In this document: in pieces, positions 1 to 64,000 of the stretch | How the letters are laid out: every line of letters begins with the position of its first letter | How positions within the stretch are numbered: the stretch's first letter is position 1 | Assembly: GCA_030037855.1 (NCBI GenBank) | Contig: JASHPY010000077.1 | Span: 2,035 to 66,034 of the forward strand | Source of the DNA: Thermoplasmata archaeon | Lineage (GTDB): Archaea > Thermoplasmatota > Thermoplasmata > Lutacidiplasmatales > UBA184 | DNA length: 64,000 bases | Direction: 5' to 3' | Program-made: the position numbers and the translations under genes | The notes under the pieces: generated by a model | Told to the model about the DNA's origin: nothing | The model's database searches: none | Seen by the model: only the letters and a program-made list of their open reading frames with translations

Positions 1-176
1 TCACGCGCTTTCGGGAGGCGTTTCGGGCGACCACGGAATCTCCCTTGACCCCGGCAGGGCCCGGGAGAATATCACTCTCCCATCACCGGACCTCCCGGCC
101 CGGCCGAACGGTCTAGCGGTCGCCGGACCGATGGCCCGGACGCTCGAGGCAACCGGTCGGGGAGAGGACCGGCCGC

Positions 177-584
177 TCAGTGCAGGGCGACCGGCTGCGC
201 GGGAGTGGTGTCCGGCTCCACCACGACCGCGGTCCCGAACGCGAGAACCTCGGTCATCGAGTTCCCCATCTCCGACGTGTCGAACCCGACCGCAACGACC
301 GCGTTCGCGCCCAGGCTCTTCGCGTGCGCCACGAGCCGCTCGATCGCCTGGTGGCGGGTCTGCTCGAGCAGCTGGGTATAGAGCGTGATCTCGCCCCCAC
401 CCCAGGCTCGGAAGTACGCGGCGATGTTCTGCCCAAGGCCGCGCGACCGCACGAGCAACCCGAACGTCGTCCCGATGACGCGGGTCACATGGTACCCCGA
501 GACGAACGGAGTCGTCACCACGATCAGGTCGGTGGGAGGCGCAAAGGGGTTGGGCACGTCTGCTGGCAATTGCGACGCGGGCAT
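177..584 (-). CDS. YbjQ/UPF0145 family (putative heavy-metal-binding) domain protein
   Basis: C-terminal 135 aa of ORF 177..875 match the YbjQ/DUF74 fold (VVTTPFVSGY...GANAVVAVGFDTSE). Start set at internal Met (MPASQ...). The upstream 97 aa are R/S-rich and look non-coding. Confidence 0.6.
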   Translation of the reverse strand: MPASQLPADVPNPFAPPTDLIVVTTPFVSGYHVTRVIGTTFGLLVRSRGLGQNIAAYFRAWGGGEITLYTQLLEQTRHQAIERLVAHAKSLGANAVVAVGFDTSEMGNSMTEVLAFGTAVVVEPDTTPAQPVALH

Positions 585-732
585 GCCGAGGTCACCGCCG
601 AGGGGTTCAAGCCGTTTCCTCACGGGAGGCCCGGACCGCCCCGCCGTAGCCCGCGGCGACGCGCTTCTCCCGAGATCCCCGAGGAGGGACCCGGGCGCGT
701 CCACCGGCCGGTCGATCCCCGTTCGCGGGAGG

Positions 733-2031
733 ATGGCTGACGCACGGATTTCAAGGTGCGATACCTGGGCGGGACGTCGAATGCGCGACCCCCCACTCAC
801 CGCCTCGCTGGAGTCCGTGCGCCGCCTGACGATTGCGAAGCAGCACCTGGCCGGGCCTCGGCCGTCGCGCGCCACGTCCCGCGCGATCGTTTCGATGCTG
901 CGGGACGTCGCCTACATCCAGTGGGATCCGGTCAGCATCGTCGCTCCCTCCCACCTGATCTCCCTCTGGAGCCGGGTCGGCGACGTCCGGCCCGCGGCCC
1001 TGGACCGACTGCTGTGGAGAGCGAAGACGCTGTTCTTGCACTGGACGCCGATCGCCTCGCTCGTCCTGACCGAGGACTTTCCCCTCTACCGCTCCCTCAT
1101 GCGCCGCTACCCCGCGTCGCTCGGCCGGTCCTGGAACAGTCAGCGCGTCGCCGCGAGGAGGTTTCTCGCCACGCACGCGGAGCTCCGGAGAGAGGTACTG
1201 AGGGAACTGGGGAACGGTCCGCTCACGCTCGGCCAGTTCGAGGCTCACGTCCGAACGAGGCGGAACGACTCGGACTGGGCTCCCGCGAGCGATGTCTCGC
1301 TCCTGCTGTATCACCTACTGATGGGAGGGGAGGTGATGGTCGTCGGCCACGAGGGAAACCAGAACCTCTGGGGCCTCGCTGAGCCGTTCCTCCCGACCGG
1401 GGTCGACCGGACCGAGCTCACCGACGCAGAGTACGAGCGCACAGCGTCCCAGCGGGCCCTCCGTGCGCTCGGCACCGCGACCCCCCGCGAGATCAAGTTC
1501 CACTTCCCTCGAGGGCGGTACGACCGCCTCGGGTCGACCCTGGCGGCGCTGGAGGACGAGTCGCTCATCCACCGGGTCCGGGTCGAAGGGTTGTCCGATC
1601 GGGAGCCACGGTACATCCACGACCGAGACGTGCCGCGGCTCGAGTCGATGAGCACGTCGGCGTGGCACCCCCGCACCTCCCTGCTTCCGCCGTTCGACAA
1701 CCTGCTCGGTAGCACGCAGCAGGTCGACCGTTTGTTCGGTTTTCACTACATCCGGGAGCAGTTCCTACCGAAGGAGAAGCGCCGGTACGGAACCTACGTG
1801 CTGCCGATCCTGTCGGGCGAGAGGTTCGTCGGCCGGATCGACCCTCGACTCGACAAGACGACCGGGACGCTCGTGGTCCAGGCGGTGCACGCCGAGCCCG
1901 AGGCGGCCGACGACCGCGACGTCGCGGCGGACGTCGCCGAGACCGTCGCCCGGTTCGGCGAGTTCCTGCGTGCGACCCACGTGACGTACTCCTCGCGAGT
2001 TCCCCCGAATTGGAAGCGCGCGCTCCGTTGA
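733..2031 (+). CDS. YcaQ/DUF1006 winged-helix DNA-binding protein (AlkZ-like DNA glycosylase family)
   Basis: Family-typical blocks WTPIASLVL, FPLYRSLM, LLPPFDNLL, YVLPIL, RIDPRLDK. Start at Met117 of ORF 385..2031; Met at 781 is an alternative. Confidence 0.7.
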   Translation: MADARISRCDTWAGRRMRDPPLTASLESVRRLTIAKQHLAGPRPSRATSRAIVSMLRDVAYIQWDPVSIVAPSHLISLWSRVGDVRPAALDRLLWRAKTLFLHWTPIASLVLTEDFPLYRSLMRRYPASLGRSWNSQRVAARRFLATHAELRREVLRELGNGPLTLGQFEAHVRTRRNDSDWAPASDVSLLLYHLLMGGEVMVVGHEGNQNLWGLAEPFLPTGVDRTELTDAEYERTASQRALRALGTATPREIKFHFPRGRYDRLGSTLAALEDESLIHRVRVEGLSDREPRYIHDRDVPRLESMSTSAWHPRTSLLPPFDNLLGSTQQVDRLFGFHYIREQFLPKEKRRYGTYVLPILSGERFVGRIDPRLDKTTGTLVVQAVHAEPEAADDRDVAADVAETVARFGEFLRATHVTYSSRVPPNWKRALR

Positions 2032-2129
2032 GCGCGACCGCCGCCGGTCGGTCGCCCCCGAAATCGAGCGCTCGGACGAGGAGGTCCGCCGCGCGGACGG
2101 CCCCGCGGTCGAGCGGCTCACCGGACTCG

Positions 2130-2137
2130 TTTTAACG
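2130..2137 (+). promoter_or_regulatory. TATA-like box (TTTTAACG) about 26 nt upstream of the ABC permease ATG
   Basis: An isolated AT patch in 70% GC DNA. The spacing fits an archaeal leaderless mRNA. Confidence 0.4.
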
Positions 2138-2158
2138 GAATCGAAGTTGCGCGGCGCG

Positions 2159-2872
2159 ATGGCCCCGGAGAATCCGACCTCGCTGTTCCCGATCACGATC
2201 CGTCGCGCCTTCACGGTGGGCCGGTTCTTCGTCCTCTACGGGATGGTCGTGTCGGTGCTCGTCAGCGTCGCGCTCAGCTTCTCGGCCGGTCCGACGAGCT
2301 CCACGACGTTTCCGTTCCTCCTCCCGATCTTCAGCGTCCTCGGTTCGATGGGCGCGCTCGTCGTCTTCACCAACGACCGGGTCAAGGGCGTGCTCGAGTA
2401 CCTCCTCGCCTACGGGATGTCCCCCCGGGGCATCTTCGGGAACTTCCTCGCGACGGGCCTCGTGCTCACCTCGCTCATCCTCGCCGTCGCCGTCGGCGGG
2501 AGCCTGGCGGTACACCTCGCGCTCGGGATCCCGATCACGCTCCAGCTCGTCGAGCTGCTCGCGTTCTACGCGATTCCGATGAGCTACGCCTCGACCGCGT
2601 TCGCCGCCTCGGTCGGCATGTTCTGGACGTCGCTCTCCTCCCCGCGAACCGGGATGAACAGCCCGATCGGGCTCGTGCCGTTCGTCGGCATCCTACCGGC
2701 CCTGGGAACGCTCGGACTCCTGACGGTTCTCGCGACCCGCGGGGTCTATTCGTCGAACGAACTCGTGCTGGTCGCGCTCGGGGTGGTCGGGGTGATCGCG
2801 CTGGTCGTCGCACTGCTACTGAGCTCGACCGGACGGCTGCTCCGGCGGGAGCAATTGCTCTCGCCGCTCTAG
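2159..2872 (+). CDS. ABC-2 type transporter permease
   Basis: Six hydrophobic segments. Sits immediately upstream of an ABC ATPase, with GGAGG before the next gene. ATG 2159 is preferred over the tool's TTG 2147. Confidence 0.6.
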   Translation: MAPENPTSLFPITIRRAFTVGRFFVLYGMVVSVLVSVALSFSAGPTSSTTFPFLLPIFSVLGSMGALVVFTNDRVKGVLEYLLAYGMSPRGIFGNFLATGLVLTSLILAVAVGGSLAVHLALGIPITLQLVELLAFYAIPMSYASTAFAASVGMFWTSLSSPRTGMNSPIGLVPFVGILPALGTLGLLTVLATRGVYSSNELVLVALGVVGVIALVVALLLSSTGRLLRREQLLSPL

Positions 2873-2889
2873 CCGAGGAGGGGACGAGG

Positions 2890-3744
2890 ATGAGCGCTTC
2901 CGCGTCGATCGAGTGCCGCTCCCTGAGCGCGGGGTACGCCGGGAACCGCGTCCTGGAGGACGTCTCGTTCCGGATCGACGAGCCGGCGATCTACGTCCTG
3001 CTCGGCCCGAACGGGGCGGGCAAGACGACCCTCCTGCGGGTGCTCGCCGGGATCCTCGAGCCGTACGGGGGCGAGATCCGGGTCTCCGGGGCGCCGATCG
3101 GCGACCCCCATCGCCGGGACCAGGTCCACTACCTCTCCCACACGGACGGGATCCCGGACGGGCTCACCGTCCGCGAGGCGCTCGAGTTCTACGCGCGGGT
3201 CGAGCGGGCCGGCGCTTCGGACGTCGAGCGCGTGCTGGACCTGCTCGAGATCCGGGCGCTGGGGGATCGGTATCTCTCGCAACTCAGCGCCGGACAGCGG
3301 AAGCGGGTCTCGATCGCCCGCGTCTTCCTTCGCGAGCGGGCGGTCTACCTGCTGGACGAACCCACGAGCAACCTCGACCCCGGCGTCGCGAGCGAGATCC
3401 GCGCGCTGATCCTGAACCTGAGCCGCGAGAAGATCGTGATCTACTCCTCCCACAATCTCTTCGAGGCCCGGGAGATCGGCCGATACGTCCTCACGATCAA
3501 GGGCGGCCGGCTCACGCTCTTCTCCCGCCTCGACGCCCTACGGAGCGCGCACTTCGTGATCGGGATCCGCGCCCTCGGGCCGTCGGACGCGCTCACCGGG
3601 CTCGCTCGACAGGGCGACTACTACCTCCGGGAGCTGAACGGACCGGAAGACGTGCCGGAGCTGATCCGCGACCTCGAGGCCCGCGGCGTGAGGATCCGGG
3701 AGGTTCGCGAGATGGGGAATCCGCTGGAGGACCTGTTCACCTGA
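2890..3744 (+). CDS. ABC transporter ATP-binding protein
   Basis: Walker A GPNGAGKTT, ABC signature LSAGQRKR, Walker B LLDEPTSNLD. A GGAGG RBS lies about 10 nt upstream. Confidence 0.9.
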   Translation: MSASASIECRSLSAGYAGNRVLEDVSFRIDEPAIYVLLGPNGAGKTTLLRVLAGILEPYGGEIRVSGAPIGDPHRRDQVHYLSHTDGIPDGLTVREALEFYARVERAGASDVERVLDLLEIRALGDRYLSQLSAGQRKRVSIARVFLRERAVYLLDEPTSNLDPGVASEIRALILNLSREKIVIYSSHNLFEAREIGRYVLTIKGGRLTLFSRLDALRSAHFVIGIRALGPSDALTGLARQGDYYLRELNGPEDVPELIRDLEARGVRIREVREMGNPLEDLFT

Positions 3745-3783
3745 GGTCCCCTTCGGTCGGCGGAGCGGGAGGGAGGACGAAGC

Positions 3784-4203
3784 ATGTCGGACACGCGGAA
3801 CGCCGAGGGAAAGCTCTGGGTCGGCTCGGTCGTGATAGACTGCCGGCGGTTCGAGGAGATGATCTCGTTCTGGAAGGACGCGCTCGGGTACGAGTTCCGC
3901 GCGCCCCCCTCCGACGACTGGGCGATCCTCGAGGACCCGCGCGGGGTCGGGCCCAACCTCTCGTTCCAGAAGGACCCGGACGGTCCGGGCGCGACGTACT
4001 GGTTCCACTTCGACCTCTACTCCTCCGATCTTCGCGGCGAGGTCGCCCGTCTCGTCGGACTCGGGGCGAAGGTGATCCGACCGGCGCGAGAAGGGACCGA
4101 CTACGTGACGCTCGTCGACCCGGACGGGAACCCGTTCGACGTCATCGATACGCCCGGGTTCCGGTACGGGCAGCGGAGCGACCCGGTCGACGATCGGACC
4201 TAG
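3784..4203 (+). CDS. VOC/glyoxalase-like domain protein
   Basis: Glyoxalase-fold spacing (VVIDCRRFEE...DPDGNPFDVID). A GGGAGGGAGG RBS precedes it. Same operon as the ABC genes. Confidence 0.6.
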   Translation: MSDTRNAEGKLWVGSVVIDCRRFEEMISFWKDALGYEFRAPPSDDWAILEDPRGVGPNLSFQKDPDGPGATYWFHFDLYSSDLRGEVARLVGLGAKVIRPAREGTDYVTLVDPDGNPFDVIDTPGFRYGQRSDPVDDRT

Positions 4204-6023
4204 GCCGGGCGGCCCGCGGCCGGCCCCTCCGTCGGAACGTCCTCGAGCGAGAGCAACCGGCCGACCGGATACTCTCCGATCCGCTGGGCGGCGAACCACG
4301 GGGACCGCTCGTAGAAGAAGTCGAGCCGGGCGCCCGGGTTCCCCGCGAACGCAGGGTCCTTCAGGCGCGACTCGAACTCGGTCTTCTGCGCGGGGTCGCT
4401 GGCGAGCGCCTTCGCCGCGAGCGGCTCGAGCACGTACGGCTCGGCGCCTTCCTTCTGCTCGAAGATCGCGTCGAAGAAGCCCCAGCGCAGCGCCGAGTCC
4501 GGGGCTTCGGGCTCGAGCCAGTGGATCGCCACCTTGGACAGACGCTGGTCGAGGGGGACCACCACGGGCCCTTCCGGGAACGTCATCGTCTCCACCGAAA
4601 GGACGCACGAACCGAACGCCCCGAACTCGCGCTCGACGTTGCCCCCGCGGAGGATCGGAAACCGCCCCTCGAACGGACGGCTCGGCCACCGCATGCCGGA
4701 GCACCGGTACCGCTCCACCCGGCCGGTCCACTCGGTGGTCGTCCGGCGCATCGCGACCCCGTGCGCCTCGAGGACGTCGACGACGCGGGTCCACGGTCGC
4801 GGGACGATGTACCCGCTCGGGGGACGGACCGTGACCGCGACCCGCGCCCGCGTCTCCATGGGTAGCCGGGTCGCGCGGGGCTCGCGCGAGTAGCGGACCG
4901 CGGTCGACCCCGAGGCCGCGCTCGGGTACCGATCGTACCCCACCCCCCGGAACGGGACCTCGGTCGTCTCCCCCGTCGACGCGACCACGAGCGGGAAGTC
5001 GGCCGCGCGGCCCGGTCGCGTGCCGAGGCGGCTCGCCGCTTCGTCCGCGTCCCGGTTGCGCGCCTTCAATGCCGGGGCCTCTCGATCCAGGATCTCGAGG
5101 AGCCCCCGGAGGACCTCGTAGTTCCCGCCCACCCGGGTCCGATAGTCCTTGAGCATGTGCATCTCGACCAGGAGCGCAGGTCGGTTCTCGAGGGTCACGT
5201 ACCCCGTCGAGAAGCGTGGCGGGTTCTCGTTGAACGCGAGTCCCTGCGCGGGGTCGGCATCGTCCCGGAGGAACACCGCCGCGGGGAACGCGAGATGCCC
5301 GCTCGCGTTCACGTGGCGTTCGATCCCGGGCGTGACGACCGACCGGACCCATTCCGCGGTCGCGGGGAAGACGTCGGGGGTCGCGTCGATCGCGAACGTG
5401 ACGTCGTACTCGAAGTCGGCTCCGTCGGTGACGTGGTCGTCCACGAAGAAATCCGGCATCCACCGGTGGAACAGCCGAAGGAACGCCCGGGTTTCGGGCG
5501 CGTCCGCCTTCAGGTAATCGCGGTTCAGGTTGAGATTGGTAGCGTTCGCGCGCCAGCCGGCGGGCTCGGGCCCGTTCTGGTTGATCCGGTGGAACCCCGA
5601 GCGGCGCTCGTGCCCGTCGACGTTGTAGATCGGGACGACGACGAGGACGACCCGCTCGAGTAGCTTCGCTCGCTCCTCCTTCCGCACGACGTCCCGCAGC
5701 AGCGCGAGACAGGCGTCCTTTCCGTCGGGCTCTCCCGAGTGGATGCAGTTCTGGACGAGGAGGACCGCCCGGCCCGAGGCGTGGACGGTGGCCGGGTCGA
5801 AGACCCCGTCCCGAGAGGCGACCACCGCGAGCAGCGGGCGGCCCTCCCCGCTCCGTCCGAAGCTCTCGAGCCGTATCCGGTCCGGATACGCGCGCGCCAG
5901 CCGCTCAAGGTACGCGACGGTCTCGGCGAAGGTCGGCGTCGTGCGATATCCGCTCCGCTCCGCCGGTGTGGCCCAGTCCGTCTCGGAGTCCGGGGCGTCT
6001 CGGACCGACTCGGGGGAACTCAT
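4200..6023 (-). CDS. M14 family zinc carboxypeptidase-like protein
   Basis: M14-like blocks: HSGEP, VVPIYNVDGHERR, NLNRDY. Start taken at the ATG (MSSPESV); the tool's GTG at 6083 is an alternative. Confidence 0.6.
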   Translation of the reverse strand: MSSPESVRDAPDSETDWATPAERSGYRTTPTFAETVAYLERLARAYPDRIRLESFGRSGEGRPLLAVVASRDGVFDPATVHASGRAVLLVQNCIHSGEPDGKDACLALLRDVVRKEERAKLLERVVLVVVPIYNVDGHERRSGFHRINQNGPEPAGWRANATNLNLNRDYLKADAPETRAFLRLFHRWMPDFFVDDHVTDGADFEYDVTFAIDATPDVFPATAEWVRSVVTPGIERHVNASGHLAFPAAVFLRDDADPAQGLAFNENPPRFSTGYVTLENRPALLVEMHMLKDYRTRVGGNYEVLRGLLEILDREAPALKARNRDADEAASRLGTRPGRAADFPLVVASTGETTEVPFRGVGYDRYPSAASGSTAVRYSREPRATRLPMETRARVAVTVRPPSGYIVPRPWTRVVDVLEAHGVAMRRTTTEWTGRVERYRCSGMRWPSRPFEGRFPILRGGNVEREFGAFGSCVLSVETMTFPEGPVVVPLDQRLSKVAIHWLEPEAPDSALRWGFFDAIFEQKEGAEPYVLEPLAAKALASDPAQKTEFESRLKDPAFAGNPGARLDFFYERSPWFAAQRIGEYPVGRLLSLEDVPTEGPAAGRPA

Positions 6024-6180
6024 GCTGCAGCGCTCCGACGGTCGCACGACCGGGTCGAACGGACAGCCGGTCGGGCTAATCACCCCTTACGAAGAGCGAT
6101 CGCCTCCGGGACCCCGCCGGCCCGAGGCGAACCGATCTCGATCGCGTTATCGGCCGTCGCGGTTCCGGGAGCGACCGGCG

Positions 6181-6843
6181 ATGGCGAAGGAGAGGAAGCG
6201 CTGCGCGTGGGCGCGTACCGACGACCCGGTGATGCGCGAGTACCACGACCGGGAGTGGGGAGTCCCCCAACACAGCGACCGTCGGCACTTCGAGTTCCTG
6301 ATCCTGGAGGGCGCTCAGGCGGGGCTCAGCTGGTCGACGATCCTCCACCGGCGCGCCGGCTACTCGAACGCGTTCGCCGGGTTCGACCCGGTCCGGGTGG
6401 CCCGATTCTCCCCGCGCCGAGTCGAGTCGCTGATGCGCGATTCGGGCATCATCCGAAACCGACGGAAGATCGAGTCCGCGGTGACGAACGCGAAGGCGTT
6501 CCTGAAGGTCGCGCGCGAGTTCGGCTCGTTCGACGCCTACTGCTGGCGGTTCGTGGGAGGGCGACCCCGGCAGAATCGCTGGGGGGCGGGCCGCCCGGTT
6601 CCGGCGACCACCGCGGAGTCGGACGCCTTCAGCCACGACCTGAAGTCGCGGGGCTTCCGCTTCGTCGGTTCGACGATCGTGTACGCACACATGCAGGCGG
6701 TCGGAATGGTGAACGACCACCTTCCGAGCTGCTTCCGGTACTCGGAGATCGGTCGCCGCGCCGGCCGGGAGATCGCCCCGCACCCCCGCTCTCGCCCGGT
6801 CGGGGGACCGGTGGCGGCGGCTAGAGACCGACGCGCAGCTTGA
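6181..6843 (+). CDS. tag: DNA-3-methyladenine glycosylase I
   Basis: Matches the Tag signature CAWARTDDPVMREYHDREWGVP...FEFLILEGAQAGLSWSTIL. Start at internal Met147 of ORF 5743..6843; the upstream part is non-coding-like. Confidence 0.85.
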   Translation: MAKERKRCAWARTDDPVMREYHDREWGVPQHSDRRHFEFLILEGAQAGLSWSTILHRRAGYSNAFAGFDPVRVARFSPRRVESLMRDSGIIRNRRKIESAVTNAKAFLKVAREFGSFDAYCWRFVGGRPRQNRWGAGRPVPATTAESDAFSHDLKSRGFRFVGSTIVYAHMQAVGMVNDHLPSCFRYSEIGRRAGREIAPHPRSRPVGGPVAAARDRRAA

Positions 6844-7519
6844 CGTTCTGCCACCGCGACGGCTCGACTCGGGCCGCGCAGAGGTCGGTGACGGCCTGGA
6901 AGAACGGCGGAGGGGCGTTCGGCCGCACGGACGCCAGCAACCTCGAGAGTTCCGTCACGTTCAGCGACGGAAGCATCCACCCGAGGATCGCGAACAAGCG
7001 ATCCGGAGGCATGCTCGCGATGATCTTCCCCTGCATGCCGAGCATCTCGGCGTCCGTGAGGTGTTGCTGCATGAACGGGGTGAGCTCGGTCTCCTCGCGA
7101 TTCATGTGGTTGAGGTAGGCGACGAGGAGCTCGTTCGCGGCGGCGTTCAGGCGACGGCCGGCCGCGACTCGCTCCTCCGAGGAACGCAATCCCGAGATGT
7201 CGTGCACCCCCTTCTCGAGAGCCAGCTCCCGACGGGTGAGGTCGTGATGTTCCTCGATGAGCTCGGTGACGAGCCGCTGGCCCGCGAGGGGCGGGGCCAC
7301 GAAGATCTGCGTCTCCTCGTCGGAGGCATGTTTACCCATCACGCAGAGGACGCAACCCGCCGACCGGGCCACGGCGAAGTCGTGCTCGAGGTCGGTCGCG
7401 AGCGCCGCGGTCGCGGTCGCGTCGGCGAAGTCGTTCGTCTGGAGACGGCTCGACAGGTTGTAGAGCATCGAGCGCAGCCCCTTGTGGATCGGCGTGAACA
7501 GGTCCTCCGTAGCGGTCAT
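6821..7519 (-). CDS. hemerythrin HHE cation-binding domain protein
   Basis: N-terminal DLFTPIHKGLRSMLYNL, then His/Glu-rich helices (EEHHDLTRRELALE). A GGAGG lies about 14 nt upstream. Confidence 0.7.
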   Translation of the reverse strand: MTATEDLFTPIHKGLRSMLYNLSSRLQTNDFADATATAALATDLEHDFAVARSAGCVLCVMGKHASDEETQIFVAPPLAGQRLVTELIEEHHDLTRRELALEKGVHDISGLRSSEERVAAGRRLNAAANELLVAYLNHMNREETELTPFMQQHLTDAEMLGMQGKIIASMPPDRLFAILGWMLPSLNVTELSRLLASVRPNAPPPFFQAVTDLCAARVEPSRWQNVKLRVGL

Positions 7520-7639
7520 AGTTCGTCCGGCATCCTCCGACCGTGCAGCGGATTCACGTCGGGTATTAGTAACTCGACCCCGGCAGCGTAGCGACGGCGG
7601 GACGGTGTCGTCCGCCCGGGGGCGGGACCTCGACCGCCG

Positions 7640-8035
7640 CTACTCGGGGAGCGGTCCGAAGAACTCGAGCCAATTTCCGTCCGGGTCGCGCGTGTACACG
7701 ATGTTCTCGTAGCGTTCCCGGATCCGTGCGACAATCGGGAACCGTCGGCGACGCAGTTCCGCCTCCCACGCCTCGACGCTCGAGACCCGGAACCCGAAGT
7801 GGTCGAACTCCGTCCCTCTCCGAAACGGCGTGTGGAACCGGTTCCCTCGCGGGTAGTAGTTGAGTTCGATCCACTGGGTCGCACCGGGAAAGATCAGATG
7901 CACCCAGACCCCACCGTGGTCCATCCGCCCGCGCCGCAGGACTCGGAATCCCATCTTCCGATAGAACCGGAGCGACCGCGCGAGGTTCCGAACGCGAAGC
8001 CCAGCGTAGCGGAACTCGACCTTGACTCGGGGCAC
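7640..8035 (-). CDS. VOC/glyoxalase family protein
   Basis: Glyoxalase-fold repeats (FDHFGFRV...DPDGNWLEF). Confidence 0.6.
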   Translation of the reverse strand: MPRVKVEFRYAGLRVRNLARSLRFYRKMGFRVLRRGRMDHGGVWVHLIFPGATQWIELNYYPRGNRFHTPFRRGTEFDHFGFRVSSVEAWEAELRRRRFPIVARIRERYENIVYTRDPDGNWLEFFGPLPE

Positions 8036-8168
8036 GAGGCTCCGAGACGAGTACGCGGTTTAACGCTTCCGGCCGCGTCCCGCCGGCGGCGGGGCGAGGC
8101 CCCGATTCGTCGCCGGGCGGCTCGCGTCCGATAGGTTTGAGTCGCCCGAGCTCCTGCGGGGCCGACGC

Positions 8169-8603
8169 ATGGAGATGCAGATCCGTCCGTTCGCGGCCCG
8201 AGACGAACCCGAGGTGATCTCGCTGTGGGAGCGATGCGAGCTGACCCGACCGTGGAACGACCCCCGCAAGGACATTCATCGAAAGGTCAGCGTCAGCCCC
8301 GACCTCTTCCTCGTGGGAGAAGTCGACGGACACGTCGTCGCGGCGGTGATGGCCGGTTACGAGGGTCACCGGGGCTGGTTGAACTACCTCGCGATCGACC
8401 CGTCGCTTCGACGCCGCGGGCTGGGTCGAGCGATCGTCGAGGAAGCCGAGAGACGACTGCGCCTCCGGGGCTGCCCGAAGGTCAACCTCCAGGTGCGGAC
8501 CACCAATCGGGAGGCCATCGAGTTCTACCGACGGCTCGGTTACTCGGTGGACGAGGCGGTCAGCATGGGGAAGCGCCTCGAGTCGGACGAGCCGACGCGC
8601 TGA
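8169..8603 (+). CDS. GNAT family N-acetyltransferase
   Basis: Acetyl-CoA binding motif RRRGLGRAIV...FYRRLGY. Confidence 0.8.
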   Translation: MEMQIRPFAARDEPEVISLWERCELTRPWNDPRKDIHRKVSVSPDLFLVGEVDGHVVAAVMAGYEGHRGWLNYLAIDPSLRRRGLGRAIVEEAERRLRLRGCPKVNLQVRTTNREAIEFYRRLGYSVDEAVSMGKRLESDEPTR

Positions 8604-8682
8604 GCGTTCGGTCGTCGAGCCCGCGGCCGCCCGAACTACGAGCGGTCGTTCGGCCGCGGCGGCGGATCGACGCGGCCCGGAG

Positions 8683-8886
8683 TCACTTCGACTCGGGGTC
8701 GCTCCACTCTCGCATCGGGGTTCGGCGAACCCCGGCCGCCCGGGCGAGGGCGCTCTTGGCCCCCTCCTTCGCGAGGTGGGGTGCGTGCGTGACGTCGATC
8801 TCGACGTCCTTGCCGATCCCTCCCAGTGCCTGACCGATCTCGTGCAAGTGCTCTCGGAACCGTGGTCGCTCGGACTCGTCGCTCAT
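8683..8886 (-). CDS. hypothetical small protein (67 aa)
   Basis: Internal Met of ORF 8683..8943. GC3 about 85% and balanced composition. No family recognised. Confidence 0.3.
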   Translation of the reverse strand: MSDESERPRFREHLHEIGQALGGIGKDVEIDVTHAPHLAKEGAKSALARAAGVRRTPMREWSDPESK

Positions 8887-9045
8887 GGGCTCGGACCGAG
8901 GCCTCGGGGCTGATAGCGGAAAAACCTTGAGGTGCACCGGCATCGCGGCGACCCCGCGCGGCCCGCCCCGGGGCGCGGGCCCCGTCCGGAGGAGCCGGGG
9001 CGCTCGCCTCCTGGTGCGAAGCCGCTCGATCCACGGGCGGGTCGG

Positions 9046-9972
9046 CTACCCCGGGGGCGTCTTCATTCGCTCCCGCACGGACGCGACGTTCTGCTCGAAC
9101 GACTCGGCCATCGCCCACGAACGGAACCGGGCGGGGATCTCGACGTCCTTCGACTCACGCGCCGCCTCGCGAACGGCCGTGAGGTAATCTCGGGCGACCT
9201 CGATCGTCTCGGGGGTTCCGAGCGGTCCGTGACCGGTACCGATGCGTTCCGGATGCAGCTCGTCGATCCGATCCAGAATCTCGAGCCACGTCGGAAGGTC
9301 GCCCGACGCGAGGTTGGGGTGGTTGTCCGCGACGAGCAGGTCCCCCGCGAAGAGGATCCGGCTCTTCGGCAGCCAGAGCAGCGCGTCGCTCTCGGAGTGA
9401 CCCCCTCCGTAGGTAAGGAGCGAGGCGTCGAGGTCGCCGGGCAATCGGAGCTCCCCATCGAACCCGTCGGAAGGGGGCGTCAATCGGATCTCCGCGGCCT
9501 CGGTGCGCAGCATCCGATGGAACCGGAGCGGCTCGTCGTACTCGGCCCGGCCGCCGTCGGTGGATTGCGCGCGCTGCCGCTCTTCGAGCTCGCGGATCTC
9601 GGCGTCGAGCTTCGCGGGCGTGAGCTCCTGCTCCATCTCGGCCCTCAACTGGAGCACCCTCTCGATCGTTCGCCGCGTCGCGTAGATCGGACGGTCGGCA
9701 AAGACCTGGTTTCCGAGCAAGTGATCGAGGTGGCGGTGACTATTGACAGCAAAGGACGGCGGGCGACCGGTGAGCGCGACCGACGCGGCCCGGATCTCCC
9801 GGGCCGAGTGGAGCGTCAAACTGGTGTCGAAGACCACCGTCGCGCCGCCGAGGTCGATGACGCCGGTGTTGGAGAGCCCCGTTCCTTGCGGGCGCGCGCG
9901 GCCGAAGCTGACCCCGTCCTCCAGCGTCTCGAACGCATAGTGAGTCGACCCGTGCGCCGTCGATTCGGACAT
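9046..9972 (-). CDS. MBL-fold metallo-hydrolase
   Basis: HRHLDH metal-binding motif and later GHG/HSESD blocks. The N-terminal 100 aa of ORF 9046..10275 are R/G-rich junk. Start at MSESTAH; MPKP at 9999 is an alternative. Confidence 0.7.
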   Translation of the reverse strand: MSESTAHGSTHYAFETLEDGVSFGRARPQGTGLSNTGVIDLGGATVVFDTSLTLHSAREIRAASVALTGRPPSFAVNSHRHLDHLLGNQVFADRPIYATRRTIERVLQLRAEMEQELTPAKLDAEIRELEERQRAQSTDGGRAEYDEPLRFHRMLRTEAAEIRLTPPSDGFDGELRLPGDLDASLLTYGGGHSESDALLWLPKSRILFAGDLLVADNHPNLASGDLPTWLEILDRIDELHPERIGTGHGPLGTPETIEVARDYLTAVREAARESKDVEIPARFRSWAMAESFEQNVASVRERMKTPPG

Positions 9973-10195
9973 CTCCTCGCGACACGCGGGCTTCGGCATA
10001 AGCCCGTCCGAGGGTCGCCGGCCACGGCGCGCCCGCTCCCGACCGGAGCGCACGAACCGGGGGCCGGGATCGGGACCGCGGTCCCGTCGCCACGCCCGGT
10101 CGCGGTCACGGCCTCCGCCGTTTCCGACGAGGCCGCGGAGGCGGCTCGGTTCTGCCGCTCGGGACCACTCGAACGTCGCCGCCGGGCGACGGGGC

Positions 10196-10771
10196 TCACC
10201 GGCCTCCCGGCCGCCGCCGCTCTTGGGAGACCGGTCGCCCGGGTCCCAGCGACCGGAGGTTGAAGCGCATCTCATTCGAGTCCTCGAAGCCGATCCGCTC
10301 GTAGACCGGTCGACCGAACTCGGATGCGTGCAGGGTGACCCTCACGAACCCTCGGCGGCGGGCCCAGGCGAGCATATGGCGGACGAGGGAGGAGCCGACG
10401 CCTTGTCGCCGGAACGCGGGTTCCGTGTACATTGACATGATGTAGGGAGTCTCCAACCGAGAGAGCCGGCCGGGACGAGGTTGGCTCGGCTGGAGCCAGA
10501 CCGCCCCCGAGCCCGCGACGTCGCCGGCCCGCGTCTCCGCGACGAAGGCGAAGAATCGGTGGGCCGTCCGCTCCCGGTGCATCCACCACCGATAGCGCGG
10601 GCCGGCCCGAGCCAGCTCGGCGGGGCGGAACGCCCGGATATCCCTCCACATCCCCTGACGATGGCGGACGAGGAGGTCCGCGTCGCTCGCGCCCGCCGGG
10701 CGGATTCGGAACGGGGTCCGGCCGCGTCGGGAGCCGGGGCGAGGTAGGCCGCGCGCCGTCGAGCGGGTCAT
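10196..10771 (-). CDS. GNAT family N-acetyltransferase
   Basis: FRRQGVGSSLVRHMLAWARRRGF acetyltransferase core. Confidence 0.7.
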   Translation of the reverse strand: MTRSTARGLPRPGSRRGRTPFRIRPAGASDADLLVRHRQGMWRDIRAFRPAELARAGPRYRWWMHRERTAHRFFAFVAETRAGDVAGSGAVWLQPSQPRPGRLSRLETPYIMSMYTEPAFRRQGVGSSLVRHMLAWARRRGFVRVTLHASEFGRPVYERIGFEDSNEMRFNLRSLGPGRPVSQERRRPGGR

Positions 10772-10808
10772 CGAACTCCCCCTCTCGGTTCCCCACGGAT
10801 CGACGCGG

Positions 10809-11990
10809 TCAGGAGCGCTCGTTCGGGCGCGGACGCCGCCACGCGCGTCGGATCAGGAACGGGGCCACCATCGTCGTCACGATCGTGAGCGCGCCGACGA
10901 ACGGGAGGACGAACGGGCTCGTCGCGCCGATATCCGAGCCTCCCTTCGCGACCACGATCGAGAGCTCGCCGCCGGACGCGGAGAGCGTGAGCGCAGCCTG
11001 CCCGGCCTCGCGGTGCGCGATGCCCTGCTGCCGCGCCGCGAGGTAGGTCGACAGGAGCTTCATACCGAACGCGGTCGCGAGGAATGCGGCGATCGGGACG
11101 AGGTACGTTGTGAGGAGCGAGATGTCCATCAACGCGCCCATCGAGACGAAGAAGATCGCCCCGAAGAGCTCCTTCAGCGGCGCGACCAACTGGTGCGCCA
11201 CGGCCTGAGAGTCCGACTCGGCGACCAGCACCCCGGCGAGGAACGCGCCGGTCGCCACCGAGATCCCGATCAGGCTCGAGATGAGCGCCATCCCGAACGC
11301 GAGACCGACGAGCGCGAGCAGGAGCACCTGGCTCACACCCGAGCGGCGAACGCGGTCGATCAGCGGCGAGATCGTGAGCGGGCCCAGCGTGAGAACGCCC
11401 CCGACGAACACGAGCACGATCGCGACGGAGATGAGGATCGAGAGGAGCGATAGCTGGCCGGTCTGGGCGGTCGACTGGAGGATGCCGAGCACCGAGACCG
11501 TGATGACGTCCTCGACGACCGTGATCCCGAGCACGAGGCTGGTGTCCTTGGAGCCGAGCGCCCCGATCTCCTCGAGAACGCTCGAGAGGATCACGGTGCT
11601 CGTGACGGAGATCGCGAGCCCGATGAACAGGCTGTCGTACAGCGGGAAGCCGAAGGCTTCTCCGACCAGGAACCCGGCCGCGAACGTCGCGAGGGACTCG
11701 GTCAGCGCGATCACGAGCGCCTTGCGCCCGACCGCGCGGAGTCGCGAGAGCGGGTACTCGAGCCCGACCGCGAACAGAAGGAAAACGATCCCGAGCTCGG
11801 CGAGCGCGTCGAGCACGTCCGGGTAGTGGATCAGCGGCCCGGGCGGCGTGTACTGACCGATGATGATCCCGGCGACGATGTACCCGATCAAGAGCGGCTG
11901 GCGGATCCATCGGAGAAGGATCGCCATCGCGAGCGAAGTGAGGACGATGATCGCGAGGTCCTGCACGATCAGCGTCTCTACGCTCGCCAT
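10809..11990 (-). CDS. cation:proton antiporter (CPA2/KefB-like, no TrkA domain)
   Basis: About 12 TM segments. Typical N-terminus LLIGYIVAGIIIGQYTPPGPL... and LGIVFLLFAVGLE. Confidence 0.85.
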   Translation of the reverse strand: MASVETLIVQDLAIIVLTSLAMAILLRWIRQPLLIGYIVAGIIIGQYTPPGPLIHYPDVLDALAELGIVFLLFAVGLEYPLSRLRAVGRKALVIALTESLATFAAGFLVGEAFGFPLYDSLFIGLAISVTSTVILSSVLEEIGALGSKDTSLVLGITVVEDVITVSVLGILQSTAQTGQLSLLSILISVAIVLVFVGGVLTLGPLTISPLIDRVRRSGVSQVLLLALVGLAFGMALISSLIGISVATGAFLAGVLVAESDSQAVAHQLVAPLKELFGAIFFVSMGALMDISLLTTYLVPIAAFLATAFGMKLLSTYLAARQQGIAHREAGQAALTLSASGGELSIVVAKGGSDIGATSPFVLPFVGALTIVTTMVAPFLIRRAWRRPRPNERS

Positions 11991-12164
11991 GTCGCTCGCG
12001 CCCCGGAAGCACTCTCGCCATATGTCGATGCGCGGTCGCGCCGACCGGTGCCGGGGCGCCGGAGCTCACGCGAGCTCGTGGACGCGCCGACACATCCCGA
12101 ACGGCTCGCGCACGGGGGAGCCGGTCGCGACGGGCCGCGGCACCGGACCCGGGTCGCTCGATCT

Positions 12165-12632
12165 CTACGGAGAGGAAGGCGGGATCTCCGGCGTACCTCG
12201 GAAGCTGATCTCGACCCGATTCCAGCCGTTGATCCCCACGATCGCCCACGTCAGGTCGACGAGCTCCTTCTCGGTGAATTGTTTCCGCACGCGCTCGTAG
12301 AGCTCGTCCGGCACGCGACTCACGTTGACGAGCGTGACCGCATCCGTCCACTCGAGTGCCGCACGCTCCCGGTCCGAGAAGACCGGCGACTCCGCCCAGG
12401 CCCCGAGCTGGAACAACCGCTCGATCCGTTCGCCCCTCTCGAGCAGGTCGTGCGAGTGCATCTGCAGGCAGTAGGCGCATCCGTTGAGCCCCGACGCGCG
12501 CAGGCGCACCAGGTCGAGGAGCTTCGGGTCGAGGCCGCAGCGGGACAGGTAGGCGTCGAGCTGGCGGAAGGCCTGAAAGGGGGCGGGCGACGCACGGGCG
12601 AAACTCAGTCTTTCCTTCGACGGCTCGGTCAT
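12165..12632 (-). CDS. carboxymuconolactone decarboxylase / AhpD-like family protein
   Basis: AhpD-core motif LNGCAYCLQMH. Confidence 0.7.
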   Translation of the reverse strand: MTEPSKERLSFARASPAPFQAFRQLDAYLSRCGLDPKLLDLVRLRASGLNGCAYCLQMHSHDLLERGERIERLFQLGAWAESPVFSDRERAALEWTDAVTLVNVSRVPDELYERVRKQFTEKELVDLTWAIVGINGWNRVEISFRGTPEIPPSSP

Positions 12633-12897
12633 CTACTCACGGTTCCGCGGACCCGGAGGCTCGGCGGTGCTTGACGCTAGCGTGCGGAGTCGACCGAGCG
12701 TCGGGCGCCGCCGCGACGCGAGAGCGGCCGGGTTCGCGCGCCTCCGACGGGACCACCGACTCCATCAGGTTCAAGCGCCCGCAGCGCCCTCGTCCGGGAT
12801 CGTGCAGCGGCGAGAGCGGGTCACGACTCCGGCGACGCCGACCGTGCCCCCGACGCCGGTCGCCGCGTTCCGGTCTCGCGCGCCCGAGATCGTGGCG

Positions 12898-13230
12898 ATG
12901 TTCATCGGCGCGTGGAACGCGGAGACCCTCGGGGAACGGCGCCGGCTGCTGGAGGCGACCTGCAACGAACAGACCCACTTCGTCAGCTCCGCCGGCGAGC
13001 ACTGGGGGATCGGCGCCGAGCTCGAGTCGATCGCCGCGTTCCGACGTCAGTTCCCCCGCGGGCGCTGCGCCGCGCAGTTGCTCCTCGAGCACCATGGCTG
13101 GGTGCTGATCGCGTGGACGACGGAGTTCGGAGACGGGCGACCCCCGCTGCGGGGAATCGACACGGGCCACCTCGGCTCGAACGGCCGGTTCGCCCAGCTG
13201 GTCTCCTTCTCTCCTGTCCCCTACCGCTAG
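12898..13230 (+). CDS. hypothetical protein, possible NTF2/SnoaL-like fold
   Basis: C-terminal 110 aa of ORF 12667..13230. The upstream part is P/R-rich. The start may lie upstream at a GTG. Confidence 0.35.
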   Translation: MFIGAWNAETLGERRRLLEATCNEQTHFVSSAGEHWGIGAELESIAAFRRQFPRGRCAAQLLLEHHGWVLIAWTTEFGDGRPPLRGIDTGHLGSNGRFAQLVSFSPVPYR

Positions 13231-13302
13231 GCCCGTCGACTTCCGGCGCCGACCCGACGTATATGGGGACGGTCTCCCTCGGGAACCGCGGGAGGGCGCT
13301 GG

Positions 13303-14142
13303 ATGCCGGAGTCGCCGCGCGGCGCCGACTGGGCCCGGGCGGACCCGCTCCGGGGGAAGTCCGGGATCGTGACCGGGGCGGGCTTCGGGATCGGGCAGGC
13401 GATCGCCGTGCGCCTCGCCGAGCTCGGCGCGAACGTCGGCGTCGGCTACTGGAAGCACGAGGAAGGGGCGCGGTCGACCGCGGAGAGCGTCGCCGCCCAC
13501 GGAGGTCGCTCGGTGCTCCTGCCCGCCGACCTCGGCTCCGAGGACGAGGTCCGGAAGCTGGTCGCGCGGGCGGCGCGGGAACTCGGGTCGGTCGATTTCC
13601 TCGTCAACAACGCCGGGGGCCCGGGCGGCGCTGCGACGGACAACCCGATCGACCAGGCGAGCTTCGAGGACTTCAATCGGCTCCTCGCGTCGAACCTCGG
13701 TGCGGCGTTCCTCTGCAGCCGGTACGCCGCCCCGCTCATGCTGAAACGGAAGGCGGGCCGAATCGTCAACATCTCCTCGATCTGCGGGATCACGGGCGAT
13801 TGCGGACCGGCCTACTGCGCCGCCAAGGCCGGGATCCTCGGACTGACCCGCCACTCCGCGGTCGCGCTCGCTCCCTACGTTCAGGTGAACGCGATCCTGC
13901 CGGGATTCGTCGACTCCGCTCCGCACGCGTCCGACAAGGTCGAGCGGATCACTCCGGGGCGAACGATGGGCCGCCCGAGCGACGTCGCGGACCTGGTCGC
14001 GTACCTCGTCGCCGCACCCCAGCGGTTCCTGACCGGAGCCTGCATCGTCATGGACGGGAGCGTGACGAACGGCGTGATCGGCCGGATCATGGACTGGGAC
14101 GACGCGCGGGACGCCGCGGAACGGGGCGTCAGCTCTTCGTGA
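13303..14142 (+). CDS. SDR family oxidoreductase (FabG-like)
   Basis: Rossmann TGAGFGIGQAIA, NNAG, catalytic YCAAKAG. Confidence 0.85.
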   Translation: MPESPRGADWARADPLRGKSGIVTGAGFGIGQAIAVRLAELGANVGVGYWKHEEGARSTAESVAAHGGRSVLLPADLGSEDEVRKLVARAARELGSVDFLVNNAGGPGGAATDNPIDQASFEDFNRLLASNLGAAFLCSRYAAPLMLKRKAGRIVNISSICGITGDCGPAYCAAKAGILGLTRHSAVALAPYVQVNAILPGFVDSAPHASDKVERITPGRTMGRPSDVADLVAYLVAAPQRFLTGACIVMDGSVTNGVIGRIMDWDDARDAAERGVSSS

Positions 14143-14980
14143 GGCCCGCGGGCCCGGCGAGGGCGTTCAGCTCGTCGTACGTGATCGCTCCGGTGAGCAG
14201 GGTCTCGAACGATCCCCGGGCGCGGACCTCCTCGCCGATCCGTCGCAGGAGCCCGGCCGTCGCGTAGGCGGCGGCGGGTCCGAAGCTCACGCGCTTGACC
14301 CCGACCTCTTCGAGCTCAGCAAGCGTCGGAATCCCCGGGCGGACCATCACGTTCACCGGACAGCGCACGGCGGAGACGAACCGCGCGATCTCGCTCTTCT
14401 CCACGAGGCGCATGGGATACACGCAGTCGGCTCCCGCGTCCCGGTAGGCGAGAGCCCTTCGCGTCGCTTCCGCGAACCGCTCCTCGGGCGTCCCCGAGCC
14501 GAGGTAGAGGGCATCGGTGCGCGCGTTGATCACGATCGGGACCCCGAGCGACTCGCCGAGCGCCCGCACGGCTCGGATCTTTCCTTCCTGGGCGCGCGTC
14601 GGAAGGAGTCCCGAGCCGCGAGGGTCCTCGTCCTCGAGGTTGACGCCGACCGCTCCCGCGGCCACGGCCGCCCGGACGGTCGCGACCACTCCCCGCGGGG
14701 TCCGGCCGAACCCCGCGACGAGGTCCGCGCTCAACGGCACCGAGAGCTTCGACGCGATGCGCCGGATCGCCGCGACGAACTCTCGGCGGGGGATCTCTTC
14801 CCCGTCCCGGTATCCGAGGGACGTCGCGATCCCGGCGCTCGTGGTCGCGATCGCCGGGAACCCGGCCGCCTCGAAGGTCCGGGCGCTCGGGACGTCCCAG
14901 GCGTTCGGCAGGACGAGCGGGTGGGGCCCATGGTGCAGCCGACGCAGTTCCTCCGCCTGGGCATGGCGGTCGGCGACCAT
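14129..14980 (-). CDS. isocitrate lyase/PEP mutase family protein
   Basis: PEP-mutase/ICL-fold blocks LVLPNAWD, GVNLEDE, ADCVYP. Confidence 0.75.
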   Translation of the reverse strand: MVADRHAQAEELRRLHHGPHPLVLPNAWDVPSARTFEAAGFPAIATTSAGIATSLGYRDGEEIPRREFVAAIRRIASKLSVPLSADLVAGFGRTPRGVVATVRAAVAAGAVGVNLEDEDPRGSGLLPTRAQEGKIRAVRALGESLGVPIVINARTDALYLGSGTPEERFAEATRRALAYRDAGADCVYPMRLVEKSEIARFVSAVRCPVNVMVRPGIPTLAELEEVGVKRVSFGPAAAYATAGLLRRIGEEVRARGSFETLLTGAITYDELNALAGPAGLTKS

Positions 14981-15107
14981 GCGGCCGGCTGGGCTCGAAC
15001 CGCATACCGTTTGCGCCGTCGCTCGGCCGGTCCGGGCCGGCTCGCCGGCGCTCCGCCTCCGCCGGGTACCTACCGAATCGACGTCGAAAGACCCGCCGGA
15101 GAACGAG

Positions 15108-15119
15108 GGATTAACTATC
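15108..15119 (+). promoter_or_regulatory. TATA-like element (GATTAACTATCC) about 29 nt upstream of the thermopsin ATG
   Basis: The only AT patch in the divergent 160-bp intergenic region. Confidence 0.35.
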
Positions 15120-15141
15120 CGGGCGGACTCCCGCCCATGTC

Positions 15142-17718
15142 ATGTTCGCCACGCGCCGAATCGTGCTGGTGCTGGTCATCGCCGTTGCCGCGATCATGCT
15201 CGTGCCGTCCCCGGTGGCGGCCCGGACCGCTGGCGCACCGGGAGGCGCGGACGTGACGGCGGCCACGTCGACCGCCCCGGCCACCGCGGCATCCCACTCC
15301 GCGTCCCCTGCCGCAACTGCTCGAGCGGCCGAGGCCGCTGCGGCCGAGCAGCGGATGACCCGCGCGCTCGACAGCGCCGGCATCCCGGCGACCGAGCAAC
15401 TCCTTCCGAACCTCAATTCTCCGATCACGGTTCAGAACGGGCAGATCACTCCGAGCCCCACGACCGTGCCGTCGCCGATGGGGATCGCGGACTACGGGAT
15501 CCAGGACGAGGGTGGAGTGAACGTCGCGACCAACACCTACTACCAGAGCGTCGAAGGCAGCCTCACGATGAATCAGATCAGCCTCGCCTACCTCAACAGC
15601 GCGGGGCCGGACGAGTACTCGATCCAGCTCAACACGATCGCCTCGAACGTCACCCTGCTCGGGAACGCCGGCTACCAGATGTGGACGCAGAACGTGGTGT
15701 ACTACTTCCAGAGCACCCATTCGCTCCACCTGCTCGACGCGATCGTGAACTTCACGAACGTCGACTTCAACTTCACGCCGACGACCGTCATCGCCGGGAA
15801 CGGCTTCTACGACCCCGGATTCGGGTACTTCTACCCGTACGGGCCCGACCTCAACGTCCCGGAGCCGTTCACGATCAACTTCTACAACAACCTCACGGTC
15901 GTCGACGGCGACTCGGCGGTCTACTTCAACTACACGATCGACTCGCCGAACGGCTTCCAGTCGGGGTCCTACGACCTCGTCGTCTTCAACTCGCAACCGC
16001 TCACCGGACCACCGATCACCGCGGTCCAACCGCTCTACGAGATCGACGGCTTCCAGCTCAGCGGTACGGGGTACATCCCGCTCGACGCCGAGCTGATCCT
16101 GGGCGGGGACGGCGGCGGGTCGACCGCGTCGATCTTCAACATTGATGCCACGATGCGACTCTTCCTCGAGTCGCCCGGTGCCTCGACCTACCACTCGATC
16201 CCCGCGGCCTACAGCTTCGGCAGCGAGACCGGTGAGACGGTCGCCGGCATCGCGGAGTGGGCGTCCGGTGGGAAGGACCCGGAGGTGCACCTCGGCCCCG
16301 GGCCCGCCGACCTCGGACCGCTCTGGGGGGTCGTCGGAGCGCCGCCGTTGGGTCACGTCACGCAGACGATCCACGTCTCGCCCGCGAACGCGTTCGTCTT
16401 CGGGTCGGTCGGCGCGCCGTTCGACGCGGACACGTCCGCCTGGGGTCCCGTGCCGGCGTCCGGGACCGCCACCTACCTGCTGCCGCCGGGCACGTACAGC
16501 TACGACGTCCTGCTCAGCGACCACGCTCCGGTCGAGCGAACGCTCTCGGGCAATTCGGCGGTGACGGTCTCGCTCCGGACCGACCGCGCCCTCGGCGTCT
16601 ACACCCCGCTCTGGGCGTTCGGCAACTCGGAGCTCGCGGCGATCTCGCTGCCCGGGGGCACGGGCACGGAGTCGAACCCGTACATCCTCGACACCGGCGG
16701 GACCGGCGAGCTGAATCCGCTGTTCGGCCAGTTCAACGACTACGTCTTCCCGCAGTTCGCGGGGGTGTTCCTCGTGGGTACGACCGACTACGTCGCGGTC
16801 GACCACGCGCCGTCGTTCACGGTCCCCCTCTCGCTCAGCTGGGAGCTCCCGTACAACACGATCCTGCCCCCGACGAACCAGCTCCCGATCTGGTTCTACG
16901 GGACCGACCACGCGTCGCTGGTCAACTCGGCCGACATCGGTGGCTGGTGGTACTACGCGGACGTCGGCGAGTCCGAGGCGAACGTCGTCCTGTGGAACGC
17001 GACCCAGACCCTCGTCGGGGGGAACACGTTCGAGGACTCCGCGATCGCGCTCTTCACGTTCGGCGGTGGGGCGAACACGTTCTGGGGGAACGTCTTCGAG
17101 ACCTACGAGCCGCCGACGGCTCCGATCCCGGCGTACCTCCTGTACTACGGCGACCCGCTCGCGCTCGAGGAGTTCGAGTCGGGCGACCTGATCTACAACA
17201 ACGCATTCGCGACCCCGCAGACCGCCGAGAGCCCGGACTACAGCATCTACTCGTTCTACGGCGCGTACTCGCTCTGGGTCGACCAGTGGAACGTCGCGCC
17301 CCGGCCGGCCTACGTCCCCGAGTACGTGAACGGCTGGCGCCTCGCCGGGAGCATCCTCGGACTCGGATACGTCGCGGGCAACTATTGGTCGAACTACGGG
17401 ACCGCCGCGGACCCGTACGGAGTGCTGCCGTACAACAACAGCGGCGCGATCGACTTCGGCGGAGACTACCACCCGGTCGTGCCGTACGCGCTCTACACGG
17501 TCTCGTTCTTCGAGGTCGGGCTCCCGCACGGAACCGCGTGGTCGGTGACGATCGACGGGTACACGCAGACCACGACCGCCTCCGTGATCACGTTCGTGGA
17601 GCCAACCGGCGCGTACACCTTCACCGTTTCCACCGCCGGGACCGCGACGCCGCACCCGGCGAGCGGCACCGTGACCGTTCACCACCACCGGACCGGGGTC
17701 TTGGTGTTCTTCTCCTGA
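15142..17718 (+). CDS. thermopsin-like secreted peptidase (peptidase A5 family), 858 aa with C-terminal beta-rich extension
   Basis: Signal peptide MFATRRIVLVLVIAVAAIMLV. Thermopsin-like blocks recalled from Sulfolobus thermopsin (PMGIADYG, YSIQLNTIA, QMWTQNVVYY, LDAELILGGDGGGSTASIFN). Y/N/G/T-rich, with a His-rich C-terminus. Confidence 0.65.
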   Translation: MFATRRIVLVLVIAVAAIMLVPSPVAARTAGAPGGADVTAATSTAPATAASHSASPAATARAAEAAAAEQRMTRALDSAGIPATEQLLPNLNSPITVQNGQITPSPTTVPSPMGIADYGIQDEGGVNVATNTYYQSVEGSLTMNQISLAYLNSAGPDEYSIQLNTIASNVTLLGNAGYQMWTQNVVYYFQSTHSLHLLDAIVNFTNVDFNFTPTTVIAGNGFYDPGFGYFYPYGPDLNVPEPFTINFYNNLTVVDGDSAVYFNYTIDSPNGFQSGSYDLVVFNSQPLTGPPITAVQPLYEIDGFQLSGTGYIPLDAELILGGDGGGSTASIFNIDATMRLFLESPGASTYHSIPAAYSFGSETGETVAGIAEWASGGKDPEVHLGPGPADLGPLWGVVGAPPLGHVTQTIHVSPANAFVFGSVGAPFDADTSAWGPVPASGTATYLLPPGTYSYDVLLSDHAPVERTLSGNSAVTVSLRTDRALGVYTPLWAFGNSELAAISLPGGTGTESNPYILDTGGTGELNPLFGQFNDYVFPQFAGVFLVGTTDYVAVDHAPSFTVPLSLSWELPYNTILPPTNQLPIWFYGTDHASLVNSADIGGWWYYADVGESEANVVLWNATQTLVGGNTFEDSAIALFTFGGGANTFWGNVFETYEPPTAPIPAYLLYYGDPLALEEFESGDLIYNNAFATPQTAESPDYSIYSFYGAYSLWVDQWNVAPRPAYVPEYVNGWRLAGSILGLGYVAGNYWSNYGTAADPYGVLPYNNSGAIDFGGDYHPVVPYALYTVSFFEVGLPHGTAWSVTIDGYTQTTTASVITFVEPTGAYTFTVSTAGTATPHPASGTVTVHHHRTGVLVFFS

Positions 17719-17926
17719 GCACGAAACCGAGCCCCCGACGGCCGGGTCCTCCCGCGGGTCTCGGGCGCGCCTCGCGGCGCGGACCGGGCGGCGGCCGGCG
17801 CGAACGTCTCGGCGCAGGCATCGGGTGGTCAACCGAACACGGAACGCTTGCCGGCCCGGAGACGCTGTGCCCGGCGTCTGCGGGGCCGAAACCTAGATTG
17901 TGGAGAGGACCGTCGCGGACCTCCGA

Positions 17927-18478
17927 ATGACGGCCTCGGACCCGATCGTCATCGTTCCGTGCGACCCGACGTGGCCCGACGCGTTCCATCGGATCGGGAG
18001 GCGGGCCCGGGGGGCGCTCGGATCGGTGGCGCTCCGGGTGGACCACGTCGGCTCGACCTCCGTCGCCGGGCTCGATGCGAAGCCGGTCATCGATGTCCAG
18101 GTCTCGGTCGGGTCGCTGCTTCCCGAAGCGCCGTACCGGGACCCGCTCCGCGCGGACGGGTTCCGGTTCCGGCCCGAGAACCCCGACCGCACGAAGCGGT
18201 TCTTCCTCGGCCCCCCGGACGAGCCCGCGGCGCACGTGCACGTTCGGGAGCAGGGCTCGTTCGACGAGCGCCTCAACCTCCTATTCCGGGACTATCTTCG
18301 GACGAACGCGGAGTCAGCTCGGGAGTACGCGCGGACGAAACGGGAGCTCGCGAAGGAGTTCCGAGACGACCGCGAGGGGTACGTCCGCGCGAAGGAGCCG
18401 ACGGTATGGAGGATCCTGATCCGGGCGCACGACTGGGCGCAGTCGACGGGCTGGTCGCCGGGCCCCTCCGACCTCTAG
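17927..18478 (+). CDS. GrpB/UPF0157 family protein
   Basis: IVIVPCDPTWPDAF N-terminus and VDHVGSTSV motif. Start at MTASD; the tool's GTG at 17900 is an alternative. Confidence 0.7.
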   Translation: MTASDPIVIVPCDPTWPDAFHRIGRRARGALGSVALRVDHVGSTSVAGLDAKPVIDVQVSVGSLLPEAPYRDPLRADGFRFRPENPDRTKRFFLGPPDEPAAHVHVREQGSFDERLNLLFRDYLRTNAESAREYARTKRELAKEFRDDREGYVRAKEPTVWRILIRAHDWAQSTGWSPGPSDL

Positions 18479-18954
18479 CGGACACCGGCGAGCGGCGACC
18501 CGGGGCCGCGTCCCGTTCCAAGGGTCGACGGCGGCGAGTTCCGGACCTTCACCGGGAGCGGAAGGGGCACCTCCGTTCGGCTCCGGTAGCACTCGAGCTC
18601 CGGCCGCGGAGATTCGAACTCGTGGAGGTGGATCCGCTCCTCGAACTGCTCGCCGCGCCGGTGCTCCGCGAGGAGGCGTTCCCCGTCGGTCAGCTTCCGG
18701 CGGACGTGGAGGCCGCCGGGGATCGTTCCGACGTCCCCGTCGAGCTTCGCGGGGTCGTCCCGCGGGACTCGCTCCACGCACGCGAGGTACCCCTCGCCAG
18801 TCGGGAGCCGCCGGAAGCCGCCGTGGAAGCGGCGGCCATTCCGCGAGTCGTGCTTCGACTGAAGTTGCCGCATCGACCCGGCCGGACCCTCGCCGTGCAT
18901 CTCCGCCCGCGCGCGACGGACGGCGACCTCGGTCCGCTCGACGTGCCAGTCCAT
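18475..18954 (-). CDS. hypothetical protein (159 aa)
   Basis: GC3 about 88% in this frame; overlapping frames are R-rich junk. Overlaps the GrpB stop by 4 nt. Co-directional with the ferredoxin and TetR genes. Confidence 0.4.
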   Translation of the reverse strand: MDWHVERTEVAVRRARAEMHGEGPAGSMRQLQSKHDSRNGRRFHGGFRRLPTGEGYLACVERVPRDDPAKLDGDVGTIPGGLHVRRKLTDGERLLAEHRRGEQFEERIHLHEFESPRPELECYRSRTEVPLPLPVKVRNSPPSTLGTGRGPGSPLAGVR

Positions 18955-19023
18955 GGGCGCACCGGTCCCGAAGTCGGCCGACCGGGTAAGAGCCGCCCGC
19001 GGGGAGCGTGGAACGGTGGAGAG

Positions 19024-19440
19024 CTAGGGCCGGGGGCCGGTCGGGGCGGCGTCCGCTGCGGGCACCCGGGCGAGCGTGATGGCATCCTCGGGGCACGCGA
19101 CCACGCAGAGGCCGCACGCCCGACACTCCGCGGCGCGCGGGGTGCGAGAGGTCCGTCGCTCATGCCGCTTCGCCTTCAGTCGCCCGACGTAGCTGAGGGA
19201 GGCGAACTCGGCGTCGGTGAGGGTCCCGAGCTCGAAGACCGAGTAGGGGCATACCTCGACGCAGTCCTTCTTCCCCTCGCATTTCTCCCGGTCGACGACC
19301 GGGACCCATCGGGCCGCCGGCGCGCGGCACCGCTCTCCCGGCCGCGTCGGGTCCTTCGCGGCCGCGCGCGCCTTCACCGGGTCAAGGGAACCGCTCGGCA
19401 GGTCGAGTCCGGAGTCGTCGATTGCGACCGTGGTCGTCAC
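19024..19440 (-). CDS. 4Fe-4S ferredoxin-like protein
   Basis: Two cluster motifs: CEGKKDCVEVCP and CRACGLCVVACP. Its start abuts the TetR stop. Confidence 0.65.
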   Translation of the reverse strand: MTTTVAIDDSGLDLPSGSLDPVKARAAAKDPTRPGERCRAPAARWVPVVDREKCEGKKDCVEVCPYSVFELGTLTDAEFASLSYVGRLKAKRHERRTSRTPRAAECRACGLCVVACPEDAITLARVPAADAAPTGPRP

Positions 19441-20021
19441 CGATCCTTCTCCAGGAGGTAGCGCAGGGAGCGGATGAGGGTTCGGCGTGCCCGCTCCGGC
19501 TGGCCGTGCATCATCAGGTCGAGCACGGTCGCCGACAGGAGCGCGAGGATGATCCCGGCCACGGTCTTTCGATCCCCGAGCCTGCGGATCCGCCCGCGGG
19601 ACTCCAGTCTACGGAGGAACTCCTCCATCGAGCGCACATCCTGGAGGTGGTCGACCTCGAGCGTCGCCCGCACGTCGGGGTTCGTGGCCGCCTCGCCGAT
19701 CAGCTCGTGCCAGATCCCGGGGTCGACGTCGCCCGACAGTACGTCCTGGAGGGAGTCCGCGATCCCCTCCGCGACGTCCCCCCGCTCGAGCAGCCGCTCC
19801 CACGCGACGAGAACCTGCTGACGGGAGCGCGCCTGGATCTCGCCCAGGAGCTCGTTCTTCGTCCGGAAGTACAGGTAGATCGCCCCCTTGCTGACTCCGA
19901 GCTCCGCGGCGATGTCCTCCATCCTCGTGGCGCGGAACCCCTTGCGTCGGAAGACGGCCCGCGCGGCGCCGACGATCCGTTCCCTCGCCTGGACCTTGTA
20001 CTCGCGGACGACCCTCGGCAT
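19437..20021 (-). CDS. TetR/AcrR family transcriptional regulator
   Basis: N-terminal HTH ARERIVGAARAVFRRKGFRATRMEDIAAELGVSKGAIYLYF. Start at Met167 of ORF 19437..20519. Confidence 0.85.
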   Translation of the reverse strand: MPRVVREYKVQARERIVGAARAVFRRKGFRATRMEDIAAELGVSKGAIYLYFRTKNELLGEIQARSRQQVLVAWERLLERGDVAEGIADSLQDVLSGDVDPGIWHELIGEAATNPDVRATLEVDHLQDVRSMEEFLRRLESRGRIRRLGDRKTVAGIILALLSATVLDLMMHGQPERARRTLIRSLRYLLEKDR

Positions 20022-20087
20022 GCGGTCCTTCGGGGCAGCGTCCCGCGGCGTATTACGCCTTTCTCTGCCCCGGTAAACTGACCGCAA

Positions 20088-20110
20088 GACTTTATACTGA
20101 CTATAAGTCA
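20088..20110. promoter_or_regulatory. AT-rich imperfect inverted repeat (GACTTTATACTGACTATAAGTC) in the TetR/MFS divergent intergenic region
   Basis: Half-sites ACTTTATA and TATAAGT. It is the only AT island between the divergent genes, so it likely serves as TATA box plus TetR operator. Confidence 0.45.
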
Positions 20111-20138
20111 TGCCTGTTCGACCCGGGTCGGTGAGACG

Positions 20139-21743
20139 GTGGACGCGACGACGACCACGGAAGTGGGAAAGAGGCCGGTCGGCTCGCCCTCGCCGACCCG
20201 CTACCTCTCGGGATGGCCGGCCGTCTTCGTCCTCGTGGGCGTCTTCTTCGCGATCCTGATGGGGGCGATGGACTCGCTGGTCGTCTCGACCGTCCTCCCC
20301 CGGATCGCGGGTGACCTCCATCAGGCGAACGGCGTGACGTTCGTCGTGAGCTCCTACCTGATCGCGTCCACGATCTCCGTCCCGATCTTCGCGCGGCTCT
20401 CCGACATCGGAAGTCGTCGGAATGTCTTCCTCGTCGGCCTCGTGATCTTCATCGTCGGGTCCGCGCTCGCGGGGCTCAGCCAGAACCTGAGCGAGCTCAT
20501 CGTCTTCCGGGGCGTCCAAGGGTTCGGCGGTGGCGGCATCTTCCCGGTGGCGATCGCGATGGTCGCCGTGCTGTTCCCGCCCGCCGAACGCTCGCGGGTC
20601 GTCGGCGTCCTCTCCGGAGGCGCCGGGGTCGCGATCGTCGCCGGCCCCCTGGTCGGCAGCGCGATCGTGGGGTTCACGACGTGGCGCTGGGTGTTCTACA
20701 TCAACCTCCCGTTCGGGTTCCTCGCGATCGCGGTCCTCCTGCTCGCCGTCGGACCCCTCGGGTCCGACCGGCGGGGCGGCGTGGACCTCCCCGGCATCGC
20801 GCTTCTCTCGGGCTGGGTGGGGGCGCTGATGTTCGCCCTCGTCGAGGTCTCCGACCTCGTCTGGACGTGGACCGACCCGCGGACCCTCGGCCTGTTGGTC
20901 TCCGCGGTCGTGCTCTTCGCCGCGTTCCTCCTGTGGGAGCTGCGAACCGCCGAGCCGCTCGTGCCGATCCGGCTCATGGGACGCCGGGTGCTCGCCGCGA
21001 GCAGCGGGGCGATGTTGTTCACCGGCATCGTCTATAGCTCCCTCATCACCTTCCTCTCGATCTTCGTCGGGCTGGTCGTGCTCCAGAACGGACCCGGCGC
21101 CCCGGCCGCGGTCCGGGACATCATCTACTTCCTCGCGGTCCCGCTCGTCCTCGGGGCCGTCCTCGGCGGACAGGTCCTGCTCCGAGTCTCCTACCGAACC
21201 CTGATCGCCCCCGCGCTCGCGGTCGCCGGGATCGTCGGGCTGTTGCTGACGAACCTGAGCGCGTCCACGCCGCTCTGGGTGCTCGCCGGAGGGTTCGTTC
21301 CGGTCGGTGGGATCGCGTTGCCCCTGATCCCCATCGGATTCGGGCTCGGCCTCGCGCTCTCGGGCGTCACGATCGCCGTGCAGAACGAGTCGCCTACCGG
21401 CGAGGTGGGTGCGGCGATCGGGATCACGCGGTTCCTTCAGAGCCTCGGGGGGGCGGTCGGCCTCTCGCTCCTCACGGTTTTCCAGACATGGCGGGTCACG
21501 GCGCTCTCCGCGGGCGCGACGACCCCGGCCGAGCTCCAGCGTGCCGTGATCGCGAGCTATGACGAGGTCTTCCTGGTTCTGGCGGTCTGCATCCTCGCCG
21601 CCTTCGTCTTCTCGCTGTTCTACGTCGGGCGCGTGGTCTCGGGCGCGCGGGCCACCGGGACTACGGCCGGGCCGCGACCGGTGGCCGCTCCGGCCGCGGG
21701 ACCCGCAGAGATGGGACCGCGGGCCGTCGACGACCGCCCGTAG
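20139..21743 (+). CDS. MFS transporter, DHA2/EmrB-like drug:H+ antiporter (14 TMS)
   Basis: About 14 hydrophobic segments. MFS motifs FARLSDIGSRRNVF and GVQGFGGGGIFPV. Divergent from TetR. Confidence 0.85.
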   Translation: MDATTTTEVGKRPVGSPSPTRYLSGWPAVFVLVGVFFAILMGAMDSLVVSTVLPRIAGDLHQANGVTFVVSSYLIASTISVPIFARLSDIGSRRNVFLVGLVIFIVGSALAGLSQNLSELIVFRGVQGFGGGGIFPVAIAMVAVLFPPAERSRVVGVLSGGAGVAIVAGPLVGSAIVGFTTWRWVFYINLPFGFLAIAVLLLAVGPLGSDRRGGVDLPGIALLSGWVGALMFALVEVSDLVWTWTDPRTLGLLVSAVVLFAAFLLWELRTAEPLVPIRLMGRRVLAASSGAMLFTGIVYSSLITFLSIFVGLVVLQNGPGAPAAVRDIIYFLAVPLVLGAVLGGQVLLRVSYRTLIAPALAVAGIVGLLLTNLSASTPLWVLAGGFVPVGGIALPLIPIGFGLGLALSGVTIAVQNESPTGEVGAAIGITRFLQSLGGAVGLSLLTVFQTWRVTALSAGATTPAELQRAVIASYDEVFLVLAVCILAAFVFSLFYVGRVVSGARATGTTAGPRPVAAPAAGPAEMGPRAVDDRP

Positions 21744-21802
21744 CGTTCCGTGCCGCCGCGCCCGCCTTAGGGCTTGTTATACTCGGCGGCGATGGGGGCG
21801 AC

Positions 21803-21925
21803 ATGGCAGCGACGGATGGCGACATGGTCCAGTGTAACACCTGCGGCACGACGTATCCGGCCTCCGACACCGCCGAGGCCGCGAACCACGTCGGCCACGA
21901 CACCGTTCATATCGAGCAGGGGTGA
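21803..21925 (+). CDS. possible small protein (40 aa) with Cys/His pattern
   Basis: ATG sits 24 nt after a TATA-like CTTGTTATACTC at 21773..21784. GC3 about 85%. Peptide MAATDGDMVQCNTCGTTYPASDTAEAANHVGHDTVHIEQG. Too short for the ORF track. Confidence 0.3.
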   Translation: MAATDGDMVQCNTCGTTYPASDTAEAANHVGHDTVHIEQG

Positions 21926-21943
21926 CCGTCCGGGGTCGGACGC

Positions 21944-22483
21944 CTAGGTCCGCTCGCGGTCGGCCGACGCCGACCGCGCCGCCGTCCACTCCTCGTACGT
22001 CCCGAGCGGCGGCTCGAGGTCCATCTGCCAGAGCAGGGCGTTGATCTCGCCGATGTGCTGCAGCTCTTCCTCGACCATATGCCAGAGCACGTCGCCGACC
22101 GGGAACCGCCGTTCCGTCGGCGCGTCCGCGCCGGGAAAGTGGGTGACGATCTCGCGGGAGAGGTCGGGTTCGCTCAATCCCGCGAGGTATCCGTTCACGA
22201 GGTCGTCGATCTCGTCCGTGGCGCTCCGCAGCCGCTCCGGGGTCAGTTCCCGGGCCGGAAGCTCGAGCTTCAGCGCGTCCGCCACGCGGTCGTGGGGAAC
22301 CAAGTCGAACCAGAAGCGGTGACCGTCCAGTAGGTGCGCGTAGATCTCCTGAAGGGACGGATACGACGCGCCGCGGTCCTGCAGTCTCGCTTCTGGCGGA
22401 AGCTGGAGGATCACCTCGAGGTACTTCCGGCGCACGGCCGCGTTCCAATGGTAAAAGGCCCGTATCGCGCTCAGTTCCGACAT
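21944..22483 (-). CDS. DinB/DinB_2 family protein
   Basis: C-terminal 179 aa of ORF 21944..23053: 4-helix-bundle pattern with His motifs (YAHLLDGHRFW, LWHMVEEELQHIGEI). The upstream 190 aa are P/A/T-rich antisense junk. Confidence 0.6.
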   Translation of the reverse strand: MSELSAIRAFYHWNAAVRRKYLEVILQLPPEARLQDRGASYPSLQEIYAHLLDGHRFWFDLVPHDRVADALKLELPARELTPERLRSATDEIDDLVNGYLAGLSEPDLSREIVTHFPGADAPTERRFPVGDVLWHMVEEELQHIGEINALLWQMDLEPPLGTYEEWTAARSASADRERT

Positions 22484-22616
22484 CCTGGCCCCGCTCCGTA
22501 CGCGCGGCACGCGCCGACGCGCGATAAGGGACCTGCGAGGGGGCGCGGAACGCCCCTGGCGAGGGGAGCGCGCCCCGCGTTCAGGCTGAAATGCTCGGGC
22601 GCGATGGACCGGCCGG

Positions 22617-23339
22617 ATGGCCGTGAGGTTCGCCCGGGCGCCGTGGGCGGTCGGGCTGGCGGCGCTGGTCGGCGGAGTCGGGGCATCGTTCGTCGGGTAC
22701 GCCACGTCCCTCGCCCGGTACGGGAGCGAACCGGCCCCGGGCGGCGTCGCAGCGGTGTTCGTCGGCACGCTCCTGGGCGCGACGATCGGTGCCACCGTCG
22801 CGGCCATCGTGGCGTCCGCGATCGGTCGGCGGGCCGGTGCCGAAGTCGCCACGACCGCCGGGGGGGTGCTGGGGATTGCGTCGGGGGGCCTCGCCGGTGT
22901 CGCGGCGCAAGCGCTCGCGAGCGCGTGGATCTCCGTCGACCTATCGAACCCGATCCAGGGCGCCCTCGTCGGCGCGGGGGTCGCCGGGGTCGCGGCGGGG
23001 ACCGTGACGGGAGTTCTCGTCCTCGCCCTGCGACGGCCGGTCACCTCGATCAAGCAGATCGTCCGCTTCGCCGGCCTGGTCGGCGCGATCGCGGGCCTGT
23101 TCGCCGGGGTCGGGGGCGGCGTCCTCGGTGGCTCGTTGGGAGCTCTCGCGGGGGCCTGCTCGTCCGCCTCCTCGGGCGCCCTCCCGAACCTCTACGGATG
23201 CGGCGGGGGCGCGCTCGACGGGTCACTGCTCGTCGGCCTCTGGGTCGGCGCGATCCTTGGGGCGGTGGCCGCCCTGTCCGTGGCGGAGGGCCTCACGCTG
23301 GTCGCGACCCGCGGGGAGTCGTTCCGACGCGACCTATAG
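22617..23339 (+). CDS. Gly/Ala-rich integral membrane protein (glycine-zipper repeats)
   Basis: GC3 above 90% in this frame. Repeated GxxxG/AxxxG hydrophobic segments. The antisense frame is PAT-rich. Confidence 0.5.
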   Translation: MAVRFARAPWAVGLAALVGGVGASFVGYATSLARYGSEPAPGGVAAVFVGTLLGATIGATVAAIVASAIGRRAGAEVATTAGGVLGIASGGLAGVAAQALASAWISVDLSNPIQGALVGAGVAGVAAGTVTGVLVLALRRPVTSIKQIVRFAGLVGAIAGLFAGVGGGVLGGSLGALAGACSSASSGALPNLYGCGGGALDGSLLVGLWVGAILGAVAALSVAEGLTLVATRGESFRRDL

Positions 23340-23402
23340 ACCCGCCGGCGCGCGTCCGATCGGTTCAAAGCACAAGTACGGCCACGGCGTCGCGGCGCAC
23401 CG

Positions 23403-23945
23403 ATGCCGGGGAAACCGGTTTCCGCGGCCGCCGAGCGCCTGACGCCGGCGCAGGCGCGCCGATTGTTCGGCTACAATCGCCGGGTGTTCGACCGGTTCGT
23501 TCGGCGGATCCGGAAGCAGTCGAGACGGTTCGCCCACCGCCGACGGGAGATCGGCCACCAGACGCTGTTCGAGACGCTGGTCCACATCCTGAACGTGCAG
23601 GAGGTCTGGATCGGGTTCATCCTCCAGGGCCGGAACTCCGATGCGGAGCTCGAGCAGCTGTTCCGCGACCCGACCCGTCGGCCCAAGGACTGGAAGGGGT
23701 TCGGCCGCTACCGACGGCGCGTGGAGGACGGGACCCGACGGTACCTGGCCCGGGTCACCGCGGCCGAGCTCGCGCGACCGGTGCATGCGTTCTGGATGCC
23801 GGGTCGCTACGTCGCCTCCGATGCCCTCTGGCAGGTCACGTTGGAGCAGGCGCACCACCTCGGTGAGATCATCGGCGCCCTCTGGCAGGACGATGTCGAG
23901 CCCCCCGAGATGACCTGGATCCGCGTCGGTGCGGACCGGCGCTGA
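23403..23945 (+). CDS. DinB/DinB_2 family protein (second paralogue)
   Basis: Same His-containing helical pattern (LVHILNVQEVW, LEQAHHLGEIIGALWQ). Confidence 0.6.
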   Translation: MPGKPVSAAAERLTPAQARRLFGYNRRVFDRFVRRIRKQSRRFAHRRREIGHQTLFETLVHILNVQEVWIGFILQGRNSDAELEQLFRDPTRRPKDWKGFGRYRRRVEDGTRRYLARVTAAELARPVHAFWMPGRYVASDALWQVTLEQAHHLGEIIGALWQDDVEPPEMTWIRVGADRR

Positions 23946-23961
23946 CGCGGGGCCGCGCCCC

Positions 23962-24648
23962 ATGACGATCCGGGCGGTGTTCCTCGACTTCGGGGGGACA
24001 CTGGTCCACTCTCAGCCCGAGCCGTTCGAGGCGATGCGACCCGTGCTCGACTCCTTCGGCCTCGGGATCTCGATCGACCGGTACGCCGACGCGAACCACC
24101 GGGTGCTCCCTCGACTCCGATCGCAGCAGTACACCTCCCTCGGCCAACTCCCGTCGTTCTGGGACCGGGTCCACGCCGCCGCCCTCGAGGAGCTCGGGGT
24201 CGTGGGCCGCGACGACGTGGTCCGCGCGATCCGGGCGGCGGTCACCTCGCCCGAGTGGCACCGGCCGTATCCCGAGACCGAAGCCGTGCTTCGCGAGCTA
24301 AGGAGGCGAGGCCTCGGCCTGCACGTCGTCTCGAACAACACCGACTACCTGGTCGAGGCGGTGCATCGCCTCGGATGGGACCAGCGGTTCGACTCGCTCA
24401 CCTACTCCCAGGAGGCCGGAGCCGAGAAGCCGGACCGGCGGGTGTTCGAGCTCGCGTTACGCCGGGCCGGTTGCACGCCCGCGGAGGGCCTCTACGTCGG
24501 CGACAGCTGGGAGGCCGACTACCTCGGCGCCTGCCGGGCGGGCCTTCGCGGGGTCTGGCTGAACCGGGACGGGCGACCGCTCCCCGGGCCGGCCGAGACC
24601 GCCACGACGCTCGAAGGAGTCGTCGCGCTCGCTCGGACCCCCGCCTGA
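23962..24648 (+). CDS. HAD-IA family hydrolase
   Basis: Motif I FLDFGGTLV, motif II VVSN, motif III/IV K...GDSWEADY. Start at MTIRAVF, which is Met12 of the ORF. Confidence 0.8.
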   Translation: MTIRAVFLDFGGTLVHSQPEPFEAMRPVLDSFGLGISIDRYADANHRVLPRLRSQQYTSLGQLPSFWDRVHAAALEELGVVGRDDVVRAIRAAVTSPEWHRPYPETEAVLRELRRRGLGLHVVSNNTDYLVEAVHRLGWDQRFDSLTYSQEAGAEKPDRRVFELALRRAGCTPAEGLYVGDSWEADYLGACRAGLRGVWLNRDGRPLPGPAETATTLEGVVALARTPA

Positions 24649-25380
24649 GCCCGGGTCCGCGGGGACCTTCCACATCGTCAGTTCGAGTCCGATCGGAGTG
24701 AGCACCGCCTGGCTGCTCGGGAACGGGCTGCGCGCCGCGAACCGGGCGAACTCCTCGGCCGAGTAGGCCCGTCGGCGCAGCGACCGCAGGGTGCGCAACG
24801 TAAGGAAACTCCGGAGCGCCCCGAGCCGCATCCCTCGCACCTCGTTCCGGACCGCCGCGTCGGACGCGTCCCGCCGCAGGTCCTCGATCGTCGCTCGCCC
24901 GCCGGGCCGGAGGACGCGGTACATCTCGTCCACGGCCGCCTGGGGTCGGCGGAAATTCTTGAACGCGGCCTGACAGACGACCCGATCGAACGACGCGTTC
25001 GGGAACGGGAGCTGCGCGGCGTCGCCGAGGCGGGCGGTGACCGAGACCCCCTCGGCCCGGGCCCGGTCGGCCACCATCTTAACGAACGTGTGGCTGACGT
25101 CGAGCGCGGTTACGTTCACTCGCCCGAGCCGCGCGATCTCGACCGAGAAGTAGCCGGGTCCGGGCGCGACCTCGAGCACCTCGGCGCCGTCCGGTAGATC
25201 GCGGGTGAGCTCGGCCGCCTGCTGACGCCACAGGGCGATCTGGCTCTCGGAGCCCCGCGTCTTCGCGTACCATCGGGCGATCGACCCTTCCATCGCCATC
25301 CCACGGTACGGCTTCGGTCCCGGTCCCCCGGTCTCAGCGGCGCCCGGCCGGGCCACCGGCGTCGCGGGTCCGTCCGTCAT
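24457..25380 (-). CDS. class I SAM-dependent methyltransferase with low-complexity C-terminal tail
   Basis: Motif I VLEVAPGPGYFS, post-I LDVS, motif II FDRVVC. GGAGGG RBS 7 nt before the ATG at 25380. The last 65 aa are G/P/R-rich and overlap the HAD gene 3' end. Confidence 0.7.
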   Translation of the reverse strand: MTDGPATPVARPGAAETGGPGPKPYRGMAMEGSIARWYAKTRGSESQIALWRQQAAELTRDLPDGAEVLEVAPGPGYFSVEIARLGRVNVTALDVSHTFVKMVADRARAEGVSVTARLGDAAQLPFPNASFDRVVCQAAFKNFRRPQAAVDEMYRVLRPGGRATIEDLRRDASDAAVRNEVRGMRLGALRSFLTLRTLRSLRRRAYSAEEFARFAARSPFPSSQAVLTPIGLELTMWKVPADPGSGGGPSERDDSFERRGGLGRPGERSPVPVQPDPAKARPAGAEVVGLPAVADVEALRGRATGPA

Positions 25381-25490
25381 CCGAGCTCCCTCCGGTAGCG
25401 GAACAGCGGAGCCGTGGATATGGACCCGACTCACCGGGGGTGGGGACCGGGCGTGTTCGTAGGGGGGTGGGGAGCGCCGGTCGGCTCGAC

Positions 25491-25811
25491 TCACGCCCAT
25501 TCGGGCGAGACGAGGTCTCGCAACTGGGGTTCGAGCCGTGGCACGACCGAACCGGCGTCGACCGCCTCGCTGACGAGGAGGTCGACCGAGCCGGCCAGCG
25601 CCCGGAGGAGTTTGCCGCGGTCGACGGATCGCACGGGGGCCGTAGTCGTCTGCGCGAGCACGTCCGCGGGCAGCTGGTCGAACCCTCGGCCGTGGCTCGG
25701 CTCGAGTCCGCGACGACCGCACGCGAGCATCAGCGCCTGGTCGCGCACCCCGCCGACCGTGCCGCTCTCGAGGTCCCCTCCACACTCCGGACACGTGGTC
25801 CCGAGTCCCAT
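25491..25811 (-). CDS. hypothetical protein with N-terminal CPxCG zinc-ribbon-like motif
   Basis: TCPECGG at the N-terminus and GC3 about 85%. A plus-strand frame has similar GC3, so this call is uncertain. Confidence 0.25.
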   Translation of the reverse strand: MGLGTTCPECGGDLESGTVGGVRDQALMLACGRRGLEPSHGRGFDQLPADVLAQTTTAPVRSVDRGKLLRALAGSVDLLVSEAVDAGSVVPRLEPQLRDLVSPEWA

Positions 25812-25846
25812 GGTCCTCTGGCGGACAGGACAACGAGGTGCCAGAT

Positions 25847-26305
25847 CTACGGCGGTGGCCCGCGACCGACGACGGGCCTCGAGACCTTCGTGCGCCGGAC
25901 CGAGGCCGGCATCGGCGGGGTCCTCCCGAAGCGACGCCGTCCCGCCCAGTAGAGGCTGATCCGGTGCCCGTCGGGGTCGCGCAGGTACGCGTGGTCCCAC
26001 CCCCACGGGCGACGCTTCGGTGGATCGTCGAACGTGACGCCACGACGCGCGAGCCGCCGGCACTCGGCGCGGAGGTTCCGGCTCTCGAAGTAGAGCACGA
26101 CCTCCCGAGAGCCCCGCGGCGACCGTCCGTCCTTCGTCGCGTGGAGCGCGAGGGTGGCGCTCCCGCCGGGCCCGCGCAGTCGCGCATAGCCGGACATCGA
26201 CTCGATCGTCTCGAATCCAAGGAGATCGCGGTAGAACCGCAGGGACCTCGGAAGGTCCCGCACGTAGACGATCACGTGGTTCAGGGTGAACGTCCGCTTC
26301 GCCAT
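25847..26305 (-). CDS. VOC/glyoxalase family protein
   Basis: LNHVIVYVRDLPRSLRFYRDLLGF...DPDGHRISLY. Confidence 0.7.
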   Translation of the reverse strand: MAKRTFTLNHVIVYVRDLPRSLRFYRDLLGFETIESMSGYARLRGPGGSATLALHATKDGRSPRGSREVVLYFESRNLRAECRRLARRGVTFDDPPKRRPWGWDHAYLRDPDGHRISLYWAGRRRFGRTPPMPASVRRTKVSRPVVGRGPPP

Positions 26306-26327
26306 CGGCACTCGAGCCGGGCCCCCG

Positions 26328-28367
26328 TCACCCGGCGCGACTCCGTGCGCGCGCACGTCGGGTCGTCGGGCCAGTGGAGGAGTGACGGTGCGTCTCCAAT
26401 CGGGGGATCGTCCCGGTCGGAAGGCCGTACTCGCGAAGCAGCGCGACGAACCGGGGCTCGTCCCGAAGGCTATCGAAGAACACGCCGCGGTACCAGAGCC
26501 AGAGCGTCGGGTCCCCCTCGCGGAAGTCCTGCTCCAGGAGGTCGAGCGCCTTCGCCTTCTCGCCCATCGCGGCGTACATCATCGCCCGGTCCGTCGGCGA
26601 CGTGTAGGTCTTGGCCTCGCCCCTCGCGATCCGGGCGAGCATCTCGCGCGCCGCCGCGGGTCGACCGAGCAGCGCGTTCAGCAGCGCGTGGTCGAACCGA
26701 GCCCCGTCGTCGGCGTCGCCGAGGGGCGTGTCCGCCTCCCGCAGGGCGTCCGTTCGCCGACCGGCGCCGAGGTAGTACATCCCGACGTACACGTGGTACT
26801 CGACCTCCTTCGGATGGCGGTCGCGCTCCGCCTCCGCGAACCGGATCCCCTCGGCGAGATTTCCCGACTCGAACTCCGCCCACGCGAGCGTGGCCTGAAA
26901 GTGTCCTCGCGGGTCGAGCTGGGCGCCGTGGCGGAGAAGTTCCTTCGCCTGGTCGAACCGGCCGAGCGCGAACGTCATCAGGCCGTAGAACCGGTACGCC
27001 TCGACGTTGCTCGGGTTCAGCGCGATCGCCTTCTGGAACTCGCTCTCCGCGAGCGCCCAGTTGTGTTCGCTCTGGAACACGAGGTTCGCGAGCGCGGAGT
27101 GCGCCGACGAGGACTCGGGGTCGATCTCGAGCGCCCGCGCGATGAGCTTCCGTGCCTTCGGGACGACCTTGCGCATCGAGATGCTGTCCCCACCGGCCGC
27201 GATGTAGGCATTGGCGCAGGCCGCGTACGCCTCCGCGAACTCCGGGTCGAGACGGGTCGCCCGCTCGAAGCAGCGGACCGCCCGATCGAGTCCGTTCGGC
27301 AGCGACTCTCTCAGCATCGCGAGTCCGCGGAGATACAGGTCGTACGCCGCGAGGTTCGACGTCGGGGGACGTTTCGGCTGCGTTCCGTCCGTCGGTCGGA
27401 GCTCGAGGCGCAGGGCGTCCGCGGTGCGCTCGGCGATGTCGCTCTGCACCGCGAACACGTCGTCCAGCTCTCGATTGTAGCTCGTGGCCCAGACGTGCTG
27501 CTGGGTCGGTACGTCGACCAGCTGAAGGGTGATCCGGATCCGGTTCCCCGCCTTTCGCACGCTGCCCTCCAGCACGGTATCGACGCCGAGCTCCGCGCCG
27601 ACCTCGGCGACCGACTTCGGGGCGGTCTTGTACGGCATGACCGAGGTCCGCGCGATGACGCTCAATCCCCGGACGTGCGAGAGCACGCTGATCAGCTCCT
27701 CGGTGAGCCCATCGGCGAAGTAGCCGTCGCCCGGGTCGGGCGAGATATTGGCGAGGGGCAGGACGGCGAGCTGCCGGGCGCCGGACGGCTCGGACGGCGG
27801 TAGCACCGACGCCACGGAACTCCACGGGAGGACCACGCGGTAGATGGTCACGGGCATTCGGATGTGCTTCAACGCGACCGGCGGGAGCCGGGCGAGAGGC
27901 ATCGGGATCTTGTTCTGGACCTGGTCGACGACCTGCTGGCTGAGACAGATCCCGCCCGGCTCGGCGAGCGGTTGGATCCGCGAAGCGATGTTGACGGCAT
28001 CGCCGAGTACGTCGTCCCGGGTTTGCACGACGTCGCCCACGTGAACTCCGACGCGCACCCGGATCCGCTCGGCCTCCGGCACGGAGGTGCCGCCCTCGCG
28101 GAGCGAACGCTGGACTTCGATCGCGCAGCGGACCGCGTCGAGCGCGCTCTCGAACTCCACCAGGAACGCGTCGCCCATGGTCTTGACGACTCGACCGGCG
28201 AACCGCGAGAAGATCGGGCGGAGGAGACGGTTGTGCTGCTCGAGCGCGTGGAGGGCCGAACCCTCGTCGGCCTGGACGCGGGCGGCGTAGCCGACCACGT
28301 CCGTGAACATGATGGCGGCGAGGCGGCGGTGCGAAGTGCTCACGGGGCGGGGACGCGCCTCCGACAA
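26328..28367 (-). CDS. class III adenylate/guanylate cyclase domain protein with TolB-N-like middle region and C-terminal TPR repeats
   Basis: CHD core: LAAIMFTDVVGYA, VKTMGDAFLVEF, RVGVHVGDVV. A bacterial-type linker follows (LAVLPLANIS...GLTEELI), then several TPR units. Confidence 0.8.
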   Translation of the reverse strand: MSEARPRPVSTSHRRLAAIMFTDVVGYAARVQADEGSALHALEQHNRLLRPIFSRFAGRVVKTMGDAFLVEFESALDAVRCAIEVQRSLREGGTSVPEAERIRVRVGVHVGDVVQTRDDVLGDAVNIASRIQPLAEPGGICLSQQVVDQVQNKIPMPLARLPPVALKHIRMPVTIYRVVLPWSSVASVLPPSEPSGARQLAVLPLANISPDPGDGYFADGLTEELISVLSHVRGLSVIARTSVMPYKTAPKSVAEVGAELGVDTVLEGSVRKAGNRIRITLQLVDVPTQQHVWATSYNRELDDVFAVQSDIAERTADALRLELRPTDGTQPKRPPTSNLAAYDLYLRGLAMLRESLPNGLDRAVRCFERATRLDPEFAEAYAACANAYIAAGGDSISMRKVVPKARKLIARALEIDPESSSAHSALANLVFQSEHNWALAESEFQKAIALNPSNVEAYRFYGLMTFALGRFDQAKELLRHGAQLDPRGHFQATLAWAEFESGNLAEGIRFAEAERDRHPKEVEYHVYVGMYYLGAGRRTDALREADTPLGDADDGARFDHALLNALLGRPAAAREMLARIARGEAKTYTSPTDRAMMYAAMGEKAKALDLLEQDFREGDPTLWLWYRGVFFDSLRDEPRFVALLREYGLPTGTIPRLETHRHSSTGPTTRRARARSRAG

Positions 28368-28531
28368 GTTAAGCGCTCCCGGGGGAGGTCGCGGGCACCC
28401 CTCTTCCCCGGGCGTTCCGATGGGCGCCGGTCGAGCTCTACCCGCCGGTGCCGGCGGGCGGCCCGGCGCACGGACGAGCGACCGGGGCTCGAAGCCCGCT
28501 ACTCCTTTAGTCGGGGTCGGCTACCGCGACG

Positions 28532-29428
28532 ATGGTCGATCGTTCCGAGTCGAGCTTCCTCGAGGTCGACGGCTACAAGATCTATCTCCGGACGTTCGGC
28601 CCGAGGCGGCGCGGTCGCACGCTGCTCTGTGTTCACGGAGGACCCGGGGGCACGCACGACTACCTCCTCCCGCTCGCGGACCTCGCCCGCCAGGGCTACC
28701 GGGTCGTGTTCTATGACGCGCTCGGCTGCGGGCACTCGGACCTTCCCGAGACGTCCCGGCTCTTCACGGTCGAGCACGACCTCGAGGTGCTGGACGCGGT
28801 CCGGCGATCGCTCGGCGAGGAGCGCGTGCATCTGATGGGCTCGAGCTACGGCGGCCTCCTCGTCCTCGACTACGCGACGCGCCACTCCGAGCGTCTGCTG
28901 AGCCTGAACTCGACCGGTGGCCTGACCGACGTGCCGCTGTGCGTGCGCGAGATGCAACGGCTCGTGCGCGGGCTCCCCGCCCGGACCCGGGCGACGCTGC
29001 GCGAGTACGGCGCGCGCGGGGAGTTCCTCCACCCGGAGTACGAGGCCGCGGCGATGCAGTTCTATCGGCGGCATCTCTGCCGGCTCTGGCCGTGGCCGGA
29101 GCCCGTCGTCGCAACGATGGTACGGATGAGCCGGCCCGTGTACAACACGATGAACGGACCGAACGAGTTCACGATCGTGGGAAGGATCAAGGACCTCGTC
29201 TTCACCCCGGAGCTCCGGAGGGTCTCGGTCCCCTCCCTGCTCATCCACGGACGGTACGACGAGGTCACGCCGCTCATGGGCGAGCGGATGCACCGCGCCC
29301 TGCCCGGTTCGTTGTTCCGCATCTTCCCCCGGAGCTCGCACACGGCCTTCTGGGAGCAGCGCCGGGAGTACCTGCGATTGGTCTCGGGCTTCATGGGGAT
29401 GGCGGAAGAGACCCTACGCTCGGCCTGA
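28532..29428 (+). CDS. proline iminopeptidase, tricorn-interacting factor F1 family (alpha/beta hydrolase)
   Basis: HGGPGGTHDYL, nucleophile elbow GSSYGG, MNGPNEFTI, HGRYDEVTP. Close pattern match to Thermoplasma F1 as recalled. Confidence 0.8.
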   Translation: MVDRSESSFLEVDGYKIYLRTFGPRRRGRTLLCVHGGPGGTHDYLLPLADLARQGYRVVFYDALGCGHSDLPETSRLFTVEHDLEVLDAVRRSLGEERVHLMGSSYGGLLVLDYATRHSERLLSLNSTGGLTDVPLCVREMQRLVRGLPARTRATLREYGARGEFLHPEYEAAAMQFYRRHLCRLWPWPEPVVATMVRMSRPVYNTMNGPNEFTIVGRIKDLVFTPELRRVSVPSLLIHGRYDEVTPLMGERMHRALPGSLFRIFPRSSHTAFWEQRREYLRLVSGFMGMAEETLRSA

Positions 29429-29497
29429 GGCGCGGGCGACGGAGGGGAACGCGCGACGCCCCCGGGCGGCGGGCGGTGGGGTCGCGGGCTCCGCCGT

Positions 29498-30115
29498 TCA
29501 GGTCAGCGTGACGGGGACCGAACCGGAGTATCGACCGGCGCCGAGCACGTCGAGCGTGTTCCCCTCGCCGAACGGGGAGCTCGTCGTCTCACCGAACTGG
29601 ATCCAGATCGTGTCGGTCGTATCGACCGGCGTCGTCGCGGAGTCCCCGGTGCCGTAGGTCTCCCAGCTCGTGACGACGAACGGGCTCGACTTCGCGACCT
29701 CGGTGGAGGCGATGACGGTGCCTTTTTCGTTGACGATCGCGACCATCGCGTAGTTCTTCGAGACGTCCCACACGGCGCCGGTCGACGTGACGACCTTGAA
29801 ATTCAGACTCGCGATCGTGAGGCCGGTGCTGGCCGAATCGATCGGCACCGAGTAGCAGTAGTGGTTCGCTTCGCAATACGAGGACGTCTTGCTCGTGCCC
29901 ACGAACTTCCCCGCCGGACCCGCGTAGAACTCCGCGCCGAGCGGTACCGAGGTCGTCGAGCTCCCGTGGATCACCCCCGCGATGAGGATGTACAGCACGG
30001 CCACGAGCACGACCGCGATCGCGACGAGGAGGATCGTCGCGAGCACGTCCGAAACCGCCCGATGCTGACGCCGAAGTCGCCGGCGGAGCTGCTCGGATCG
30101 CAGGATCGACTGCAT
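29498..30115 (-). CDS. archaeal type IV pilin-like protein with class III signal peptide
   Basis: N-terminus MQSILRSEQLRRRLRRQHRAVSDVLATILLVAIAVVLVAVLY matches the R/K-rich leader plus hydrophobic ATILLVAI core. Start at Met77 of ORF 29498..30343. Confidence 0.65.
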   Translation of the reverse strand: MQSILRSEQLRRRLRRQHRAVSDVLATILLVAIAVVLVAVLYILIAGVIHGSSTTSVPLGAEFYAGPAGKFVGTSKTSSYCEANHYCYSVPIDSASTGLTIASLNFKVVTSTGAVWDVSKNYAMVAIVNEKGTVIASTEVAKSSPFVVTSWETYGTGDSATTPVDTTDTIWIQFGETTSSPFGEGNTLDVLGAGRYSGSVPVTLT

Positions 30116-30187
30116 GGCCCGCTGAGCCCGGGGATCCCGTCGCCCGACGACCGGGCGGCGTGGGGACGTGGCTGTCTGCGAGCCCAT

Positions 30188-30200
30188 CGTATAAAAATCA
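30188..30200 (-). promoter_or_regulatory. TTTTTATA element (minus strand): candidate pilin TATA box and oligo-T terminator for the upstream SRPBCC gene
   Basis: A 5-T run about 35 nt downstream of the SRPBCC stop and about 75 nt upstream of the pilin ATG. Confidence 0.35.
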
Positions 30201-30234
30201 CGCGGCTCGGCGGCCGGCGCGCGGACGCGGTGCG

Positions 30235-30765
30235 CTATCGACGGCGCGTCCCGTTCGGCGGGCTCCGACGGGGCCCACCCTGCGCCCGCTCCCGAAGGCT
30301 CCGCCGGTAGTCGGCCTCCAGGGCCCGACCGAACCGTTGCCACAGCTCTCGGAGGTTCTGCTGTACGGCGGCCGGGCTCGGAGGGTCGGTCTCGAGCGGG
30401 GTCGAGGTTCGGAGCCCCCGAAATCGGAATCGGGTCGTGCCGTCGAGGCCCGGGCGCAATCGGTAGTCGATGCTCCAGGTACGGTAGTTACCGACCGATT
30501 CGGCGTGCCAGTAGCGGGGCGGATGGAGCGTCACCGTCTGTCGGTTGAGGAACCATCCGCCCGCATGATCGCCGAGGTCTTGATAGACGACCGTCCGGCG
30601 CCCGCGGCTCAGGATCCGGCGCGTGTAGGTCTCGCGCTCGATCCGCGGGTCGCCCGGGGAGTAGTCGGTGCACCACCGAAAGACGAACGGGACCGGAGCG
30701 CGGAACGTCGTCTCGATCTCGTGCCACCGACCGGTGTTCGACGGAGGGCCGTCCGGGCTCGCCAC
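30235..30765 (-). CDS. SRPBCC (START/Bet v1-like) family protein
   Basis: About 140-aa ligand-binding fold pattern (FRAPVPFVFRWCTDY...WSIDYRL) with an R-rich tail. Confidence 0.5.
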   Translation of the reverse strand: MASPDGPPSNTGRWHEIETTFRAPVPFVFRWCTDYSPGDPRIERETYTRRILSRGRRTVVYQDLGDHAGGWFLNRQTVTLHPPRYWHAESVGNYRTWSIDYRLRPGLDGTTRFRFRGLRTSTPLETDPPSPAAVQQNLRELWQRFGRALEADYRRSLRERAQGGPRRSPPNGTRRR

Positions 30766-30837
30766 GCCCCCGCGACCCGGTGGGCCCCCATTATCTTGAC
30801 CCCGACCCGCCGCCCGACGAGGGGGGTCGAGTGTGAA

Positions 30838-30857
30838 ATCTATTATATATATTTAGG
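30838..30857. promoter_or_regulatory. strong TATA island (ATCTATTATATATATTTAGG), likely bidirectional
   Basis: The most AT-rich 20-mer in this part of the window. It lies 20-35 nt upstream of the GTG start at 30876. Confidence 0.5.
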
Positions 30858-30875
30858 ACACATAGTTCCGGTCGC

Positions 30876-31442
30876 GTGAAGCTGGAGGCGAGCCTCATCC
30901 GCGAGCCCGGGGAGCGCCCGTTCCCGCGGGAGATGCGAGTTTGCGTACCGCGGAGTCGGGGGCGTCCCCGAGAAGAGTATCGACCTCGGGTCCGTACGGA
31001 GCGGGACGTCGAGCGGCTCCGGCGACACCGAGTCCCTGCGCTGCTCCTCACGTCGGAGTGGGTGACGCGGAGCGGCTACCCCGTCCGATTCCGCCCGTGG
31101 CTCGCGGTCCCGGAGGAACTTGCTTCCAAGATCACGTCCGACTACCGGCTCCTCCCGGTGAAGGACGGGGAGGCCCTCCGAGCCCCGGGCGTCGCCGAGC
31201 TCGTGACCCTGCTGCTGCGGTTCGACCCGCTCGCGGCGCGCCTCGTCGCGGTGCGGAACCGGCGGCGGCTCGACCCGAACGAACTGTATCGGCGCGTCCG
31301 CAACGAGGGGCTCGAGCGCGCGGCCACGCGAGTCCGGCTGCAGGAGTTCGCCGCGGCGCTGCCGAAGGTCGGCACGGCCCTCGATCGCGAGGAGCTCCGG
31401 TGGATCGAACGGAACAACCCCCCGCTCGAGGAGGCCGCATGA
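30876..31442 (+). CDS. hypothetical protein (188 aa), first gene of a two-gene cassette
   Basis: GTG start just downstream of the TATA island. Its 3' end overlaps the next gene as ATGA, with GAGGAGG in front of that gene. Confidence 0.45.
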   Translation: MKLEASLIREPGERPFPREMRVCVPRSRGRPREEYRPRVRTERDVERLRRHRVPALLLTSEWVTRSGYPVRFRPWLAVPEELASKITSDYRLLPVKDGEALRAPGVAELVTLLLRFDPLAARLVAVRNRRRLDPNELYRRVRNEGLERAATRVRLQEFAAALPKVGTALDREELRWIERNNPPLEEAA

Positions 31443-32017
31443 CCGAACCCGAGGTCGCGGCGGCCGACGCGGTCTTCCGACGCCAGGGGATCCGATACGT
31501 CGTGATCGGGGGCCAGGCGATCGCGCAGAAGGCGGCGACCGCGACGCGCGACGTCGACGTCATGGTCGCCACCGCGGACTACCAGCGGACGCTCGAACGG
31601 TTGCGCGGGGAGAAGGGGCTCGCGTTCGACTGGGAGGACGGGAAGCTAGCTCGGTTTCGGATCCTCGGCCAGGGCGGCGTTCCGCTCGACATCATCGACG
31701 CGGTGACGTTCTCGGGGCGGCGGAGCGGAGAGGAGTTCTTCCGCTACCTGCTCGAGGACTCGTCGGAGGAGTCGGACGGGATCCGGTATGCCTCGCCCGA
31801 GCTCGTCTGGTACACCCGACTCCTCACGAAGCGCTGGCGGGCGTACGCGGAGAAGATCGTCACGAACGTGATCGATGGACTCTCGCCCGGACGGCTCGGC
31901 AAGGTCGATGAGATCGCCCGGCGGTTCGGGACCGACAAGATGCTCGCCGAACGGATCGCGTACGTGCGCGCCGAACTCGAGCGGCCGGACCTCGAGCGCC
32001 TGCGGTCCACGGAGTAG
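31439..32017 (+). CDS. Pol-beta-superfamily nucleotidyltransferase-fold protein (AbiEii-like?)
   Basis: IGGQAIAQKAATATRDVDVMVA fits the NTase hG[GS]...DhDhhh signature. Start at Met inside ORF 30941..32017. Confidence 0.5.
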   Translation: MTEPEVAAADAVFRRQGIRYVVIGGQAIAQKAATATRDVDVMVATADYQRTLERLRGEKGLAFDWEDGKLARFRILGQGGVPLDIIDAVTFSGRRSGEEFFRYLLEDSSEESDGIRYASPELVWYTRLLTKRWRAYAEKIVTNVIDGLSPGRLGKVDEIARRFGTDKMLAERIAYVRAELERPDLERLRSTE

Positions 32018-32109
32018 GGGCCTCCCTCACCGCTTCGGCGCGGCTTCGGCCTCGCCGGCGTTTCCCGTGCCTCGATACCTTAATCCCACAGAGTTCCGAC
32101 CGGCGCGCG

Positions 32110-33273
32110 GTGACCGGGTTCACTCGCTTCGCGAGGTCGTACCTCGACCTCTGGCTGCTCGTCGGCGGCGCGGCCGCGGCCGTCGCCGCGCTGCTCCTGT
32201 TGGCGCTCGCCCCGGGCGTCGGCGGGTACCTCCCGATCGGCCTCCTTCTCGACGGCGGGGTGGCGATCGGCGGGTCGATCGCGATCCAGTTCCGGCGACG
32301 GGAGCCCTCGCCGCGCGACCCGTCCCCGGACTCGTGGGAGGCGCTCTCCTTCCCAGCGTCTAAGCCGCCCGGGCCGGGGCTTCGCGACGCCGAGTCCTGG
32401 GCCCCGGTTCCCCGCAGCGGCATCGCCCGGGCCGCGGTATCGGTCCATCCCGGCCGCGCCACCCTCGGTACCTGGTGGAGGCGGGGTGCGAGCGAGTCGC
32501 TCGACCTTTCGAGCGGAGGATCGGTCCCTGCGAACGCCCCGGCCGCGTCGCGCTCCGGAGGGTTCTTCTCCTTCCACTCGTCGGCCCACCCCGCCGCGGG
32601 ACGAGCGCGCGGACCGACCGCGGGATATTCCGCCTCGGCGACCGGCAAAGCCGGTGCGCGGCCGATGTCGTCTCCGTTCACCCCCGCGGAACTGGACCGA
32701 CTCTTCCCCGTCGAGCGAGACGTTTCGATCGAGACCCTCGTCGCCGGCCGGGCCGCACCTCCGAGCGAACCGCTTCGGGCCGTCGGGGGACCCGGGCCGC
32801 CGCCGGTCTCGCTCGCCGCCCCCGCCGGGACCGCCGAGGCTCCCGCATCCCCCGAGCCGTTCCCGGGAACGTCTCGCACCCCGACGACCGATTCGGCGGG
32901 GCGGCCGATACGCCACCTCCTCCCGGACCGCTTCGACCGCTCCGGGGCGGAGCGCAGCAGCGTCCCGCCCGTATCGACCTCGAGCCCCCGACTCCTCCGG
33001 GAGGTGGCGAATCCCGTCCCGCCGCACCTCCGGGGAGCGGCCGCGCGCGATCACCGTCCGGTCCCGAGCGCCGTCCCCCGGCGGACCGCGCCCGCCGACG
33101 GTTCGTTGAGCTGTGGATCGTGCACGCGCCCGCTCTCCGACTTCCGTGCCTGGGCCCCGTGCGTCCAGTGCGGCCAGCCGATCTGCCGCCGTTGCCTCAG
33201 CCAATCGTTCGGGGTCGGTGAACAGGGCCTCTGCTGGGACTGCTCCGACCCCGTGCCGAGCCGGGCGTCCTGA
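32110..33273 (+). CDS. membrane-anchored protein with Pro-rich linker and C-terminal multi-CxxC zinc-finger
   Basis: Two N-terminal TM helices, about 250 aa of P/A/S-rich low complexity, then CGSC...CVQC...CRRC...CWDC. Confidence 0.4.
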   Translation: MTGFTRFARSYLDLWLLVGGAAAAVAALLLLALAPGVGGYLPIGLLLDGGVAIGGSIAIQFRRREPSPRDPSPDSWEALSFPASKPPGPGLRDAESWAPVPRSGIARAAVSVHPGRATLGTWWRRGASESLDLSSGGSVPANAPAASRSGGFFSFHSSAHPAAGRARGPTAGYSASATGKAGARPMSSPFTPAELDRLFPVERDVSIETLVAGRAAPPSEPLRAVGGPGPPPVSLAAPAGTAEAPASPEPFPGTSRTPTTDSAGRPIRHLLPDRFDRSGAERSSVPPVSTSSPRLLREVANPVPPHLRGAAARDHRPVPSAVPRRTAPADGSLSCGSCTRPLSDFRAWAPCVQCGQPICRRCLSQSFGVGEQGLCWDCSDPVPSRAS

Positions 33274-33310
33274 ACTCGGGCCCCGATCGCGCTCCCGGGA
33301 CGGGGCTCGA

Positions 33311-33346
33311 ATTTATATTACAAGATACATCACGATATATCGTGAT
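33311..33346 (+). promoter_or_regulatory. TATA box (ATTTATATTA) plus perfect 18-bp palindrome ATCACGATATATCGTGAT overlapping the padR start codon
   Basis: The palindrome spans 33329..33346 and the TATA box sits about 25 nt upstream of the ATG at 33345. Confidence 0.55.
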
Positions 33347-33821
33347 GTCCTCGACGGAAGACCGCCCGATCTCCCTTCGGCCCGCCCTCCGTCGGGGCGC
33401 CGCGCCCCTCCTGGTGCTCCGCGTCCTCTCCCAGGGCCCGCGTCACGGGTACGGCATATCCCAGGGGATCTCCGAGCTGTTCCTCGGGAACTACGAGCCG
33501 AGCCCGGGCATGGTCTATCCGACCCTGCAGTCGCTCGAGGATCAGGGGTTCGTCCGCGGGGAGCGATCCGCCGGTCGGGTCGTGTACACGATCACCGACG
33601 CGGGACGCGCGCACCTCGCCCGCGCTCGCCCCGAAGTCGAGCGGCTGCTGTCCGGGGCGGCCGAAGCGGACCCGGCCCGACCGATCGCGCGGTCGGCCGA
33701 GCGCCTTCGTCGCACGATCCTCCTGTTCTTGCCCGAGATGACCGCGGATCAGCGGCGGCGCGTCGCGGCCTGGCTCGACGACGTGCGCGCTCGCGTCGCT
33801 CGAATGGTGGAGGGGTCGTGA
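33342..33821 (+). CDS. PadR family transcriptional regulator
   Basis: PadR wHTH: LLVLRVLSQGPRHGYGISQGISEL...SPGMVYPTLQSLEDQGFV. Confidence 0.85.
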   Translation: MMSSTEDRPISLRPALRRGAAPLLVLRVLSQGPRHGYGISQGISELFLGNYEPSPGMVYPTLQSLEDQGFVRGERSAGRVVYTITDAGRAHLARARPEVERLLSGAAEADPARPIARSAERLRRTILLFLPEMTADQRRRVAAWLDDVRARVARMVEGS

Positions 33822-34504
33822 GTCGCCCCGACGGTTCCCGAACCGTCGACGGGCGTCGTGCGTTTTGGCTGGTCGTGCTCGGCGTAGTGCTCTACGCGGT
33901 GCTCGACGTCGTCGCGCAGCTCCTCCCTCCCCACTACAGCCCGATATCGCAGGCGGAGAGCGACCTCGCGGTCGGACCGTACGGGTTCGTGATGACGATC
34001 AACTTCGTCAATCGGGGACTCCTCTCGCTGCTCTTCCTCGCCGCCCTCGCCCGCACGGTGCGATCCTCGGGGGGGAGGTGGACCGAGCTCCGCGGGGGGG
34101 CCGTTCTGGTGGGGATCTGGGGGTTCGGAGCGCTCCTCCTCGCGGCGTTCCCGACCGACGTGCCGGCGACACCGGTTTCCTGGCACGGCGCGATTCACCT
34201 CGTGGTCGCACTGATCGCGTTCCTCGCGGGCGCGTTCGGCATCTTTCTCCTGGCCGTACGGTTCGACCGCGTACCCGCCCTCGCACGTACGCGAGCGTTC
34301 GCCCTGCCGCTCGCTGCCCTCTCGATCCTCCTCTGCCTCATCGACCTCGGTCTTCCGTTCGTCGCTCCGCACCTGAGCGGGCGGATCGGCGGGTTGACGG
34401 AGCGGCTGTTCCTCGGTTCCGTGCTGCTCTGGATCCTGCTCGTCTCGCTCGTGCTCGCCCGCGAGCGGCCGGCCGAGGTCTCGCGGTCCGCGGATCCGCT
34501 CTGA
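33818..34504 (+). CDS. integral membrane protein (DUF998-like), co-transcribed with padR
   Basis: GTG start overlaps the padR TGA (GTGA). 6-7 hydrophobic helices. In frame within ORF 33113..34504. Confidence 0.55.
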   Translation: MSRPDGSRTVDGRRAFWLVVLGVVLYAVLDVVAQLLPPHYSPISQAESDLAVGPYGFVMTINFVNRGLLSLLFLAALARTVRSSGGRWTELRGGAVLVGIWGFGALLLAAFPTDVPATPVSWHGAIHLVVALIAFLAGAFGIFLLAVRFDRVPALARTRAFALPLAALSILLCLIDLGLPFVAPHLSGRIGGLTERLFLGSVLLWILLVSLVLARERPAEVSRSADPL

Positions 34505-34603
34505 CCCTCGCGGTGCGCCCCGACGTAGCGCGGGAGGGCGTCGCGTGCGACGTCACGTCACCCGCAACGTCTAAGTGGAGGCCGCGGTCCCGCCGTCCTA
34601 CCG

Positions 34604-36229
34604 ATGTCACCGACCCCAGCCGACCGACTCGCGCCCCTCGAGCGCGCGATCGTCGATCACCTGTTCGTCTACCGGCCGACCCTCGCCGCCGGCCTCGGGC
34701 TGCACGAGTACGACGGACGACTCCCCGACCTCTCCCTCGACGCCACGAGCCGCTGGGCGATCGAGGCCCGGCGACTGCTCCGCGAGCTCGGGTCGATCGG
34801 GGAGTCGGGACTCTCCGCCCCCCGCCGGCTCGACCGGAGCCTGCTCGAACTCCTCCTCACCGGGACGCTCTTCGACCTCGAGGAGACTCGCGAGCACGAC
34901 CGGAACCCGATGACCTACCTGTTCCAGCCGGACCTCACGGGCTACATCTCCCGGGACTACGCCCCGGTCGCCGACCGGGCGACGTCGATCGCGCGGGTGC
35001 TGCGCGGGGTCCCGCCGCTTCTCGAGTCGGCGAAGCGGCGGCTGGAAAAGATCCTGCCGAAGCCGTTCGTGACCCTCGCCATCCAGATCGCGACCGGCCT
35101 GCCGTCGCATTTCGCCGAGGGCGAGACGTTCGCCGCCGCCGCGCCTCCGAAGGTCCGGGACGAGGTGCACGCGGCCCGCGTCGCCGCGGACGCGGCCACC
35201 CTCGACTTCGCCGAGTGGCTCCGGAAGGAGCGGCTGCCGTTCGCGGACGACCGATTCCGGCTCGGCGCCGAGAAGTTCCAGCGCCTGCTCTGGGTGCGCG
35301 AAGGCCTGCGAACCCCGGTGGAGGAGGTGCTGCGGCAGGGTCGGGCGGACCTCGCGCACAACCAGGAGCGGCTCGCGGCGATCGCCCGGCGGGCCGGGGT
35401 GCCCGTCGCGGAGCTGATCTCGCGACTGCACGTGAAGCACCCGGGAACCGAGGAGCTGCTGCCGTACGTCCGCCGGCTCACGGACGACGCGCGCGAGTTC
35501 GTGCGAGCGAAGGAGCTCGCGACCATCCCCGAGCCCGAGCTCTGCCACGTGCGGGAGACCCCGCCGTGGGCCCGCGACCTCTGGACCGCCGCGCTGAGCC
35601 CGCCGGGACCGTTCGAGAAGCCCGTCGACGGGATCTACTGGGTCACGTCCGTCGACCCGGCGTGGTCCCCCGAGCAGAAGGAAGGATGGCTGCGGACGCT
35701 CAACTACTCGATGCTGAAGAACACGACCGTCCACGAGGTCTGGCCCGGCCACTACCTTCAGTCCCTCCACTTCCGCCGGACGGAGCAGAGCCTCGCCCGC
35801 AAGGTCTGGTTCTCGTACTCGTTCGTCGAGGGGTGGGCGCACTACTGCGAGCAGGTCGCGCTCGAGGTCGGATTCGACGAGGGCTCGACGGAGGCCGAAG
35901 TGACCCAGATCATCGACGCGTTGACGCGCGACTGCCGGCTCGTCGCGTCGATCGGCCTGCACACGCAGGGGATGACGGTCGCGGAGGCCACGCGCCTGTT
36001 CGAGGCCGAGGCCCACCTCGAGACGATCCACGCCGAGCGGGAGGCGATCCGCGGCACCTACAACCCCGAGTACTTCTGCTACACGCTCGGAAAGCTCGCG
36101 ATCCTCGACGTTCGCTCGAAGTATCTCGGCCCGAAGTTCGGCTCGTCGCTCAAGGGCTTCCACGACACGCTGCTCGCGTTCGGGAATCCGCCGATCGGCT
36201 TCCTGGACCCCTTGTTGGCCGGACCCTGA
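34604..36229 (+). CDS. DUF885 family protein (metallopeptidase-like)
   Basis: HEVWPGHYLQ (HExxPGHH-like) motif and the family-typical length. Confidence 0.6.
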   Translation: MSPTPADRLAPLERAIVDHLFVYRPTLAAGLGLHEYDGRLPDLSLDATSRWAIEARRLLRELGSIGESGLSAPRRLDRSLLELLLTGTLFDLEETREHDRNPMTYLFQPDLTGYISRDYAPVADRATSIARVLRGVPPLLESAKRRLEKILPKPFVTLAIQIATGLPSHFAEGETFAAAAPPKVRDEVHAARVAADAATLDFAEWLRKERLPFADDRFRLGAEKFQRLLWVREGLRTPVEEVLRQGRADLAHNQERLAAIARRAGVPVAELISRLHVKHPGTEELLPYVRRLTDDAREFVRAKELATIPEPELCHVRETPPWARDLWTAALSPPGPFEKPVDGIYWVTSVDPAWSPEQKEGWLRTLNYSMLKNTTVHEVWPGHYLQSLHFRRTEQSLARKVWFSYSFVEGWAHYCEQVALEVGFDEGSTEAEVTQIIDALTRDCRLVASIGLHTQGMTVAEATRLFEAEAHLETIHAEREAIRGTYNPEYFCYTLGKLAILDVRSKYLGPKFGSSLKGFHDTLLAFGNPPIGFLDPLLAGP

Positions 36230-36288
36230 CCCGCCCGTCCGTTCCCGGATCTAGCGGCGACAACTCCTTCTAAGCGGTCGGCCGCTCC

Positions 36289-37083
36289 ATGGCCGTGGCG
36301 AGCTCGACCTGCGCGAAGTGCGGGCAACCGTTACCGGCCGGGGCCGGCTTCTGCACGAACTGCGGGACTCCGGTCGCCGCCCCACTTTCGAGCGATGCCC
36401 CGCCGGTGCCGCCGCTCGACCTCGGGGCGACCGGCGGCCCGGCCGACCCGCCGCCTCCCACCGGTCCGCCGCTCGCCGCCGTGCTCGGGCTCGAGGGCTC
36501 CCGGAAGTTCCTCCTGCAGCACCTCCTCGTCGGGGCCCGCCACAGCTACCGGATCCTCGACGGGGAGAAGCGACCGATCTGCTCGTTCGGCGAGAACGTC
36601 CGCGCGGAGCGCGAAGCGCTCGTCCAGCAGATCTTCCACCCCGCGCCCAACGCGTCGTCCGGGAGCCGCGTCCAGGTCCACTGGGGCACTTCGGGGTTCT
36701 CCGAGACGTGGTTCTGGCTCGTCGAGGACGCCGGGGGGAACATTCGCGGCACGATCACGCTCCAGCAGTCGGGGCCCCGGGGCCGGGCGACCGTGGTCGA
36801 CCCGACCGGCGCGCCCGTGCTCGCGGTGCAGACGCACCGGTCCGGCTTCGAGACGCTCGAGGCGAGCGCGTCCGCGCCGGACGGGCGGCCGACCCTCGAG
36901 GCCCGCGGGAAGCTCCTCCATCATGAGTTCGGTATCTTCGCTCCCGGCGGCGCGGAGGTCGCCAAGGTCCACGAAGCCTGGGCGTCGGTCCGGGACACCT
37001 ACGCCGTCGACCTGCTCGGCCCGACCGACCCGCTCGCGGTGCTCGTCCTCGCGGTCCTGATCGACCACTTCAAAGGGCGCTAG
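36289..37083 (+). CDS. zinc-ribbon + LURP-one-related/scramblase-like (tubby-fold) domain protein
   Basis: N-terminal CAKCG...CTNCG zinc ribbon and Pro-rich linker. C-terminal blocks YRILDGEKRPICSF...VLAVLIDHF resemble the PLSCR/LOR family. Confidence 0.5.
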   Translation: MAVASSTCAKCGQPLPAGAGFCTNCGTPVAAPLSSDAPPVPPLDLGATGGPADPPPPTGPPLAAVLGLEGSRKFLLQHLLVGARHSYRILDGEKRPICSFGENVRAEREALVQQIFHPAPNASSGSRVQVHWGTSGFSETWFWLVEDAGGNIRGTITLQQSGPRGRATVVDPTGAPVLAVQTHRSGFETLEASASAPDGRPTLEARGKLLHHEFGIFAPGGAEVAKVHEAWASVRDTYAVDLLGPTDPLAVLVLAVLIDHFKGR

Positions 37084-37160
37084 CCTCGCGCGCCGGCGAC
37101 CCGCGGACCGACCCTGGTCAGAGGGTCAGGTCTTTATCCCGAGGCTGGTTCCCGAGCGCC

Positions 37161-37601
37161 GTGGCCCCGGCGTCCCGCGAGGAGATCGGCGCGATCGTCG
37201 CGGGCCTGAAGCGCTCGGCGCTGTTGGGCGGGCTCAAGGACCGCGAGCTGAAGCGGCTCGCGGGGCTCGCCAAGGTACGCACTATCGACAAGGGCGCGAC
37301 CGTGGTGAAGCGCGGGGAGAAGGGGATCGGCTTCTACGTGATCCTCGACGGCGCGGTCCAGGTACGCAAGGACGGGAGGCCGGTAGCGGGCCTCGGACCG
37401 GGGGACTTCTTCGGCGAGCTCGCCCTGTTCGACGACCGACCCCGCTCGGCCGACGTCGTCACCACCGATCGGACGACCGTGGTCGTCCTCTCGCGGTGGG
37501 AGTTCTGGGGGTTCGCCTCGGAGCGGCCCGAGATGCTCCGGGCGATCCTCGCGGAGATGGCCCGGCGCCTCGAAGAGACCGGACGCATCGGCGGGCACTG
37601 A
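37161..37601 (+). CDS. cyclic nucleotide-binding (CAP_ED) domain protein, stand-alone
   Basis: cNMP-binding signature GDFFGELALF plus the conserved Arg (RSADVV). The 146-aa protein has no output domain. Confidence 0.8.
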   Translation: MAPASREEIGAIVAGLKRSALLGGLKDRELKRLAGLAKVRTIDKGATVVKRGEKGIGFYVILDGAVQVRKDGRPVAGLGPGDFFGELALFDDRPRSADVVTTDRTTVVVLSRWEFWGFASERPEMLRAILAEMARRLEETGRIGGH

Positions 37602-37602
37602 A

Positions 37603-37621
37603 CCCCCGACCGGTCCGGGGG
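37603..37621 (+). terminator. GC-rich hairpin (CCCCCG-7nt-CGGGGG) directly after the cNMP-binding gene stop
   Basis: 6-bp GC stem at a convergent gene junction. No oligo-T, so function is uncertain. Confidence 0.2.
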
Positions 37622-37724
37622 ACGACCCGACTCCCGACACCGGGGGCTCCGCGCCGCCGCGCGGTCGTCTTGTCCACCGGGGAGGGAACGGTCGGTACCG
37701 CGGCGAGCGAGAGGGGCCCGGCCG

Positions 37725-38204
37725 TCAGCGCAGGATCTCGACCGTGATGATCCAGGCCTCGACGACGGCGATCAGGAATCCGCCGAGGGTGGCGGGGACG
37801 AACCAGTACAGCGCGCCGGTGCTGTTGGTCAGGAGGGCGATGCCTCCCAAGAGGACGAGCACCCACGGGAGCTGGATCTCGACCGTGTGGTTCCGTAGGA
37901 CCGCCCGGAACCTCGGCTCGACCTCCCGCCAGCTGCGCCGCTCGAGAAGGTTCAGCGCGAGGCCGGTCGCGATCGCGATCCCGGCGACCGACACCCCCTG
38001 GACGAAGGGCGACGGCCCGGGCACGAGGAGCAGCGACTCGATGCCGAGGAGGCTGAGGAGGACCAGGAGCGACTGCAGCGCCCGGTTCGCCACCATCGGG
38101 AGCTGGACGATCCGCTGGAGGTTGATCGAGATCCCGACGAAGATCAGCCCCGCGAGCGCGGCGGCGGCGCCGACCTCGGCGGTGAAGAAATTGTCCCAGC
38201 TCAA
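37725..38204 (-). CDS. hypothetical membrane protein (4 TMS)
   Basis: Four hydrophobic helices. Clean ORF. Confidence 0.5.
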   Translation of the reverse strand: MSWDNFFTAEVGAAAALAGLIFVGISINLQRIVQLPMVANRALQSLLVLLSLLGIESLLLVPGPSPFVQGVSVAGIAIATGLALNLLERRSWREVEPRFRAVLRNHTVEIQLPWVLVLLGGIALLTNSTGALYWFVPATLGGFLIAVVEAWIITVEILR

Positions 38205-38246
38205 CCCCGACCGCCCCGCGCGAGAGGGCGAGGGGGCTCCGCCGAC

Positions 38247-38597
38247 TTAGGTTCTTCCCGAGTCGCGGGTCGGAGCGTCGGGGGCCGCGCCGGACCTCTC
38301 GATCCGACCCGTGCGCCCGAGCGAGACCTCGGGGCGACCCTTGTACTCCTTGACCCACCCTTCGACGATCCGCACGCGGTCGCCTTCGCCCACGAGGTCG
38401 ACCTCCCGGCCCCAGAGCACGATCACGACCTCGCCGGTGCCGTCGCGGAGGGTGCCCTGACGGAACTTCGTCGTGCCCCCGCTCCGCTGCTCGATCTCCC
38501 GCGGGGGATCGAGCTTCGCGATCGTCGCCTCGAACGTCGCGACCCGGCCGGGGCGCAGGTCGGAGATGAACGTCTTCGGGGGGGCCCCCTCGGTCAC
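38247..38597 (-). CDS. single OB-fold RPA-like nucleic-acid-binding protein (mini-SSB)
   Basis: LRPGRVATFEATIAKL...FRQGTLRDGTGEVVIVLWGREVDLVGEGDRVRIVEGWVKEYKGRPEVSLGRTGRI matches the archaeal RPA OB-fold pattern. GTG start; the rest of ORF 38247..39320 is junk. Confidence 0.6.
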   Translation of the reverse strand: MTEGAPPKTFISDLRPGRVATFEATIAKLDPPREIEQRSGGTTKFRQGTLRDGTGEVVIVLWGREVDLVGEGDRVRIVEGWVKEYKGRPEVSLGRTGRIERSGAAPDAPTRDSGRT

Positions 38598-38671
38598 GCG
38601 AGGGCCCAGCCGGCCGGACGACAAGAGCGTTCGCCCCGGCGCCGACGCGGCCGCGACCGACCCGGGGCGGG

Positions 38672-39478
38672 CTAGATCTGGCGTCCCTCCTCGAGGTTCC
38701 GGGCGCGGATCCGGCGCAGGAGGATCGTCGCGGTGACGGCCAGCCCGACGGTCCATGCGGCGAGTCCGACGACGAGGAGCGGCCAGGCGAGCGTCACGGA
38801 GTCCGAGCTTCCGAGCATCACCGGCACCGGTGCGCCGGTGAACCCCTGGTAGAGGAGCGACGTGATGTCGTTGTACGGGGAGCCGTAGAGGAGCCACGTC
38901 GGGAGGGTCGTGAACGCCTGCCCGAGCCCGAACGCGTACGACAGGAGCAGCGGGACGTACCCGACCATGCTCGCGCTGCGGAGGCCGAGGTAGTTGATCA
39001 CGAGCAGCATCAGGTTCGTCGCGAGCGCCATGTAGAAGACTCCCGCACCGAGCGAGACCGCCACGAGCGCGGGCACGTTCGACGGGACGATCGCGGCGTG
39101 GAACCGCGCGCCGAAGATCGCGACCGTCCCACCGAGGATCACGAACCCGAGGATCAACCCGAAGATCGCCGACGCGAGGACGACCGCGCCAAGGTATCGG
39201 GCCGGCGTCAGCGTCGTGTAGCGAAACGCGTAGGCGAGCGCCGCCGACCCGTACGTGAGCGAGTTCGCGATCGCGATCGCGAGCATGCTGAGCGAAAGGA
39301 GGACGACGACGGCGTACCACGCGCCGGCGTACTCGGAGAGACCGGGTCCGCTCAACTGGTACCCGGACGACTCGACGTACGCCCCGATCACGATCCAGAA
39401 CAGCATGAACGCCGCCCCCCAGAACCAGAGGGAGCCGTTGGTGAGCAGCGACTTCGAATACGCGGCACCGAGGTTCAT
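38672..39478 (-). CDS. ABC-2 type transporter permease
   Basis: 6 TMS. ATG overlaps the ATPase stop (ATGA). Start at Met70 of ORF 38672..39685. Confidence 0.7.
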   Translation of the reverse strand: MNLGAAYSKSLLTNGSLWFWGAAFMLFWIVIGAYVESSGYQLSGPGLSEYAGAWYAVVVLLSLSMLAIAIANSLTYGSAALAYAFRYTTLTPARYLGAVVLASAIFGLILGFVILGGTVAIFGARFHAAIVPSNVPALVAVSLGAGVFYMALATNLMLLVINYLGLRSASMVGYVPLLLSYAFGLGQAFTTLPTWLLYGSPYNDITSLLYQGFTGAPVPVMLGSSDSVTLAWPLLVVGLAAWTVGLAVTATILLRRIRARNLEEGRQI

Positions 39479-40260
39479 GCGATCGCCTCTACGAGCGCGT
39501 TCAGGCTCGTCGCGCTCTTCACCGGGATGTCGCCGTGGTCGAGCGTCACCGAGAACATGCCGACGCTCGTCTCGATCACCGCGAGGGCGCCGGGCTGGCG
39601 CCCGCGCGCGAGGTAGAGGCGGTCGACCTCGGCCGTCGGGAACGGTCCGAACAGCCGGCCCTCGAACATGAACGCGAGGCGCCAATTCTCGAACAGGCGC
39701 AGGAGCTCGAGCTCGTGCGTGCTGAGGAGGACCTCGGCCGGGAGCTCCTGGAGCAGCCGGGCGAGGCGACGCCGCCGCGAGAAGTCGACGTTGTCGAACG
39801 GCTCGTCCAGGAGAACGAGCCCGGACCCCCGGCTCACCGCGAGGAGGTCGCCGACGAGCTTCTGCTGACCGGTCGAGAGCTCGAAGATCCGCTTGTCGAG
39901 CGCGTCCTCGATCTCGAACTCCCGCACTCGATCGAGGAGCGGCGCGAGGTCGACCGCCTTCAGCCGGGCGAACACGGGGAGGAGGTCGCGGACGGGCAGG
40001 GAGACGAGGCGGTAGACGTCCGCAAGGTTCGTGGAAACGCTCGCCGTTCCCCGAGTGGTGCGCACGTCCTCGCCGAACACTCGAACGGTGCCCGAGCTGA
40101 TCGGCGCGAGGCCAAGCACGGCCCGGATCAGGGTCGTCTTGCCGCTGCCGTTCGCGCCGACCACGATCAGCTTCTCGCTCTCGAGCGTGAGCGAGACGTC
40201 GCGAATCGCCGGCGTTCGCCCCCGGCGGTACTGGACCGAGAGTTCCGCGATCTCGAGCAC
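39475..40260 (-). CDS. ABC transporter ATP-binding protein
   Basis: Walker A GANGSGKTT, signature LSTGQQK, Walker B LVLLDEPF. Confidence 0.85.
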   Translation of the reverse strand: MLEIAELSVQYRRGRTPAIRDVSLTLESEKLIVVGANGSGKTTLIRAVLGLAPISSGTVRVFGEDVRTTRGTASVSTNLADVYRLVSLPVRDLLPVFARLKAVDLAPLLDRVREFEIEDALDKRIFELSTGQQKLVGDLLAVSRGSGLVLLDEPFDNVDFSRRRRLARLLQELPAEVLLSTHELELLRLFENWRLAFMFEGRLFGPFPTAEVDRLYLARGRQPGALAVIETSVGMFSVTLDHGDIPVKSATSLNALVEAIA

Positions 40261-40290
40261 GCCGGGGAGACGGCCGACCCGGCTCTTGCC

Positions 40291-40677
40291 CTAGGGAGTA
40301 AGTTCAGCGACTGAACCTGGGGGGGTTGCCCGGCCCCCCGTTCGGTCGGAGAGGCCCGCGAGCGTGCGGGAGAGCTCCGCGTAGACCGCGACCCCCTGCG
40401 GCGTGATCTCGACCTGGACCCGGGGACCGCCGATCGTGAAGACCATCCGGCTCCGCACGAGGCCCGCCGAGACGAGCTGGTCGAGGTGGTGGCTCAGGCT
40501 CCCCTTGGAGACCTGGGTGAGTTCGAGGAGCTCGGTGAAGCTCAAGCGGCGGTTGATCCCGAGCGAAAGAAGGATCAGCACGCGGACCGAGTTCCGCAGC
40601 GGCTCCTGGCGGAGGTACTCGCCGAGCGTCCGAAGGCCCGAACCGCCCGGAGCGGTCGGGTCAGCCGTCGGCGCCAA
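40291..40677 (-). CDS. winged-helix (ArsR/HTH_20-like) transcriptional regulator
   Basis: RVLILLSLGINRRLSFTELLELTQVSKGSLSHHLDQLVSAGLV. Confidence 0.7.
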   Translation of the reverse strand: MAPTADPTAPGGSGLRTLGEYLRQEPLRNSVRVLILLSLGINRRLSFTELLELTQVSKGSLSHHLDQLVSAGLVRSRMVFTIGGPRVQVEITPQGVAVYAELSRTLAGLSDRTGGRATPPGSVAELTP

Positions 40678-41365
40678 CGGCGAGCTCCTCCGGTGCGTGA
40701 TACAGCGCGTAGACCGCGCAGAACGCCCAGCCGACGATCGGCACGATCCACGGGAGCGAGAACCAGGTCTGGTTGTGGGTGGCGACGAGCGCGACGGCCG
40801 AGCCGACGACGCCCACCGCGAACGTCGCGACCGCGACGAGCCCCTCCGCGGGGACGCGGGGGAACGTGCGTCGGACCGCGAGGAGGATCGACAGGTTGAT
40901 CGCGGCGAGGCTCGCGTCGAGCACGAGGAGCCCCGCGAACGAGCTCACGAACGCCGTCGACACGACCAGCGCGAACACGACCAAGCCGACGACGAGAGCC
41001 CAACCGAACCAGCGATACGCGCCGGGACGGGCCCCCCGCGCCTCGCGGAACCGGATCGCGCGGTACGTCTGGCCGAGCGTCCAGGAGGTCGCCCAGACCC
41101 CGATCAGCGTGATCGCGACGAGCACTCCGTAGTAGGCGAGCGCTTCGGCGAGATTGAAGCCGGGGATCCGGGGCGCGATCGACGCGGGAAAGAGGACGTA
41201 CGCCGCGAGCGCCCCGGCCCAGATCGCGTAGTAGACGCCCCAGGCCCGGCGAAGGAGATATCCCTGGAAGACGAGCGCGCGGTCGGCGGCCGCCCCCAGC
41301 GTCTGCGAGGCGTTCGCGTCGGTGATCTCCGTCGGTTCGGTGACGCCCGCGTTCACGAGCCCCAC
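40661..41365 (-). CDS. hypothetical integral membrane protein
   Basis: 6 TMS. Overlaps the regulator start by 17 nt. First gene of a membrane protein-regulator-ABC operon. Confidence 0.5.
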   Translation of the reverse strand: MGLVNAGVTEPTEITDANASQTLGAAADRALVFQGYLLRRAWGVYYAIWAGALAAYVLFPASIAPRIPGFNLAEALAYYGVLVAITLIGVWATSWTLGQTYRAIRFREARGARPGAYRWFGWALVVGLVVFALVVSTAFVSSFAGLLVLDASLAAINLSILLAVRRTFPRVPAEGLVAVATFAVGVVGSAVALVATHNQTWFSLPWIVPIVGWAFCAVYALYHAPEELAVGADG

Positions 41366-41426
41366 GGTCGACGCCCAGCGCGGTACCGCGGTGGGGCGGT
41401 ATAGCTGCGCCGCTCCGCGCGACCGT

Positions 41427-41738
41427 TCAGAGGTCGCGGAGGATTCGCTCGACCTCGTGCGCGACCCGGTCGAGCTCCTCCGCCGCCTTGCGCGACGCCC
41501 TCCGGGCCGAGCCGGTGGGGTCGCGTGCCGCCCGCTTTGCCTCGCGGCCGACGCGGTGGGAGAGATGCTCGGTCGTTCGGGCGAGCTCCTTCGCCGCGCG
41601 CTTCACCTCATCGATCGCCTGCTCGATCGTGGGGAGCTTCGATCGGCCGGCCGCGACGGGCGGCATCGCGAACGACCCGCAGGCCGGGCAGGTGGGACTA
41701 CCGGACGGGATCTCCGTTCCGCACTGGGGACAGAACAT
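41427..41738 (-). CDS. zinc-ribbon domain protein
   Basis: MFCPQCG...CPACG N-terminus, followed by a charged helical tail. Confidence 0.55.
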   Translation of the reverse strand: MFCPQCGTEIPSGSPTCPACGSFAMPPVAAGRSKLPTIEQAIDEVKRAAKELARTTEHLSHRVGREAKRAARDPTGSARRASRKAAEELDRVAHEVERILRDL

Positions 41739-41772
41739 GATGCCACCTCCCCAACGAGCGGCGGTGCCCTAC

Positions 41773-42708
41773 ATGAAGCCGGCTCTCGCCTCGGGAGCAG
41801 ACATCATCCGCTCGCGGGGTCGTCCCCGCACCGCGGTGCGCGCTCGAGTCGACTCTCCGGCGGACGGTTTGACCGGAGTCATCCTCGCGGGGGGCCGCTC
41901 GCAGCGGTTCGGTTCGGACAAGCTCCGTGCGCGCGTCGCGGGGCGAACGGCGATCTCCCGGGTGGTCGGTCGCGTCCGTCCTCTCGTCCGTCGGCTGATG
42001 ATCTCGACGGCGTCCGACGGGGCGTGTCCACCGCTGCCCCGGAACGTCGCCGCGACGGTGGAGTTCGTTCCCGACCGGAACGTGGGTCGCCGCGCGGGTC
42101 CGGCCGCCGCGATCGCCGGCGCCCTGTCCCGCGTACCGAACGGGCCGGTCCTCGTGGTGCCCGGCGACATGCCCTGGATCGAGCGCGCCGCGCTGCGCCG
42201 TTTGGTGGCGGAGGGAACCGCGAGCGGCGCCGACGTGGCCGTGCCGTGCTGGCCGAGCGGGGAAACCGAGAATCTGGTCCAGTGGCACCGCGACGCGGGC
42301 GGGATCGGACGCCTCGTCCCACGAGACGCACGCTCCTGGGCCGGGCGGCGTGCGTCGGAGTTCCTCCGGGCCTTACCTCGCACCCGCGTCGTCCCCCTGT
42401 CGACCCTCACCCACCGGCCGATCAGCTTCGCCCACCTCACGTTCCGCTCCGACCTCCATCGTCCGCGCGCCCGCGGGACCCGGGGACCCTGGACGCGGCC
42501 GAGAACGATCGAAGGGGAGCCCAAACAGTGGTACCGACGGGCTCACCTCTCGAGGGCGGCGGGACGCGGAACGGAGTCGGAGCGAGCGTTCCTCAGGGAA
42601 GCCGCGTGGTACGACAACGCCGTGCTCCCCCTCCTCGCGGACCACGCGCGCTCGGATGCGACGCGCGCCACGTCTTATCGTCCGGGACGGGGTCCCCCTT
42701 CGGGATGA
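41773..42708 (+). CDS. mobA: molybdenum cofactor guanylyltransferase MobA with about 100-aa C-terminal extension
   Basis: GVILAGGRSQRFGSDK signature and VVPGDMPW motif. Start is uncertain (ATG 41773 or in-frame TTG 41869). Confidence 0.7.
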   Translation: MKPALASGADIIRSRGRPRTAVRARVDSPADGLTGVILAGGRSQRFGSDKLRARVAGRTAISRVVGRVRPLVRRLMISTASDGACPPLPRNVAATVEFVPDRNVGRRAGPAAAIAGALSRVPNGPVLVVPGDMPWIERAALRRLVAEGTASGADVAVPCWPSGETENLVQWHRDAGGIGRLVPRDARSWAGRRASEFLRALPRTRVVPLSTLTHRPISFAHLTFRSDLHRPRARGTRGPWTRPRTIEGEPKQWYRRAHLSRAAGRGTESERAFLREAAWYDNAVLPLLADHARSDATRATSYRPGRGPPSG

Positions 42709-42980
42709 CGGGGTGCGCGGTCTGCGGAGGCGCCCTGCCGCCGAGCGACTCCCGCCCCGCGCTGCGCGCGGCGGATCGGATCGTGCACGTCGCGTGCGCG
42801 CCGGCTCCGATCCTCGAGAGCGCGTACGAGGAGTACACCGCGATCGTCCGCAAGGGGGTCCGATACTTCGTCGAGAAGTACGCGGCGTCCGCGATCGCGC
42901 CGCCGGACGTCGGTGCCACGTTCCTCGAGATCGGCCGTTCGCTCGGCCAGGAGCGGGAACGCCGAGCCCGGCCGCCGTAG
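42705..42980 (+). CDS. small Cys-containing protein (91 aa), translationally coupled to mobA
   Basis: ATG overlaps the mobA TGA (ATGA). N-terminus MTGCAVCGG...HVAC. Family unknown. Confidence 0.45.
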   Translation: MTGCAVCGGALPPSDSRPALRAADRIVHVACAPAPILESAYEEYTAIVRKGVRYFVEKYAASAIAPPDVGATFLEIGRSLGQERERRARPP

Positions 42981-43038
42981 GGCGATCGAGCTCGCGACTC
43001 GGGTCCGTCATTAGTCCGTCGGTGCTGGACCCTCGTCG

Positions 43039-43902
43039 ATGATCGCCTCGGGTGGGGCACCCACCGAGAGGATCCGGGTCACCGAGGTACGCTCGGATGG
43101 CCGCCGAGAGCGCGACGACGAAGCGGCGACCGAAGAGCCGCTCGAGGTCCGCGTCGTGCCGGCCGGCGCGGAGGAGGGGGTGCGGTACCGCATCGCGGTG
43201 ACGATGCGCACCCCGGGCGCTGACTTCGAGCTCGCGGCGGGATTCCTCTACTCGGAGGGTCTTCTCCACTCCCCGGGCGACCTCACCCGCATCGCCTACT
43301 GTACCGACCCCGACGAACCGCAGCGGTTCAACATCGTCCAGGTGTCGCTCGCCCCCGGGGTCCCGTTCGACGCCGAACGGTTCCGGCGGAACGTCTACAC
43401 GACCTCGAGCTGCGGCGTCTGCGGGAAGGCGGCGATCGAACAGGTGACCACCGCCGTCGCGCGGCGACCGGTCGGCCGGTTCGCGATCGACCCCCGGACG
43501 CTCGGATCGCTGCCGGGTCGGATCGCCTCGACCCAGCGGGTGTTCGGCCGAACCGGGGGCCTGCATGCCGCGGCACTGTTCACGCCCGGCGGAGAGCTCC
43601 TCCTCCTGCGCGAGGACGTGGGCCGGCACAACGCGGTCGACAAGCTCGTCGGGCAGCGGCTGCTCTCGCGGGCCCTTCCCGACAGCGACACGGTCCTCCT
43701 CGTTACCGGCCGCGCCGGCTTCGAGCTCGTGCAGAAGGCCGCCGTCGCGGGGATCCCGTTCCTCGCCGCGATCGGTGCCCCGAGCTCGCTCGCGATCTCG
43801 CTCGCCCGGGACGAAGGCATGACCCTGGTCGGGTTCCTGCGGGAGGGGCGTTTCAACGTCTACTCGGGCGAGACGCGCATCGCGGCGGAGGAACGCGACT
43901 AG
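43039..43902 (+). CDS. fdhD: formate dehydrogenase accessory sulfurtransferase FdhD
   Basis: SSCGVCGK catalytic Cys motif and GRHNAVDK signature. Confidence 0.85.
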   Translation: MIASGGAPTERIRVTEVRSDGRRERDDEAATEEPLEVRVVPAGAEEGVRYRIAVTMRTPGADFELAAGFLYSEGLLHSPGDLTRIAYCTDPDEPQRFNIVQVSLAPGVPFDAERFRRNVYTTSSCGVCGKAAIEQVTTAVARRPVGRFAIDPRTLGSLPGRIASTQRVFGRTGGLHAAALFTPGGELLLLREDVGRHNAVDKLVGQRLLSRALPDSDTVLLVTGRAGFELVQKAAVAGIPFLAAIGAPSSLAISLARDEGMTLVGFLREGRFNVYSGETRIAAEERD

Positions 43903-44483
43903 CCGCCGCGGAGCGCGAACGACTGGACCGCGGGTCGCACCGCTCCCTCGTCCACGACGAGGGTGAGGTGGTCGATCGTCACCGTACGGCGGACGTCCCG
44001 GCCCCGGAGGGCGGCGAGGACCTCGCGAACCTCGGCGGCCGAGGGGGGCGTGTCGTACTCCTCGTCGCGGTAGGCGAGAGAGACGTGCGGGACCCAACGA
44101 CCGGGCGCGTAGAGGCCGGACTCGTGCTCGGCACGCGGAGAGCAGATCCCCCACCGCGCTCGGTGGAGGTCGTGCAGGCGTCGGTCCGCCTCGGTCGCGA
44201 GGAAGACCACGGGCCAGTCGCCCGAGAACGTCTCGACGCACGTCAGTTGCACGGGGAACGCCCCCGTCCGACGGGCGAGCGACTCGAGCGCCTCCTCGAG
44301 CGGCGCTCGTTCGTAGCGACCGGCGATGTGGTAACTGAAGTGCGGGAACGGCATCACGAAAATCCCTCGGAGTCCGACTCGCTCGTCGAGCTCCCTCCAG
44401 ATCGTCCGGACCGCGTCGGTCGCGGGCCCGTCGCGCAACGACACGACTCCGATCGCTCGTCTTGGCCTTCCCGGCGCCCGCAT
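43899..44483 (-). CDS. 2H phosphoesterase (LigT/2'-5' RNA ligase-like) family protein
   Basis: Two H-x-S/T-x motifs: FPHFSYHI and VPHVSLAY. Confidence 0.6.
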   Translation of the reverse strand: MRAPGRPRRAIGVVSLRDGPATDAVRTIWRELDERVGLRGIFVMPFPHFSYHIAGRYERAPLEEALESLARRTGAFPVQLTCVETFSGDWPVVFLATEADRRLHDLHRARWGICSPRAEHESGLYAPGRWVPHVSLAYRDEEYDTPPSAAEVREVLAALRGRDVRRTVTIDHLTLVVDEGAVRPAVQSFALRGG

Positions 44484-44618
44484 CGGAGGCTGGTCGGATG
44501 CGCCCCGGCTAGGAAGGAATTCGTGGGACCGCGCGCGGGGGCGAGCCGCCGGCGAGGGACGCGGCGGCAGGGGAGCCCCGAGCGCGTCGCTGCGCCCGGA
44601 GCGGAAGGGGTGGGCGCT

Positions 44619-45110
44619 CTACGCGACCGCGACCTTGACCTCGTCCGACGACGGGGTGGGGGTCAGCTTCGGCAGCTCGAGCTCGAGCACGCCGTTCTCG
44701 ACCTTCGCCTTCGCCTCGGCGGCCACGACCGGCTCGGGCATCTCGAGGCTGCGGTAGAAGCCCGCGTACGTCCGCTCCTGATGGACGTAGTCGGTCTGCT
44801 TCGTCTCGGTGGTCGTGGCGTGGTCGCCTCGGATCTCGACCGTCGTCCCGCGGACGCGTACGTCGAGCTGCTCCTTCGGCACCCCCGGAAGGTCGGCGGT
44901 GATCCGGTAGGACGCGCCGGTGTCCGCGACGTCGATGCGGGGCGCCCGGAAGAACTTCGGGGCGGTCGCGCCTTCGACCGGACCGAACCGGTGGCCGAAC
45001 GGCGTCAGACCGAACGCTCGGAAGAACTCGGCCCGCGACTGCTCGAGGGCTGCGTCCAGCTCGCTCCACGGGTCGGCCGGCGTCTCTCCTTTCTGAATCT
45101 CTTTCGTCAT
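44619..45110 (-). CDS. Hsp20/alpha-crystallin family small heat-shock protein
   Basis: ACD: PRIDVADTGASYRITADLPGVPKEQLDVRV...NGVLELELPK. Start at Met14 of the ORF, with GAGGTGG 5 nt upstream. Confidence 0.85.
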   Translation of the reverse strand: MTKEIQKGETPADPWSELDAALEQSRAEFFRAFGLTPFGHRFGPVEGATAPKFFRAPRIDVADTGASYRITADLPGVPKEQLDVRVRGTTVEIRGDHATTTETKQTDYVHQERTYAGFYRSLEMPEPVVAAEAKAKVENGVLELELPKLTPTPSSDEVKVAVA

Positions 45111-45126
45111 GTTCCACCTCGAGGTT

Positions 45127-45165
45127 TTACAACAAGTGTAAGTTATCATTCGTATATAATGATGT
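45127..45165 (-). promoter_or_regulatory. hsp20 promoter: TATA box (ATTATATA) followed by inverted repeat TTACA-N5-TGTAA between TATA and predicted TSS
   Basis: The longest AT-rich tract in the window (45125..45175). Palindrome arms at 45127..45141. Confidence 0.45.
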
Positions 45166-45265
45166 CTATCGAACCGATCGCTACGAATGCCTCGCCGACG
45201 AACGGAGCGACGCCGGATCTCCGCCCGCGGTTCTATGGGGGGCCTCGCTTCTCCGTCGTTCGGAG

Positions 45266-46051
45266 ATGACCGCGAGCCGTCGAGCCGGACGGGGTGGGCG
45301 ACGGCTCTTCCTGCGTCTCGTCCGATTCGACCCCGACGCGGAGGTCACCGCGGTCGAGCGGCGTGCGCTCCGTACGTTCACCGAGAACATCGATCGGGTC
45401 GGGCGGTTGGTCGGACACGGCGCCCTCCTCGACCCCGCGGGGGACTTCCTCATCTTCCGGGCCGCCGACCGCGCCGAGGCGGAGCGCGCCCTGCGGGCGG
45501 ACCCGTTGAAGCGCCTCGCCGGAGTTCGCTACGAGCTCCTCGAGTGGAGCCCGAGCGAGGCCGGCACCGGCGTGAGCCTCGAGCCGCCGCCCGCGCGGGG
45601 CTCGGGTCGTCTCACGCTGCTCCAGCGGGTCCCCGTCGTCGTCAGCGACCAGCGTCGGGCGATCGACTGGTACCGGGATGTCCTCGGGCTCACGGTCCTC
45701 GCGCAGGACCCCGACACGGCGTACGTCGAGCTCGGCCTCGGTCCGGGGACGACCGCGATCTCGCTGATCACCCCGCGGGCGGAGTGGGGCGAACCGTACT
45801 ACTCCCAGACGAAGGCACGGATGGGGATCCTGACCGGCATCGTGTTCCGGACCGACAACGTTGACGCGCTCGCGCTCCGGCTGCGTCACGCGCACGCCCG
45901 GATCCTCCGGGCGGTCGAGCAGCAGCCGTGGGGAGAGCGGACGTTGCTATTCTCGGACCCGGACGGGAACGAGCTGCTCGCGTTCGACCGGATCGAGGAA
46001 CACAGTACCCGCTCCGAGCGGGCGGCGGCGCCCGCCGCTCGGCGGATCTAA
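45266..46051 (+). CDS. YciI-like domain + VOC/glyoxalase domain fusion protein
   Basis: N-terminal GALLDPAGDFLIFRAADRAEAERALRADPL (YciI-like). C-terminal VVVSDQRRAIDWYRDVLGL...DPDGNELL (VOC). Confidence 0.6.
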   Translation: MTASRRAGRGGRRLFLRLVRFDPDAEVTAVERRALRTFTENIDRVGRLVGHGALLDPAGDFLIFRAADRAEAERALRADPLKRLAGVRYELLEWSPSEAGTGVSLEPPPARGSGRLTLLQRVPVVVSDQRRAIDWYRDVLGLTVLAQDPDTAYVELGLGPGTTAISLITPRAEWGEPYYSQTKARMGILTGIVFRTDNVDALALRLRHAHARILRAVEQQPWGERTLLFSDPDGNELLAFDRIEEHSTRSERAAAPAARRI

Positions 46052-46632
46052 TCCCGTCGGTTCCCGGTCCGATGCCGGGGCGAGCGCGGCAGCCGCCGCG
46101 GCTCGAGCTGACCGATCAGGAGCCGCACGTGCTCCTTGGCGATCGCGTCCGCGAGAACGAACGTGACCCCCTCCCCGGGAATGCCGTAGAGGACGGTGGC
46201 GGTCGGGGGCAGCGACTCGACCAGCGCGAGCGAACCCAGGTCCTCCTCCCCGTCGACCTCGATGAGCCCACCGCCCGCCGCGATCGTCGAGCGAACGGCG
46301 GCGCGGAGCGCTTCCGTCAGGAACCCGGCCGGGTTGACGACCCGCACGCGTCGCCGGGCCGCGAGCGGAGCGAACGTGCCCCGGGGGATCGGCTCCTGCC
46401 GCCGCGTCGTGTAGTCGACGATCCCGACCAGCGGCAGGTGCCCGAGCTCGATCGCTCGCGCCGTCACTCGGTCGCCGCAGGTCGCGAAGAGGCCGAGCGC
46501 GCGGATCCGCCGGTCGGCTTCCTCGCCCGCGTAGACCGGACCGTACCGCTCGGCGAGCGTCGGGCGGAGCGACTCGGGGACCGCCCAGGCGCGCTCGTCA
46601 CTTGACGCGGAGCGCGTACCGGCCCGCGGCAT
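46048..46632 (-). CDS. DUF359 family protein (archaeal GTP-dependent dephospho-CoA kinase family)
   Basis: GDRVTARAIELGHLPLVGIVDYTTRR block typical of DUF359. Conserved neighbourhood with spt4/rpoE. Confidence 0.65.
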   Translation of the reverse strand: MPRAGTRSASSDERAWAVPESLRPTLAERYGPVYAGEEADRRIRALGLFATCGDRVTARAIELGHLPLVGIVDYTTRRQEPIPRGTFAPLAARRRVRVVNPAGFLTEALRAAVRSTIAAGGGLIEVDGEEDLGSLALVESLPPTATVLYGIPGEGVTFVLADAIAKEHVRLLIGQLEPRRLPRSPRHRTGNRRD

Positions 46633-46783
46633 GGATCCCCATCTTCCGGGCGATCTCCGACTTCTCGGGGTCGATCACGACAAGGTAGCCCTGCCACTCG
46701 CGCGAGACCTCCCCGCCGCATCGGGGACACTTCGCCTGGTCGGTGATCGTGTTGCAGTTCTTGCACGCCTTGAGGTTGATCAT
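46598..46783 (-). CDS. spt4: transcription elongation factor Spt4
   Basis: 61 aa with a CKNC...CPRCGG zinc ribbon, then EWQGYLVVIDPEKSEIA. Overlaps rpoE by 4 nt. Confidence 0.85.
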   Translation of the reverse strand: MINLKACKNCNTITDQAKCPRCGGEVSREWQGYLVVIDPEKSEIARKMGIHAAGRYALRVK

Positions 46784-47439
46784 GTCGACTCCGCCGGCGC
46801 CGGTGCCGCCGGCTTCGCGGTCGCGGCGACCGGCTTCGGGGGGACGCGCTTCCCAGCCGGCGGACCGCTCTTCTTCCCGCCCTTCTCCTCGGTGCGCTTG
46901 TGCAGCTCCTGGATCCACTCGAGGCGTCCGAGCGCCGGCTGGCGCATCGTGAGCCCGATGCGGCTGTCGCGCGGCGAGATCTCGGAGAGCGAGAGCGAGA
47001 CAACCCGCGCACGGACCTTGTAGCCGACCTTGAGGTCCTTCTTCGACTCGACGCCGACGAGCCGCTGGTTGTGCTCGTCGATGTTGACGCGGTCGTCCAT
47101 GATCTGGGAGACGTGGAGCAGTCCGTCGAGCGGCCCGAATCGGACGAACGCCCCGAACTTCCGGATCTCGACGACCGAGCCCTCGACGACCTCCTGGATC
47201 TCAGGGCGGAAGAGGAGCGCCTGGTACTCCACTTCCTGATAGACCCCGCCGTCGCCGTGGATGATGTGGCCCTCGCCGAGCGGCTTCACGTCGCGGATCG
47301 TCACGGCGAGGTTCTGCCCGTCCACGAGCTTCCCCTCGAACTGCTGCTGGGCGAGCTCGGTGAGGACGTTCGAGAGCTCGGGGCCGAGCCGCTCCGGCGG
47401 GATGCGGACGACGTCGCGACGGTGGTCCAGGTAGTACAT
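46780..47439 (-). CDS. rpoE: DNA-directed RNA polymerase subunit E (Rpo7/Rpb7 homologue) with S1 domain
   Basis: MYYLDHRRDVVRIPPERLG N-terminus and an S1 fold (GSVVEIRKFGAFVRFGPLDGLLHVSQI). It is the 3' 219 aa of a stop-free 1162-aa ORF. Confidence 0.85.
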   Translation of the reverse strand: MYYLDHRRDVVRIPPERLGPELSNVLTELAQQQFEGKLVDGQNLAVTIRDVKPLGEGHIIHGDGGVYQEVEYQALLFRPEIQEVVEGSVVEIRKFGAFVRFGPLDGLLHVSQIMDDRVNIDEHNQRLVGVESKKDLKVGYKVRARVVSLSLSEISPRDSRIGLTMRQPALGRLEWIQELHKRTEEKGGKKSGPPAGKRVPPKPVAATAKPAAPAPAEST

Positions 47440-47460
47440 TCGCCGCGCGCGAGCGGGACG

Positions 47461-47474
47461 GTCTATAAGATAAT
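47461..47474 (-). promoter_or_regulatory. TATA-like element (AATTATCTTATAGA, minus strand) about 29 nt upstream of rpoE ATG
   Basis: AT island in GC-rich DNA. Spacing fits a leaderless transcript. Confidence 0.4.
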
Positions 47475-47504
47475 TGGGGTCTCGGAAAGTGGAGCGGCCG
47501 GTCG

Positions 47505-48527
47505 TCAGGCACGCGAGAGGCCGAGCGCGCGGTCCGTCCTCGCGATCGAAGCGGGCCCGTCGGGTGCGAGGTCGAACATCGCCCGGATCGCGTCGACGTT
47601 CTCGGGGACCGTCACCGACTCCTGGTGGATCGCCTGGAAGAAATAGGCGTCCCGTCCCTCGAGGCTCACCCCGTCCTCCCAGACGACGTTCTCGGGCACG
47701 TCGTCGAGACCGAGCCCGCGGCCCCGGGCGAACTCCATCACCTGCGGCGTTCCGTTCGCCTGCTCCCACGGCGCGAAGACGCGGAACCGGGGCGTGGAGC
47801 GGAGCGCCGCGACGAGCTCGGCGGCGCTCGCTGGCGCCGACCGCAGGCGAACGTGATTGACGTGCACGTGCATCAGGGTCGTGGGCACGACGACCGCGAC
47901 GGTCGAGATCTCGAGATCGGGGAAGATCGTTCGGACGTCCGGCCCGTGATGGGACGGGATGTGGAGCGACGGCACGATGCCGTTGATCGGCCCCTTCTTC
48001 GACTCGGCGGGGTCGGCCGCCCGTCGCACGAGCGTGACGTCCCAGCGCTCGACGCCCCACCGGGGGAGGAGGACCGCGACGGCCCGCGAGATGCCGGTGG
48101 TGTTGCAGGAGACGACCCGCACGCGGCGTTTCCCGCGCGCGGCCGCGTAGTTCCCGAGCGCGTTGAAGGAGACGTCGGCGACCGACGCCTTCTCTCCTCC
48201 CTGAAAGACGGCCCGGACGTTCGCGGCATCGTAGAGCGCACGGTTCTCCGCCCCGACTTTGTCCGGCGTCGCGTCCACGACCACGTCCGCGCGCGCGACC
48301 ATCTCCTTCACCGTCCCGGCGACCTGGAGCCCCGCCGCGTCGAAGTCGGACCGTACCGCGTCGGCGGCCAGATAGAGCGGATAGCCGAGGTCGACCGCGC
48401 GACGCGCGTCGAAGCTCGGGCGGGTCTTCGCCACCCCGACGAGCTCGAGGTCCGGCTGCTTCGCGACCGCGTCCGCTACGCGCTTGCCGATCGTCCCGTA
48501 GCCGTTGACCGCCACGCGAACCCGCAC
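47505..48527 (-). CDS. gap: archaeal type II glyceraldehyde-3-phosphate dehydrogenase
   Basis: VAVNGYGTIGKRVADA N-terminus and catalytic SCNTTG. About 340 aa. Confidence 0.9.
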   Translation of the reverse strand: MRVRVAVNGYGTIGKRVADAVAKQPDLELVGVAKTRPSFDARRAVDLGYPLYLAADAVRSDFDAAGLQVAGTVKEMVARADVVVDATPDKVGAENRALYDAANVRAVFQGGEKASVADVSFNALGNYAAARGKRRVRVVSCNTTGISRAVAVLLPRWGVERWDVTLVRRAADPAESKKGPINGIVPSLHIPSHHGPDVRTIFPDLEISTVAVVVPTTLMHVHVNHVRLRSAPASAAELVAALRSTPRFRVFAPWEQANGTPQVMEFARGRGLGLDDVPENVVWEDGVSLEGRDAYFFQAIHQESVTVPENVDAIRAMFDLAPDGPASIARTDRALGLSRA

Positions 48528-48642
48528 GACGACCGAGCCTCGGCCGCTCCGAGCGGCGGCCGGGATAAAGGCGTTCCTCGGGCGCGGTCCGGACGCGGGG
48601 CACTATCCTTAATCCCCGCGCCGCCGTCGCCGCGGGACCCCC

Positions 48643-49833
48643 ATGGAGTTCCGGCTCAACGACGAGGAGGCGGCGTTCCAGGCCGCGGTCCGCAAGTTCG
48701 GGGACCGCGTCCTTCGCACCCACGAGCGCCAGATCGACGCCGACGGGCGGATACCGGACGACGTGCTGCACGCGATGGCGGAGCTCGGGCTCCTCGCGAT
48801 GCCGGTCCCGACCGAGTACGGGGGGATCGGCGCCTCCGCGGTGCTCACCGAGCTCGCGGCCGAGGAGGTCGGACGCGGTGACTTCTCGATGGCGACCGCG
48901 GTGTTCTTTCTGCTCGAGGCCGGTTGGGGCTACCTGCTCTCCCGTCACGGCACGGAGGCGGCGAAGCGCGAGGTGCTGCCCCCCGTGTGCCGGGGGGAAG
49001 CGTTCCTCGGGATCGCCACGACCGAACCGACCGGTGGAAGCGACCTCGCGGGCCTCAAGACCACCTCTCGCCGGGACGGGGCGAAGTTCGTCCTGCACGG
49101 CGAGAAGGCGTTCGTCTCGGGCGTCGAAGAGGCGAAGCGGCTGGGCGGCGGCCACCTGACGCTGTCGAAATCGCCGGCCGGCGGGTTCAACTTCCTCTAC
49201 GTCCCGACGCGCTCGAGCGGCGTCACGACCCAACGGTTCGAGAACATGGGCCGGATGGGGATCTCGACCGGCGGGCTCACCTACGCGGACGTGGCCGTCC
49301 CCGATCGGTATCTCGTCGGCTCGGAAGGGAAAGGGTTCGAATGCGCGATGGAAGGGTTCTCGGTCGCGCGGACGTTCGTGAGCGCGGCGTGCATCGGCGC
49401 CGCCGAGCGGGCGCTCGAGACCGGGATGAAGTATATCCGGGAGCGGACCGCCTTCGGCCAGCCGCTCGGGAAGTTCGAGGCGATCCAGTTCGAGCTGGTC
49501 GACCTCTGGGCCCAGGTCGAAGCGGTGAAGTGGCAGTGCCGCCGGGCGGCGTGGCTGCTCGACACCTACACCATGAAGGGGGACCGCTCCCACCGCTCGG
49601 AAGTCGACCTCGCGGTCGCGAGCGTCAAGCTCACGGCGCCGCCGATCGCGTTCGAGTGCGTGAAGCGCGTGATGATGTGGTTCGGCGCCGCGGGGTACAC
49701 GAAGGACGTCGGGCTCGAGCTCGGGCTCCGCGGGATCATGTCGTACCTGGTCGGTGCGGAGGGGGGCCTGAACATCATGCGGATCATCCTCGGCCGGGAG
49801 CTCCTCGGGAAGGAGTTCCTCCCGTACAAGTGA
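48643..49833 (+). CDS. acyl-CoA dehydrogenase family protein
   Basis: ACAD N/M/C domains: TEPTGGSD, catalytic region, C-terminal four-helix bundle. Confidence 0.85.
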   Translation: MEFRLNDEEAAFQAAVRKFGDRVLRTHERQIDADGRIPDDVLHAMAELGLLAMPVPTEYGGIGASAVLTELAAEEVGRGDFSMATAVFFLLEAGWGYLLSRHGTEAAKREVLPPVCRGEAFLGIATTEPTGGSDLAGLKTTSRRDGAKFVLHGEKAFVSGVEEAKRLGGGHLTLSKSPAGGFNFLYVPTRSSGVTTQRFENMGRMGISTGGLTYADVAVPDRYLVGSEGKGFECAMEGFSVARTFVSAACIGAAERALETGMKYIRERTAFGQPLGKFEAIQFELVDLWAQVEAVKWQCRRAAWLLDTYTMKGDRSHRSEVDLAVASVKLTAPPIAFECVKRVMMWFGAAGYTKDVGLELGLRGIMSYLVGAEGGLNIMRIILGRELLGKEFLPYK

Positions 49834-49840
49834 GCGGGCG

Positions 49841-50914
49841 ATGAGGACGGGGGCCCGGCGCCGGTCGCCGCCGGTCCGGGAACGCGAGTTCCACGAGCGG
49901 CTCGCCCGCGCGCTTCCCGCCGGACGCGGGGGCCTCCTCCCGCTCGGAGACGACGCGACCGCGCTCCGCCCTCCCCCCGGACGCGTGGCGGTCGTCTCGA
50001 CGGACACGCTGGTCGAGGGCACGCACTTCCTGCCGTCGTCGCCGCCGCAGCGGATCGGCGCGGCCGCGACCGGCGTCAGCCTCTCCGACGTCGCGGCGAA
50101 GGGGGCGACGCCGGACGCGATCCTCCTCGCGCTGGTCCTGCCGGTCGGCACGCCGCAGGCCTGGGCCGAGGCGGTCGTCCTCGGTGCCGAACGGTTCGGG
50201 GCCCGGTTCGGCGCGCACGTCGTCGGCGGGGACACGAAGCCCGGCCCCGTGCGCGCGGTCGTCAGCACCGTGCTCGGCTGGGGTCGGGCCGGTCAGCTCG
50301 CCCCCCGGACGGGGGCGCGACCCGGGGACGTCCTCGTGACGACCGGAGAGGTCGGGCGTGGGGGCCTCGCAGCCGCCCGCCTCGCCGCGGGCGGCGTCCG
50401 CGGGCGACGGGCCGTGGTCGACCTCCTGGACGTGCGGCCGCGCGTCCGCGAAGGGATCGCGCTCGCCCCGATCGCTCGCGCCCTGATCGACACCTCGGAC
50501 GGGATTGCCGAGGCGGCGCGGCTCCTGGCCCGCGCGAGCCGGGCTCGGGTCGTCGTCGAGGAGGCGCGGCTACCGTACGCCCGGGAGCTCGAGCAGGTAG
50601 CTTCGACCCCGGGGCGACGACGCGCGGTGGCGTTCTACGGCGGCGACTACGAGCTGCTCGCGGCCGTCCCGCGGCGCGCGCTCCCGCGGGCGGTCGCGGC
50701 GGTCCGGCGGGCCGGGGGGCAGATCACCGTCGTCGGTCGGGTCGAACGGGGTCGCGGGGCGTGGATCGAGACCCTCCGACGGCGCCTCCCGATGCCCGAA
50801 CCGGGCTGGCAGCCGTTCGGGTCGAGCTCGAGCCGCGTCGCGGGAGGCACGACGGTTCGTCCGTTGTCGAAAGGCGTGCGCCACCGTCGCAAGGTTCGCG
50901 CTACGCTCAAGTAG
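49841..50914 (+). CDS. thiL: thiamine-monophosphate kinase-like (AIR synthase-related PurM superfamily)
   Basis: VVSTDTLVEGTHF and HVVGGDT motifs. Confidence 0.6.
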   Translation: MRTGARRRSPPVREREFHERLARALPAGRGGLLPLGDDATALRPPPGRVAVVSTDTLVEGTHFLPSSPPQRIGAAATGVSLSDVAAKGATPDAILLALVLPVGTPQAWAEAVVLGAERFGARFGAHVVGGDTKPGPVRAVVSTVLGWGRAGQLAPRTGARPGDVLVTTGEVGRGGLAAARLAAGGVRGRRAVVDLLDVRPRVREGIALAPIARALIDTSDGIAEAARLLARASRARVVVEEARLPYARELEQVASTPGRRRAVAFYGGDYELLAAVPRRALPRAVAAVRRAGGQITVVGRVERGRGAWIETLRRRLPMPEPGWQPFGSSSSRVAGGTTVRPLSKGVRHRRKVRATLK

Positions 50915-50953
50915 GGGTTCCCGGGTCCCCGCGCTACCCGCGAGGGGCCCACC

Positions 50954-52210
50954 ATGGCAAACACCTCTATCAATCCGTTTGAGACGGCGAAGCAACAGGT
51001 CGATATCGTCGCGGAGCTGATCGGGATCAACGACGGCGTCCGCGAGGTGCTGAAGCACCCGAAGCGAGAGCTCGCGGTCAACTTCCCGGTCCGGATGGAC
51101 GATGGTTCCTACCGCGTCTACACCGGCTACCGCGTCCAGTACAACATGGCGCGCGGCCCGACCAAGGGCGGGGTCCGCTACCATCCGCAGGTGACGCTCG
51201 ACGAGGTGCGGGCGCTCGCGGCCTGGATGACGTGGAAGTGCGCGGTCGTCGACATCCCGTACGGGGGCGCGAAGGGCGGGGTGGTCTGCGACCCGAAGCA
51301 CATGTCCCGCGAGGAGCTCGAGCGCCTCACGCGGCGCTACGCGTCCGAGATCGCTCCGATCATCGGTCCCGAGATGGACATCCCCGCCCCGGACGTCTAC
51401 ACGGACAGCCAGACGATGGCGTGGATCATGGACACCTACTCGATGCTGAAGGGCTACTCGGTCCCGGGCGTGGTCACGGGTAAGCCGATCAGCCTCGGAG
51501 GCAGCGAAGGGCGGGGCGAGGCGACCGGGCGCGGGTGCGCCTACGTGATCCGCGAGGCCGCGAAGGACCTCGGGCTCAAGGTGAAGGGGGCGCCCGTCGC
51601 CATCCAGGGTTTCGGGAACGCAGGGAGCGTCGCCGCGAACATCCTGAACGACGAGCAGGGCGCGAAGATCGTCGCGGTCTCGGATTCGAAGGGCGGGATC
51701 TACAAGGCGGACGGGCTGAACCCGCACACGGTCGAGGAGCACAAGGCGAAGACCGGATCGGTCGTCGGATTCCCCGGCGCGAAGTCGATCTCGAACGACG
51801 AGGTCCTCGAAGCGAAGGCCGACATCCTCGTGCCCGCCGCGCTCGAGAACCAGATCACGAAGAAGAACGCCGACAAGATCCAGGCGAAGATCGTCGCGGA
51901 GGCGGCGAACGGTCCGACGCTGCCCGAGGCGGACGCGATCCTCTTCGAGAAGAAGGTCACGGTCCTCCCCGACGTTCTCGCGAACGCCGGCGGCGTGACC
52001 GTCAGCTATTTCGAGTGGGCGCAGGACATCCAGGGCTACTTCTGGGCGCTCGACGAGGTCAACACCCGGCTCGAGCGCACGATGGTCCGCTCCTACAACG
52101 CGGTCCACAAGGTCGCGACCGAGCGCAAGGTCCACAACCGCACGGCCGCGTACGTCGTCGCGATCCAGCGGGTCGTGGACGCGATCAAGATCCGGGGCAT
52201 CTACCCGTAA
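50954..52210 (+). CDS. gdhA: glutamate dehydrogenase
   Basis: GGAKGG catalytic loop and GFGNAGS dinucleotide-binding motif. 418 aa. Confidence 0.9.
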   Translation: MANTSINPFETAKQQVDIVAELIGINDGVREVLKHPKRELAVNFPVRMDDGSYRVYTGYRVQYNMARGPTKGGVRYHPQVTLDEVRALAAWMTWKCAVVDIPYGGAKGGVVCDPKHMSREELERLTRRYASEIAPIIGPEMDIPAPDVYTDSQTMAWIMDTYSMLKGYSVPGVVTGKPISLGGSEGRGEATGRGCAYVIREAAKDLGLKVKGAPVAIQGFGNAGSVAANILNDEQGAKIVAVSDSKGGIYKADGLNPHTVEEHKAKTGSVVGFPGAKSISNDEVLEAKADILVPAALENQITKKNADKIQAKIVAEAANGPTLPEADAILFEKKVTVLPDVLANAGGVTVSYFEWAQDIQGYFWALDEVNTRLERTMVRSYNAVHKVATERKVHNRTAAYVVAIQRVVDAIKIRGIYP

Positions 52211-52235
52211 GGCGCGCGGGCACGGCGAGGGTCGG

Positions 52236-52850
52236 ATGGCGGACCTTCCCCGGTGCCGCCGCGCGACCTGGGCGGACGTCGACGGCTGGGCGGACCGCGT
52301 GGCCGCGAAGGTGCAGGAACGGGCGGCGACGCCGACCACGATCGTCGGGCTCACGCGCGGCGGCTGGGTGCCGGCCCGGCTCCTCGCCGACCGTCTCGGA
52401 GTGAAGCGCCTCGTCTCGCTCCGGGCGCAGCACTGGGGGATCACGGCGACCCCGACCGGCGCCGCCGAGATCACGGAGGGGCTGAGCGGGCCGATCGTCG
52501 GCGAGCACGTGCTCGTCGTCGACGACATCACCGACACCGGCGAGAGCCTCGGCCTCGCGGTCGAGCACGTGCGCGCGAAAGCTCCGCGCCGGGTCGAGAG
52601 CGCGACGTTCCTGCACATCACGCGCTCGAAGCTCGAACCGACCTACTACGCCGAGGCGATCCCGCGGGACGCCTGGGTCTGGGTCGTCTTCCCGTGGAAC
52701 TACTGGGAGGACCTCACGACCCTCGCGGCGCGCGCGGCCGCGGGGACCCCGGGAATCGACCCGGTGCGCGCGACCCTCCTCGCGCGATGCGGGCTCGACG
52801 TTCCGCGGGTCGACCTCGAACGGGTCGCTCGGACCGTCCCGCTCGGCTGA
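52236..52850 (+). CDS. phosphoribosyltransferase (purine PRTase type I) domain protein
   Basis: PRPP-binding motif VLVVDDITDTGESL. Confidence 0.7.
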   Translation: MADLPRCRRATWADVDGWADRVAAKVQERAATPTTIVGLTRGGWVPARLLADRLGVKRLVSLRAQHWGITATPTGAAEITEGLSGPIVGEHVLVVDDITDTGESLGLAVEHVRAKAPRRVESATFLHITRSKLEPTYYAEAIPRDAWVWVVFPWNYWEDLTTLAARAAAGTPGIDPVRATLLARCGLDVPRVDLERVARTVPLG

Positions 52851-52860
52851 GGGAGCGCGA

Positions 52861-53949
52861 CTATCCCGGGGTCGCGGGCTCGACCGACGCCCGCGCGGCG
52901 AGGCCCTTGAAGTACTGCTGCAGGACCCCGGCGCCGATCACGAGACCGAGGCCCGCCACCAGGAGGCCGATGAACAGCGGCAGCCGGGTCGACGAGGCGA
53001 CCCCCTGAAGGTACTCGACCAGGAGGACGATCCCGAAGCTGACGAAGCCGATCCCGATGATCGAGGTCGTCGCGACCGCGAACGAACGGGGGAATCGGCC
53101 GCGCGAGAGCGTCCGACGGATCGCCCGCCCGCACTCCCAGACGACCGCGCCGATGAGCCACCAGAGGATGGCGGCCTGGAGGAAGAACAGGAACCGGTCG
53201 AGCGGGCCCGACGGGCTCGTGGCGTAGCCGTTGTAACCGGAGAGGAAGCCGACGCCGACCAGCGCGATCGCGAAGAGGCCGAAGCCGAACGCGACCGACC
53301 CCTGGCGGATGTCGGTCGAGGCGCCGCGGATCGACTCGATGATCGCCTCGTCGACGTCGAACGTCCAGAAGATCAGATAGACGCCGAGCACGACCGCGAG
53401 CCCGATCACCCCCCAGATCACGACGTTCGCCGCGGCCGCGATCCCGAGGATGAGGAGGACGAGCGCGATCGGGAGCACGGTCTTCGCGCGGAGCTTCGGG
53501 TCCTTGAGCGCCCGGACGACCGTGTAGTACGTCGACTCGATCGATGCGCTCTGCCGCACGTAGACGCGACGGACGCCGTCGACCTTGACCCGCGACGCGA
53601 GGATCGGGAACAGGAACTCGTCCTCGGCCCCGTCGCTGACGAGATACGCCGACTTCGCGCCGGTCCGCCCGAGGACCGCATCGAACTGGTCGGCGACCCT
53701 CCGGTCGGAGACGACACCGACCTTCGGCGAGCCGGTGAGGACGCAGACCTCCCACTCCTCCCCCGTCCCCCGGAGCTCGTCCAGGAGGTTCACCGCGGCG
53801 AACAGCGCGTTCGTGTCCGAGTCCTCGGGGTCGGACGTGCCGAGACGCACCGCCGCGTCGAGGACGTTCGCGCGTCCGACGACCGGGCCGGCAACCGACG
53901 CTTTCCGGCCGAGATCGTCGTCGCGGTCGATGCAGACGACGAGCCGCAT
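52861..53949 (-). CDS. DUF373 family archaeal membrane protein
   Basis: MRLVVCIDRDDDLGRKA N-terminus typical of DUF373, plus 6 C-terminal TMS. Start at an internal Met of ORF 52861..54588. Confidence 0.65.
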   Translation of the reverse strand: MRLVVCIDRDDDLGRKASVAGPVVGRANVLDAAVRLGTSDPEDSDTNALFAAVNLLDELRGTGEEWEVCVLTGSPKVGVVSDRRVADQFDAVLGRTGAKSAYLVSDGAEDEFLFPILASRVKVDGVRRVYVRQSASIESTYYTVVRALKDPKLRAKTVLPIALVLLILGIAAAANVVIWGVIGLAVVLGVYLIFWTFDVDEAIIESIRGASTDIRQGSVAFGFGLFAIALVGVGFLSGYNGYATSPSGPLDRFLFFLQAAILWWLIGAVVWECGRAIRRTLSRGRFPRSFAVATTSIIGIGFVSFGIVLLVEYLQGVASSTRLPLFIGLLVAGLGLVIGAGVLQQYFKGLAARASVEPATPG

Positions 53950-54081
53950 GGCCGGCGAAGTATGCCCCGCGGGGAGCATAATGGCTCGTCTCGTTCCGGG
54001 GCCCCGCGACGAACGACCCCCCGTCCGCGCGGTGCCGCCGGTGACGCTTTTAGGTGGGGGAGGCCCCTCTCCCGCCGAACG

Positions 54082-55509
54082 ATGACCGACCTCCCCGACA
54101 AGACGACCGCGTTCATGGACTGGTACCTCGCGGTCGTCGAGGCCGCGAACCTCACCGACAAGCGCTACCCGGTGAAGGGGCTGAACGTCTGGACCGCCTA
54201 CGGTTTCCGGGCGCGACGGAACCTGGACGCCGTGCTCGTGCGGGAGATCGAGGCGACCGGTTCCGAGGCGGTCGAGTTCCCGGCGCTGATCCCGGCAACC
54301 GAGTTCGCGAAGGAGAAGGAGCACATCAAGGGGTTCGATGCCGAGGTCTACTGGGTCACGAAGGGTGGCCTGTCGGACCTCGATGTTCCGCTCGTGCTCC
54401 GGCCCACGAGCGAGACCGCGATGTACCCGGTGTTCGCGCTGTGGATCCGTTCGCACCGGGACCTGCCGCTCAACGTCTACCAGATCGTCAACTCGTTCCG
54501 CTACGAGACGAAGACGACCCGCCCGTTCGTCCGCGTTCGGGAGATCCACTTCTTCGAAGAGCACACGTGCCAGGCGAACGAGGCGCACGCGACCGAGCGC
54601 GTGCGCTCGAACCTCGGGGCGTTCCGCAAGATGGCCGACGCGTTCGCCCTACCGTACCTCGCGATCCGCCGGCCCGACTGGGACAAGTTTCCCGGCGCGT
54701 TCTACACGGTCGCGCTCGACAGCCCCCTCGGCGGGGCGCGCACGCTCCAGCTCGGAAGCATCCATCACTACCGCGAGAACTTCTCGCGGCCGTACGCGAT
54801 CCAGTACGAGGCGGCCGACGGAAGCCAGCAGTTCGTCCACCAGACGACGTTCGGCCTCTCCGAGCGGCTGCTCGGCGCGATCGTCGCGGTCCACGGGGAC
54901 GCGAAGGGCGCGGTCTTCTCGAGCGCGATCGCCCCCTACCAGGTCGTCGTGATCCCGATCCTCGGGAGCGACGTCGGGGAGGCGCCGCTCCGGGTCGCCG
55001 AGGACGTCGCAGCGCGGCTCCGCCGTCACGGATACCGCGCCCATCTGGACGCCGGCGACGACCGCCCCGGCGCGAAGTTCTACCGTTGGGAGCAGGCCGG
55101 CGTTCCGCTGCGGCTCGAGGTCGGGCGGCGGGAGGCCGAGGCGCGGAGCGCGACGTCCGTGGATCGGCTCGGAACGAAGGGGCGCGTGGCGCTCGACCGG
55201 CTCGAGGGAGAGGTAGCGGACCGGCTCGCGGAGTTCGACCGCGCGCTGCGCGCGCGGGCGGACGCCGCGTTCGCCGCGTCGTTCTCGGTCGCCCGTTCGC
55301 TCGCCGAGCTCGCGGGCTCGACCCGCGTCCGGATCGTCGCGTGGTGCGGCAGCGAGGCGTGCGGCCATCAGATCGAGAGCGGGATCGATGGAGCGCTCCT
55401 CGGCACGCCCGAGGATGCGCTGCCGATCGATCCCGGAGCGCCCGGACCGTGCATCGGCTGCGGCGGGACCGAATCGACCCGTTGGGCGCTCGCGGGCCAG
55501 CCGCTCTGA
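54082..55509 (+). CDS. proS: proline--tRNA ligase, archaeal/eukaryotic type
   Basis: Class II aaRS motifs. N-terminus FMDWYLAVVEAANLTDKRYPVKG and C-terminal zinc-binding CGSEACGH...CIGCGG. Start at Met41 of ORF 53962..55509. Confidence 0.9.
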   Translation: MTDLPDKTTAFMDWYLAVVEAANLTDKRYPVKGLNVWTAYGFRARRNLDAVLVREIEATGSEAVEFPALIPATEFAKEKEHIKGFDAEVYWVTKGGLSDLDVPLVLRPTSETAMYPVFALWIRSHRDLPLNVYQIVNSFRYETKTTRPFVRVREIHFFEEHTCQANEAHATERVRSNLGAFRKMADAFALPYLAIRRPDWDKFPGAFYTVALDSPLGGARTLQLGSIHHYRENFSRPYAIQYEAADGSQQFVHQTTFGLSERLLGAIVAVHGDAKGAVFSSAIAPYQVVVIPILGSDVGEAPLRVAEDVAARLRRHGYRAHLDAGDDRPGAKFYRWEQAGVPLRLEVGRREAEARSATSVDRLGTKGRVALDRLEGEVADRLAEFDRALRARADAAFAASFSVARSLAELAGSTRVRIVAWCGSEACGHQIESGIDGALLGTPEDALPIDPGAPGPCIGCGGTESTRWALAGQPL

Positions 55510-55525
55510 CGGACGGACGCGCGCC

Positions 55526-55792
55526 CTACGTCGAGGGCGGGATCGGAACCGGAGGATTCGGCAGGACGAGCCACATCCCCGAGAGCCCGAAGAGGAGCAA
55601 GGTGATCACGACCGCGTAGACCCCGTTGTCGAGCCACACGCCGAACGCCACCCCCCACCACACGTAGAACGCGACCGCGAGAACGACCAGCGACGCGAAC
55701 CCCCAGAACGAGACGCGGCGCACGAGCGACATCTCGCGGAGCCGTACCGGCTCGGGCGCCGGTTCGGGTGCGGAGGGCGGGTCGGTCGCCAT
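55526..55792 (-). CDS. hypothetical small membrane protein
   Basis: Two hydrophobic helices. Pro-rich termini. Confidence 0.35.
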   Translation of the reverse strand: MATDPPSAPEPAPEPVRLREMSLVRRVSFWGFASLVVLAVAFYVWWGVAFGVWLDNGVYAVVITLLLFGLSGMWLVLPNPPVPIPPST

Positions 55793-55911
55793 CGAGGGTC
55801 GATGACCCGGACCTCGTTAAATAACCCTTGCGGAGCCGCGCGCGGTCCCCGAACGGGCCGGAGCGGGACCGGCCAAATTCTTAACCGATACCCCGGGCTA
55901 GAACCGTCCCG

Positions 55912-57492
55912 ATGCCGGAGGCGCCCGTCCCCGAGGAGCCGAAGCGGGAGGACACCTCCCGCTTCGAGCGGCTTTCGCCCGACCAGCACCGCATCCTCGC
56001 CTACGCGAGCTCGATCGGTTCCGAGTTCGATTTCCCGCTCCTGGCGAACGCGATGGGGGTGGAGGAGGAGTGGCTCGCGGAGCATCTCGAGCGCCTCGTC
56101 CATCTCGGGGTGCTGCGCGAGCGGACCGGCGGCGACCGGTTCGCGTTCGCCACGGAGGAGTTCCGAGCGCGGGTCTATCGCTCGCTGACCGAGAGCCGTC
56201 TGCGGGTACTGCACCGGAAGATCGCGGAAGCGATGCAGCGAATGTACCCCACCGCCCCGGCCGAGGTCGTCGCCGAGCTCGGACGTCACTACTTCCTCGG
56301 AAAGGTCCCCGAGAAGTCCCGCCTGTACAACCGGCTCGCCTCCGAGAACGCCCGAGCGGCCGACGACCCGGAGTCGGCCGTACACTATCTCGAACGGGTC
56401 CGCGTCGACCTCGAGTCGATCCCCGGGGACCACCGCCACGAGCTCGCGGAGATCGACGAGGCGCTCGGCGAGCTCTGCTTCTCGACCGGAAACTTCGCCG
56501 AGGCGGACCGGTACTTCACCGCGGCGCTCGAGCGCCTCGGCAGCGACGAGCCACGGATCCGGGGCCGCTTACTGCTCGCGCGCGGCGAGGTCGCCCGGGA
56601 GAAGCTCGACGTCGAGAGCGCGACCCGCCAGGCGCTCGACGCCCAGCGCCTGTTCGAGGCGACCGACGACCGACTGGGGCGCGCGCAGACCTACCGGCTC
56701 CTCGGCCGGGTCGCGTTCCACCGCGGCCACTACCGCGAGGCGCTCGACGAGAGCATGCGCTCCCTCGACGCGCTCGGGGACCTCCGCGACCCCCGCCTGA
56801 TCGGCGAGCTGTCGATCGACATCGGGAACTCGTTCGCGCTGCTCGGGCCCGAGGTCAACCAGGAGGCGATCGCGTGGTACGAGCGGGCGATCGACCGGTT
56901 GACCCAGGCCGGCGAATGGGTCGAGCTCTCGCGCGCCTACCACAATCTCGGGGTCTCGCTCGGCGAGCGACGGCCGGAGGACGGGCTCGAGCAGCTCGAG
57001 CGCGCCCGGGAGATGGGGGACCGCGCGCACGACCCCCGGTCGGTCGGCCGGGCGCTCCTCTCGGGCGTGGAGTTCCGGCTCGGCCTCGGCCAGTTCGAGG
57101 AGGCGGCGCGGGACAACGAGCAGGCCGGCCGGCTCCTGGAGCGGCTCGACGACGTCCTCGGTCTCGAACAGGTCGAGGTGAACCGGGGCCAGATCGCGGA
57201 GAAGCGGGGCCAGTGGGACGACGCCGAGCGGGCGTACGAGAAGGCGCTGGCGGCGTGCCACCGGTTCCACCTGCGCGCCGACGAGGCGGAGGTCCACTAC
57301 TACCTCGCCCGGCTCCGGTTCAAGACCCGAAACCTGGAGGCGGCCCGCCACGAGCTCAGGGCCGCCGACAACCTCGACCTCACCGACCTACGTCCCGCAC
57401 TGGCCCCCCAGGTCGCGGAGCTGCGACGCCAGCTCGAGGAGCAGGTCGCGCCCGGTGCGTCCGGCCCCGCGGAGCCCGCCCCGCCGTCCTAA
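55912..57492 (+). CDS. TPR-repeat protein (NTPase-less paralogue of the downstream STAND protein)
   Basis: N-terminal winged-helix-like block LSPDQHRILAYASSIGSEFDFPLLA, then more than 8 TPR-like units. It parallels the C-terminal half of the next gene. Confidence 0.65.
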   Translation: MPEAPVPEEPKREDTSRFERLSPDQHRILAYASSIGSEFDFPLLANAMGVEEEWLAEHLERLVHLGVLRERTGGDRFAFATEEFRARVYRSLTESRLRVLHRKIAEAMQRMYPTAPAEVVAELGRHYFLGKVPEKSRLYNRLASENARAADDPESAVHYLERVRVDLESIPGDHRHELAEIDEALGELCFSTGNFAEADRYFTAALERLGSDEPRIRGRLLLARGEVAREKLDVESATRQALDAQRLFEATDDRLGRAQTYRLLGRVAFHRGHYREALDESMRSLDALGDLRDPRLIGELSIDIGNSFALLGPEVNQEAIAWYERAIDRLTQAGEWVELSRAYHNLGVSLGERRPEDGLEQLERAREMGDRAHDPRSVGRALLSGVEFRLGLGQFEEAARDNEQAGRLLERLDDVLGLEQVEVNRGQIAEKRGQWDDAERAYEKALAACHRFHLRADEAEVHYYLARLRFKTRNLEAARHELRAADNLDLTDLRPALAPQVAELRRQLEEQVAPGASGPAEPAPPS

Positions 57493-57537
57493 AGCCGTAG
57501 CCGGGATGTACTCACCGAGGCGGCACCGCGCGGGATC

Positions 57538-59961
57538 ATGTCCGGGTCCGATCCATCGCGGGGGGCGGCCGTGCCTCCGATATTCGGGCGGGGCGAGGCG
57601 GTGATCGAGGTCGGGCGCACGCTCGACCGCGCCCGCGCGGGAGCGGGTGAGGGGCTCCTCCTGTCGGGAGACGACGGGGCCGGGAAGAGCCTGTTCCTTC
57701 GGACGGCGGCCCAGCGCGCCCGCCACCAGGGTTTCCGGGTACTGATCGGCCGGGCCCTCCCCGAGGAGATCCCGCAGCCGTTCTCGCTGCTGCGCGACCT
57801 CGTGCGCCCATCCGATCGGTCCTCCCGCGGCGAGCGCTCGGGCGCCGGCCCTCCGGTGTCGCTCCCCGGATTCCTGCTGACCGTGGACGGCGAAGCCGGG
57901 GGCGGGACCCGCCCGCCCGCCGACGCCGGCGAGCCGACCCCGGTGTCCGAGGGTCTCGCGACCATGCTCGCGCCGATGGACAGCCCCGGTGACTGGGTCG
58001 GAACGGTCCGTCAAGAGCTCTACGCGAACCTCGTGCAGTACCTCGCCGAACGCGCGGTCGACGAGCCGCTTTTGGTCGCGATCGACGACCTCCACTTCGC
58101 GGACGCGGCGTCGATCGAGTTCCTCAGCCGGCTCGCCACCGAGCTCGGCCACCTTCCGATCGCGATGGTCGCGACCGTGGCGACCGGCACGCGGATTCCT
58201 GCCGGGGTCCGCGAGCTCATCGAGTCGCTCGCCCGCTCGACCACGGTGCGCACGGTGGCGCTCCGGCCGCTGAGCGCGGCGGAGGTGGCGGAGTTCGCGA
58301 AGTGGGTCCGTCGGGGGATCCCGGCCGATGCGGCCGACGTGCTCCGCTGGCACGCCCAGACCGACGGGAACCCGCTCTTCGTCGAGCAGCTCGTCCGCTC
58401 GACCACGGGGGTCGGGACCCGGCCCGAGCTCGAGACGACCGGCGGCACCGCGGGCCTCCACGAGATCCTCCTCGCGCGGGTCCGCGCGCTCGGCGAGACG
58501 GAGCGGCGGACCCTGACCTACGCCGCGCTCCTCGGGAAGGAGTTCGCCTTCTCGAACCTGGCCGCGATCTCCGAGATGGACGAGGAGCGTGTGACCGAGA
58601 CGCTCGACCGCCTGGTCGCGGGCGGCCTCCTACGGGAGAAGGGGGACGAGGTCTTGGAGTTCGTGACGGAGGGCGTGCGGGCCGGGGTCTACGCCGAGCT
58701 CACCGAGACCCGTCGCCGGATCCTCCATCGGCGCGTCGGGCGGTCGCTCGAGGAGAAGCGCCTCGCCGGCGACTCCGAACTCGCGCGCCAGTTCTACCTT
58801 GGCCGCGACGACGCGAAGGCAGCCGAGTACAACCTCCGGGCCGGCACGAGCGCGATGCGCGGGTTCGCGTTCGAGACCGCCGTGCCGCACCTCGAGCGGG
58901 CGCTCGAGGCGGAGCGGCGGCGATCCGACCGGAGCCCCGCCCGCGAGGTCCGGATCCTCGTCGACCTGGGCCGGTCGTTCGACGAGCTCGGCGACCTCCA
59001 CCGGTCGGAGGTCGCGCTCTCGGACGCGGTCCTGCTCGCGCGGACCCGACCCGAGCTCGACCCCGAGCTCGGTCGGGCGCTCCTCGCCCTGGCCCAGACC
59101 CGCCAGGACCAGAGCGAGTACCCGAGCGCGCAGGCGCTCGCCGAGGAGGCCTACGGCCGGCTCGAACGGGGCGGCGCGCCCCGCGAGCTGATGACCGCCC
59201 ACCGCGTCCTCGGGATCGTCGGCTGGCGACTCGGCCGCCTCGCGGACGCCGAGCGGCACCTTCGGCTCGCGCTCGAGATCGCCGAGAACGAAGGCACCGC
59301 GGTCGAGCGAGGGCACGCGATGGTGGACGTCGCGAACACGATGCTGCTCCGAGACGGGGCGCAGTTCGGTCAGGCGCTCGATCTCTACGAGCGGGCGGCC
59401 GAGCTGTTCGGCTCCGGGCAGGACCTCGCCGCGCGGGCGCGCGTGCTGATGAACCGGGCGGTGCTGCTCTACTCCTCGGGACGCCGTGAGGACGGCCTCG
59501 CGGGATTGGACCTCGCGATCGACGCCGCGGAGCGGTCGCGCTCGCCGGTCTGGATCGGCTACTGCTACCTCAACCTCGCGCTCATGCAGGCGGAGCTCGG
59601 GAACCCGGAACGGGCCCGGCCGGCGCTCGAGCGCGCCGACGGGCTCCTCACCCCCCTCGGGGACCGGCTCGCGCCCGAGCAGCTCGCGCTCGCGCGCGGG
59701 CTGCTCGCCGAGGCCGAGCGCGACTACGACCGGGCCGAGGGTCACCTCGCGGACGCGCTCCACCAGGCTCGGGAGCTGAACGCGGAGCCCGAGGTCTCGG
59801 AGATCCTCTTTCGGCTCGCCCACGTGGCCCTCGCCCGCGGCGACCGGGCCGGGGCCCGCGCGAAGCTCGCCCAGGCCCGGGCCGCCGGGCTCGACGCGAA
59901 CCGCAGCGACCTCGCCACGCGGGTCGCCGAGCTCGATTCGGCGCTCGCGAAGCCGGATTGA
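57538..59961 (+). CDS. STAND-type P-loop NTPase (AAA_16-like) with winged-helix and TPR repeats
   Basis: Walker A GDDGAGKS and Walker B LLVAIDDLHFAD. WH block TLTYAALLGKEFAFSNLAAI. C-terminal TPR array. Confidence 0.75.
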   Translation: MSGSDPSRGAAVPPIFGRGEAVIEVGRTLDRARAGAGEGLLLSGDDGAGKSLFLRTAAQRARHQGFRVLIGRALPEEIPQPFSLLRDLVRPSDRSSRGERSGAGPPVSLPGFLLTVDGEAGGGTRPPADAGEPTPVSEGLATMLAPMDSPGDWVGTVRQELYANLVQYLAERAVDEPLLVAIDDLHFADAASIEFLSRLATELGHLPIAMVATVATGTRIPAGVRELIESLARSTTVRTVALRPLSAAEVAEFAKWVRRGIPADAADVLRWHAQTDGNPLFVEQLVRSTTGVGTRPELETTGGTAGLHEILLARVRALGETERRTLTYAALLGKEFAFSNLAAISEMDEERVTETLDRLVAGGLLREKGDEVLEFVTEGVRAGVYAELTETRRRILHRRVGRSLEEKRLAGDSELARQFYLGRDDAKAAEYNLRAGTSAMRGFAFETAVPHLERALEAERRRSDRSPAREVRILVDLGRSFDELGDLHRSEVALSDAVLLARTRPELDPELGRALLALAQTRQDQSEYPSAQALAEEAYGRLERGGAPRELMTAHRVLGIVGWRLGRLADAERHLRLALEIAENEGTAVERGHAMVDVANTMLLRDGAQFGQALDLYERAAELFGSGQDLAARARVLMNRAVLLYSSGRREDGLAGLDLAIDAAERSRSPVWIGYCYLNLALMQAELGNPERARPALERADGLLTPLGDRLAPEQLALARGLLAEAERDYDRAEGHLADALHQARELNAEPEVSEILFRLAHVALARGDRAGARAKLAQARAAGLDANRSDLATRVAELDSALAKPD

Positions 59962-60000
59962 CCCCCGGAGTTTTAGCGCCCTCCGCGGTCGGCGGCGTCG

Positions 60001-60825
60001 ATGGCGGGGGTCCGCGGCGACTCGTACGCGACCCGGGATGGCTCGCCGCTGCCCGACCGGAGCGACCCCGGGTTCGAACGCGACGTGCGCCGAATGTTCA
60101 GCCACATCGCCCGGCGGTACGAATGGTTCGACCACGTCGCGTCGCTGGGGAGCGACCTACTTTGGCGCCCCCGCGCGCTCTGGGACCTCGACCGGTTCCG
60201 GCCCCCCGGACCGGTCGAGCGAGTGCTGGACCTCGGGTGCGGGACCGGGGAGCTGACCCGCCTCACCGCCCGCCGGTTCCCCTCGGCGACCGTCGTCGGG
60301 CTCGACTTCACGGCCGCGATGCTCGCGGTCGCCCGTCGCCGCGCCGACTCCGGCGCGACCCGCGTCGCCTACGCCCGAGGGACCGCGATGCGACTGCCGT
60401 TCGCCGACGGAGTGTTCGACCTCGTCACGAACGCGTTCCTCGTCCGGAACCTGGTCGACCTCGAAGCGGCGCTGCGCGAGATGCACCGGGTGCTCCGACC
60501 GGGCGGGGTCCTCCTGATCCTCGAGATCACCGAGCCGGTCGCACCCGCGTTCGGTGCGCTCTTCCACGCGTACTTCGACCACGTCGTTCCTTGGCTCGGC
60601 GCCGCGATCGACAGCGCGGGGCCGTACCGCTACCTTCCCGAGTCGCTCCGCCGGCTCCCCCCGCGGCCCGCCTTCCGCGCCGCGCTCGAGCACGCGGGGT
60701 TCGCTCGCGCGGAGCTTCGGACGCAGTCCGGGGGGATCGTCACGGCGTTCCTTGCGGAGGCCGGCGGCGCCACCGAGCCCCGACCGCCTACCCTACGTCG
60801 TCCGGCCGCCGCGGCCGGACCATAG
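60001..60825 (+). CDS. ubiE: UbiE/MenG-type class I SAM-dependent methyltransferase (demethylmenaquinone methyltransferase-like)
   Basis: VRRMFSHIARRYEWFDHVASLG N-terminus characteristic of UbiE/MenG. Motif I VLDLGCGTG. Confidence 0.75.
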   Translation: MAGVRGDSYATRDGSPLPDRSDPGFERDVRRMFSHIARRYEWFDHVASLGSDLLWRPRALWDLDRFRPPGPVERVLDLGCGTGELTRLTARRFPSATVVGLDFTAAMLAVARRRADSGATRVAYARGTAMRLPFADGVFDLVTNAFLVRNLVDLEAALREMHRVLRPGGVLLILEITEPVAPAFGALFHAYFDHVVPWLGAAIDSAGPYRYLPESLRRLPPRPAFRAALEHAGFARAELRTQSGGIVTAFLAEAGGATEPRPPTLRRPAAAAGP

Positions 60826-60868
60826 CCGTTAAGTCGCTCCGCGCCCCGCTAGGAGTCCGAGGAGAGCG

Positions 60869-61984
60869 ATGCCGTTCGACCCGTTCCGATACGCCCACCA
60901 GCATCGGAACGAGATCGCGTGGCTGAGCCAGAACACGAACCATCTCGTGCCACCGGAGGTGATCGGGCCCGCGCTCGCGGAGGCGATCCGGGAGCGACGC
61001 TACGAGGGGTATCCGTACGGCCCCGGCGATCCCGAGCTCCTGGACCTCGTCGCGCGGGACTTCGGGCTTCCCGGTCAGCGCCCGTTCCTCACCGCCGGCG
61101 GGACCGAATCGCTTTACATGATCACGCGCGCGCTGCTCGCGGCCGGCGACGAGGTCGTCGCCTCCGACCCGAGCTATCTCATCATCCACCGGTTCGTCGA
61201 GCTCTCGGGCGCGCGGACGAAGAACCTCGACATCTACGCGCCGCCGTACCGGCTGACCGCGGAGCGGGTCCGGGAGGCGATCGGACCGAAGACCCGCATG
61301 ATCCTCCTGATCGACCCCTTGAACCCGCTCGGCTCGGGGTACCCGCGCGAGGAGGTCCGCGCGATCGCCGAGATCGCGCACGACCATCACCTCCTCTTGC
61401 TCAACGACGTGACGTACCGCGACTTCGCGGACGCGCCGGCCCTCGCCGCGGAGTACGCCCCCGAGTCGACGATCACGGTGTGGTCGGTCTCGAAGAACTG
61501 CGGGATCGCGGGGCTCCGGATCGGCGGATTCCTCGCGCCCCCCGAGCTCCTCGGCACGATCGCCCGGTTCAACACGAACGACCTCGGCGTGAACGTGCTG
61601 GCCCAGGTCGCGGCGATCGCCGCGCTCGGAACGAAGGGCGACTGGTTCGCCGCGGTGCGCCGGCAGACCCGCGAGAACGGCGCGCGGATCCGCGCGTGCG
61701 TCGACGGCGTCCCGGGCACGTCCCTTCCCGTCTACCCGTCGCAGGCGAACATGATGGTGATCGACGTCGCCCGTCTCGGGCTCTCCCCCGAGGCGCTGCA
61801 GCAGGAGCTGCTCGAGCGCCACGGCGTGTTCGTCCGGGCGGGGAACTACCTGTCGCCCGCGCACGGGAAGAAGTTCGTCCGCGTCTCGTTCTCGAACCCG
61901 CCGCGGGACATCGACCGGTTCGTCGCCGCATTCCCCGAAGCGGTCCGCGCGGTCGCGCACGGCGTCATCGCCCCCGCGGCCTAG
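60869..61984 (+). CDS. pyridoxal phosphate-dependent aminotransferase (class I/II)
   Basis: PLP-lysine region SVSKNCGIAGLRIG. About 370 aa. Confidence 0.8.
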   Translation: MPFDPFRYAHQHRNEIAWLSQNTNHLVPPEVIGPALAEAIRERRYEGYPYGPGDPELLDLVARDFGLPGQRPFLTAGGTESLYMITRALLAAGDEVVASDPSYLIIHRFVELSGARTKNLDIYAPPYRLTAERVREAIGPKTRMILLIDPLNPLGSGYPREEVRAIAEIAHDHHLLLLNDVTYRDFADAPALAAEYAPESTITVWSVSKNCGIAGLRIGGFLAPPELLGTIARFNTNDLGVNVLAQVAAIAALGTKGDWFAAVRRQTRENGARIRACVDGVPGTSLPVYPSQANMMVIDVARLGLSPEALQQELLERHGVFVRAGNYLSPAHGKKFVRVSFSNPPRDIDRFVAAFPEAVRAVAHGVIAPAA

Positions 61985-62859
61985 GGTCGTGGCCGGGCGC
62001 GAACGTCGACGACGACGTGGGCGCGCCCCGGTCCGTACGGCTTGACCTCGCGGGCGAGCGGCGCCCCGATCACGTCCGCCCTGGCCGCCCGCACGCTCTC
62101 GACCGTCCGCTCGACCGCGCGCTCGAGCGCCGGCCGGGCGTCCTCGACCGTGTGCACATGGAGCCAGCCGCCCGAGGGGCGAAGCAGCGGGACGGCCCGG
62201 GGGATCCACGGCGTCGCGTCCGGCAGGTAGCCGAGGAAGACCCGGTCCGCGTGCTCCGGGGCGATCGCGACAGAGCGGTTGTCCCCGAGGCGGCCATCCA
62301 CCCGGTCCCCGACCCCGTTCCGGGCCGCGTTCTCGAGCAGGTAACGATACGCGATCGGGTTCTTCTCGACCGCGACCACCCGGGCGGCCGAGCCTCGGAC
62401 CGCGGCGGGGATCGCGAAGTAGCCGATCCCCGCGAAGAGGTCGACGACCTCCTCGCCCGGACGCACGAGGTCCCCCGCGCGTCGGCGTTCGGTCCGGTTC
62501 CCCGCGGCGAACATGACCTCCGCCGCGTCGAACCGCCAACGGACCCCGTGCTCGACGACCTCGGTCTCGGTGGTCTCGCCCGCGATCCGCTCGACCCGGG
62601 GGCGTCGCAGCTCCCCTTCGACGGGGCCGACCTGCGTGATCACGGTCGCGACGCCGAGCTCTTCCTGCCACGCGCGACCGAGCAGCGGAAAGTACGGACG
62701 CAGCCGGTCGGGGAGTCGGAGCCGGAGGACGCGGCCGAGTCGCTGGTAACCGCTCGGCATGCCGGCGGCGAGCTCGTCCCCCGCGACCGCGCGGAGGCGC
62801 TCGCGCACCCGCTCGGCGGGAGGCCGTCGGGGCCCCCGCACGCTCGCGGGCGGTGACAT
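61981..62859 (-). CDS. tRNA (guanine37-N1)-methyltransferase Trm5/Met-10+ like family
   Basis: VVDLFAGIGYFAIPAA SAM motif, NPIAYRYLLENAARN, DRVFLGYLP. Start at Met37 of ORF 61981..62967. Confidence 0.7.
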   Translation of the reverse strand: MSPPASVRGPRRPPAERVRERLRAVAGDELAAGMPSGYQRLGRVLRLRLPDRLRPYFPLLGRAWQEELGVATVITQVGPVEGELRRPRVERIAGETTETEVVEHGVRWRFDAAEVMFAAGNRTERRRAGDLVRPGEEVVDLFAGIGYFAIPAAVRGSAARVVAVEKNPIAYRYLLENAARNGVGDRVDGRLGDNRSVAIAPEHADRVFLGYLPDATPWIPRAVPLLRPSGGWLHVHTVEDARPALERAVERTVESVRAARADVIGAPLAREVKPYGPGRAHVVVDVRARPRP

Positions 62860-62873
62860 CGGCGCGCGCCGGC

Positions 62874-63629
62874 CTACGCGGCGGGTCGCGCCGGGCCGGC
62901 CTCGAGGATGACCTCGAGGAACTGCTTGAGGTGCGCCGTCAGGATCGGGTTGTCGGTGAACCCGCACGCCTCGAGACCCGGTGCGGCGAGGAGCGCGTGG
63001 GCCCCGTCCGCGAGGACCTCGGTCGCGAGGAGGTTCTCGCGCGCGACGTACTCCACGCCCTCGGGAACGCGCTGGAGCGGGGCCGTGACGAACGTGACGT
63101 GGACGCCGCGCTTGACCGCGTGCTGGATCTTCTTCGTGAGCTCGTCCCGCACCTCCGCGACCTGCGGGGTCGTCAGGATGAACGTTGTCGCCGACTGGTC
63201 GAGCAGCTCGCCGATCTTCTGGACGACCTTGTCGTGGCCCGAGAGGAGGTAGACGAGCTGCGGCTCTCCGTGCTCCGCGACGACCCGATGGAGGTGCGCG
63301 AGCTTCTCGAACACTTCCTGGATCGCCGCCTTCAGCTGCTCGGCGACGTCGAGCGGCGCGGTCGGGCGGAAGAGGATCGGCTTCCCGCCGGTCGGCTCGG
63401 CGTACCCTTTCGCGGCGAGGGACTCGAGGACCTTGTAGGCGCTCGTCCGCGGGATCCCGGCGGCGGTCGCGAGCGTCGCGGCGTCGCCGACTCCCCGCGC
63501 GACGAGCGCGATGTACGCCCGGGCCTCGTACTGGGTGAGGCCGACCTTTCCGAGCACCTCGGCGGCGCGACGGAACTCCTCCGACGACTGGTTGCCGAGC
63601 GCGATCGCGGCCTCCTCGAACGTCGACAT
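62874..63629 (-). CDS. TrmB family transcriptional regulator
   Basis: N-terminal wHTH LTQYEARAYIALVARGVGDAATLATAAGIPRTSAYKVLESLAAKGY. Confidence 0.8.
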   Translation of the reverse strand: MSTFEEAAIALGNQSSEEFRRAAEVLGKVGLTQYEARAYIALVARGVGDAATLATAAGIPRTSAYKVLESLAAKGYAEPTGGKPILFRPTAPLDVAEQLKAAIQEVFEKLAHLHRVVAEHGEPQLVYLLSGHDKVVQKIGELLDQSATTFILTTPQVAEVRDELTKKIQHAVKRGVHVTFVTAPLQRVPEGVEYVARENLLATEVLADGAHALLAAPGLEACGFTDNPILTAHLKQFLEVILEAGPARPAA

Positions 63630-63687
63630 GCGCGTGCCGGGGGCGGACGGGGGGCGCCCGTCTTAACCCTGCGCCCGGGGCCGTCCG

Positions 63688-64000
63688 TCAGGGGACCGGG
63701 TCCGTGAGCCGGAGCAGCGCCGCGGGGCCGAGCAGCGCGTCGACCTCCGCCGCCGTCAGGAGCTTTCGTTCAACGAGGAGCTCCTTCACGGGACGGCCGG
63801 TGCGTTCCGACTCGTGGAGAAGCTCGGCGACCTTGAGGTAGCCGAGCTTCGGCGTGAGCACGGTCGCGAGCGCGGCGGACTCGGCCAGGAAGCGCTCCAT
63901 CCGGCCCGGGTTCGCCGTGATCCCGTCCACGCAGGTCCGCGCGAAGACCGGGAGGTAGCGGGTCAATATCTCGGCGGCGAAGAGGACCTCGTACGCGGCG
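63688..64000 (-). CDS. class II fumarate hydratase / aspartate ammonia-lyase family, C-terminal part (5' end outside window)
   Basis: C-terminal domain blocks CVDGITANPGRMERFLAES...TPKLGYLKVAEL...TAAEVDALLGPAAL. The gene continues past position 64000. Confidence 0.7.
   Translation of the reverse strand, partial: AAYEVLFAAEILTRYLPVFARTCVDGITANPGRMERFLAESAALATVLTPKLGYLKVAELLHESERTGRPVKELLVERKLLTAAEVDALLGPAALLRLTDPVP

Follow-up and report, generated by a model that had tools for sequence, protein, structure and literature searches.

A Thermoplasmatota gene pair combining a predicted MenT1-like nucleotidyltransferase with a candidate partner protein

We found that a two-gene cassette in the window (the whole 64-kb stretch of DNA that was analysed) is a real operon, and that its features are not due to chance. 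We read the cassette as a Thermoplasmatota-restricted archaeal relative of the MenAT/AbiE systems whose partner protein represents a new family, an interpretation to which we give an even chance and in which the toxin role would be assigned by analogy. The cassette consists of:

30833–30859, + strand: promoter element (BRE, extended TATA and cTTa), operon-specific, defined by alignment across loci
about 30835–30855, + strand: conserved core of the promoter, gcAAtaTAaTATAtATAcTTa, from the same alignment across loci
30876–31442, + strand: ORF1, 188 aa, GTG start, basic (pI ~10.9), undescribed family
31428–31434, + strand: Shine-Dalgarno-like GAGGAGG, 4 nt 5' of the ORF2 start
31439–31442, + strand: ATGA overlap of the ORF1 stop and the ORF2 start, the TGA of ORF1 sharing letters with the ATG of ORF2
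31439–32017, + strand: ORF2, 192 aa, ATG start, acidic (pI ~5.7), predicted MenT1-like minimal nucleotidyltransferase, DUF1814-superfamily-like

Operon structure and promoter conservation

The original prediction had placed the strongest TATA island of the window 5' of a GTG-initiated 188-aa gene, and both parts of this description were borne out. The pure A/T tract TATTATATATATTTA occupies positions 30841–30855, 21–35 nt 5' of the ORF1 GTG at 30876, and its 15 nt exceed every other pure A/T run in a window of 70.9% GC that holds just five such runs of at least 7 nt, the next longest being 11 nt. The GTG start was confirmed because homologues start at the same residue, mostly with ATG. The BRE/TATA element could be aligned at every one of the 44 distinct loci; six positions were invariant, and the element ended 13–18 nt before the start codon, a position that implies a leaderless or near-leaderless mRNA. 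Within the 625 kb scanned, this element is conserved at the ORF1-ORF2 operon alone: the pattern TANTATWWATAYTT had 46 matches, 44 of which were ORF1 promoters, and the remaining two lay ~130 nt 5' of ORF1 at loci L040 and L041. The 19-bp element was retained despite protein identities of ~30% and locus GC contents of 39–73%, and the promoter, which is near-consensus, looks strong. Searches of the window for tRNA genes and Rfam families found none, and a scan of the cassette interior for repeats and inverted repeats returned nothing meaningful.

The ATGA overlap preceded by GAGGAGG had also been predicted and was confirmed at 31439–31442 and 31428–31434. Of 43 distinct junctions, 42 retained an NTGA overlap, among them those of loci at ~30% protein identity, and an SD-like GGAG or GAGG was present in the equivalent 16-nt window of 31 of the 43 (background 20%). 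This anatomy suggests that translation of ORF2 is coupled to that of ORF1 through the NTGA overlap and the SD-like site. ORF1 lay directly 5' of ORF2 in all 47 loci compared and in all four deeply divergent loci (51 in total); the proposed translationally coupled cassette with its own TATA promoter is thus conserved as a unit in 51 of 51 related loci, rather than being a pair that never co-occurs in other genomes. We also sought a third conserved component by clustering 150 flank proteins, and none was constantly found alongside the pair.

Both genes were under purifying selection, with dN/dS values of 0.11–0.25 for ORF1 and 0.21–0.46 for ORF2, constraint being stronger on ORF1. Among 43 homologues, mean column identity was 79% for ORF1 and 73% for ORF2, lengths were constant at 188 and 192 aa, and the charges of the two proteins were complementary (pI ~10.9 versus ~5.7). 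Such properties would also suit an obligate two-subunit housekeeping enzyme, with ORF2 as the catalytic and ORF1 as the nucleic-acid-binding or specificity subunit, that modifies RNA or DNA as part of the ordinary, lineage-specific biology of Thermoplasmatota and has no toxin-antitoxin function. We regard this explanation as somewhat unlikely, although the very high conservation at fixed lengths, the stronger constraint on ORF1, the complementary charges with a basic ORF1 that is likely a nucleic-acid binder, and the near-consensus, strong-looking promoter all favor it; the structures and genomic contexts described below bear on it further.

ORF2, a predicted Pol-beta-fold nucleotidyltransferase

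The assignment of ORF2 to Pol-beta-type nucleotidyltransferases, made in the original prediction from its sequence signature (VIGGQ...TRDVDVMV), gained support from both fold and motifs. In the AF2 model (pLDDT 91.7), ORF2 is shown as a predicted Pol-beta-fold nucleotidyltransferase of the DUF1814-superfamily type, and motif I (hGG) and motif II (DxD) of this fold are both present. The top Foldseek match in the PDB was MenT1 (8an5_A; E 1.6e-4, prob 1.00, TMq 0.62, 201 columns), followed by JHP933, LnuA (4fo1, E 2e-3) and ANT(2'')-Ia (5kqj, E 2.8e-3), while MenT3 (6j7o) ranked 48th. The conserved residues of the predicted active site are:

31508–31513, + strand: G24-G25, hGG motif I, invariant in the close clade and in divergent members
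31544–31558, + strand: T36-R37-D38-V39-D40, with D38 and D40 as the predicted metal-binding DxD; T36, D38 and D40 invariant in the wide family
31688–31690, + strand: D84, probable third residue of the acidic triad, invariant in the close clade and E in divergent members
31853–31855, + strand: K139, the sole Lys invariant across the wide ORF2 family

G24, G25, T36, D38, D40, and K139 were unchanged down to ~30% identity, and T36-x-D38 was invariant in 43 close and four divergent ORF2 homologues. The MenT1 active site contains T39-R40-D41 (PMC10435456; PMC11375011), which is mirrored by T36-R37-D38 in ORF2. A Ser or Thr two residues before the catalytic Asp is found in MenT1 (T39), MenT3 (S78), and AbiEii (T65) (PMC10435456; PMC11375011; bioRxiv 10.64898/2026.01.19.700257), and T36, two residues before the first Asp of ORF2, occupies the position of this phospho-acceptor. 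K139 is a candidate equivalent of MenT1 K137. A mapping of MenT1 K137 and D152 to ORF2 K131 and D146 by spacing was dropped because divergent homologues lack both residues: K131 and D146 were conserved in the close clade alone, and MenT1 D152 lacks a counterpart at a conserved position, the candidates being D146 in this clade and a D at position 143 in divergent members.

An invariant Thr where MenT has its phospho-acceptor suits regulated toxins, and the nearest structures are toxins and resistance enzymes that work as single catalytic chains; both observations argue against the two-subunit housekeeping enzyme. The resistance enzymes among these matches raise another explanation, namely that ORF2 is a small-molecule nucleotidylyltransferase (ANT(2'')-Ia/LnuA-like, or a cofactor or metabolite transferase) and ORF1 its accessory or regulatory protein. 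ORF2 is akin to LnuA and ANT(2'')-Ia in size and fold, sub-threshold matches to the Pfam Aminoglyc_resit model occurred in 11 of 43 ORF2 members, and glyoxalase/bleomycin-resistance-family proteins were the commonest neighbors of the pair (11 of 150 flanking genes). However, MenT1 fits ORF2 better (TMq 0.62 versus 0.44–0.47 for LnuA and ANT(2'')-Ia), resistance nucleotidyltransferases are not known to require an obligatory, translationally coupled basic partner, and the glyoxalase genes were not consistently adjacent and formed small clusters, so that we consider this explanation very unlikely.

At the sequence level, ORF2 had no match at E ≤ 1 to PF08843 (AbiEii) or to the AbiEii models of Pfam, PADLOC, and NCBIfam, and its DUF1814 membership therefore applies at the fold or superfamily level only. 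None of the Pfam, NCBIfam, and PADLOC models as a whole reached threshold; the best Pfam matches, DUF6036 and NTP_transf_5, were both sub-threshold. DUF6036 was matched by 38 of 43 ORF2 homologues, all below the gathering threshold (best E 3.8e-4), and ORF2 of the window scored 13.8 bits, below the cutoff of 23.6 bits. DUF6036, NTP_transf_5, and DUF2204, which are minimal nucleotidyltransferases of clan NTP_transf, share with ORF2 the hGG...T-x-D-x-D region and a similar size, but the DUF6036 match spans just ~40 N-terminal residues; a search for literature on DUF6036 found none. Against PDB sequences, the ORF2 profile gave one marginal match that is probably due to chance (SepRS C-terminal domain, E 0.004), and the single sequence gave nothing meaningful.

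ORF1, a basic partner protein

Judged from its sequence, ORF1 is a partner protein of a new family. Searches of ORF1 against Pfam, PADLOC, and NCBIfam models gave no match, a Pfam search with 52 diverse members matched no family, and the ORF1 profile found nothing meaningful among PDB sequences. The earlier statement that neither protein could be named holds for both ORF1 and ORF2, as no sequence model names either. Clustered at 50% identity, the family amounts to just 73 clusters within a set of 1.84 billion representatives.

The AF2 model of ORF1 (pLDDT 86) comprises a confident alpha/beta and helical domain (residues 37–180) and an N-terminal arm (residues 1–40) that is conserved in sequence and of low confidence in the model. 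This basic arm contains one short motif:

30957–30968, + strand: RGRP core, R28-G29-R30-P31, AT-hook-like, inside the basic N-terminal arm

G29, R30, and P31 were invariant in the close clade, and 38 of the 42 full-length sequences from the wide ORF1 family contained [GH]-R-P, a variation which indicates that the Gly is not universal. The RGRP arm may have a DNA-binding role.

Fold comparison connected ORF1 weakly to proteins of the same system type. The best PDB match in Foldseek was Rv2827c/MenA4 (E 0.04, prob 0.84), itself weak, and other weak matches were MenT1 chains and AbiEi 6y8q; TM-scores to MenA4, AbiEi, and MenT1 were only 0.31–0.38. Though weak, the best PDB fold matches of ORF1 all came from this system type, in contrast to the viral library, where a Foldseek search of BFVD for viral relatives of ORF1 returned noise alone (prob ≤ 0.08). 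ORF1 as a canonical AbiEi was rejected at the sequence level: no model matched, and hhalign gave a probability of 0.12% against a genuine Thermoplasmata AbiEi from a related MAG (L018:2108-2935). The AF2 model contained no three-helix wHTH, residues 1–36 being of low confidence and non-helical. The original prediction of an AbiE-type architecture thus stands in part: the closest structure to ORF2 is MenT1, from the AbiE-like MenAT system, but ORF1 is not a canonical AbiEi, and at the fold level its link to AbiEi remains weak. ORF1 as a degenerate ORF2 paralogue was likewise rejected (hhalign probability 0.1%).

The other architecture that had been suggested, an MNT-HEPN module, where the toxin is a HEPN RNase and the nucleotidyltransferase acts as its antitoxin by AMPylating it, shares with the cassette the generic combination of a small protein with a minimal nucleotidyltransferase, and the hG[GS]x9-13DxD spacing of ORF2 suits minimal nucleotidyltransferases. 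However, no Rx4-6H motif is conserved in ORF1 (in the wide family, conservation does not extend to H51), Pfam gives ORF1 no HEPN match, and HEPN structures are absent from its fold matches, while the fold matches of ORF2 are DUF1814-type and not MNT-type. We therefore rejected this module, which is effectively refuted and extremely improbable.

Phylogenetic distribution and genomic neighborhood

Named sources of the pair were all Thermoplasmata/Thermoplasmatota, except for one MAG labelled just 'bacterium', and 38 of 39 MAGs carried one copy. Together, this confinement and the usual single copy look like vertical inheritance and not like mobile defence cargo. The GC content of the pair equaled that of its flanks in every locus, across a range of 39–73% GC in the family, and nothing suggests that the pair was transferred recently. 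One MAG held two divergent copies.

The neighborhood had been described as accessory, possibly a defence context, and this did not hold. The 150 flanking genes of 40 loci varied between loci and were mostly metabolic (e.g., glyoxalase, methyltransferases, and cyclase-TPR), with only a handful of specific defence (PADLOC) matches, and flank clustering yielded only a cyclase-TPR protein (six proteins, five loci) and small glyoxalase groups. Given that the flanks are variable and mostly metabolic, the pair does not reside in a defence island. Some loci nevertheless adjoined IS elements, Fic, HicAB, an integrase, or a canonical AbiEi. The patchy, horizontally spread, defence- or mobile-associated distribution expected of toxin-antitoxin cargo was not what we found. 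For toxin-antitoxin or defence cargo, an ORF1 more conserved than ORF2, lineage restriction, a usually single copy, and flank-like GC are all atypical.

The housekeeping two-subunit enzyme draws support from confinement of the family to Thermoplasmatota with flank-like GC over loci of 39–73% GC, from the single copy in most MAGs, and from the mostly metabolic neighbors. Against it stand flanking genes that are unconserved, which is unusual for a core gene, the IS elements, Fic, HicAB, integrase, or canonical AbiEi beside some loci, and the two divergent copies in one MAG.

Comparison with MenAT and AbiE systems

The closest known system is MenAT1 (Rv0078B-Rv0078A), a type VII toxin-antitoxin system of Mycobacterium tuberculosis. 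ORF2 and MenT1 are alike in size (192 aa versus 184–195 residues in MenT1 PDB chains) and have in common the active-site T-R-D with Thr at the phospho-acceptor position, and in both systems the partner gene lies immediately 5' in a bicistronic operon. In contrast, MenA1 has 68 aa and no DNA-binding domain (PMC10435456), whereas ORF1 has 188 aa, is very basic, and belongs to an unrelated family; ORF2 shares about 16% identity with MenT1 and has no Pfam or PADLOC match. Unlike MenAT1, the cassette has an archaeal host, a TATA/BRE promoter, and a predicted leaderless mRNA, and it is lineage-restricted and apparently vertically inherited. MenT toxins depend on a positively charged catalytic core (PMC11375011), whereas ORF2 is acidic overall.

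The AbiEi-AbiEii system (COG5340-DUF1814), known as an abortive-infection and type IV-to-VII toxin-antitoxin system, likewise has the partner gene first and the nucleotidyltransferase second. AbiEii and ORF2 both have Pol-beta motifs with a Ser or Thr two residues before the catalytic Asp, and the partner is positively charged in both systems. AbiEi autoregulates through the promoter (bioRxiv 10.64898/2026.01.19.700257). In the cassette, what is conserved in cis is the BRE/TATA itself rather than upstream inverted repeats. Unlike AbiEi, ORF1 has neither a wHTH domain nor an AbiEi Pfam or PADLOC match; ORF2 falls about 100 residues short of a typical AbiEii and has no PF08843 match; and the cassette, unlike AbiE, lacks a defence-island context. 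MenT, JHP933, and ANT(2'')-Ia have been listed as DUF1814-superfamily members (bioRxiv 10.64898/2026.01.19.700257). JHP933 of H. pylori, ANT(2'')-Ia, and LnuA had lower TM-scores to ORF2 (0.40–0.47) and are stand-alone proteins with small-molecule or unknown substrates and no obligatory coupled partner, whereas ORF2 is paired.

Proposed mechanism

By analogy with MenT and AbiEii, ORF2 would extend the 3' end of an RNA by nucleotides, with the CCA end of tRNA as the likeliest target, and would thereby throttle translation. Translation of a leaderless mRNA would begin with ORF1 and proceed to ORF2 through the NTGA overlap and the SD-like site. Basic ORF1 could then bind acidic ORF2 and keep it inactive, either by blocking access to the active site or by driving T36 towards the bound NTP, leading to auto-phosphorylation of ORF2 as in the type VII systems with MenA1, MenA3, or AbiEi. 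Speculatively, ORF1 might also feed back on the operon via the A/T-rich BRE/TATA element, possibly by means of its [GH]RP arm.

Given the absence of signs of recent transfer and the strong conservation, the pair may serve as a domesticated switch of growth or translation and not as a mobile element for addiction or defence. In its most specific form, this would be a vertically inherited, Thermoplasmatota-specific type VII-like switch in which the basic partner regulates a MenT-like RNA or tRNA nucleotidyltransferase and represses its own leaderless operon against TBP, a combination that we consider decidedly unlikely. In such a switch, ORF1 would be a new class of basic partner that possibly induces T36 auto-phosphorylation, and its [GH]RP arm would compete directly with TBP by binding the extended TATA/BRE in the minor groove.

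Significance

MenT/AbiEii nucleotidyltransferases are among the most abundant bacterial toxin and phage-defence enzymes. How antitoxins control them by inducing auto-phosphorylation has been established only recently, and in bacteria alone (PMC10435456; PMC11375011; bioRxiv 10.64898/2026.01.19.700257). In the archaeal family, the signature of catalytic and phospho-acceptor residues of these enzymes is retained, but the partner is an unrelated basic protein under strong conservation and the TATA element is specific to the operon; such a family would reveal how archaea regulate enzymes of this class. ORF1 would add a new antitoxin-like protein family, and the cassette would make autoregulation at the promoter level tractable for an archaeal TATA box. 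Should the pair be a housekeeping two-subunit enzyme, Thermoplasmatota would have an RNA-modifying activity specific to their lineage; should it be the type VII-like switch that competes with TBP, it would be the first MenAT-type system from archaea and would exploit the archaeal promoter for its autoregulation.

Anatomy and promoter of the gene pair

The window has a GC content of 70.9% and holds five pure A/T runs of at least 7 nt, of which the longest by some margin is TATTATATATATTTA at 30841-30855 (15 nt; runner-up 11 nt). This tract ends 20 nt before the GTG of ORF1, whose TGA overlaps the ATG of ORF2 as ATGA:

30876-31442, forward strand: ORF1, GTG start, 188 aa, basic partner
31428-31434, forward strand: GAGGAGG, upstream of the ORF2 start
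31439-32017, forward strand: ORF2, ATG start, 192 aa, nucleotidyltransferase

The TATA tract, GTG-initiated gene, ATGA overlap and GAGGAGG of the original prediction were thus all found in place, and its nucleotidyltransferase signature could be read in ORF2 (...YVVIGGQAIAQKAATATRDVDVMV...). Longer ORFs in other frames and strands were set aside as typical high-GC artefacts.

A 19-bp element, gcAAtaTAaTATAtATAcTTa, aligned upstream of ORF1 in 44 distinct loci, with six invariant positions and its end 13-18 nt 5' of the start codon. Relative to that codon the TATA octamer sits at about -32 to -25 and the A-rich BRE at about -39 to -33, from which standard archaeal promoter geometry predicts an mRNA with little or no leader. 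The pattern TANTATWWATAYTT occurred 46 times in 625 kb (window and loci), 44 times at ORF1 promoters, and the element was retained where the proteins were only ~30% identical and the genome AT-rich. It is thus a cis element specific to this operon and not simply these genomes' general promoter consensus. The other two occurrences were tandem second copies (L040, 215-228; L041, 3670-3683), ~126-144 nt upstream of ORF1 or the normal copy and with no ORF between copies; these may serve as promoters for an upstream transcript or a small RNA, or represent a duplicated operator.

Conservation and pairing

We recovered 209 ORF2 and 237 ORF1 homologues at cluster level; the best 120 of each were 62-99% identical to the window proteins, and most of these were exactly 192 and 188 aa long. 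All named sources were Thermoplasmata MAGs, and the NCBI locus tags of ORF1 and ORF2 homologues bore neighbouring numbers. A scan of GTDB species representatives yielded 40 loci in 39 MAGs, all Thermoplasmata except one labelled only 'bacterium'. Co-occurrence as a unit held throughout: ORF1 lay immediately 5' of ORF2 in all 47 tblastn loci, the spacing being constant, and in four of four divergent loci (L048-L051; locus GC 39.5-67.5%) the end of the ORF1 homologue overlapped the start of an ORF2 homologue (hmmsearch E 1e-22 to 1e-32) by 4 nt. Over the full set of loci, the NTGA overlap was kept at 42 of 43 distinct junctions, and 31 of 43 had GGAG or GAGG shortly 5' of it (background 20%). 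When the ORF1 profile was searched exhaustively with HMMER, only 73 clusters (50% identity) were retrieved among 1.84 billion representatives, and divergent members (25-45% identity) also belonged to Thermoplasmata/Thermoplasmatota, including Ca. Natronoplasma.

Against the 14 closest relatives, dN/dS was 0.11-0.25 for ORF1 and 0.21-0.46 for ORF2. The stronger conservation of ORF1 than of ORF2, in a family that is lineage-restricted and usually single-copy, favours the main rival to a toxin-antitoxin module, a two-subunit, non-toxic enzyme whose nucleic-acid binding would come from basic ORF1; we consider this rival possible, if rather unlikely.

One MAG, JOPF287, held two divergent copies of the pair (L035 and L043; ORF1 70% and ORF2 62% identical between them), which points either to genuine paralogues or to a bin of mixed origin. 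In L034, L035 and L041, ORF1 was ~78% identical to the window protein and ORF2 just 56-59%, and pairwise identities of the two proteins correlated at only r = 0.44 overall; this discordance suggests that ORF2 is evolving faster or was exchanged in one sublineage. The tblastn matches to ORF1 in L011 (~5436-5998, two pieces) and to ORF2 in L045 (~6001-6565) were split, and look like frameshifts from sequencing error or pseudogenes.

ORF2, a minimal nucleotidyltransferase

For ORF2, sequence models returned only sub-threshold nucleotidyltransferase-clan matches: NTP_transf_5 (E 2e-3), DUF6036 (38 of 43 homologues, best E 3.8e-4), Aminoglyc_resit and DUF2204. No PADLOC model matched, NCBIfam gave just two marginal purH matches far under threshold, and ORF2 was not a member of PF08843 by these models. 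The literature searched did not mention DUF6036. Pfam, NCBIfam and PADLOC gave zero matches for ORF1 or any of 52 diverse relatives; these curated models assign neither protein to a family, in agreement with the original prediction that neither could be named.

The AF2 model of ORF2 (pLDDT 91.7) was compared with the PDB using Foldseek, and the best match by TM-score was MenT1 of the MenAT1 complex (8an5_A; TMq 0.62 over 201 columns, E 1.6e-4, prob 1.00), with JHP933 (4ok0) at E 1.4e-4 and TMq ~0.4. LnuA, ANT(2'')-Ia and viral poly(A) polymerases were also matched, and MenT3/TglT ranked lower. A small-molecule nucleotidyltransferase seems to us possible but improbable. The DUF1814 superfamily groups MenT toxins, JHP933 and ANT(2'')-Ia (bioRxiv 10.64898/2026.01.19.700257). 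G24, G25, T36, D38, D40, D64, R127, K139 and a few hydrophobic residues were invariant in close and divergent homologues, and position 84 was D or E in every homologue. By its modelled fold and this active-site signature, ORF2 is a DUF1814-superfamily-like minimal nucleotidyltransferase. Its T36-R37-D38 is the counterpart of MenT1 T39-R40-D41, and antitoxin binding leads to auto-phosphorylation at MenT1 T39, MenT3 S78 and AbiEii T65 (PMC10435456; PMC11375011; bioRxiv 10.64898/2026.01.19.700257). An equivalence of MenT1 K137/D152 with ORF2 K131/D146, at identical spacing, was dropped because both residues are absent in divergent homologues, which leaves K139 as the only robust lysine candidate for the K137 role.

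Separately, the ORF2 family profile gave a marginal PDB sequence match over residues 90-174 (window 31706-31960) to the C-terminal region of an archaeal O-phosphoseryl-tRNA synthetase (2du3, E 0.004; segments TKRWRAYAEK..IDG and TKKWRSFFEE..IDG). It is probably due to chance, though worth noting, as ORF2 itself may act on tRNA.

ORF1, the basic partner

The AF2 model of ORF1 (pLDDT 86) comprises two parts. Residues 1-36 have low model confidence yet are strongly conserved (clade invariants L7, R9, E13, G29, R30, P31 and R36), while residues 37-180 are confidently modelled as a beta-alpha-beta-alpha-beta-alpha-beta unit with a helical bundle after it; a wHTH was absent from the model. Foldseek PDB matches were weak (TMq 0.31-0.38), and the top four were all of MenAT/AbiE type, including Rv2827c/MenA4 (E 0.04, prob 0.84), a MenT1 chain and AbiEi 6y8q. 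A control search against a viral structure library gave only noise (prob at most 0.08). No conserved Rx4-6H was present in ORF1 and none of its fold matches was a HEPN structure, which together effectively exclude the MNT/HEPN-type module that had been proposed as an alternative. Sequence relationships of ORF1 to ORF2 (hhalign prob 0.1%) and of its family to the genuine AbiEi of L018 (0.12%) were rejected.

ORF1 is strongly basic (median pI 10.9, net charge +11) and ORF2 acidic (pI 5.7), the latter again favouring a two-subunit enzyme. The N-terminal arm of ORF1 bears RGRPR(K/E)EYRPR, whose RGRP core is AT-hook-like; since the wide-family form is just [GH]RP (38 of 42 members), a putative AT-hook is only a lead.

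Genomic context

In the window, the genes around the pair include those for a cyclase-TPR protein, an alpha/beta hydrolase, a protein with a weak Pilin_N match, PadR, DUF998 and DUF885. The cyclase-TPR gene and the two immediate neighbours lie at:

26328-28367, reverse strand: cyclase-TPR protein, PADLOC label PycC-like
30235-30765, reverse strand: 176-aa protein, immediate neighbour, no Pfam match
32110-33273, forward strand: 387-aa membrane protein with C-terminal CxxC pairs, immediate neighbour, no Pfam match

No tRNA genes or Rfam matches were found in the 64-kb window. The 176-aa and 387-aa neighbours were conserved in the closest relatives only. Four close relatives (L008, L009, L012 and L021) had the window's flanks (alpha/beta hydrolase, 176-aa protein, Zn-finger membrane protein, DUF885) at identities resembling those of the pair; most other loci had no flanking genes in common with it. 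The pilin ORF (29498-30343) extends upstream into the 176-aa ORF and its Pilin_N match begins at residue 95, so the true pilin start is probably internal. At a PadR-family gene (33342-33821), a TATA-like TTATATTA (~33313-33320) precedes a perfect 20-bp palindrome, CATCACGATATATCGTGATG (33328-33347), that overlaps the GTG/ATG start; the transcript would be leaderless and the palindrome probably an operator through which PadR controls its own gene.

We surveyed 150 flank genes from 40 loci, called with a crude GC3-based gene caller, and found no third gene consistently linked to the pair. Glyoxalase (11), SAM methyltransferase (7) and cyclase-TPR (5-6) were the commonest Pfam families. Cyclase-TPR proteins (~650-680 aa; adenylate/guanylate-cyclase plus TPR) were encoded within a few genes of the pair (6 of 150 flank genes, 5 loci; L007, L008, L018, L026 and L035 besides the window), with neither adjacency nor co-orientation consistent. 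Specific PADLOC matches were limited to one AbiEi, one type II methyltransferase and one Csa3/CARF, besides ten equivocal 'mad2' matches. Some loci had mobile or TA genes beside the pair (L001: IS110, Fic, HicAB, an integrase and PIN; L050: a DDE transposase and Csa3), but flank families were mostly metabolic and specific defence matches few, and the accessory neighbourhood originally envisaged was not confirmed. This absence of a defence context also favours the two-subunit enzyme. The GC content of the pair equalled that of its flanks in every locus (range 59-73%), and the overall picture is of a self-contained unit long resident in the lineage, not recent mobile defence cargo.

One locus, in a related MAG, carried a canonical AbiEi ~2.5 kb upstream of the pair:

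L018, within 1821-2935, reverse strand: canonical AbiEi, 275 aa, PADLOC E 8e-50

It adjoins an apparent truncated AbiEii (GGTYL...RLSEDLDF); classical AbiE and the ORF1-ORF2 pair are thus distinct and coexist in one genome.

Discussion

The pair combines a nucleotidyltransferase fold and signature with strict pairing and overlap, an operon-specific promoter and complementary charges. The best-supported reading, to which we give about an even chance, is a MenAT/AbiE-like module of archaea whose partner protein belongs to a new family. In such a module, ORF2 would act on RNA or tRNA 3' ends, and ORF1 would bind and silence it, possibly via T36 auto-phosphorylation, and may feed back on the promoter.

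DUF1814 modules are expected in archaea, but with COG5340 or COG4861 partners (PMC11375011), whereas ORF1 represents a new family. While the function of the pair is a proposal, the pair itself is well defined and testable; the enzyme class was already known, and what is new is the partner family and the archaeal regulatory anatomy beside a MenT-like enzyme.

Follow-up and report, generated by a model that had tools for sequence, protein, structure and literature searches.

Can a protein that consists of a single cyclic nucleotide-binding (CNB) domain serve as a receptor for cAMP in an archaeon? The question is raised by a 64,000-nucleotide stretch of DNA (the window), in which one uncultured Thermoplasmata genome encodes both halves of a plausible cAMP pathway, namely a cyclase and a small soluble candidate receptor. 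cAMP has been detected in archaea, with no protein making, degrading or binding it characterised according to a 2023 review (PMC10249747), and a census from 2005 concluded that archaea lack class III cyclases (PMC1183210). In the literature searched, we came across neither a characterised CNB protein from archaea nor a clear case of a characterised single-CNB protein from bacteria, and Kannan et al. 2007 state nothing on archaea or on stand-alone CNB proteins. As a molecule, the CNB protein of the window is of no new kind: proteins of the same domain-only build are widespread in bacteria, and the archaeal homologues are already listed in databases as 'cyclic nucleotide-binding domain-containing'. 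It looks easy to express, and together with the cyclase it makes a concrete pair for biochemistry. The positions of both genes and of the elements discussed below are collected in Table 1.

Table 1. Features of the CNB gene, its surroundings and the predicted cyclase (nucleotide positions in the window)
Feature	Position	Strand	Basis or remark
CNB-protein gene	37161..37601	+	146 aa, GTG start, stop codon included
TATA-box-like element GTCTTTATCCC	37130..37140	+	-31 to -21 relative to the start codon
Two-helix N-terminal segment, residues 6-36, counterpart of the N3A motif	37176..37268	+	AF2 and conservation
Phosphate-binding cassette, residues 81-98	37401..37454	+	GDFFGELALFDDRPRSAD
B and C helices, residues 112-144: hinge/lid, possible dimer helix	37494..37592	+	AF2, conservation, CRP alignment
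Zn-ribbon protein gene, 264 aa, co-directional upstream neighbour	36289..37083	+	ORF
Gene for 159-aa protein with several hydrophobic segments	37725..38204	-	no Pfam match; convergent to the CNB gene
Predicted class III adenylate cyclase, 679 aa: catalytic domain, TolB-like region, TPR	26328..28367	-	PF00211, 58.7 bits; TPR families

The CNB protein and its family

The 146-aa protein is one complete CNB domain and nothing else, and it is real and well conserved. Its reading frame has a GC3 of 0.94 in a window of 70.9% GC, which is typical of real genes in the window, and contains no in-frame start upstream of 37161 in the open frame, which opens at 36927. The Pfam search identified PF00027 (cNMP_binding) at residues 40-119 with 68.6 bits (cut-off 27.5; E=4.5e-19) and no second domain beside it. 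NCBIfam returned only partial, sub-threshold matches to CRP, Pat and encapsulin-2B by way of the common domain; the CRP model matched over its positions 12-134 of 214 and scored 48.3 bits against an equivalog cut-off of 266. The first-pass annotation had described a single-domain cyclic nucleotide-binding protein without an effector domain, carrying the canonical cassette GDFFGELALF...RSADVV. Both descriptions hold, since PF00027 is the sole Pfam domain here as in the homologues, and the cassette was located at residues 81-98 as G81-D-F-F-G-E86-L-A-L-F-D-D-R-P-R95-S-A-D98. Membership of the CNB superfamily is supported by the Pfam score above threshold, by the predicted beta-roll with its flanking helices and by the cassette pattern G-E-x-A-x(n)-R-[ST]-A. 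The window contains no other CNB-encoding ORF.

A homologue search with the CNB protein gave 161 matches, and in all 120 of them that were listed PF00027 is the only domain. Exactly 146 aa were found in 66 of these 120 and nearly all are 141-147 aa long; a longer or fused true reading frame in relatives, named beforehand as an outcome that would speak against a stand-alone protein, was absent among them. Where organism names are given, they read 'Thermoplasmata archaeon' MAG in every case but one. We also searched 1.84 billion protein-cluster representatives exhaustively with phmmer, which found the CNB in 48,705 clusters. Every single-domain match of at least 41% identity was 144-165 aa long, and the long top-scoring matches owed their score to summation over many tandem CNB repeats of about 30-38% identity each.

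The family alignment comprised 121 sequences, in all of which G81, F84, G85, E86, R95, A97, D98 and F115 are identical. Loss of the cassette Glu or Arg was the other outcome named in advance, and it was not observed: Glu86 and Arg95 are present in 121 of 121 sequences. S96 and W113 are each kept in 119 of 121, R136 in 120 of 120, and position 140 is Thr or Ser in 97 of 120. The family also has a conserved N-terminal pattern, 'k.ivagl..s.ll.gL.dr.lkrlA'. The N-terminal helices and the WEFWGF motif lie outside the pocket and yet are at least 90% conserved, and conservation reaching so far beyond the pocket suggests a constrained interaction surface. Pairwise comparison of the gene with seven orthologues resulted in dN/dS values of 0.21-0.46, at dS of 0.7-1.2 where synonymous sites are near saturation, indicating purifying selection on the CNB gene.

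The AF2 model obtained from the family alignment (pLDDT 83.7, pTM 0.78) has helices at residues 6-17 and 27-36, an eight-stranded roll, a cassette helix at 86-89 and the B (112-119) and C (123-144) helices. The predicted fold is that of a complete CNB module with N-terminal helices, eight-stranded beta-roll, cassette and B/C helices, and the B/C region bears the family signature SRWEFWGF as well as R136 and T140. Comparison of the model with the PDB by Foldseek gave TM scores of 0.77-0.84 to solved CNB domains overall, among them the PycTIR CNB (8jsk, 0.84), the HCN CNBD (3u11, 0.83), the cAMP-bound PfPKA-R CNB (5k8s, 0.82) and the MlotiK1 CNBD (about 0.8); mycobacterial/corynebacterial CRP/GlxR gave 0.73-0.79. 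The regulatory CNB domains of PKA/PKG (PfPKA-R 5k8s, RI-alpha CNB-B) are top structural matches with TM scores of 0.77-0.82 and also the strongest profile matches, and they provide the model of a module that signals by binding or releasing another protein. Whereas they are tandem and fused to docking/inhibitor segments or to a kinase, the CNB protein has one domain and no inhibitor sequence. We rejected its classification as a PKA-type regulatory subunit because the tandem CNB and the docking/inhibitor segments are absent.

A profile search of PDB sequences found the Thermus Crp-family regulator 4ev0 as the best single-domain match (85.6 bits), and BLASTP aligned the CNB protein with E. coli CRP over 121 residues at 31% identity (E=1e-13). 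The likeness to CRP covers the fold, the cassette, which aligns to G71/E72 and R82/S83, and the B/C helices, which are almost collinear with those of CRP ('EMARRLEET' versus 'QMARRLQVT'). E86 is thereby paired with E72, R95 with R82, S96 with S83, R136 with R123 and T140 with T127, CRP residues whose roles are known from established structural work. Crp/Fnr regulators go on into a DNA-binding domain after the hinge, and the CNB protein ends six residues past the equivalent of T127. Since it ends at the hinge and has no winged helix, it cannot be a transcription factor alone. Classification as a Crp/Fnr transcription factor was rejected for lack of the C-terminal winged helix and on the low score against the CRP equivalog model. 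Judged from the alignment, the CNB protein resembles a CRP reduced to its core for cAMP binding and dimerisation, with the DNA-binding domain missing.

Promoter, neighbouring genes and cyclases

The upstream sequence implies that the CNB gene has a promoter of its own and a probably leaderless or near-leaderless mRNA, and that it is an independent, probably monocistronic unit. The exact TATA-like motif listed in Table 1 occurs a single time in the window. When the 70 nt 5' of the start codon were aligned for 13 Thermoplasmata loci, the conserved element GGTCT(A/T)TA(A/T)CCCG emerged, and an AT-rich 6-mer (A or T at 5 or more of its positions) begins at -30 to -28 in 12 of the 13 loci, against a background of 0.2-3% per position for such 6-mers in the same loci. 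The box is present whatever the upstream gene is; at one locus (L091) that gene stops only 12 nt away. In archaea, the TATA box is usually spaced about 26 nt from the transcription start. With this spacing, the position of the box places the transcription start at or beside the start codon, which is thereby confirmed. At the other end of the gene, a GC hairpin does follow the stop codon as had been noticed, at -26 kcal/mol. It does not rise above chance, because dinucleotide shuffles had a mean of -26.6 (z=0.24) and 120 of 200 folded at least as well, and we rejected the hairpin as a terminator on this ground. The archaeal-type GAPDH gene (47505-48527, - strand) is preceded at a distance of about 40 nt by a second TATA-like box, GCCTTTATCCC (48562-48572, - strand); the spacing exceeds that at the CNB gene, which points to a short leader or to a start codon further upstream.

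The neighbours of the CNB gene were compared using gene tables at nine orthologous places. At L001/L002 and L091, the gene lies between DHDPS upstream and adenine glycosylase downstream; at L005 its neighbour is a pyridine-nucleotide oxidoreductase, and at L090 HD_4. DUF885, Zn-ribbon/LOR, 159-aa membrane and OB-fold genes recur near the CNB gene in the closest relatives only, and at L008 and L089 the CNB and membrane genes are separated by an inserted HTH gene and MFS transporter. Recurrence limited to close relatives, with insertions, indicates residual synteny and not functional coupling. The convergent membrane-protein gene pointed out in the first-pass annotation is present as described, and, being kept in close relatives only, carries no information on function. 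When the ORFs flanking the CNB gene on up to 3.5 kb were clustered for 56 loci, no family was common to the Thermoplasmata loci, and a conserved operon partner was rejected, as the 13 Thermoplasmata loci have no common neighbour gene.

Several minor observations concern these neighbours. The upstream Zn-ribbon protein has an N-terminal zinc ribbon and a region related to LURP-one-related (LOR, PF04525), according to the precomputed matches of its homologues. Of the 13 Thermoplasmata loci, 3 have a homologue of it close to the CNB gene (L007, 5096-5872, and L003, 1867-2838, among them), which is too few for linkage. The HD_4 gene that follows the CNB gene at L090, a more divergent orthologous locus, is of the RelA/SpoT-type HD hydrolase kind. 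Usp genes were found within about 5-7 kb of the CNB gene in two loci; these HD_4 and Usp observations concern L090, 10820-11419 and 5255-5683, and L008, 16973-17410. USP domains can bind cAMP in mycobacteria.

The adenylate cyclase that had been noted at 9 kb is indeed present, at 8.8 kb from the CNB gene. Its position is not kept in orthologous loci and does not bear on function. In a tblastn search of all loci with the cyclase catalytic domain, the window and L010, there at the edge, were the only archaeal ones with a cyclase in the flank, and at L008 the position syntenic with the window cyclase is occupied by a COX1 gene; the proximity of about 9 kb is thus no evidence of linkage. Provided that cyclase paralogues are numerous, chance would roughly account for a cyclase within 10 kb in these two places only. 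Three of the four earlier context clues, namely cyclase proximity, membrane neighbour and hairpin, are uninformative on function. The pairing of the CNB homologue P0017 with the cyclase homologue P0200 on one 17,746-bp contig was also rejected, as the two come from different contigs and different samples.

By its sequence, the window cyclase is predicted to be a canonical class III adenylate cyclase. It has the two Asp residues that bind metal, the Lys-Asp pair for the substrate and the Asn and Arg of the transition-state motif, and these six catalytic residues are kept in 118-121 of 121 sequences (the window cyclase and the 120 homologues listed); the middle region is TolB-like by JGI annotation. 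According to the accepted rules for class III enzymes, these residues predict that the product is cAMP and not cGMP. The window cyclase has more than 6,600 matches among database proteins, and the best of them, where named, belong to Thermoplasmata, Nitrososphaerales or Thaumarchaeota MAGs. Such numerous archaeal class III cyclases are at odds with the view of the older census. Two cyclase paralogues can share one 7-kb stretch: on the Thermoplasmata-like contig L092 they are found at 3001-4194 and from 6907 on, with an RHH + PIN toxin-antitoxin pair between them (6115-6803). The window cyclase is the likely source of the ligand in the organism, without a genetic link to the CNB gene. The Lys-Asp pair of the cyclase and the CRP-like Thr140 of the CNB protein together point to cAMP as the ligand of the latter, an assignment that we regard as likely on these sequence features. 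The Ser following the cassette Arg does not separate cAMP from cGMP binders, as is evident from CRP, MlotiK1 and PKG.

Scanning GTDB, with each species represented by one genome, for relatives of the CNB protein revealed four Thermoplasmata loci, two Nitrososphaerales/Nitrososphaerota loci and many bacterial ones at 32-45% identity. Most of the bacterial CNB genes end at most 10 codons past the domain and are hence also stand-alone, which makes the domain-only architecture common, not unusual; about 20 bacterial genes have a Crp-type C-terminal extension of 76-100 residues. At 15 Chloroflexota/Limnocylindria loci, a stand-alone CNB gene is followed after a gap of 5-30 bp by a gene of about 920 aa encoding Guanylate_cyc, AAA and TPR regions, apparently as a conserved two-gene unit. 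These bacterial CNB proteins resemble the archaeal ones in length (about 140 aa) and sequence (37-45% identity) and form a neighbouring clade in a crude tree. Whereas their genes share an operon with a homologue of class III cyclases, the archaeal CNB genes are monocistronic and have no conserved neighbour, and a CNB gene immediately upstream of Guanylate_cyc-AAA-TPR is absent from the window and from all Thermoplasmata/Nitrososphaerales loci examined. In the tree (NJ, Kimura distance), which with bootstrap values of 23-64% gives a hint only, the archaeal CNB proteins group together beside the clade with the linked cyclase, and the HTH-bearing proteins stand apart from them. The cyclase operon at 15 bacterial loci ties the stand-alone clade to cyclic nucleotide signalling, and by analogy suggests multi-domain TPR cyclases as one class of partner for stand-alone CNB proteins.

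The pair was seen at L019, L020, L022, L027, L028, L032, L033, L035, L038, L044, L046, L056, L057 and L087, with a CNB gene of about 140 aa at about 6001-6400, the next gene from about 6410 and an AAA/STAND ATPase in the partner; the set also includes L088, where the cyclase domain is about 1.8 kb away on the downstream side of the CNB gene. In L028, the one copy inspected, the cyclase domain has Gly at the usual position of the substrate Lys (GTEGD). The window itself encodes, on the + strand, a 526-aa TPR protein (55912-57492) followed by an 807-aa protein with AAA_16 and MalT-like TPR (57538-59961, STAND-type), both of a signalling type. We considered the latter as kin of the Chloroflexota cyclase-AAA-TPR proteins and rejected it, as the two are unrelated in sequence.

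Candidate mechanism and competing explanations

We consider it probable, if only modestly so, that the CNB gene is expressed and kept by selection, and that its product is a single-domain receptor of a 3',5'-cyclic nucleotide, with cAMP as the most likely one, whose output is exerted through protein contacts. On its sequence, the protein qualifies well as a candidate receptor of cAMP in an archaeon, and we infer cAMP and not cGMP as the ligand, a CRP-like dimer through the C helix and a protein-protein output. The class III cyclases of the lineage would make cAMP, which would be bound at its ribose-phosphate via Glu86, Arg95 and Ser96, with Arg136 and Thr140, the C helix lying over the base, as probable further contacts. 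Binding would shift the N-terminal and B/C helices, and the altered surface, including the WEFWGF patch, would bind or release a partner protein whose gene lies in another part of the genome, in a way akin to the action of the PKA regulatory subunit on its catalytic subunit. CbpA of Pseudomonas aeruginosa is reported (Endoh and Engel 2009) to carry an additional, degenerate CNB-like domain at its N terminus and to be located at the cell pole. It can be likened to the CNB protein by description only, both being of a cAMP-binding type that is not a transcription factor. One report describes CbpA as a cAMP effector and not a DNA-binding regulator (PMC11139211).

A receptor is favoured over a pure binder by the conserved surfaces outside the pocket, that is, the N-terminal helices and SRWEFWGF on helix B. 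The same data would also fit, without any partner, a sponge or buffer that tunes the free cAMP pool, so that action through protein-protein interaction, which the first-pass annotation took to be required of a single-domain receptor, has an alternative. The domain-only build, the lack of a conserved neighbour, the strong-looking promoter of its own and the many cyclase homologues in the lineage (more than 6,600 matches, the named ones from Thermoplasmata and Nitrososphaerales MAGs) agree with such a role. There is a precedent in Rv1636/MSMEG_3811 of mycobacteria, a single-domain cAMP binder without an effector domain that was proposed to sequester the nucleotide (PMC11107214). That protein has a USP fold and not a CNB fold, which makes it an analogue by logic only, and a conservation of at least 90% in the N-terminal helices and WEFWGF goes beyond the need of a pure binder; we hold a buffering role to be unlikely. 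We give the same low probability to a feedback subunit, in which the cAMP-loaded CNB protein would dock on the TPR region of class III cyclases and modulate their activity. It is suggested by the 15 Chloroflexota/Limnocylindria loci, by the place of their cyclase-linked clade next to the archaeal one and away from the HTH-bearing CRPs, and by the TPRs that the window cyclase has as well. However, no Thermoplasmata or Nitrososphaerales locus has such an adjacency, the archaeal cyclases differ in architecture (TolB-like and TPR, no AAA), the bootstrap values of the tree are as low as stated, and the AAA+TPR protein of the window is not related to the Chloroflexota one.

A ligand other than cAMP is less probable still, be it cGMP, a pyrimidine cyclic nucleotide as in Pycsar, or a non-nucleotide as in some Crp/Fnr relatives. 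The CNB fold accommodates varied ligands, PADLOC models of PycTIR match residues 30-140 (1.3e-19), and the PycTIR CNB is among the top structural matches. Yet this match spans only the common CNB half (profile positions 30-141 of 288-306), and the CNB protein differs from PycTIR, the anti-phage effector with which it has the CNB domain in common, in lacking a TIR, membrane or other effector and an adjacent PycC. With the nearest cyclase 8.8 kb away and equipped with the adenylate-cyclase Lys-Asp pair, we rejected a Pycsar effector. The invariant Glu and Arg that contact the ribose-phosphate, the Thr equivalent to T127 of CRP and the lineage cyclases with their adenine-specifying Lys-Asp pair also argue against another ligand. 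Very improbable, finally, is a decaying or dominant-negative Crp/Fnr remnant that has lost its DNA-binding domain, which the Crp-family regulators among the best single-domain sequence matches and the collinearity with CRP as far as the hinge could suggest. A constant length across about 120 diverged homologues, purifying selection and a conserved promoter stand against decay; moreover, no full-length Crp relative occurs among the close homologues, and the HTH-bearing relatives form a separate group.

The reading as a single-domain cAMP receptor acting through protein contacts can be extended to the whole family, although we regard this extension as rather doubtful. The family would then be the output arm of a bacterial-type cAMP pathway acquired by soil Thermoplasmata and also by Nitrososphaerales, in which a minimal CRP-like dimer would sense the cAMP from the expanded family of TPR cyclases and act purely by docking, possibly on the cyclase TPRs themselves as a feedback subunit. 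If this were true, it would be the first defined cAMP receptor in Archaea, and the many domain-only CNB proteins of bacteria that are uncharacterised would gain a working model.

Other genes in the window

No tRNA gene was found in the window, and its protein-coding genes agree with the archaeal host assumed in the first-pass annotation. Archaeal-type genes include Thermopsin, Spt4/RpoE'', DUF373, DUF359, archaeal-type GAPDH and an archaeal pilin N-terminal domain, and the CNB homologues named 'Thermoplasmata archaeon' bear out the same host. The called DUF373 ORF and a class II aminoacyl-tRNA synthetase gene (52861-54588, - strand, and 53962-55509, + strand) overlap by about 600 nt; the DUF373 Pfam match starts from residue 215, so that the true start probably lies well inside the called ORF, past its first start codon. 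The thermopsin-family protein (archaeal acid protease; 15142-17718, + strand) is 858 aa long, compared with 256 positions for the Pfam domain, and presumably has extra C-terminal regions.

Follow-up and report, generated by a model that had tools for sequence, protein, structure and literature searches.

The AAA_16 STAND clade to which the two proteins described here belong includes the bacterial MalT/LAL, AfsR/SARP and PknK-type regulators. MalT is restrained by the unrelated proteins MalY, MalK and Aes and not by a truncated paralogue, and Avs proteins bear effector domains and sit in variable defence contexts. In resting STANDs the winged-helix domain (WHD) and the arm clamp the nucleotide-binding domain (NBD), and a GxP motif has been defined for these proteins (PMC6468293). 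Within the Avs group, families can share or shuffle their sensors (PMC13581612), and the plant protein NRG1C antagonises its neighbours (bioRxiv 10.1101/2021.01.27.428547). Here we describe two adjoining genes in a 64,000-nucleotide stretch of DNA from a soil-dwelling Thermoplasmata archaeon (the window), with the same names used for genes and products. Our favoured reading, held tentatively and at somewhat less than even confidence, is that gene 2 is an effector-less MalT/AfsR-type STAND signalling ATPase, that gene 1 is an NTPase-less winged-helix-arm-TPR paralogue, probably its partner or modulator, and that the two serve cellular signalling.

Results

Architecture of gene 1 and gene 2

Both open reading frames lie where the initial annotation had placed them, and neither can be extended at its N-terminus because an in-frame stop precedes each start with no other start codon in between. 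The predicted domains, including a helical domain (HD) in gene 2, are as follows.

55912..57492, + strand: gene 1, open reading frame for a 526-aa NTPase-less winged-helix-arm-TPR protein of the g1-type subfamily
55948..56190, + strand: gene 1 winged-helix domain (aa 13–93), homologous to the WHD of the STAND NOD module
56191..56421, + strand: gene 1 arm-like helical hairpins (aa 94–170) with the invariant motifs LTESRLRVLHRK and ELGRHxFLGK
56422..57447, + strand: gene 1 TPR array (aa 171–512; Pfam TPR_12, E 5e-22)
57538..59961, + strand: gene 2, open reading frame for an 807-aa protein with AAA_16 and TPR matches, a predicted complete effector-less STAND ATPase of the g2-type subfamily (NBD-HD-WHD-arm-TPR)
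57568..58272, + strand: gene 2 nucleotide-binding domain (aa 11–245; Pfam AAA_16)
57667–57690, + strand: gene 2 Walker A, GDDGAGKS (aa 44–51)
57811..58005, + strand: gene 2 variable, predicted-disordered NBD insert (aa 92–156; pLDDT <50)
58069–58089, + strand: gene 2 Walker B (VAIDD), with DDLHFAD including D183 and D184
58273..58410, + strand: gene 2 helical domain (aa 246–291), GxP motif GNP at 58366–58374
58456..58704, + strand: gene 2 winged-helix domain (aa 307–389)
58705..59949, + strand: gene 2 arm (aa 390–465) and TPR sensor array (aa 466–804; TPR_12, TPR_MalT)

Gene 2 matches Pfam AAA_16 over aa 15–208 (E 3e-15, 57.4 bits against a cutoff of 32.6), followed by TPR_12 and TPR_MalT, and the AAA_16-like P-loop and the GDDGAGKS and DDLHFAD motifs that had been read from the sequence are present. 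Across 72 orthologues, no variation occurs at G44, G47, G49, K50, D183 or D184, nor at G277, N278 and P279 of the GNP motif. The NBD insert has a mean identity of 0.24 and contains one conserved short motif, DLERxLAP[LM][DG], in which P146 is invariant in the alignment. The TPR region gave a profile match to bacterial kinesin-light-chain-like TPRs (E 1e-8). The closest PDB fold found by Foldseek was 6MFV, the STAND-TPR protein PH0952 (E 2e-14), and no sequence-level PDB match was found for the gene 2 NOD. That gene 2 is a complete switch, consisting of a P-loop NBD, helical domain, winged-helix domain, arm and TPR sensor with intact ATP-binding motifs, is a well-supported prediction. A truncated LuxR/SARP regulator was considered and rejected: all of the more than 120 orthologues are about 800–816 aa long with an identical architecture.

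Gene 1 matches only TPR families in Pfam, and its best Foldseek matches are LGN/Pins TPR superhelices (E 1e-10). The boundaries of its arm were set by analogy with PH0952 (PMC6468293), and the arm motifs were read from invariant columns of the orthologue alignment. The AlphaFold2 models of gene 1 (pLDDT 91) and gene 2 (pLDDT 83) each contain a classical winged helix of H-strand-H-H-strand-strand topology, at aa 23–79 (H23–35, E38–40, H41–48, H52–64, E68–70, E76–79) and aa 320–375 (H320–332, E335–337, H338–344, H349–361, E365–369, E372–375), respectively, followed by helical hairpins to the C-terminus. Thr81 of gene 1 occupies the position of the ADP-contacting His, and Thr377 of gene 2 the site of the phosphate-contacting His of other STANDs, where the alignment shows EF[VT][TS]E. 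Because this WHD His is Thr in both proteins, nucleotide handling may differ from that of other STANDs.

The paralogy proposed for the two proteins was borne out by BLASTP, in which gene 1 aa 16–504 aligned collinearly and significantly with gene 2 aa 313–799 (29% identity, E 1e-31), a similarity that, judged from the alignment, is far beyond chance. The alignment spans the winged-helix block quoted in the initial annotation, with the gene 1 WHD matching gene 2 aa 313–389. What gene 1 is missing is precisely the NBD-HD part: its start coincides with the winged-helix domain and so with the HD|WHD hinge. Pfam, BLASTP and AlphaFold2 agree with its earlier description as a winged-helix-like block and TPR array without an NTPase.

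As had been noted, neither protein has an effector or DNA-binding output domain detectable in Pfam, NCBIfam or PADLOC, and matches to ArsR-type and other wHTH models were weak and all far below cutoffs. Partial NCBIfam matches covered the AfsR TPR region (49.7 against a cutoff of 1430) and the NOD of a TOMM kinase/cyclase fusion protein (82.9 against 705.75). The NsdA-family model NF053720 matched both proteins weakly (E 0.0034 and 0.00017; 17 and 21 bits against a cutoff of 75) over the TPR repeats alone, and membership of that family was rejected on these scores.

Origin and relatives

Gene 1 is closer to P0286, a full-length 797-aa STAND of a related peat archaeon (37% identity, E 2e-90), than to gene 2, and it is placed with a different STAND subfamily than gene 2 with 98% bootstrap. 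These comparisons speak against the implied origin of gene 1 as a truncated gene 2. The label of tandem paralogues is apt in that the genes adjoin on the DNA and are paralogous; on sequence grounds they are ancient paralogues that did not arise by local or recent tandem duplication. The placement of gene 1 in a separate sister subfamily, most of whose proteins lack NBD-HD and start exactly at the winged-helix domain, is well supported. In the related peat-archaeon lineage most g1-type members are also NTPase-less and occur in tandem arrays of up to eight copies, as at locus L089, which has eight g1-type genes and no gene-2-type companion. The copies in these arrays are 58–72% identical, with the C-terminal TPRs the most variable; an integrase gene and a ParE-like one are found close by. 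The other relatives, of the g2-type and of a third type, occur singly, and NBD-HD modules have been shuffled between subfamilies.

All archaeal relatives of ~800 aa that were tested carry AAA_16 and TPR only. The nearest non-orthologous NOD relatives bear GerE/LuxR, BTAD/SARP, protein-kinase, cyclase or XRE-HTH effector domains, which points to a signal-transduction clade. There is good support for assigning both genes of the locus, which diverged long ago, to an archaeal branch of AAA_16 STAND ATPases that lacks effectors.

Conservation of the pair and its surroundings

A gene 2 relative is present in 139 species-level genomes. The 80 that were retrieved all carry Thermoplasmata-lineage labels (78 Thermoplasmata, one Methanobacteriota and one Thermoplasmatota). 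Of 77 informative species-level genomes from the Thermoplasmata lineage of the window, 76 have gene 1 immediately upstream of gene 2, with a gap of 3–69 nt (mode 24 nt). It is well supported that the pair is inherited vertically and is fixed as a single copy on the chromosome in one Thermoplasmata lineage of soil and peat. Neither gene strictly requires the other as a neighbour: at this locus L083 has gene 2 but no gene 1, L088 of the related lineage fills the corresponding slot with a g1-type gene and has no g2-type gene there, and the array described above for L089 is made up of g1-type genes.

Gene 1 orthologues are 512–543 aa long and 61–100% identical, and mean identity is higher for gene 1 (59%) than for gene 2 (51%). 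The WHD and arm are the best conserved parts of both proteins (mean identity 0.62–0.67, versus 0.43–0.58 for the NBD and TPRs; in gene 1, WHD 0.66, arm 0.67 and TPR array 0.58). The dN/dS values of 0.15–0.25 for gene 1 and 0.22–0.32 for gene 2 equal those of ProRS, the aminotransferase and the methyltransferase. In a mirror-tree analysis the partial correlation between gene 1 and gene 2 was 0.31, no higher than for unrelated neighbour pairs (DUF373-gene 1, 0.44).

The surroundings are syntenic and of housekeeping character (ProRS, GDH, MenG/UbiE methyltransferase, aminotransferase, Taw2, TrmB), and synteny covers the entire 20-kb region from ThiL to AspRS. The flanks on both sides of the pair are rearranged in some lineages (L070, L045, L053–55, L059, L061), and comparison across loci found no conserved effector gene near the pair. 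The following features adjoin it.

55526..55792, − strand: 88-aa protein with two predicted transmembrane helices, divergently oriented and adjoining gene 1
55878..55904, + strand: promoter-like elements upstream of gene 1, conserved across about 40 displayed loci
60001–60825, + strand: MenG/UbiE-type methyltransferase (TIGR01934, 189 bits; cutoff 158)
60869–61984, + strand: PRK06225-type PLP aminotransferase (NF004870, 403 bits; cutoff 351)

The gene for the 88-aa protein, which has no family match, was found in all loci with upstream DNA and has stayed next to the g1/g2 genes in the distant sister lineage as well; its L088 homologue is 44% identical and lies directly upstream of the g1-type gene. 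The methyltransferase and aminotransferase genes in every case follow the g1/g2 genes without interruption, L083 and L088 among them, and a functional link to these genes is possible. Upstream of gene 1, a TATA-like TCTTAACC (CACAGTTTTAACC in other genomes) lies 26–34 nt and CTAGAAC 8–14 nt ahead of the ATG; position and sequence are conserved for both in the displayed loci, and these elements would fit an archaeal BRE/TATA with a leaderless mRNA. TATA-like boxes also precede gene 2 in several lineages.

Discussion

In the reading that we favour, gene 2 would rest in an ADP-bound closed form like other STAND switches. Binding of a ligand, probably a peptide or protein segment, in its TPR superhelix would be followed by exchange of ADP for ATP and multimerisation, and, as it has no effector domain, its output would pass through protein-protein contacts. 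Gene 1 keeps the WHD-arm surface that packs on the NBD in full STANDs, so it could act in trans on the gene 2 assembly, either joining it or holding it back, in the role of co-sensor, adaptor or brake, and it is in this sense that it is probably a partner or modulator. Against such a partnership, gene 2 retains its own WHD-arm-TPR and would thus have no need of a trans-acting one, and the conserved WHD-arm residues could be purely structural. Further points against the reading are the loci that have one type without the other, the mirror-tree correlation at background level, the singleton state of other g2-type and third-type relatives, the possible difference in nucleotide handling and the TATA-like boxes before gene 2.

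It is also quite possible, if doubtful, that the two genes are independent and adjacent through very stable regional synteny, g1-type proteins being autonomous TPR scaffolds or regulators past any need of an NTPase and gene 2 a stand-alone switch. The synteny extends well beyond the pair, L083, L088 and the L089 array show each type without the other, the mirror-tree signal does not exceed background, the paralogues are ancient at 29% identity, and the TATA-like boxes before gene 2 suggest separate transcription. This account has more difficulty with the close spacing kept in 76 of 77 genomes while flanks were rearranged, and with the fact that the best-conserved part of gene 1 is the WHD-arm, known for contacting an NBD. 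A further idea, of gene 1 as a pseudogene left by a truncated STAND gene in decay, has a negligible chance of being right: the catalytic half of the family architecture is missing from it, but its reading frame is intact and of conserved length in more than 70 genomes, better conserved than gene 2 and under purifying dN/dS, with its own conserved promoter-like element and a confident AlphaFold2 model, and the conservation data refute the idea.

The WHDs might instead bind DNA, making both proteins ligand-controlled transcription regulators that act, for example, on the neighbouring methyltransferase and aminotransferase genes or on the divergent gene for the small membrane protein. We consider this improbable. 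Both proteins have a winged helix with sub-threshold wHTH matches and basic helices after the wing (RARVYRSLTESRLRVLHRK), the block from the small gene to the aminotransferase is kept over deep divergence, and the conserved CTAGAAC lies beside the gene 1 TATA box; however, those matches fall far short of cutoffs, the helix at the recognition position reads as acidic in both sequences (EEEWLAEHLERL and EERVTETLDRL), and in every characterised STAND the WHD is internal to the NOD and a separate effector domain binds DNA (PMC6468293). An antiviral or conflict system, with gene 2 an Avs-like pattern-recognition STAND, gene 1 a decoy or extra sensor and the arrays a diversifying receptor repertoire, appears a shade less probable still. 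The STAND-TPR architecture is common among Avs families (PMC13581612), and the sister-lineage arrays, with their divergent copies, variable C-terminal TPRs and nearby integrase and ParE-like gene, and the shuffled NBD-HD modules would suit it. Of the proposed STAND signalling or defence pair, the pairing held up, but the defence part lost ground to the lack of a PADLOC match, an effector domain or a conserved effector neighbour, the single copy fixed at a housekeeping position in 139 genomes, dN/dS values like those of ProRS and other housekeeping neighbours, and regulator-type AAA_16 proteins as nearest NOD relatives. The favoured signalling role, rather than antiviral defence, would fit these features.

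Among known systems, the NsdA-family regulators of Streptomyces resemble gene 1 as NTPase-less TPR-like regulatory proteins. Avs proteins share with gene 2 a STAND NTPase and a TPR-like sensor; unlike them, gene 1 and gene 2 have no effector, and sit in a fixed housekeeping context under purifying selection. NRG1C, beside the plant helper NLRs NRG1A/B, is like gene 1 a conserved STAND paralogue that lacks the N-terminal part and accompanies a full-length relative. It comes from a eukaryotic immune system and is unrelated in sequence, and offers a functional analogy for a possible role of gene 1 as brake or competitor; competition for one ligand seems less likely because the two TPR arrays share no more than about 29% identity. 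PH0952 of Pyrococcus horikoshii (PDB 6MFV) is archaeal and has the NBD-HD-WHD-arm-TPR order of gene 2 (PMC6468293), and its fold is also matched by gene 1 (Foldseek rank 18). Gene 2 differs from it in lacking an effector and in the Thr at the His position, with 14% sequence identity, and no NTPase-less partner of PH0952 has been described. The AfsR/SARP-STAND and PknK-type kinase-STAND proteins have the AAA_16 NOD clade in common with gene 2, and BTAD- and kinase-fused relatives were seen; gene 2 itself has no OmpR-type wHTH, BTAD or kinase domain, with scores far below cutoffs. The C-terminal GerE/LuxR DNA-binding domain of MalT/LAL is absent from gene 2 and its more than 120 orthologues. Like gene 2, MalT/LAL proteins combine an AAA_16-type NOD with a following TPR-like sensor (Pfam TPR_MalT matches), LuxR-fused AAA_16-TPR proteins rank among the closest non-orthologous relatives, and their switch logic of ADP/ATP exchange and ligand-induced multimerisation would be expected of gene 2 as well.

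Domain architecture of the two proteins

Gene 1 and gene 2 lie in a window with a G+C content of ~70% throughout. The two ORFs are co-oriented, and each begins at the first start codon past an in-frame stop.

55912–57492 (+), gene 1, 526-aa ORF
57538–59961 (+), gene 2, 807-aa ORF

The sequence motifs quoted in the initial annotation are all present, and its claim that gene 1 reproduces the C-terminal part of gene 2 was borne out by BLASTP, in which gene 1 aa 16–504 is collinear with gene 2 aa 313–799 (29% identity, E = 1e-31). Pfam searches assigned an AAA_16 domain to gene 2 (aa 15–208, E = 3e-15) together with TPR_12 and TPR_MalT matches, while TPR families are the only Pfam matches of gene 1. 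The AlphaFold2 models of gene 1 and gene 2, built from 64 and 72 homologues and having a mean pLDDT of 91 and 83, respectively, both exhibit a canonical winged helix, after which helical hairpins continue up to the C-terminus. In gene 2 the winged helix (aa 320–375) is preceded by an α/β nucleotide-binding domain (NBD) and a short helical domain (HD).

The NOD module of STAND proteins is defined as an NBD, an HD and a winged-helix domain (WHD) in series (PMC6468293). The P-loop NBD of gene 2 has Walker A (G44xxG47xG49K50) and Walker B (D183 D184) motifs that are invariant across 72 orthologues, as is the GNP form (G277 N278 P279) of the GxP motif in the HD that leads into the WHD, and the arm and repeat-type sensor are represented by the TPR matches and the helical hairpins. 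The WHD histidine of other STANDs, which touches the β-phosphate of ADP (H382 in PH0952; PMC6468293), is replaced by Thr or Ser in the gene 2 orthologues (EF[VT][TS]E) and by Thr81 in gene 1, an equivalence drawn from motif alignment and not from structural superposition; the canonical FAHAL is retained by an 888-aa STAND at L088, a locus of a related lineage. An effector domain at one end of the protein, a general but not universal STAND feature, was not found in Pfam, NCBIfam or PADLOC. In gene 2 the NBD starts at about aa 15 and a TPR array reaches the C-terminus, and the ORFs cannot be extended. Gene 2 is a STAND ATPase by structural definition, save for the missing effector domain and the Thr replacing the WHD histidine, and, apart from that histidine, its sequence has all the features of a functional STAND core.

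Neither Pfam nor BLASTP against gene 2 revealed any NBD in gene 1, which retains only the WHD of the NOD module; judged from its sequence, gene 1 alone is therefore not a STAND ATPase, nor an ATPase at all. It is an intact, selected protein made of exactly the WHD–arm–sensor part. The WHD and arm are also the most conserved parts of gene 2 (mean pairwise identity 0.62–0.65). The NBD of gene 2 contains a variable insert of 65 residues (aa 92–156) that is predicted to be disordered from its low AlphaFold2 confidence. Within this insert, a short motif, DLERxLAP[LM][DG], is conserved (window 57946–57981, aa 137–148; P146 invariant) and could be a linear motif for a TPR channel.

Conservation and genomic context

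Scanning a single genome for each GTDB species identified a gene 2 relative in 139 genomes, of which the best 80 are Thermoplasmata-lineage MAGs whose isolate names mostly point to soil, peat and acid-sulfate-soil surveys. The gene 2 homologues number in the hundreds, are annotated merely as ‘Thermoplasmata archaeon’ MAG proteins, and are all 800–816 aa long and 50–99% identical. Gene 2 itself matched no record in an exact look-up, and a cluster look-up yielded neither an accession nor a name. Gene 1 orthologues (512–543 aa) are 61–100% identical, making gene 1 the better conserved of the two. Among loci found by tblastn with the genes of the window, from which ORFs were then extracted, gene 1 immediately precedes gene 2 in 76 of the 77 that have upstream DNA, with a gap of 3–69 nt (mode 24 nt). 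The syntenic order is ThiL, glutamate dehydrogenase, phosphoribosyltransferase, DUF373, ProRS, small membrane protein, gene 1 and gene 2, followed by a MenG/UbiE-type methyltransferase, a PLP aminotransferase, Taw2/Trm5, TrmB, fumarase, Alba and AspRS. In comparisons with the five closest genomes, dN/dS was 0.15–0.25 for gene 1 and 0.22–0.32 for gene 2, the same range as for ProRS, the methyltransferase and the aminotransferase. The locus is thus core and vertically inherited and is no defence island, and conservation together with dN/dS refutes a reading of gene 1 as a pseudogene.

Variants of this arrangement occur. L056, a locus from the lineage of the window, has two tandem gene 1 copies (6688–8283 and 8372–9973) ahead of gene 2. 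In L083, which comes from the most divergent of the retrieved genomes, the slot is occupied by gene 2 alone, without gene 1. No further paralogue was found within the 64-kb window. At L033 (10001–12353), in a long-contig MAG, the gene 2 orthologue seems interrupted, with a 571-aa ORF separated from gene 1 by 753 nt, probably the result of a frameshift or faulty assembly and not of a real truncation.

The following neighbours accompany the pair:

55526–55792 (−), small gene, 88 aa with two predicted transmembrane helices, divergent from gene 1; in L088 at 9642–9881 (−)
60001–61984, MenG/UbiE-type methyltransferase and PRK06225-type aminotransferase; in L083 at 12412–14427 and in L088 at 11505–13407

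The 88-aa protein has no family match and carries the motif YxWWGxxxGxWLDNGVYAVxITxxLFGLxGM. It is encoded directly upstream of the gene 1/gene 2 family even in the distant sister lineage, at 44% identity. The methyltransferase and aminotransferase invariably follow the STAND-family gene or genes without a break, whether these are gene 1 and gene 2 (window), gene 2 alone (L083) or a lone g1-type gene (L088, where the remaining synteny is lost). From this gene order, a functional link of the STAND-family genes to quinone or amino-acid metabolism is possible.

The initial annotation had suggested looking for a conserved effector gene in the neighbourhood; none emerged. The genes inserted between gene 1 and the small gene vary from lineage to lineage and include a GNAT-like gene, an integrase and a response regulator. 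They comprise an uncharacterised 316–321-aa protein at L011 (7355–8305) and L022 (4528–5493), an rve-type integrase at L065 (6613–7617), and a membrane protein with a response regulator bearing a C-terminal wHTH at L070 (5591–8243). Very long ORFs (600–1160 aa) run antisense to or overlap real genes of the window at 46780–50268 (−), 50570–52621 (−), 60788–62671 (−) and elsewhere. Such ORFs are expected by chance at 70% G+C and are not to be read as genes; a genuine gene, encoding an S1-like RNA-binding domain, does occur in the 3′ end of 46780–50268. In 55300–60200, scans for Rfam families and DNA repeats gave nothing significant, the FinP match (E = 0.55) being well under the gathering score.

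Transcription signals

A BRE/TATA-like element, CACAGTTTTAACC, lies 26–34 nt before the gene 1 ATG (window form TCTTAACC, 55879–55886), and a CTAGAAC element lies 8–14 nt before it. The combination CACAGTTTTAACC...CTAGAAC is strongly conserved at the same position in about 70 loci (window TCTTAACC...CTAGAAC, 55878–55904). This conservation is compatible with a leaderless archaeal mRNA, and CTAGAAC may serve as an initiator or be bound by a regulator. In many genomes the 24 nt between gene 1 and gene 2 leave no room for a promoter; in others, from several lineages, the gap contains TATA-like boxes. Co-transcription of the two genes is therefore plausible but not established. The methyltransferase has a TATA-like box of its own.

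Relationship of gene 1 to full-length STAND proteins

NJ trees with bootstrap and BLAST scores rule out a recent tandem duplication. Trees built from the winged helix through to the C-terminus never united the clades of gene 1 and gene 2 (0 of 100 bootstraps), and gene 1 grouped with P0286, a full-length 797-aa AAA_16–TPR STAND from a related peat archaeon. BLASTP aligned gene 1 with aa 307–733 of P0286 at 37% identity with two gaps (E = 2e-90), far better than with gene 2. On this comparative evidence, gene 1 is judged not to be a copy of gene 2.

Use of P0286 as query brought to light a g1-type subfamily in a related archaeal lineage (~58% G+C) represented in JGI and ENA metagenome assemblies. 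About a dozen of its members are full-length (about 760–800 aa), and over 40 are NTPase-less forms (~510 aa) whose sequence begins with the winged helix; a second tree joined the subfamily to gene 1 with 98% bootstrap. At L089 (514–14776; JGI 3300033405, contig Ga0326727_10000748), eight NTPase-less winged-helix–arm–TPR genes of ~510 aa are arrayed in tandem; the copies are 58–72% identical to one another, with values of 0.71–0.77 for the winged helix and arm versus 0.53 for the C-terminal TPRs. P0392, a full-length NTPase-bearing relative, is encoded ~11 kb from this array on the same contig. The order at L088 is three NTPase-less copies, the canonical 888-aa STAND, the small-membrane-protein homologue on the opposite strand and a g1-type gene, after which come counterparts of the window's methyltransferase and aminotransferase.

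The full-length proteins P0286 and P0392 are encoded as singletons adjoining large PKD-repeat proteins, and the g2-type sister P0457 and the third-type protein P0403 as singletons amid housekeeping genes. The NBD–HD of P0286 (aa 1–298) is 76–77% identical to those of P0403 and P0404 (L084/L085 and L091), whose C-terminal WHD–TPR halves belong to a different clade from that of P0286. This mosaic pattern in the sequences indicates that NBD–HD and WHD–arm–TPR modules have been exchanged at the HD–WHD hinge.

Proposed mode of action and alternatives

In full STANDs the WHD and arm clamp the NBD in cis (PMC6468293). The WHD–arm is the most conserved surface of gene 1, which would use it to act on gene 2 in trans, whether as co-sensor, adaptor or brake. 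Gene 2 would act as a multimerising, ligand-gated ADP/ATP switch. An extended peptide or a segment of a protein is the probable ligand, because both TPR arrays most resemble the peptide-binding LGN/Pins superhelix, and since no effector domain is present, the output of gene 2 would have to be a protein–protein contact. We put forward engagement in trans of such a switch tentatively, as a reading that falls somewhat short of probable. The main rival, which also has a considerable though lesser chance of being correct, is that the two proteins are independent and are neighbours solely through very stable regional synteny. It is favoured by L083, L088 and L089, and by mirror-tree analysis of 31 genomes, in which the partial correlation of gene 1 with gene 2 (0.31, rank 5 of 45, below DUF373–gene 1) is no stronger than that of unrelated neighbours. 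A more specific form of engagement, which we consider unlikely, is that g1-type proteins serve as sensor subunits in trans, docking on the NBD–HD of a full-length STAND ATPase that they share, the modules being joined at the HD–WHD hinge. If so, this would be an archaeal ‘split NLR’ or sensor/helper network, with the window as a minimal version of one sensor and one ATPase and the related lineage as an expanded version with arrays of at least eight sensors and full-length forms rebuilt by NBD–HD swaps.

Two further explanations are less likely than either engagement in trans or independence. Direct DNA binding by the winged helix is improbable, as the helix at the recognition position is acidic in both proteins. 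A role in defence, raised in the initial annotation, is likewise improbable: the PADLOC scan returned nothing meaningful (only a generic TPR match and a Csa3 match at E = 0.005), there is no effector, and the genes occupy a core syntenic housekeeping locus. A STAND–TPR gene should thus not automatically be read as defence.

Comparison with known systems

An exhaustive HMMER search with the NOD module of gene 2 (aa 1–460) recovered 57,185 cluster representatives at E ≤ 0.001. Past the archaeal relatives of ~800 aa, the closest matches carry GerE/LuxR, SARP/BTAD, protein-kinase, adenylate-cyclase or XRE-HTH domains, placing the NOD, by sequence similarity, in the MalT/AfsR/PknK-type signal-transduction clade. 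All 10 of the archaeal relatives of about 800 aa that were tested have AAA_16 and TPR domains and nothing else; absence of an effector is therefore a trait of the whole archaeal branch and not a truncation. A truncated LuxR/SARP regulator, the ordinary explanation that the initial annotation had allowed for, is likewise ruled out by the effector-less 800–816-aa architecture that all orthologues share.

Gene 2 lies outside the MalT/LAL, AfsR/SARP, PH0952-like, Avs and NsdA families, because the defining domain or score of each is lacking. The C-terminal LuxR-type (GerE) HTH of MalT/LAL proteins is absent from gene 2 and from the Pfam lists of 120 orthologues. Neither the N-terminal OmpR-type wHTH (Trans_reg_C) nor the BTAD domain of AfsR/SARP proteins was found, and NF053617 (cutoff 1430) scored 49.7 bits, on the gene 1 TPRs only. 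The STAND–TPR protein PH0952 (6MFV) is the best solved-structure match of gene 2 (E = 2e-14), but gene 2 has only about 14 residues ahead of the NBD and lacks the defining feature of PH0952-like archaeal STAND transcription factors; sequence searches of the PDB gave TPR matches and none for the NOD. Avs and other antiviral STANDs are recognised by a defence-model match, an effector and a variable defence-island context, whereas the context here is conserved and housekeeping and the other two are lacking. The NsdA-family model NF053720 scored 17.0 and 21.3 bits against a whole-protein cutoff of 75 bits. In the open-access literature we found no description of NTPase-less WHD–arm–TPR paralogues of prokaryotic STANDs.

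STAND/NLR switches are usually described as single polypeptides with their own effector. Here, in contrast, an entire archaeal branch is effector-less, and within it a strongly conserved subfamily that lost its ATPase half, with the HD–WHD hinge as the boundary, is still under purifying selection, adjoining a full-length relative in one lineage and amplified as tandem arrays in another. The pair is real, conserved and evolutionarily informative. If the two proteins do not cooperate, they still represent an uncharacterised, widespread core-genome signalling family of soil and peat Thermoplasmata. A plant precedent for control by a truncated neighbour is NRG1C, which antagonises its full-length paralogues (bioRxiv 10.1101/2021.01.27.428547). 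If gene 1 and gene 2 do cooperate, they would parallel, in a prokaryote and outside immunity, the truncated or paired NLRs of plants, and would be a simple two-gene system for studying trans control of a STAND core.
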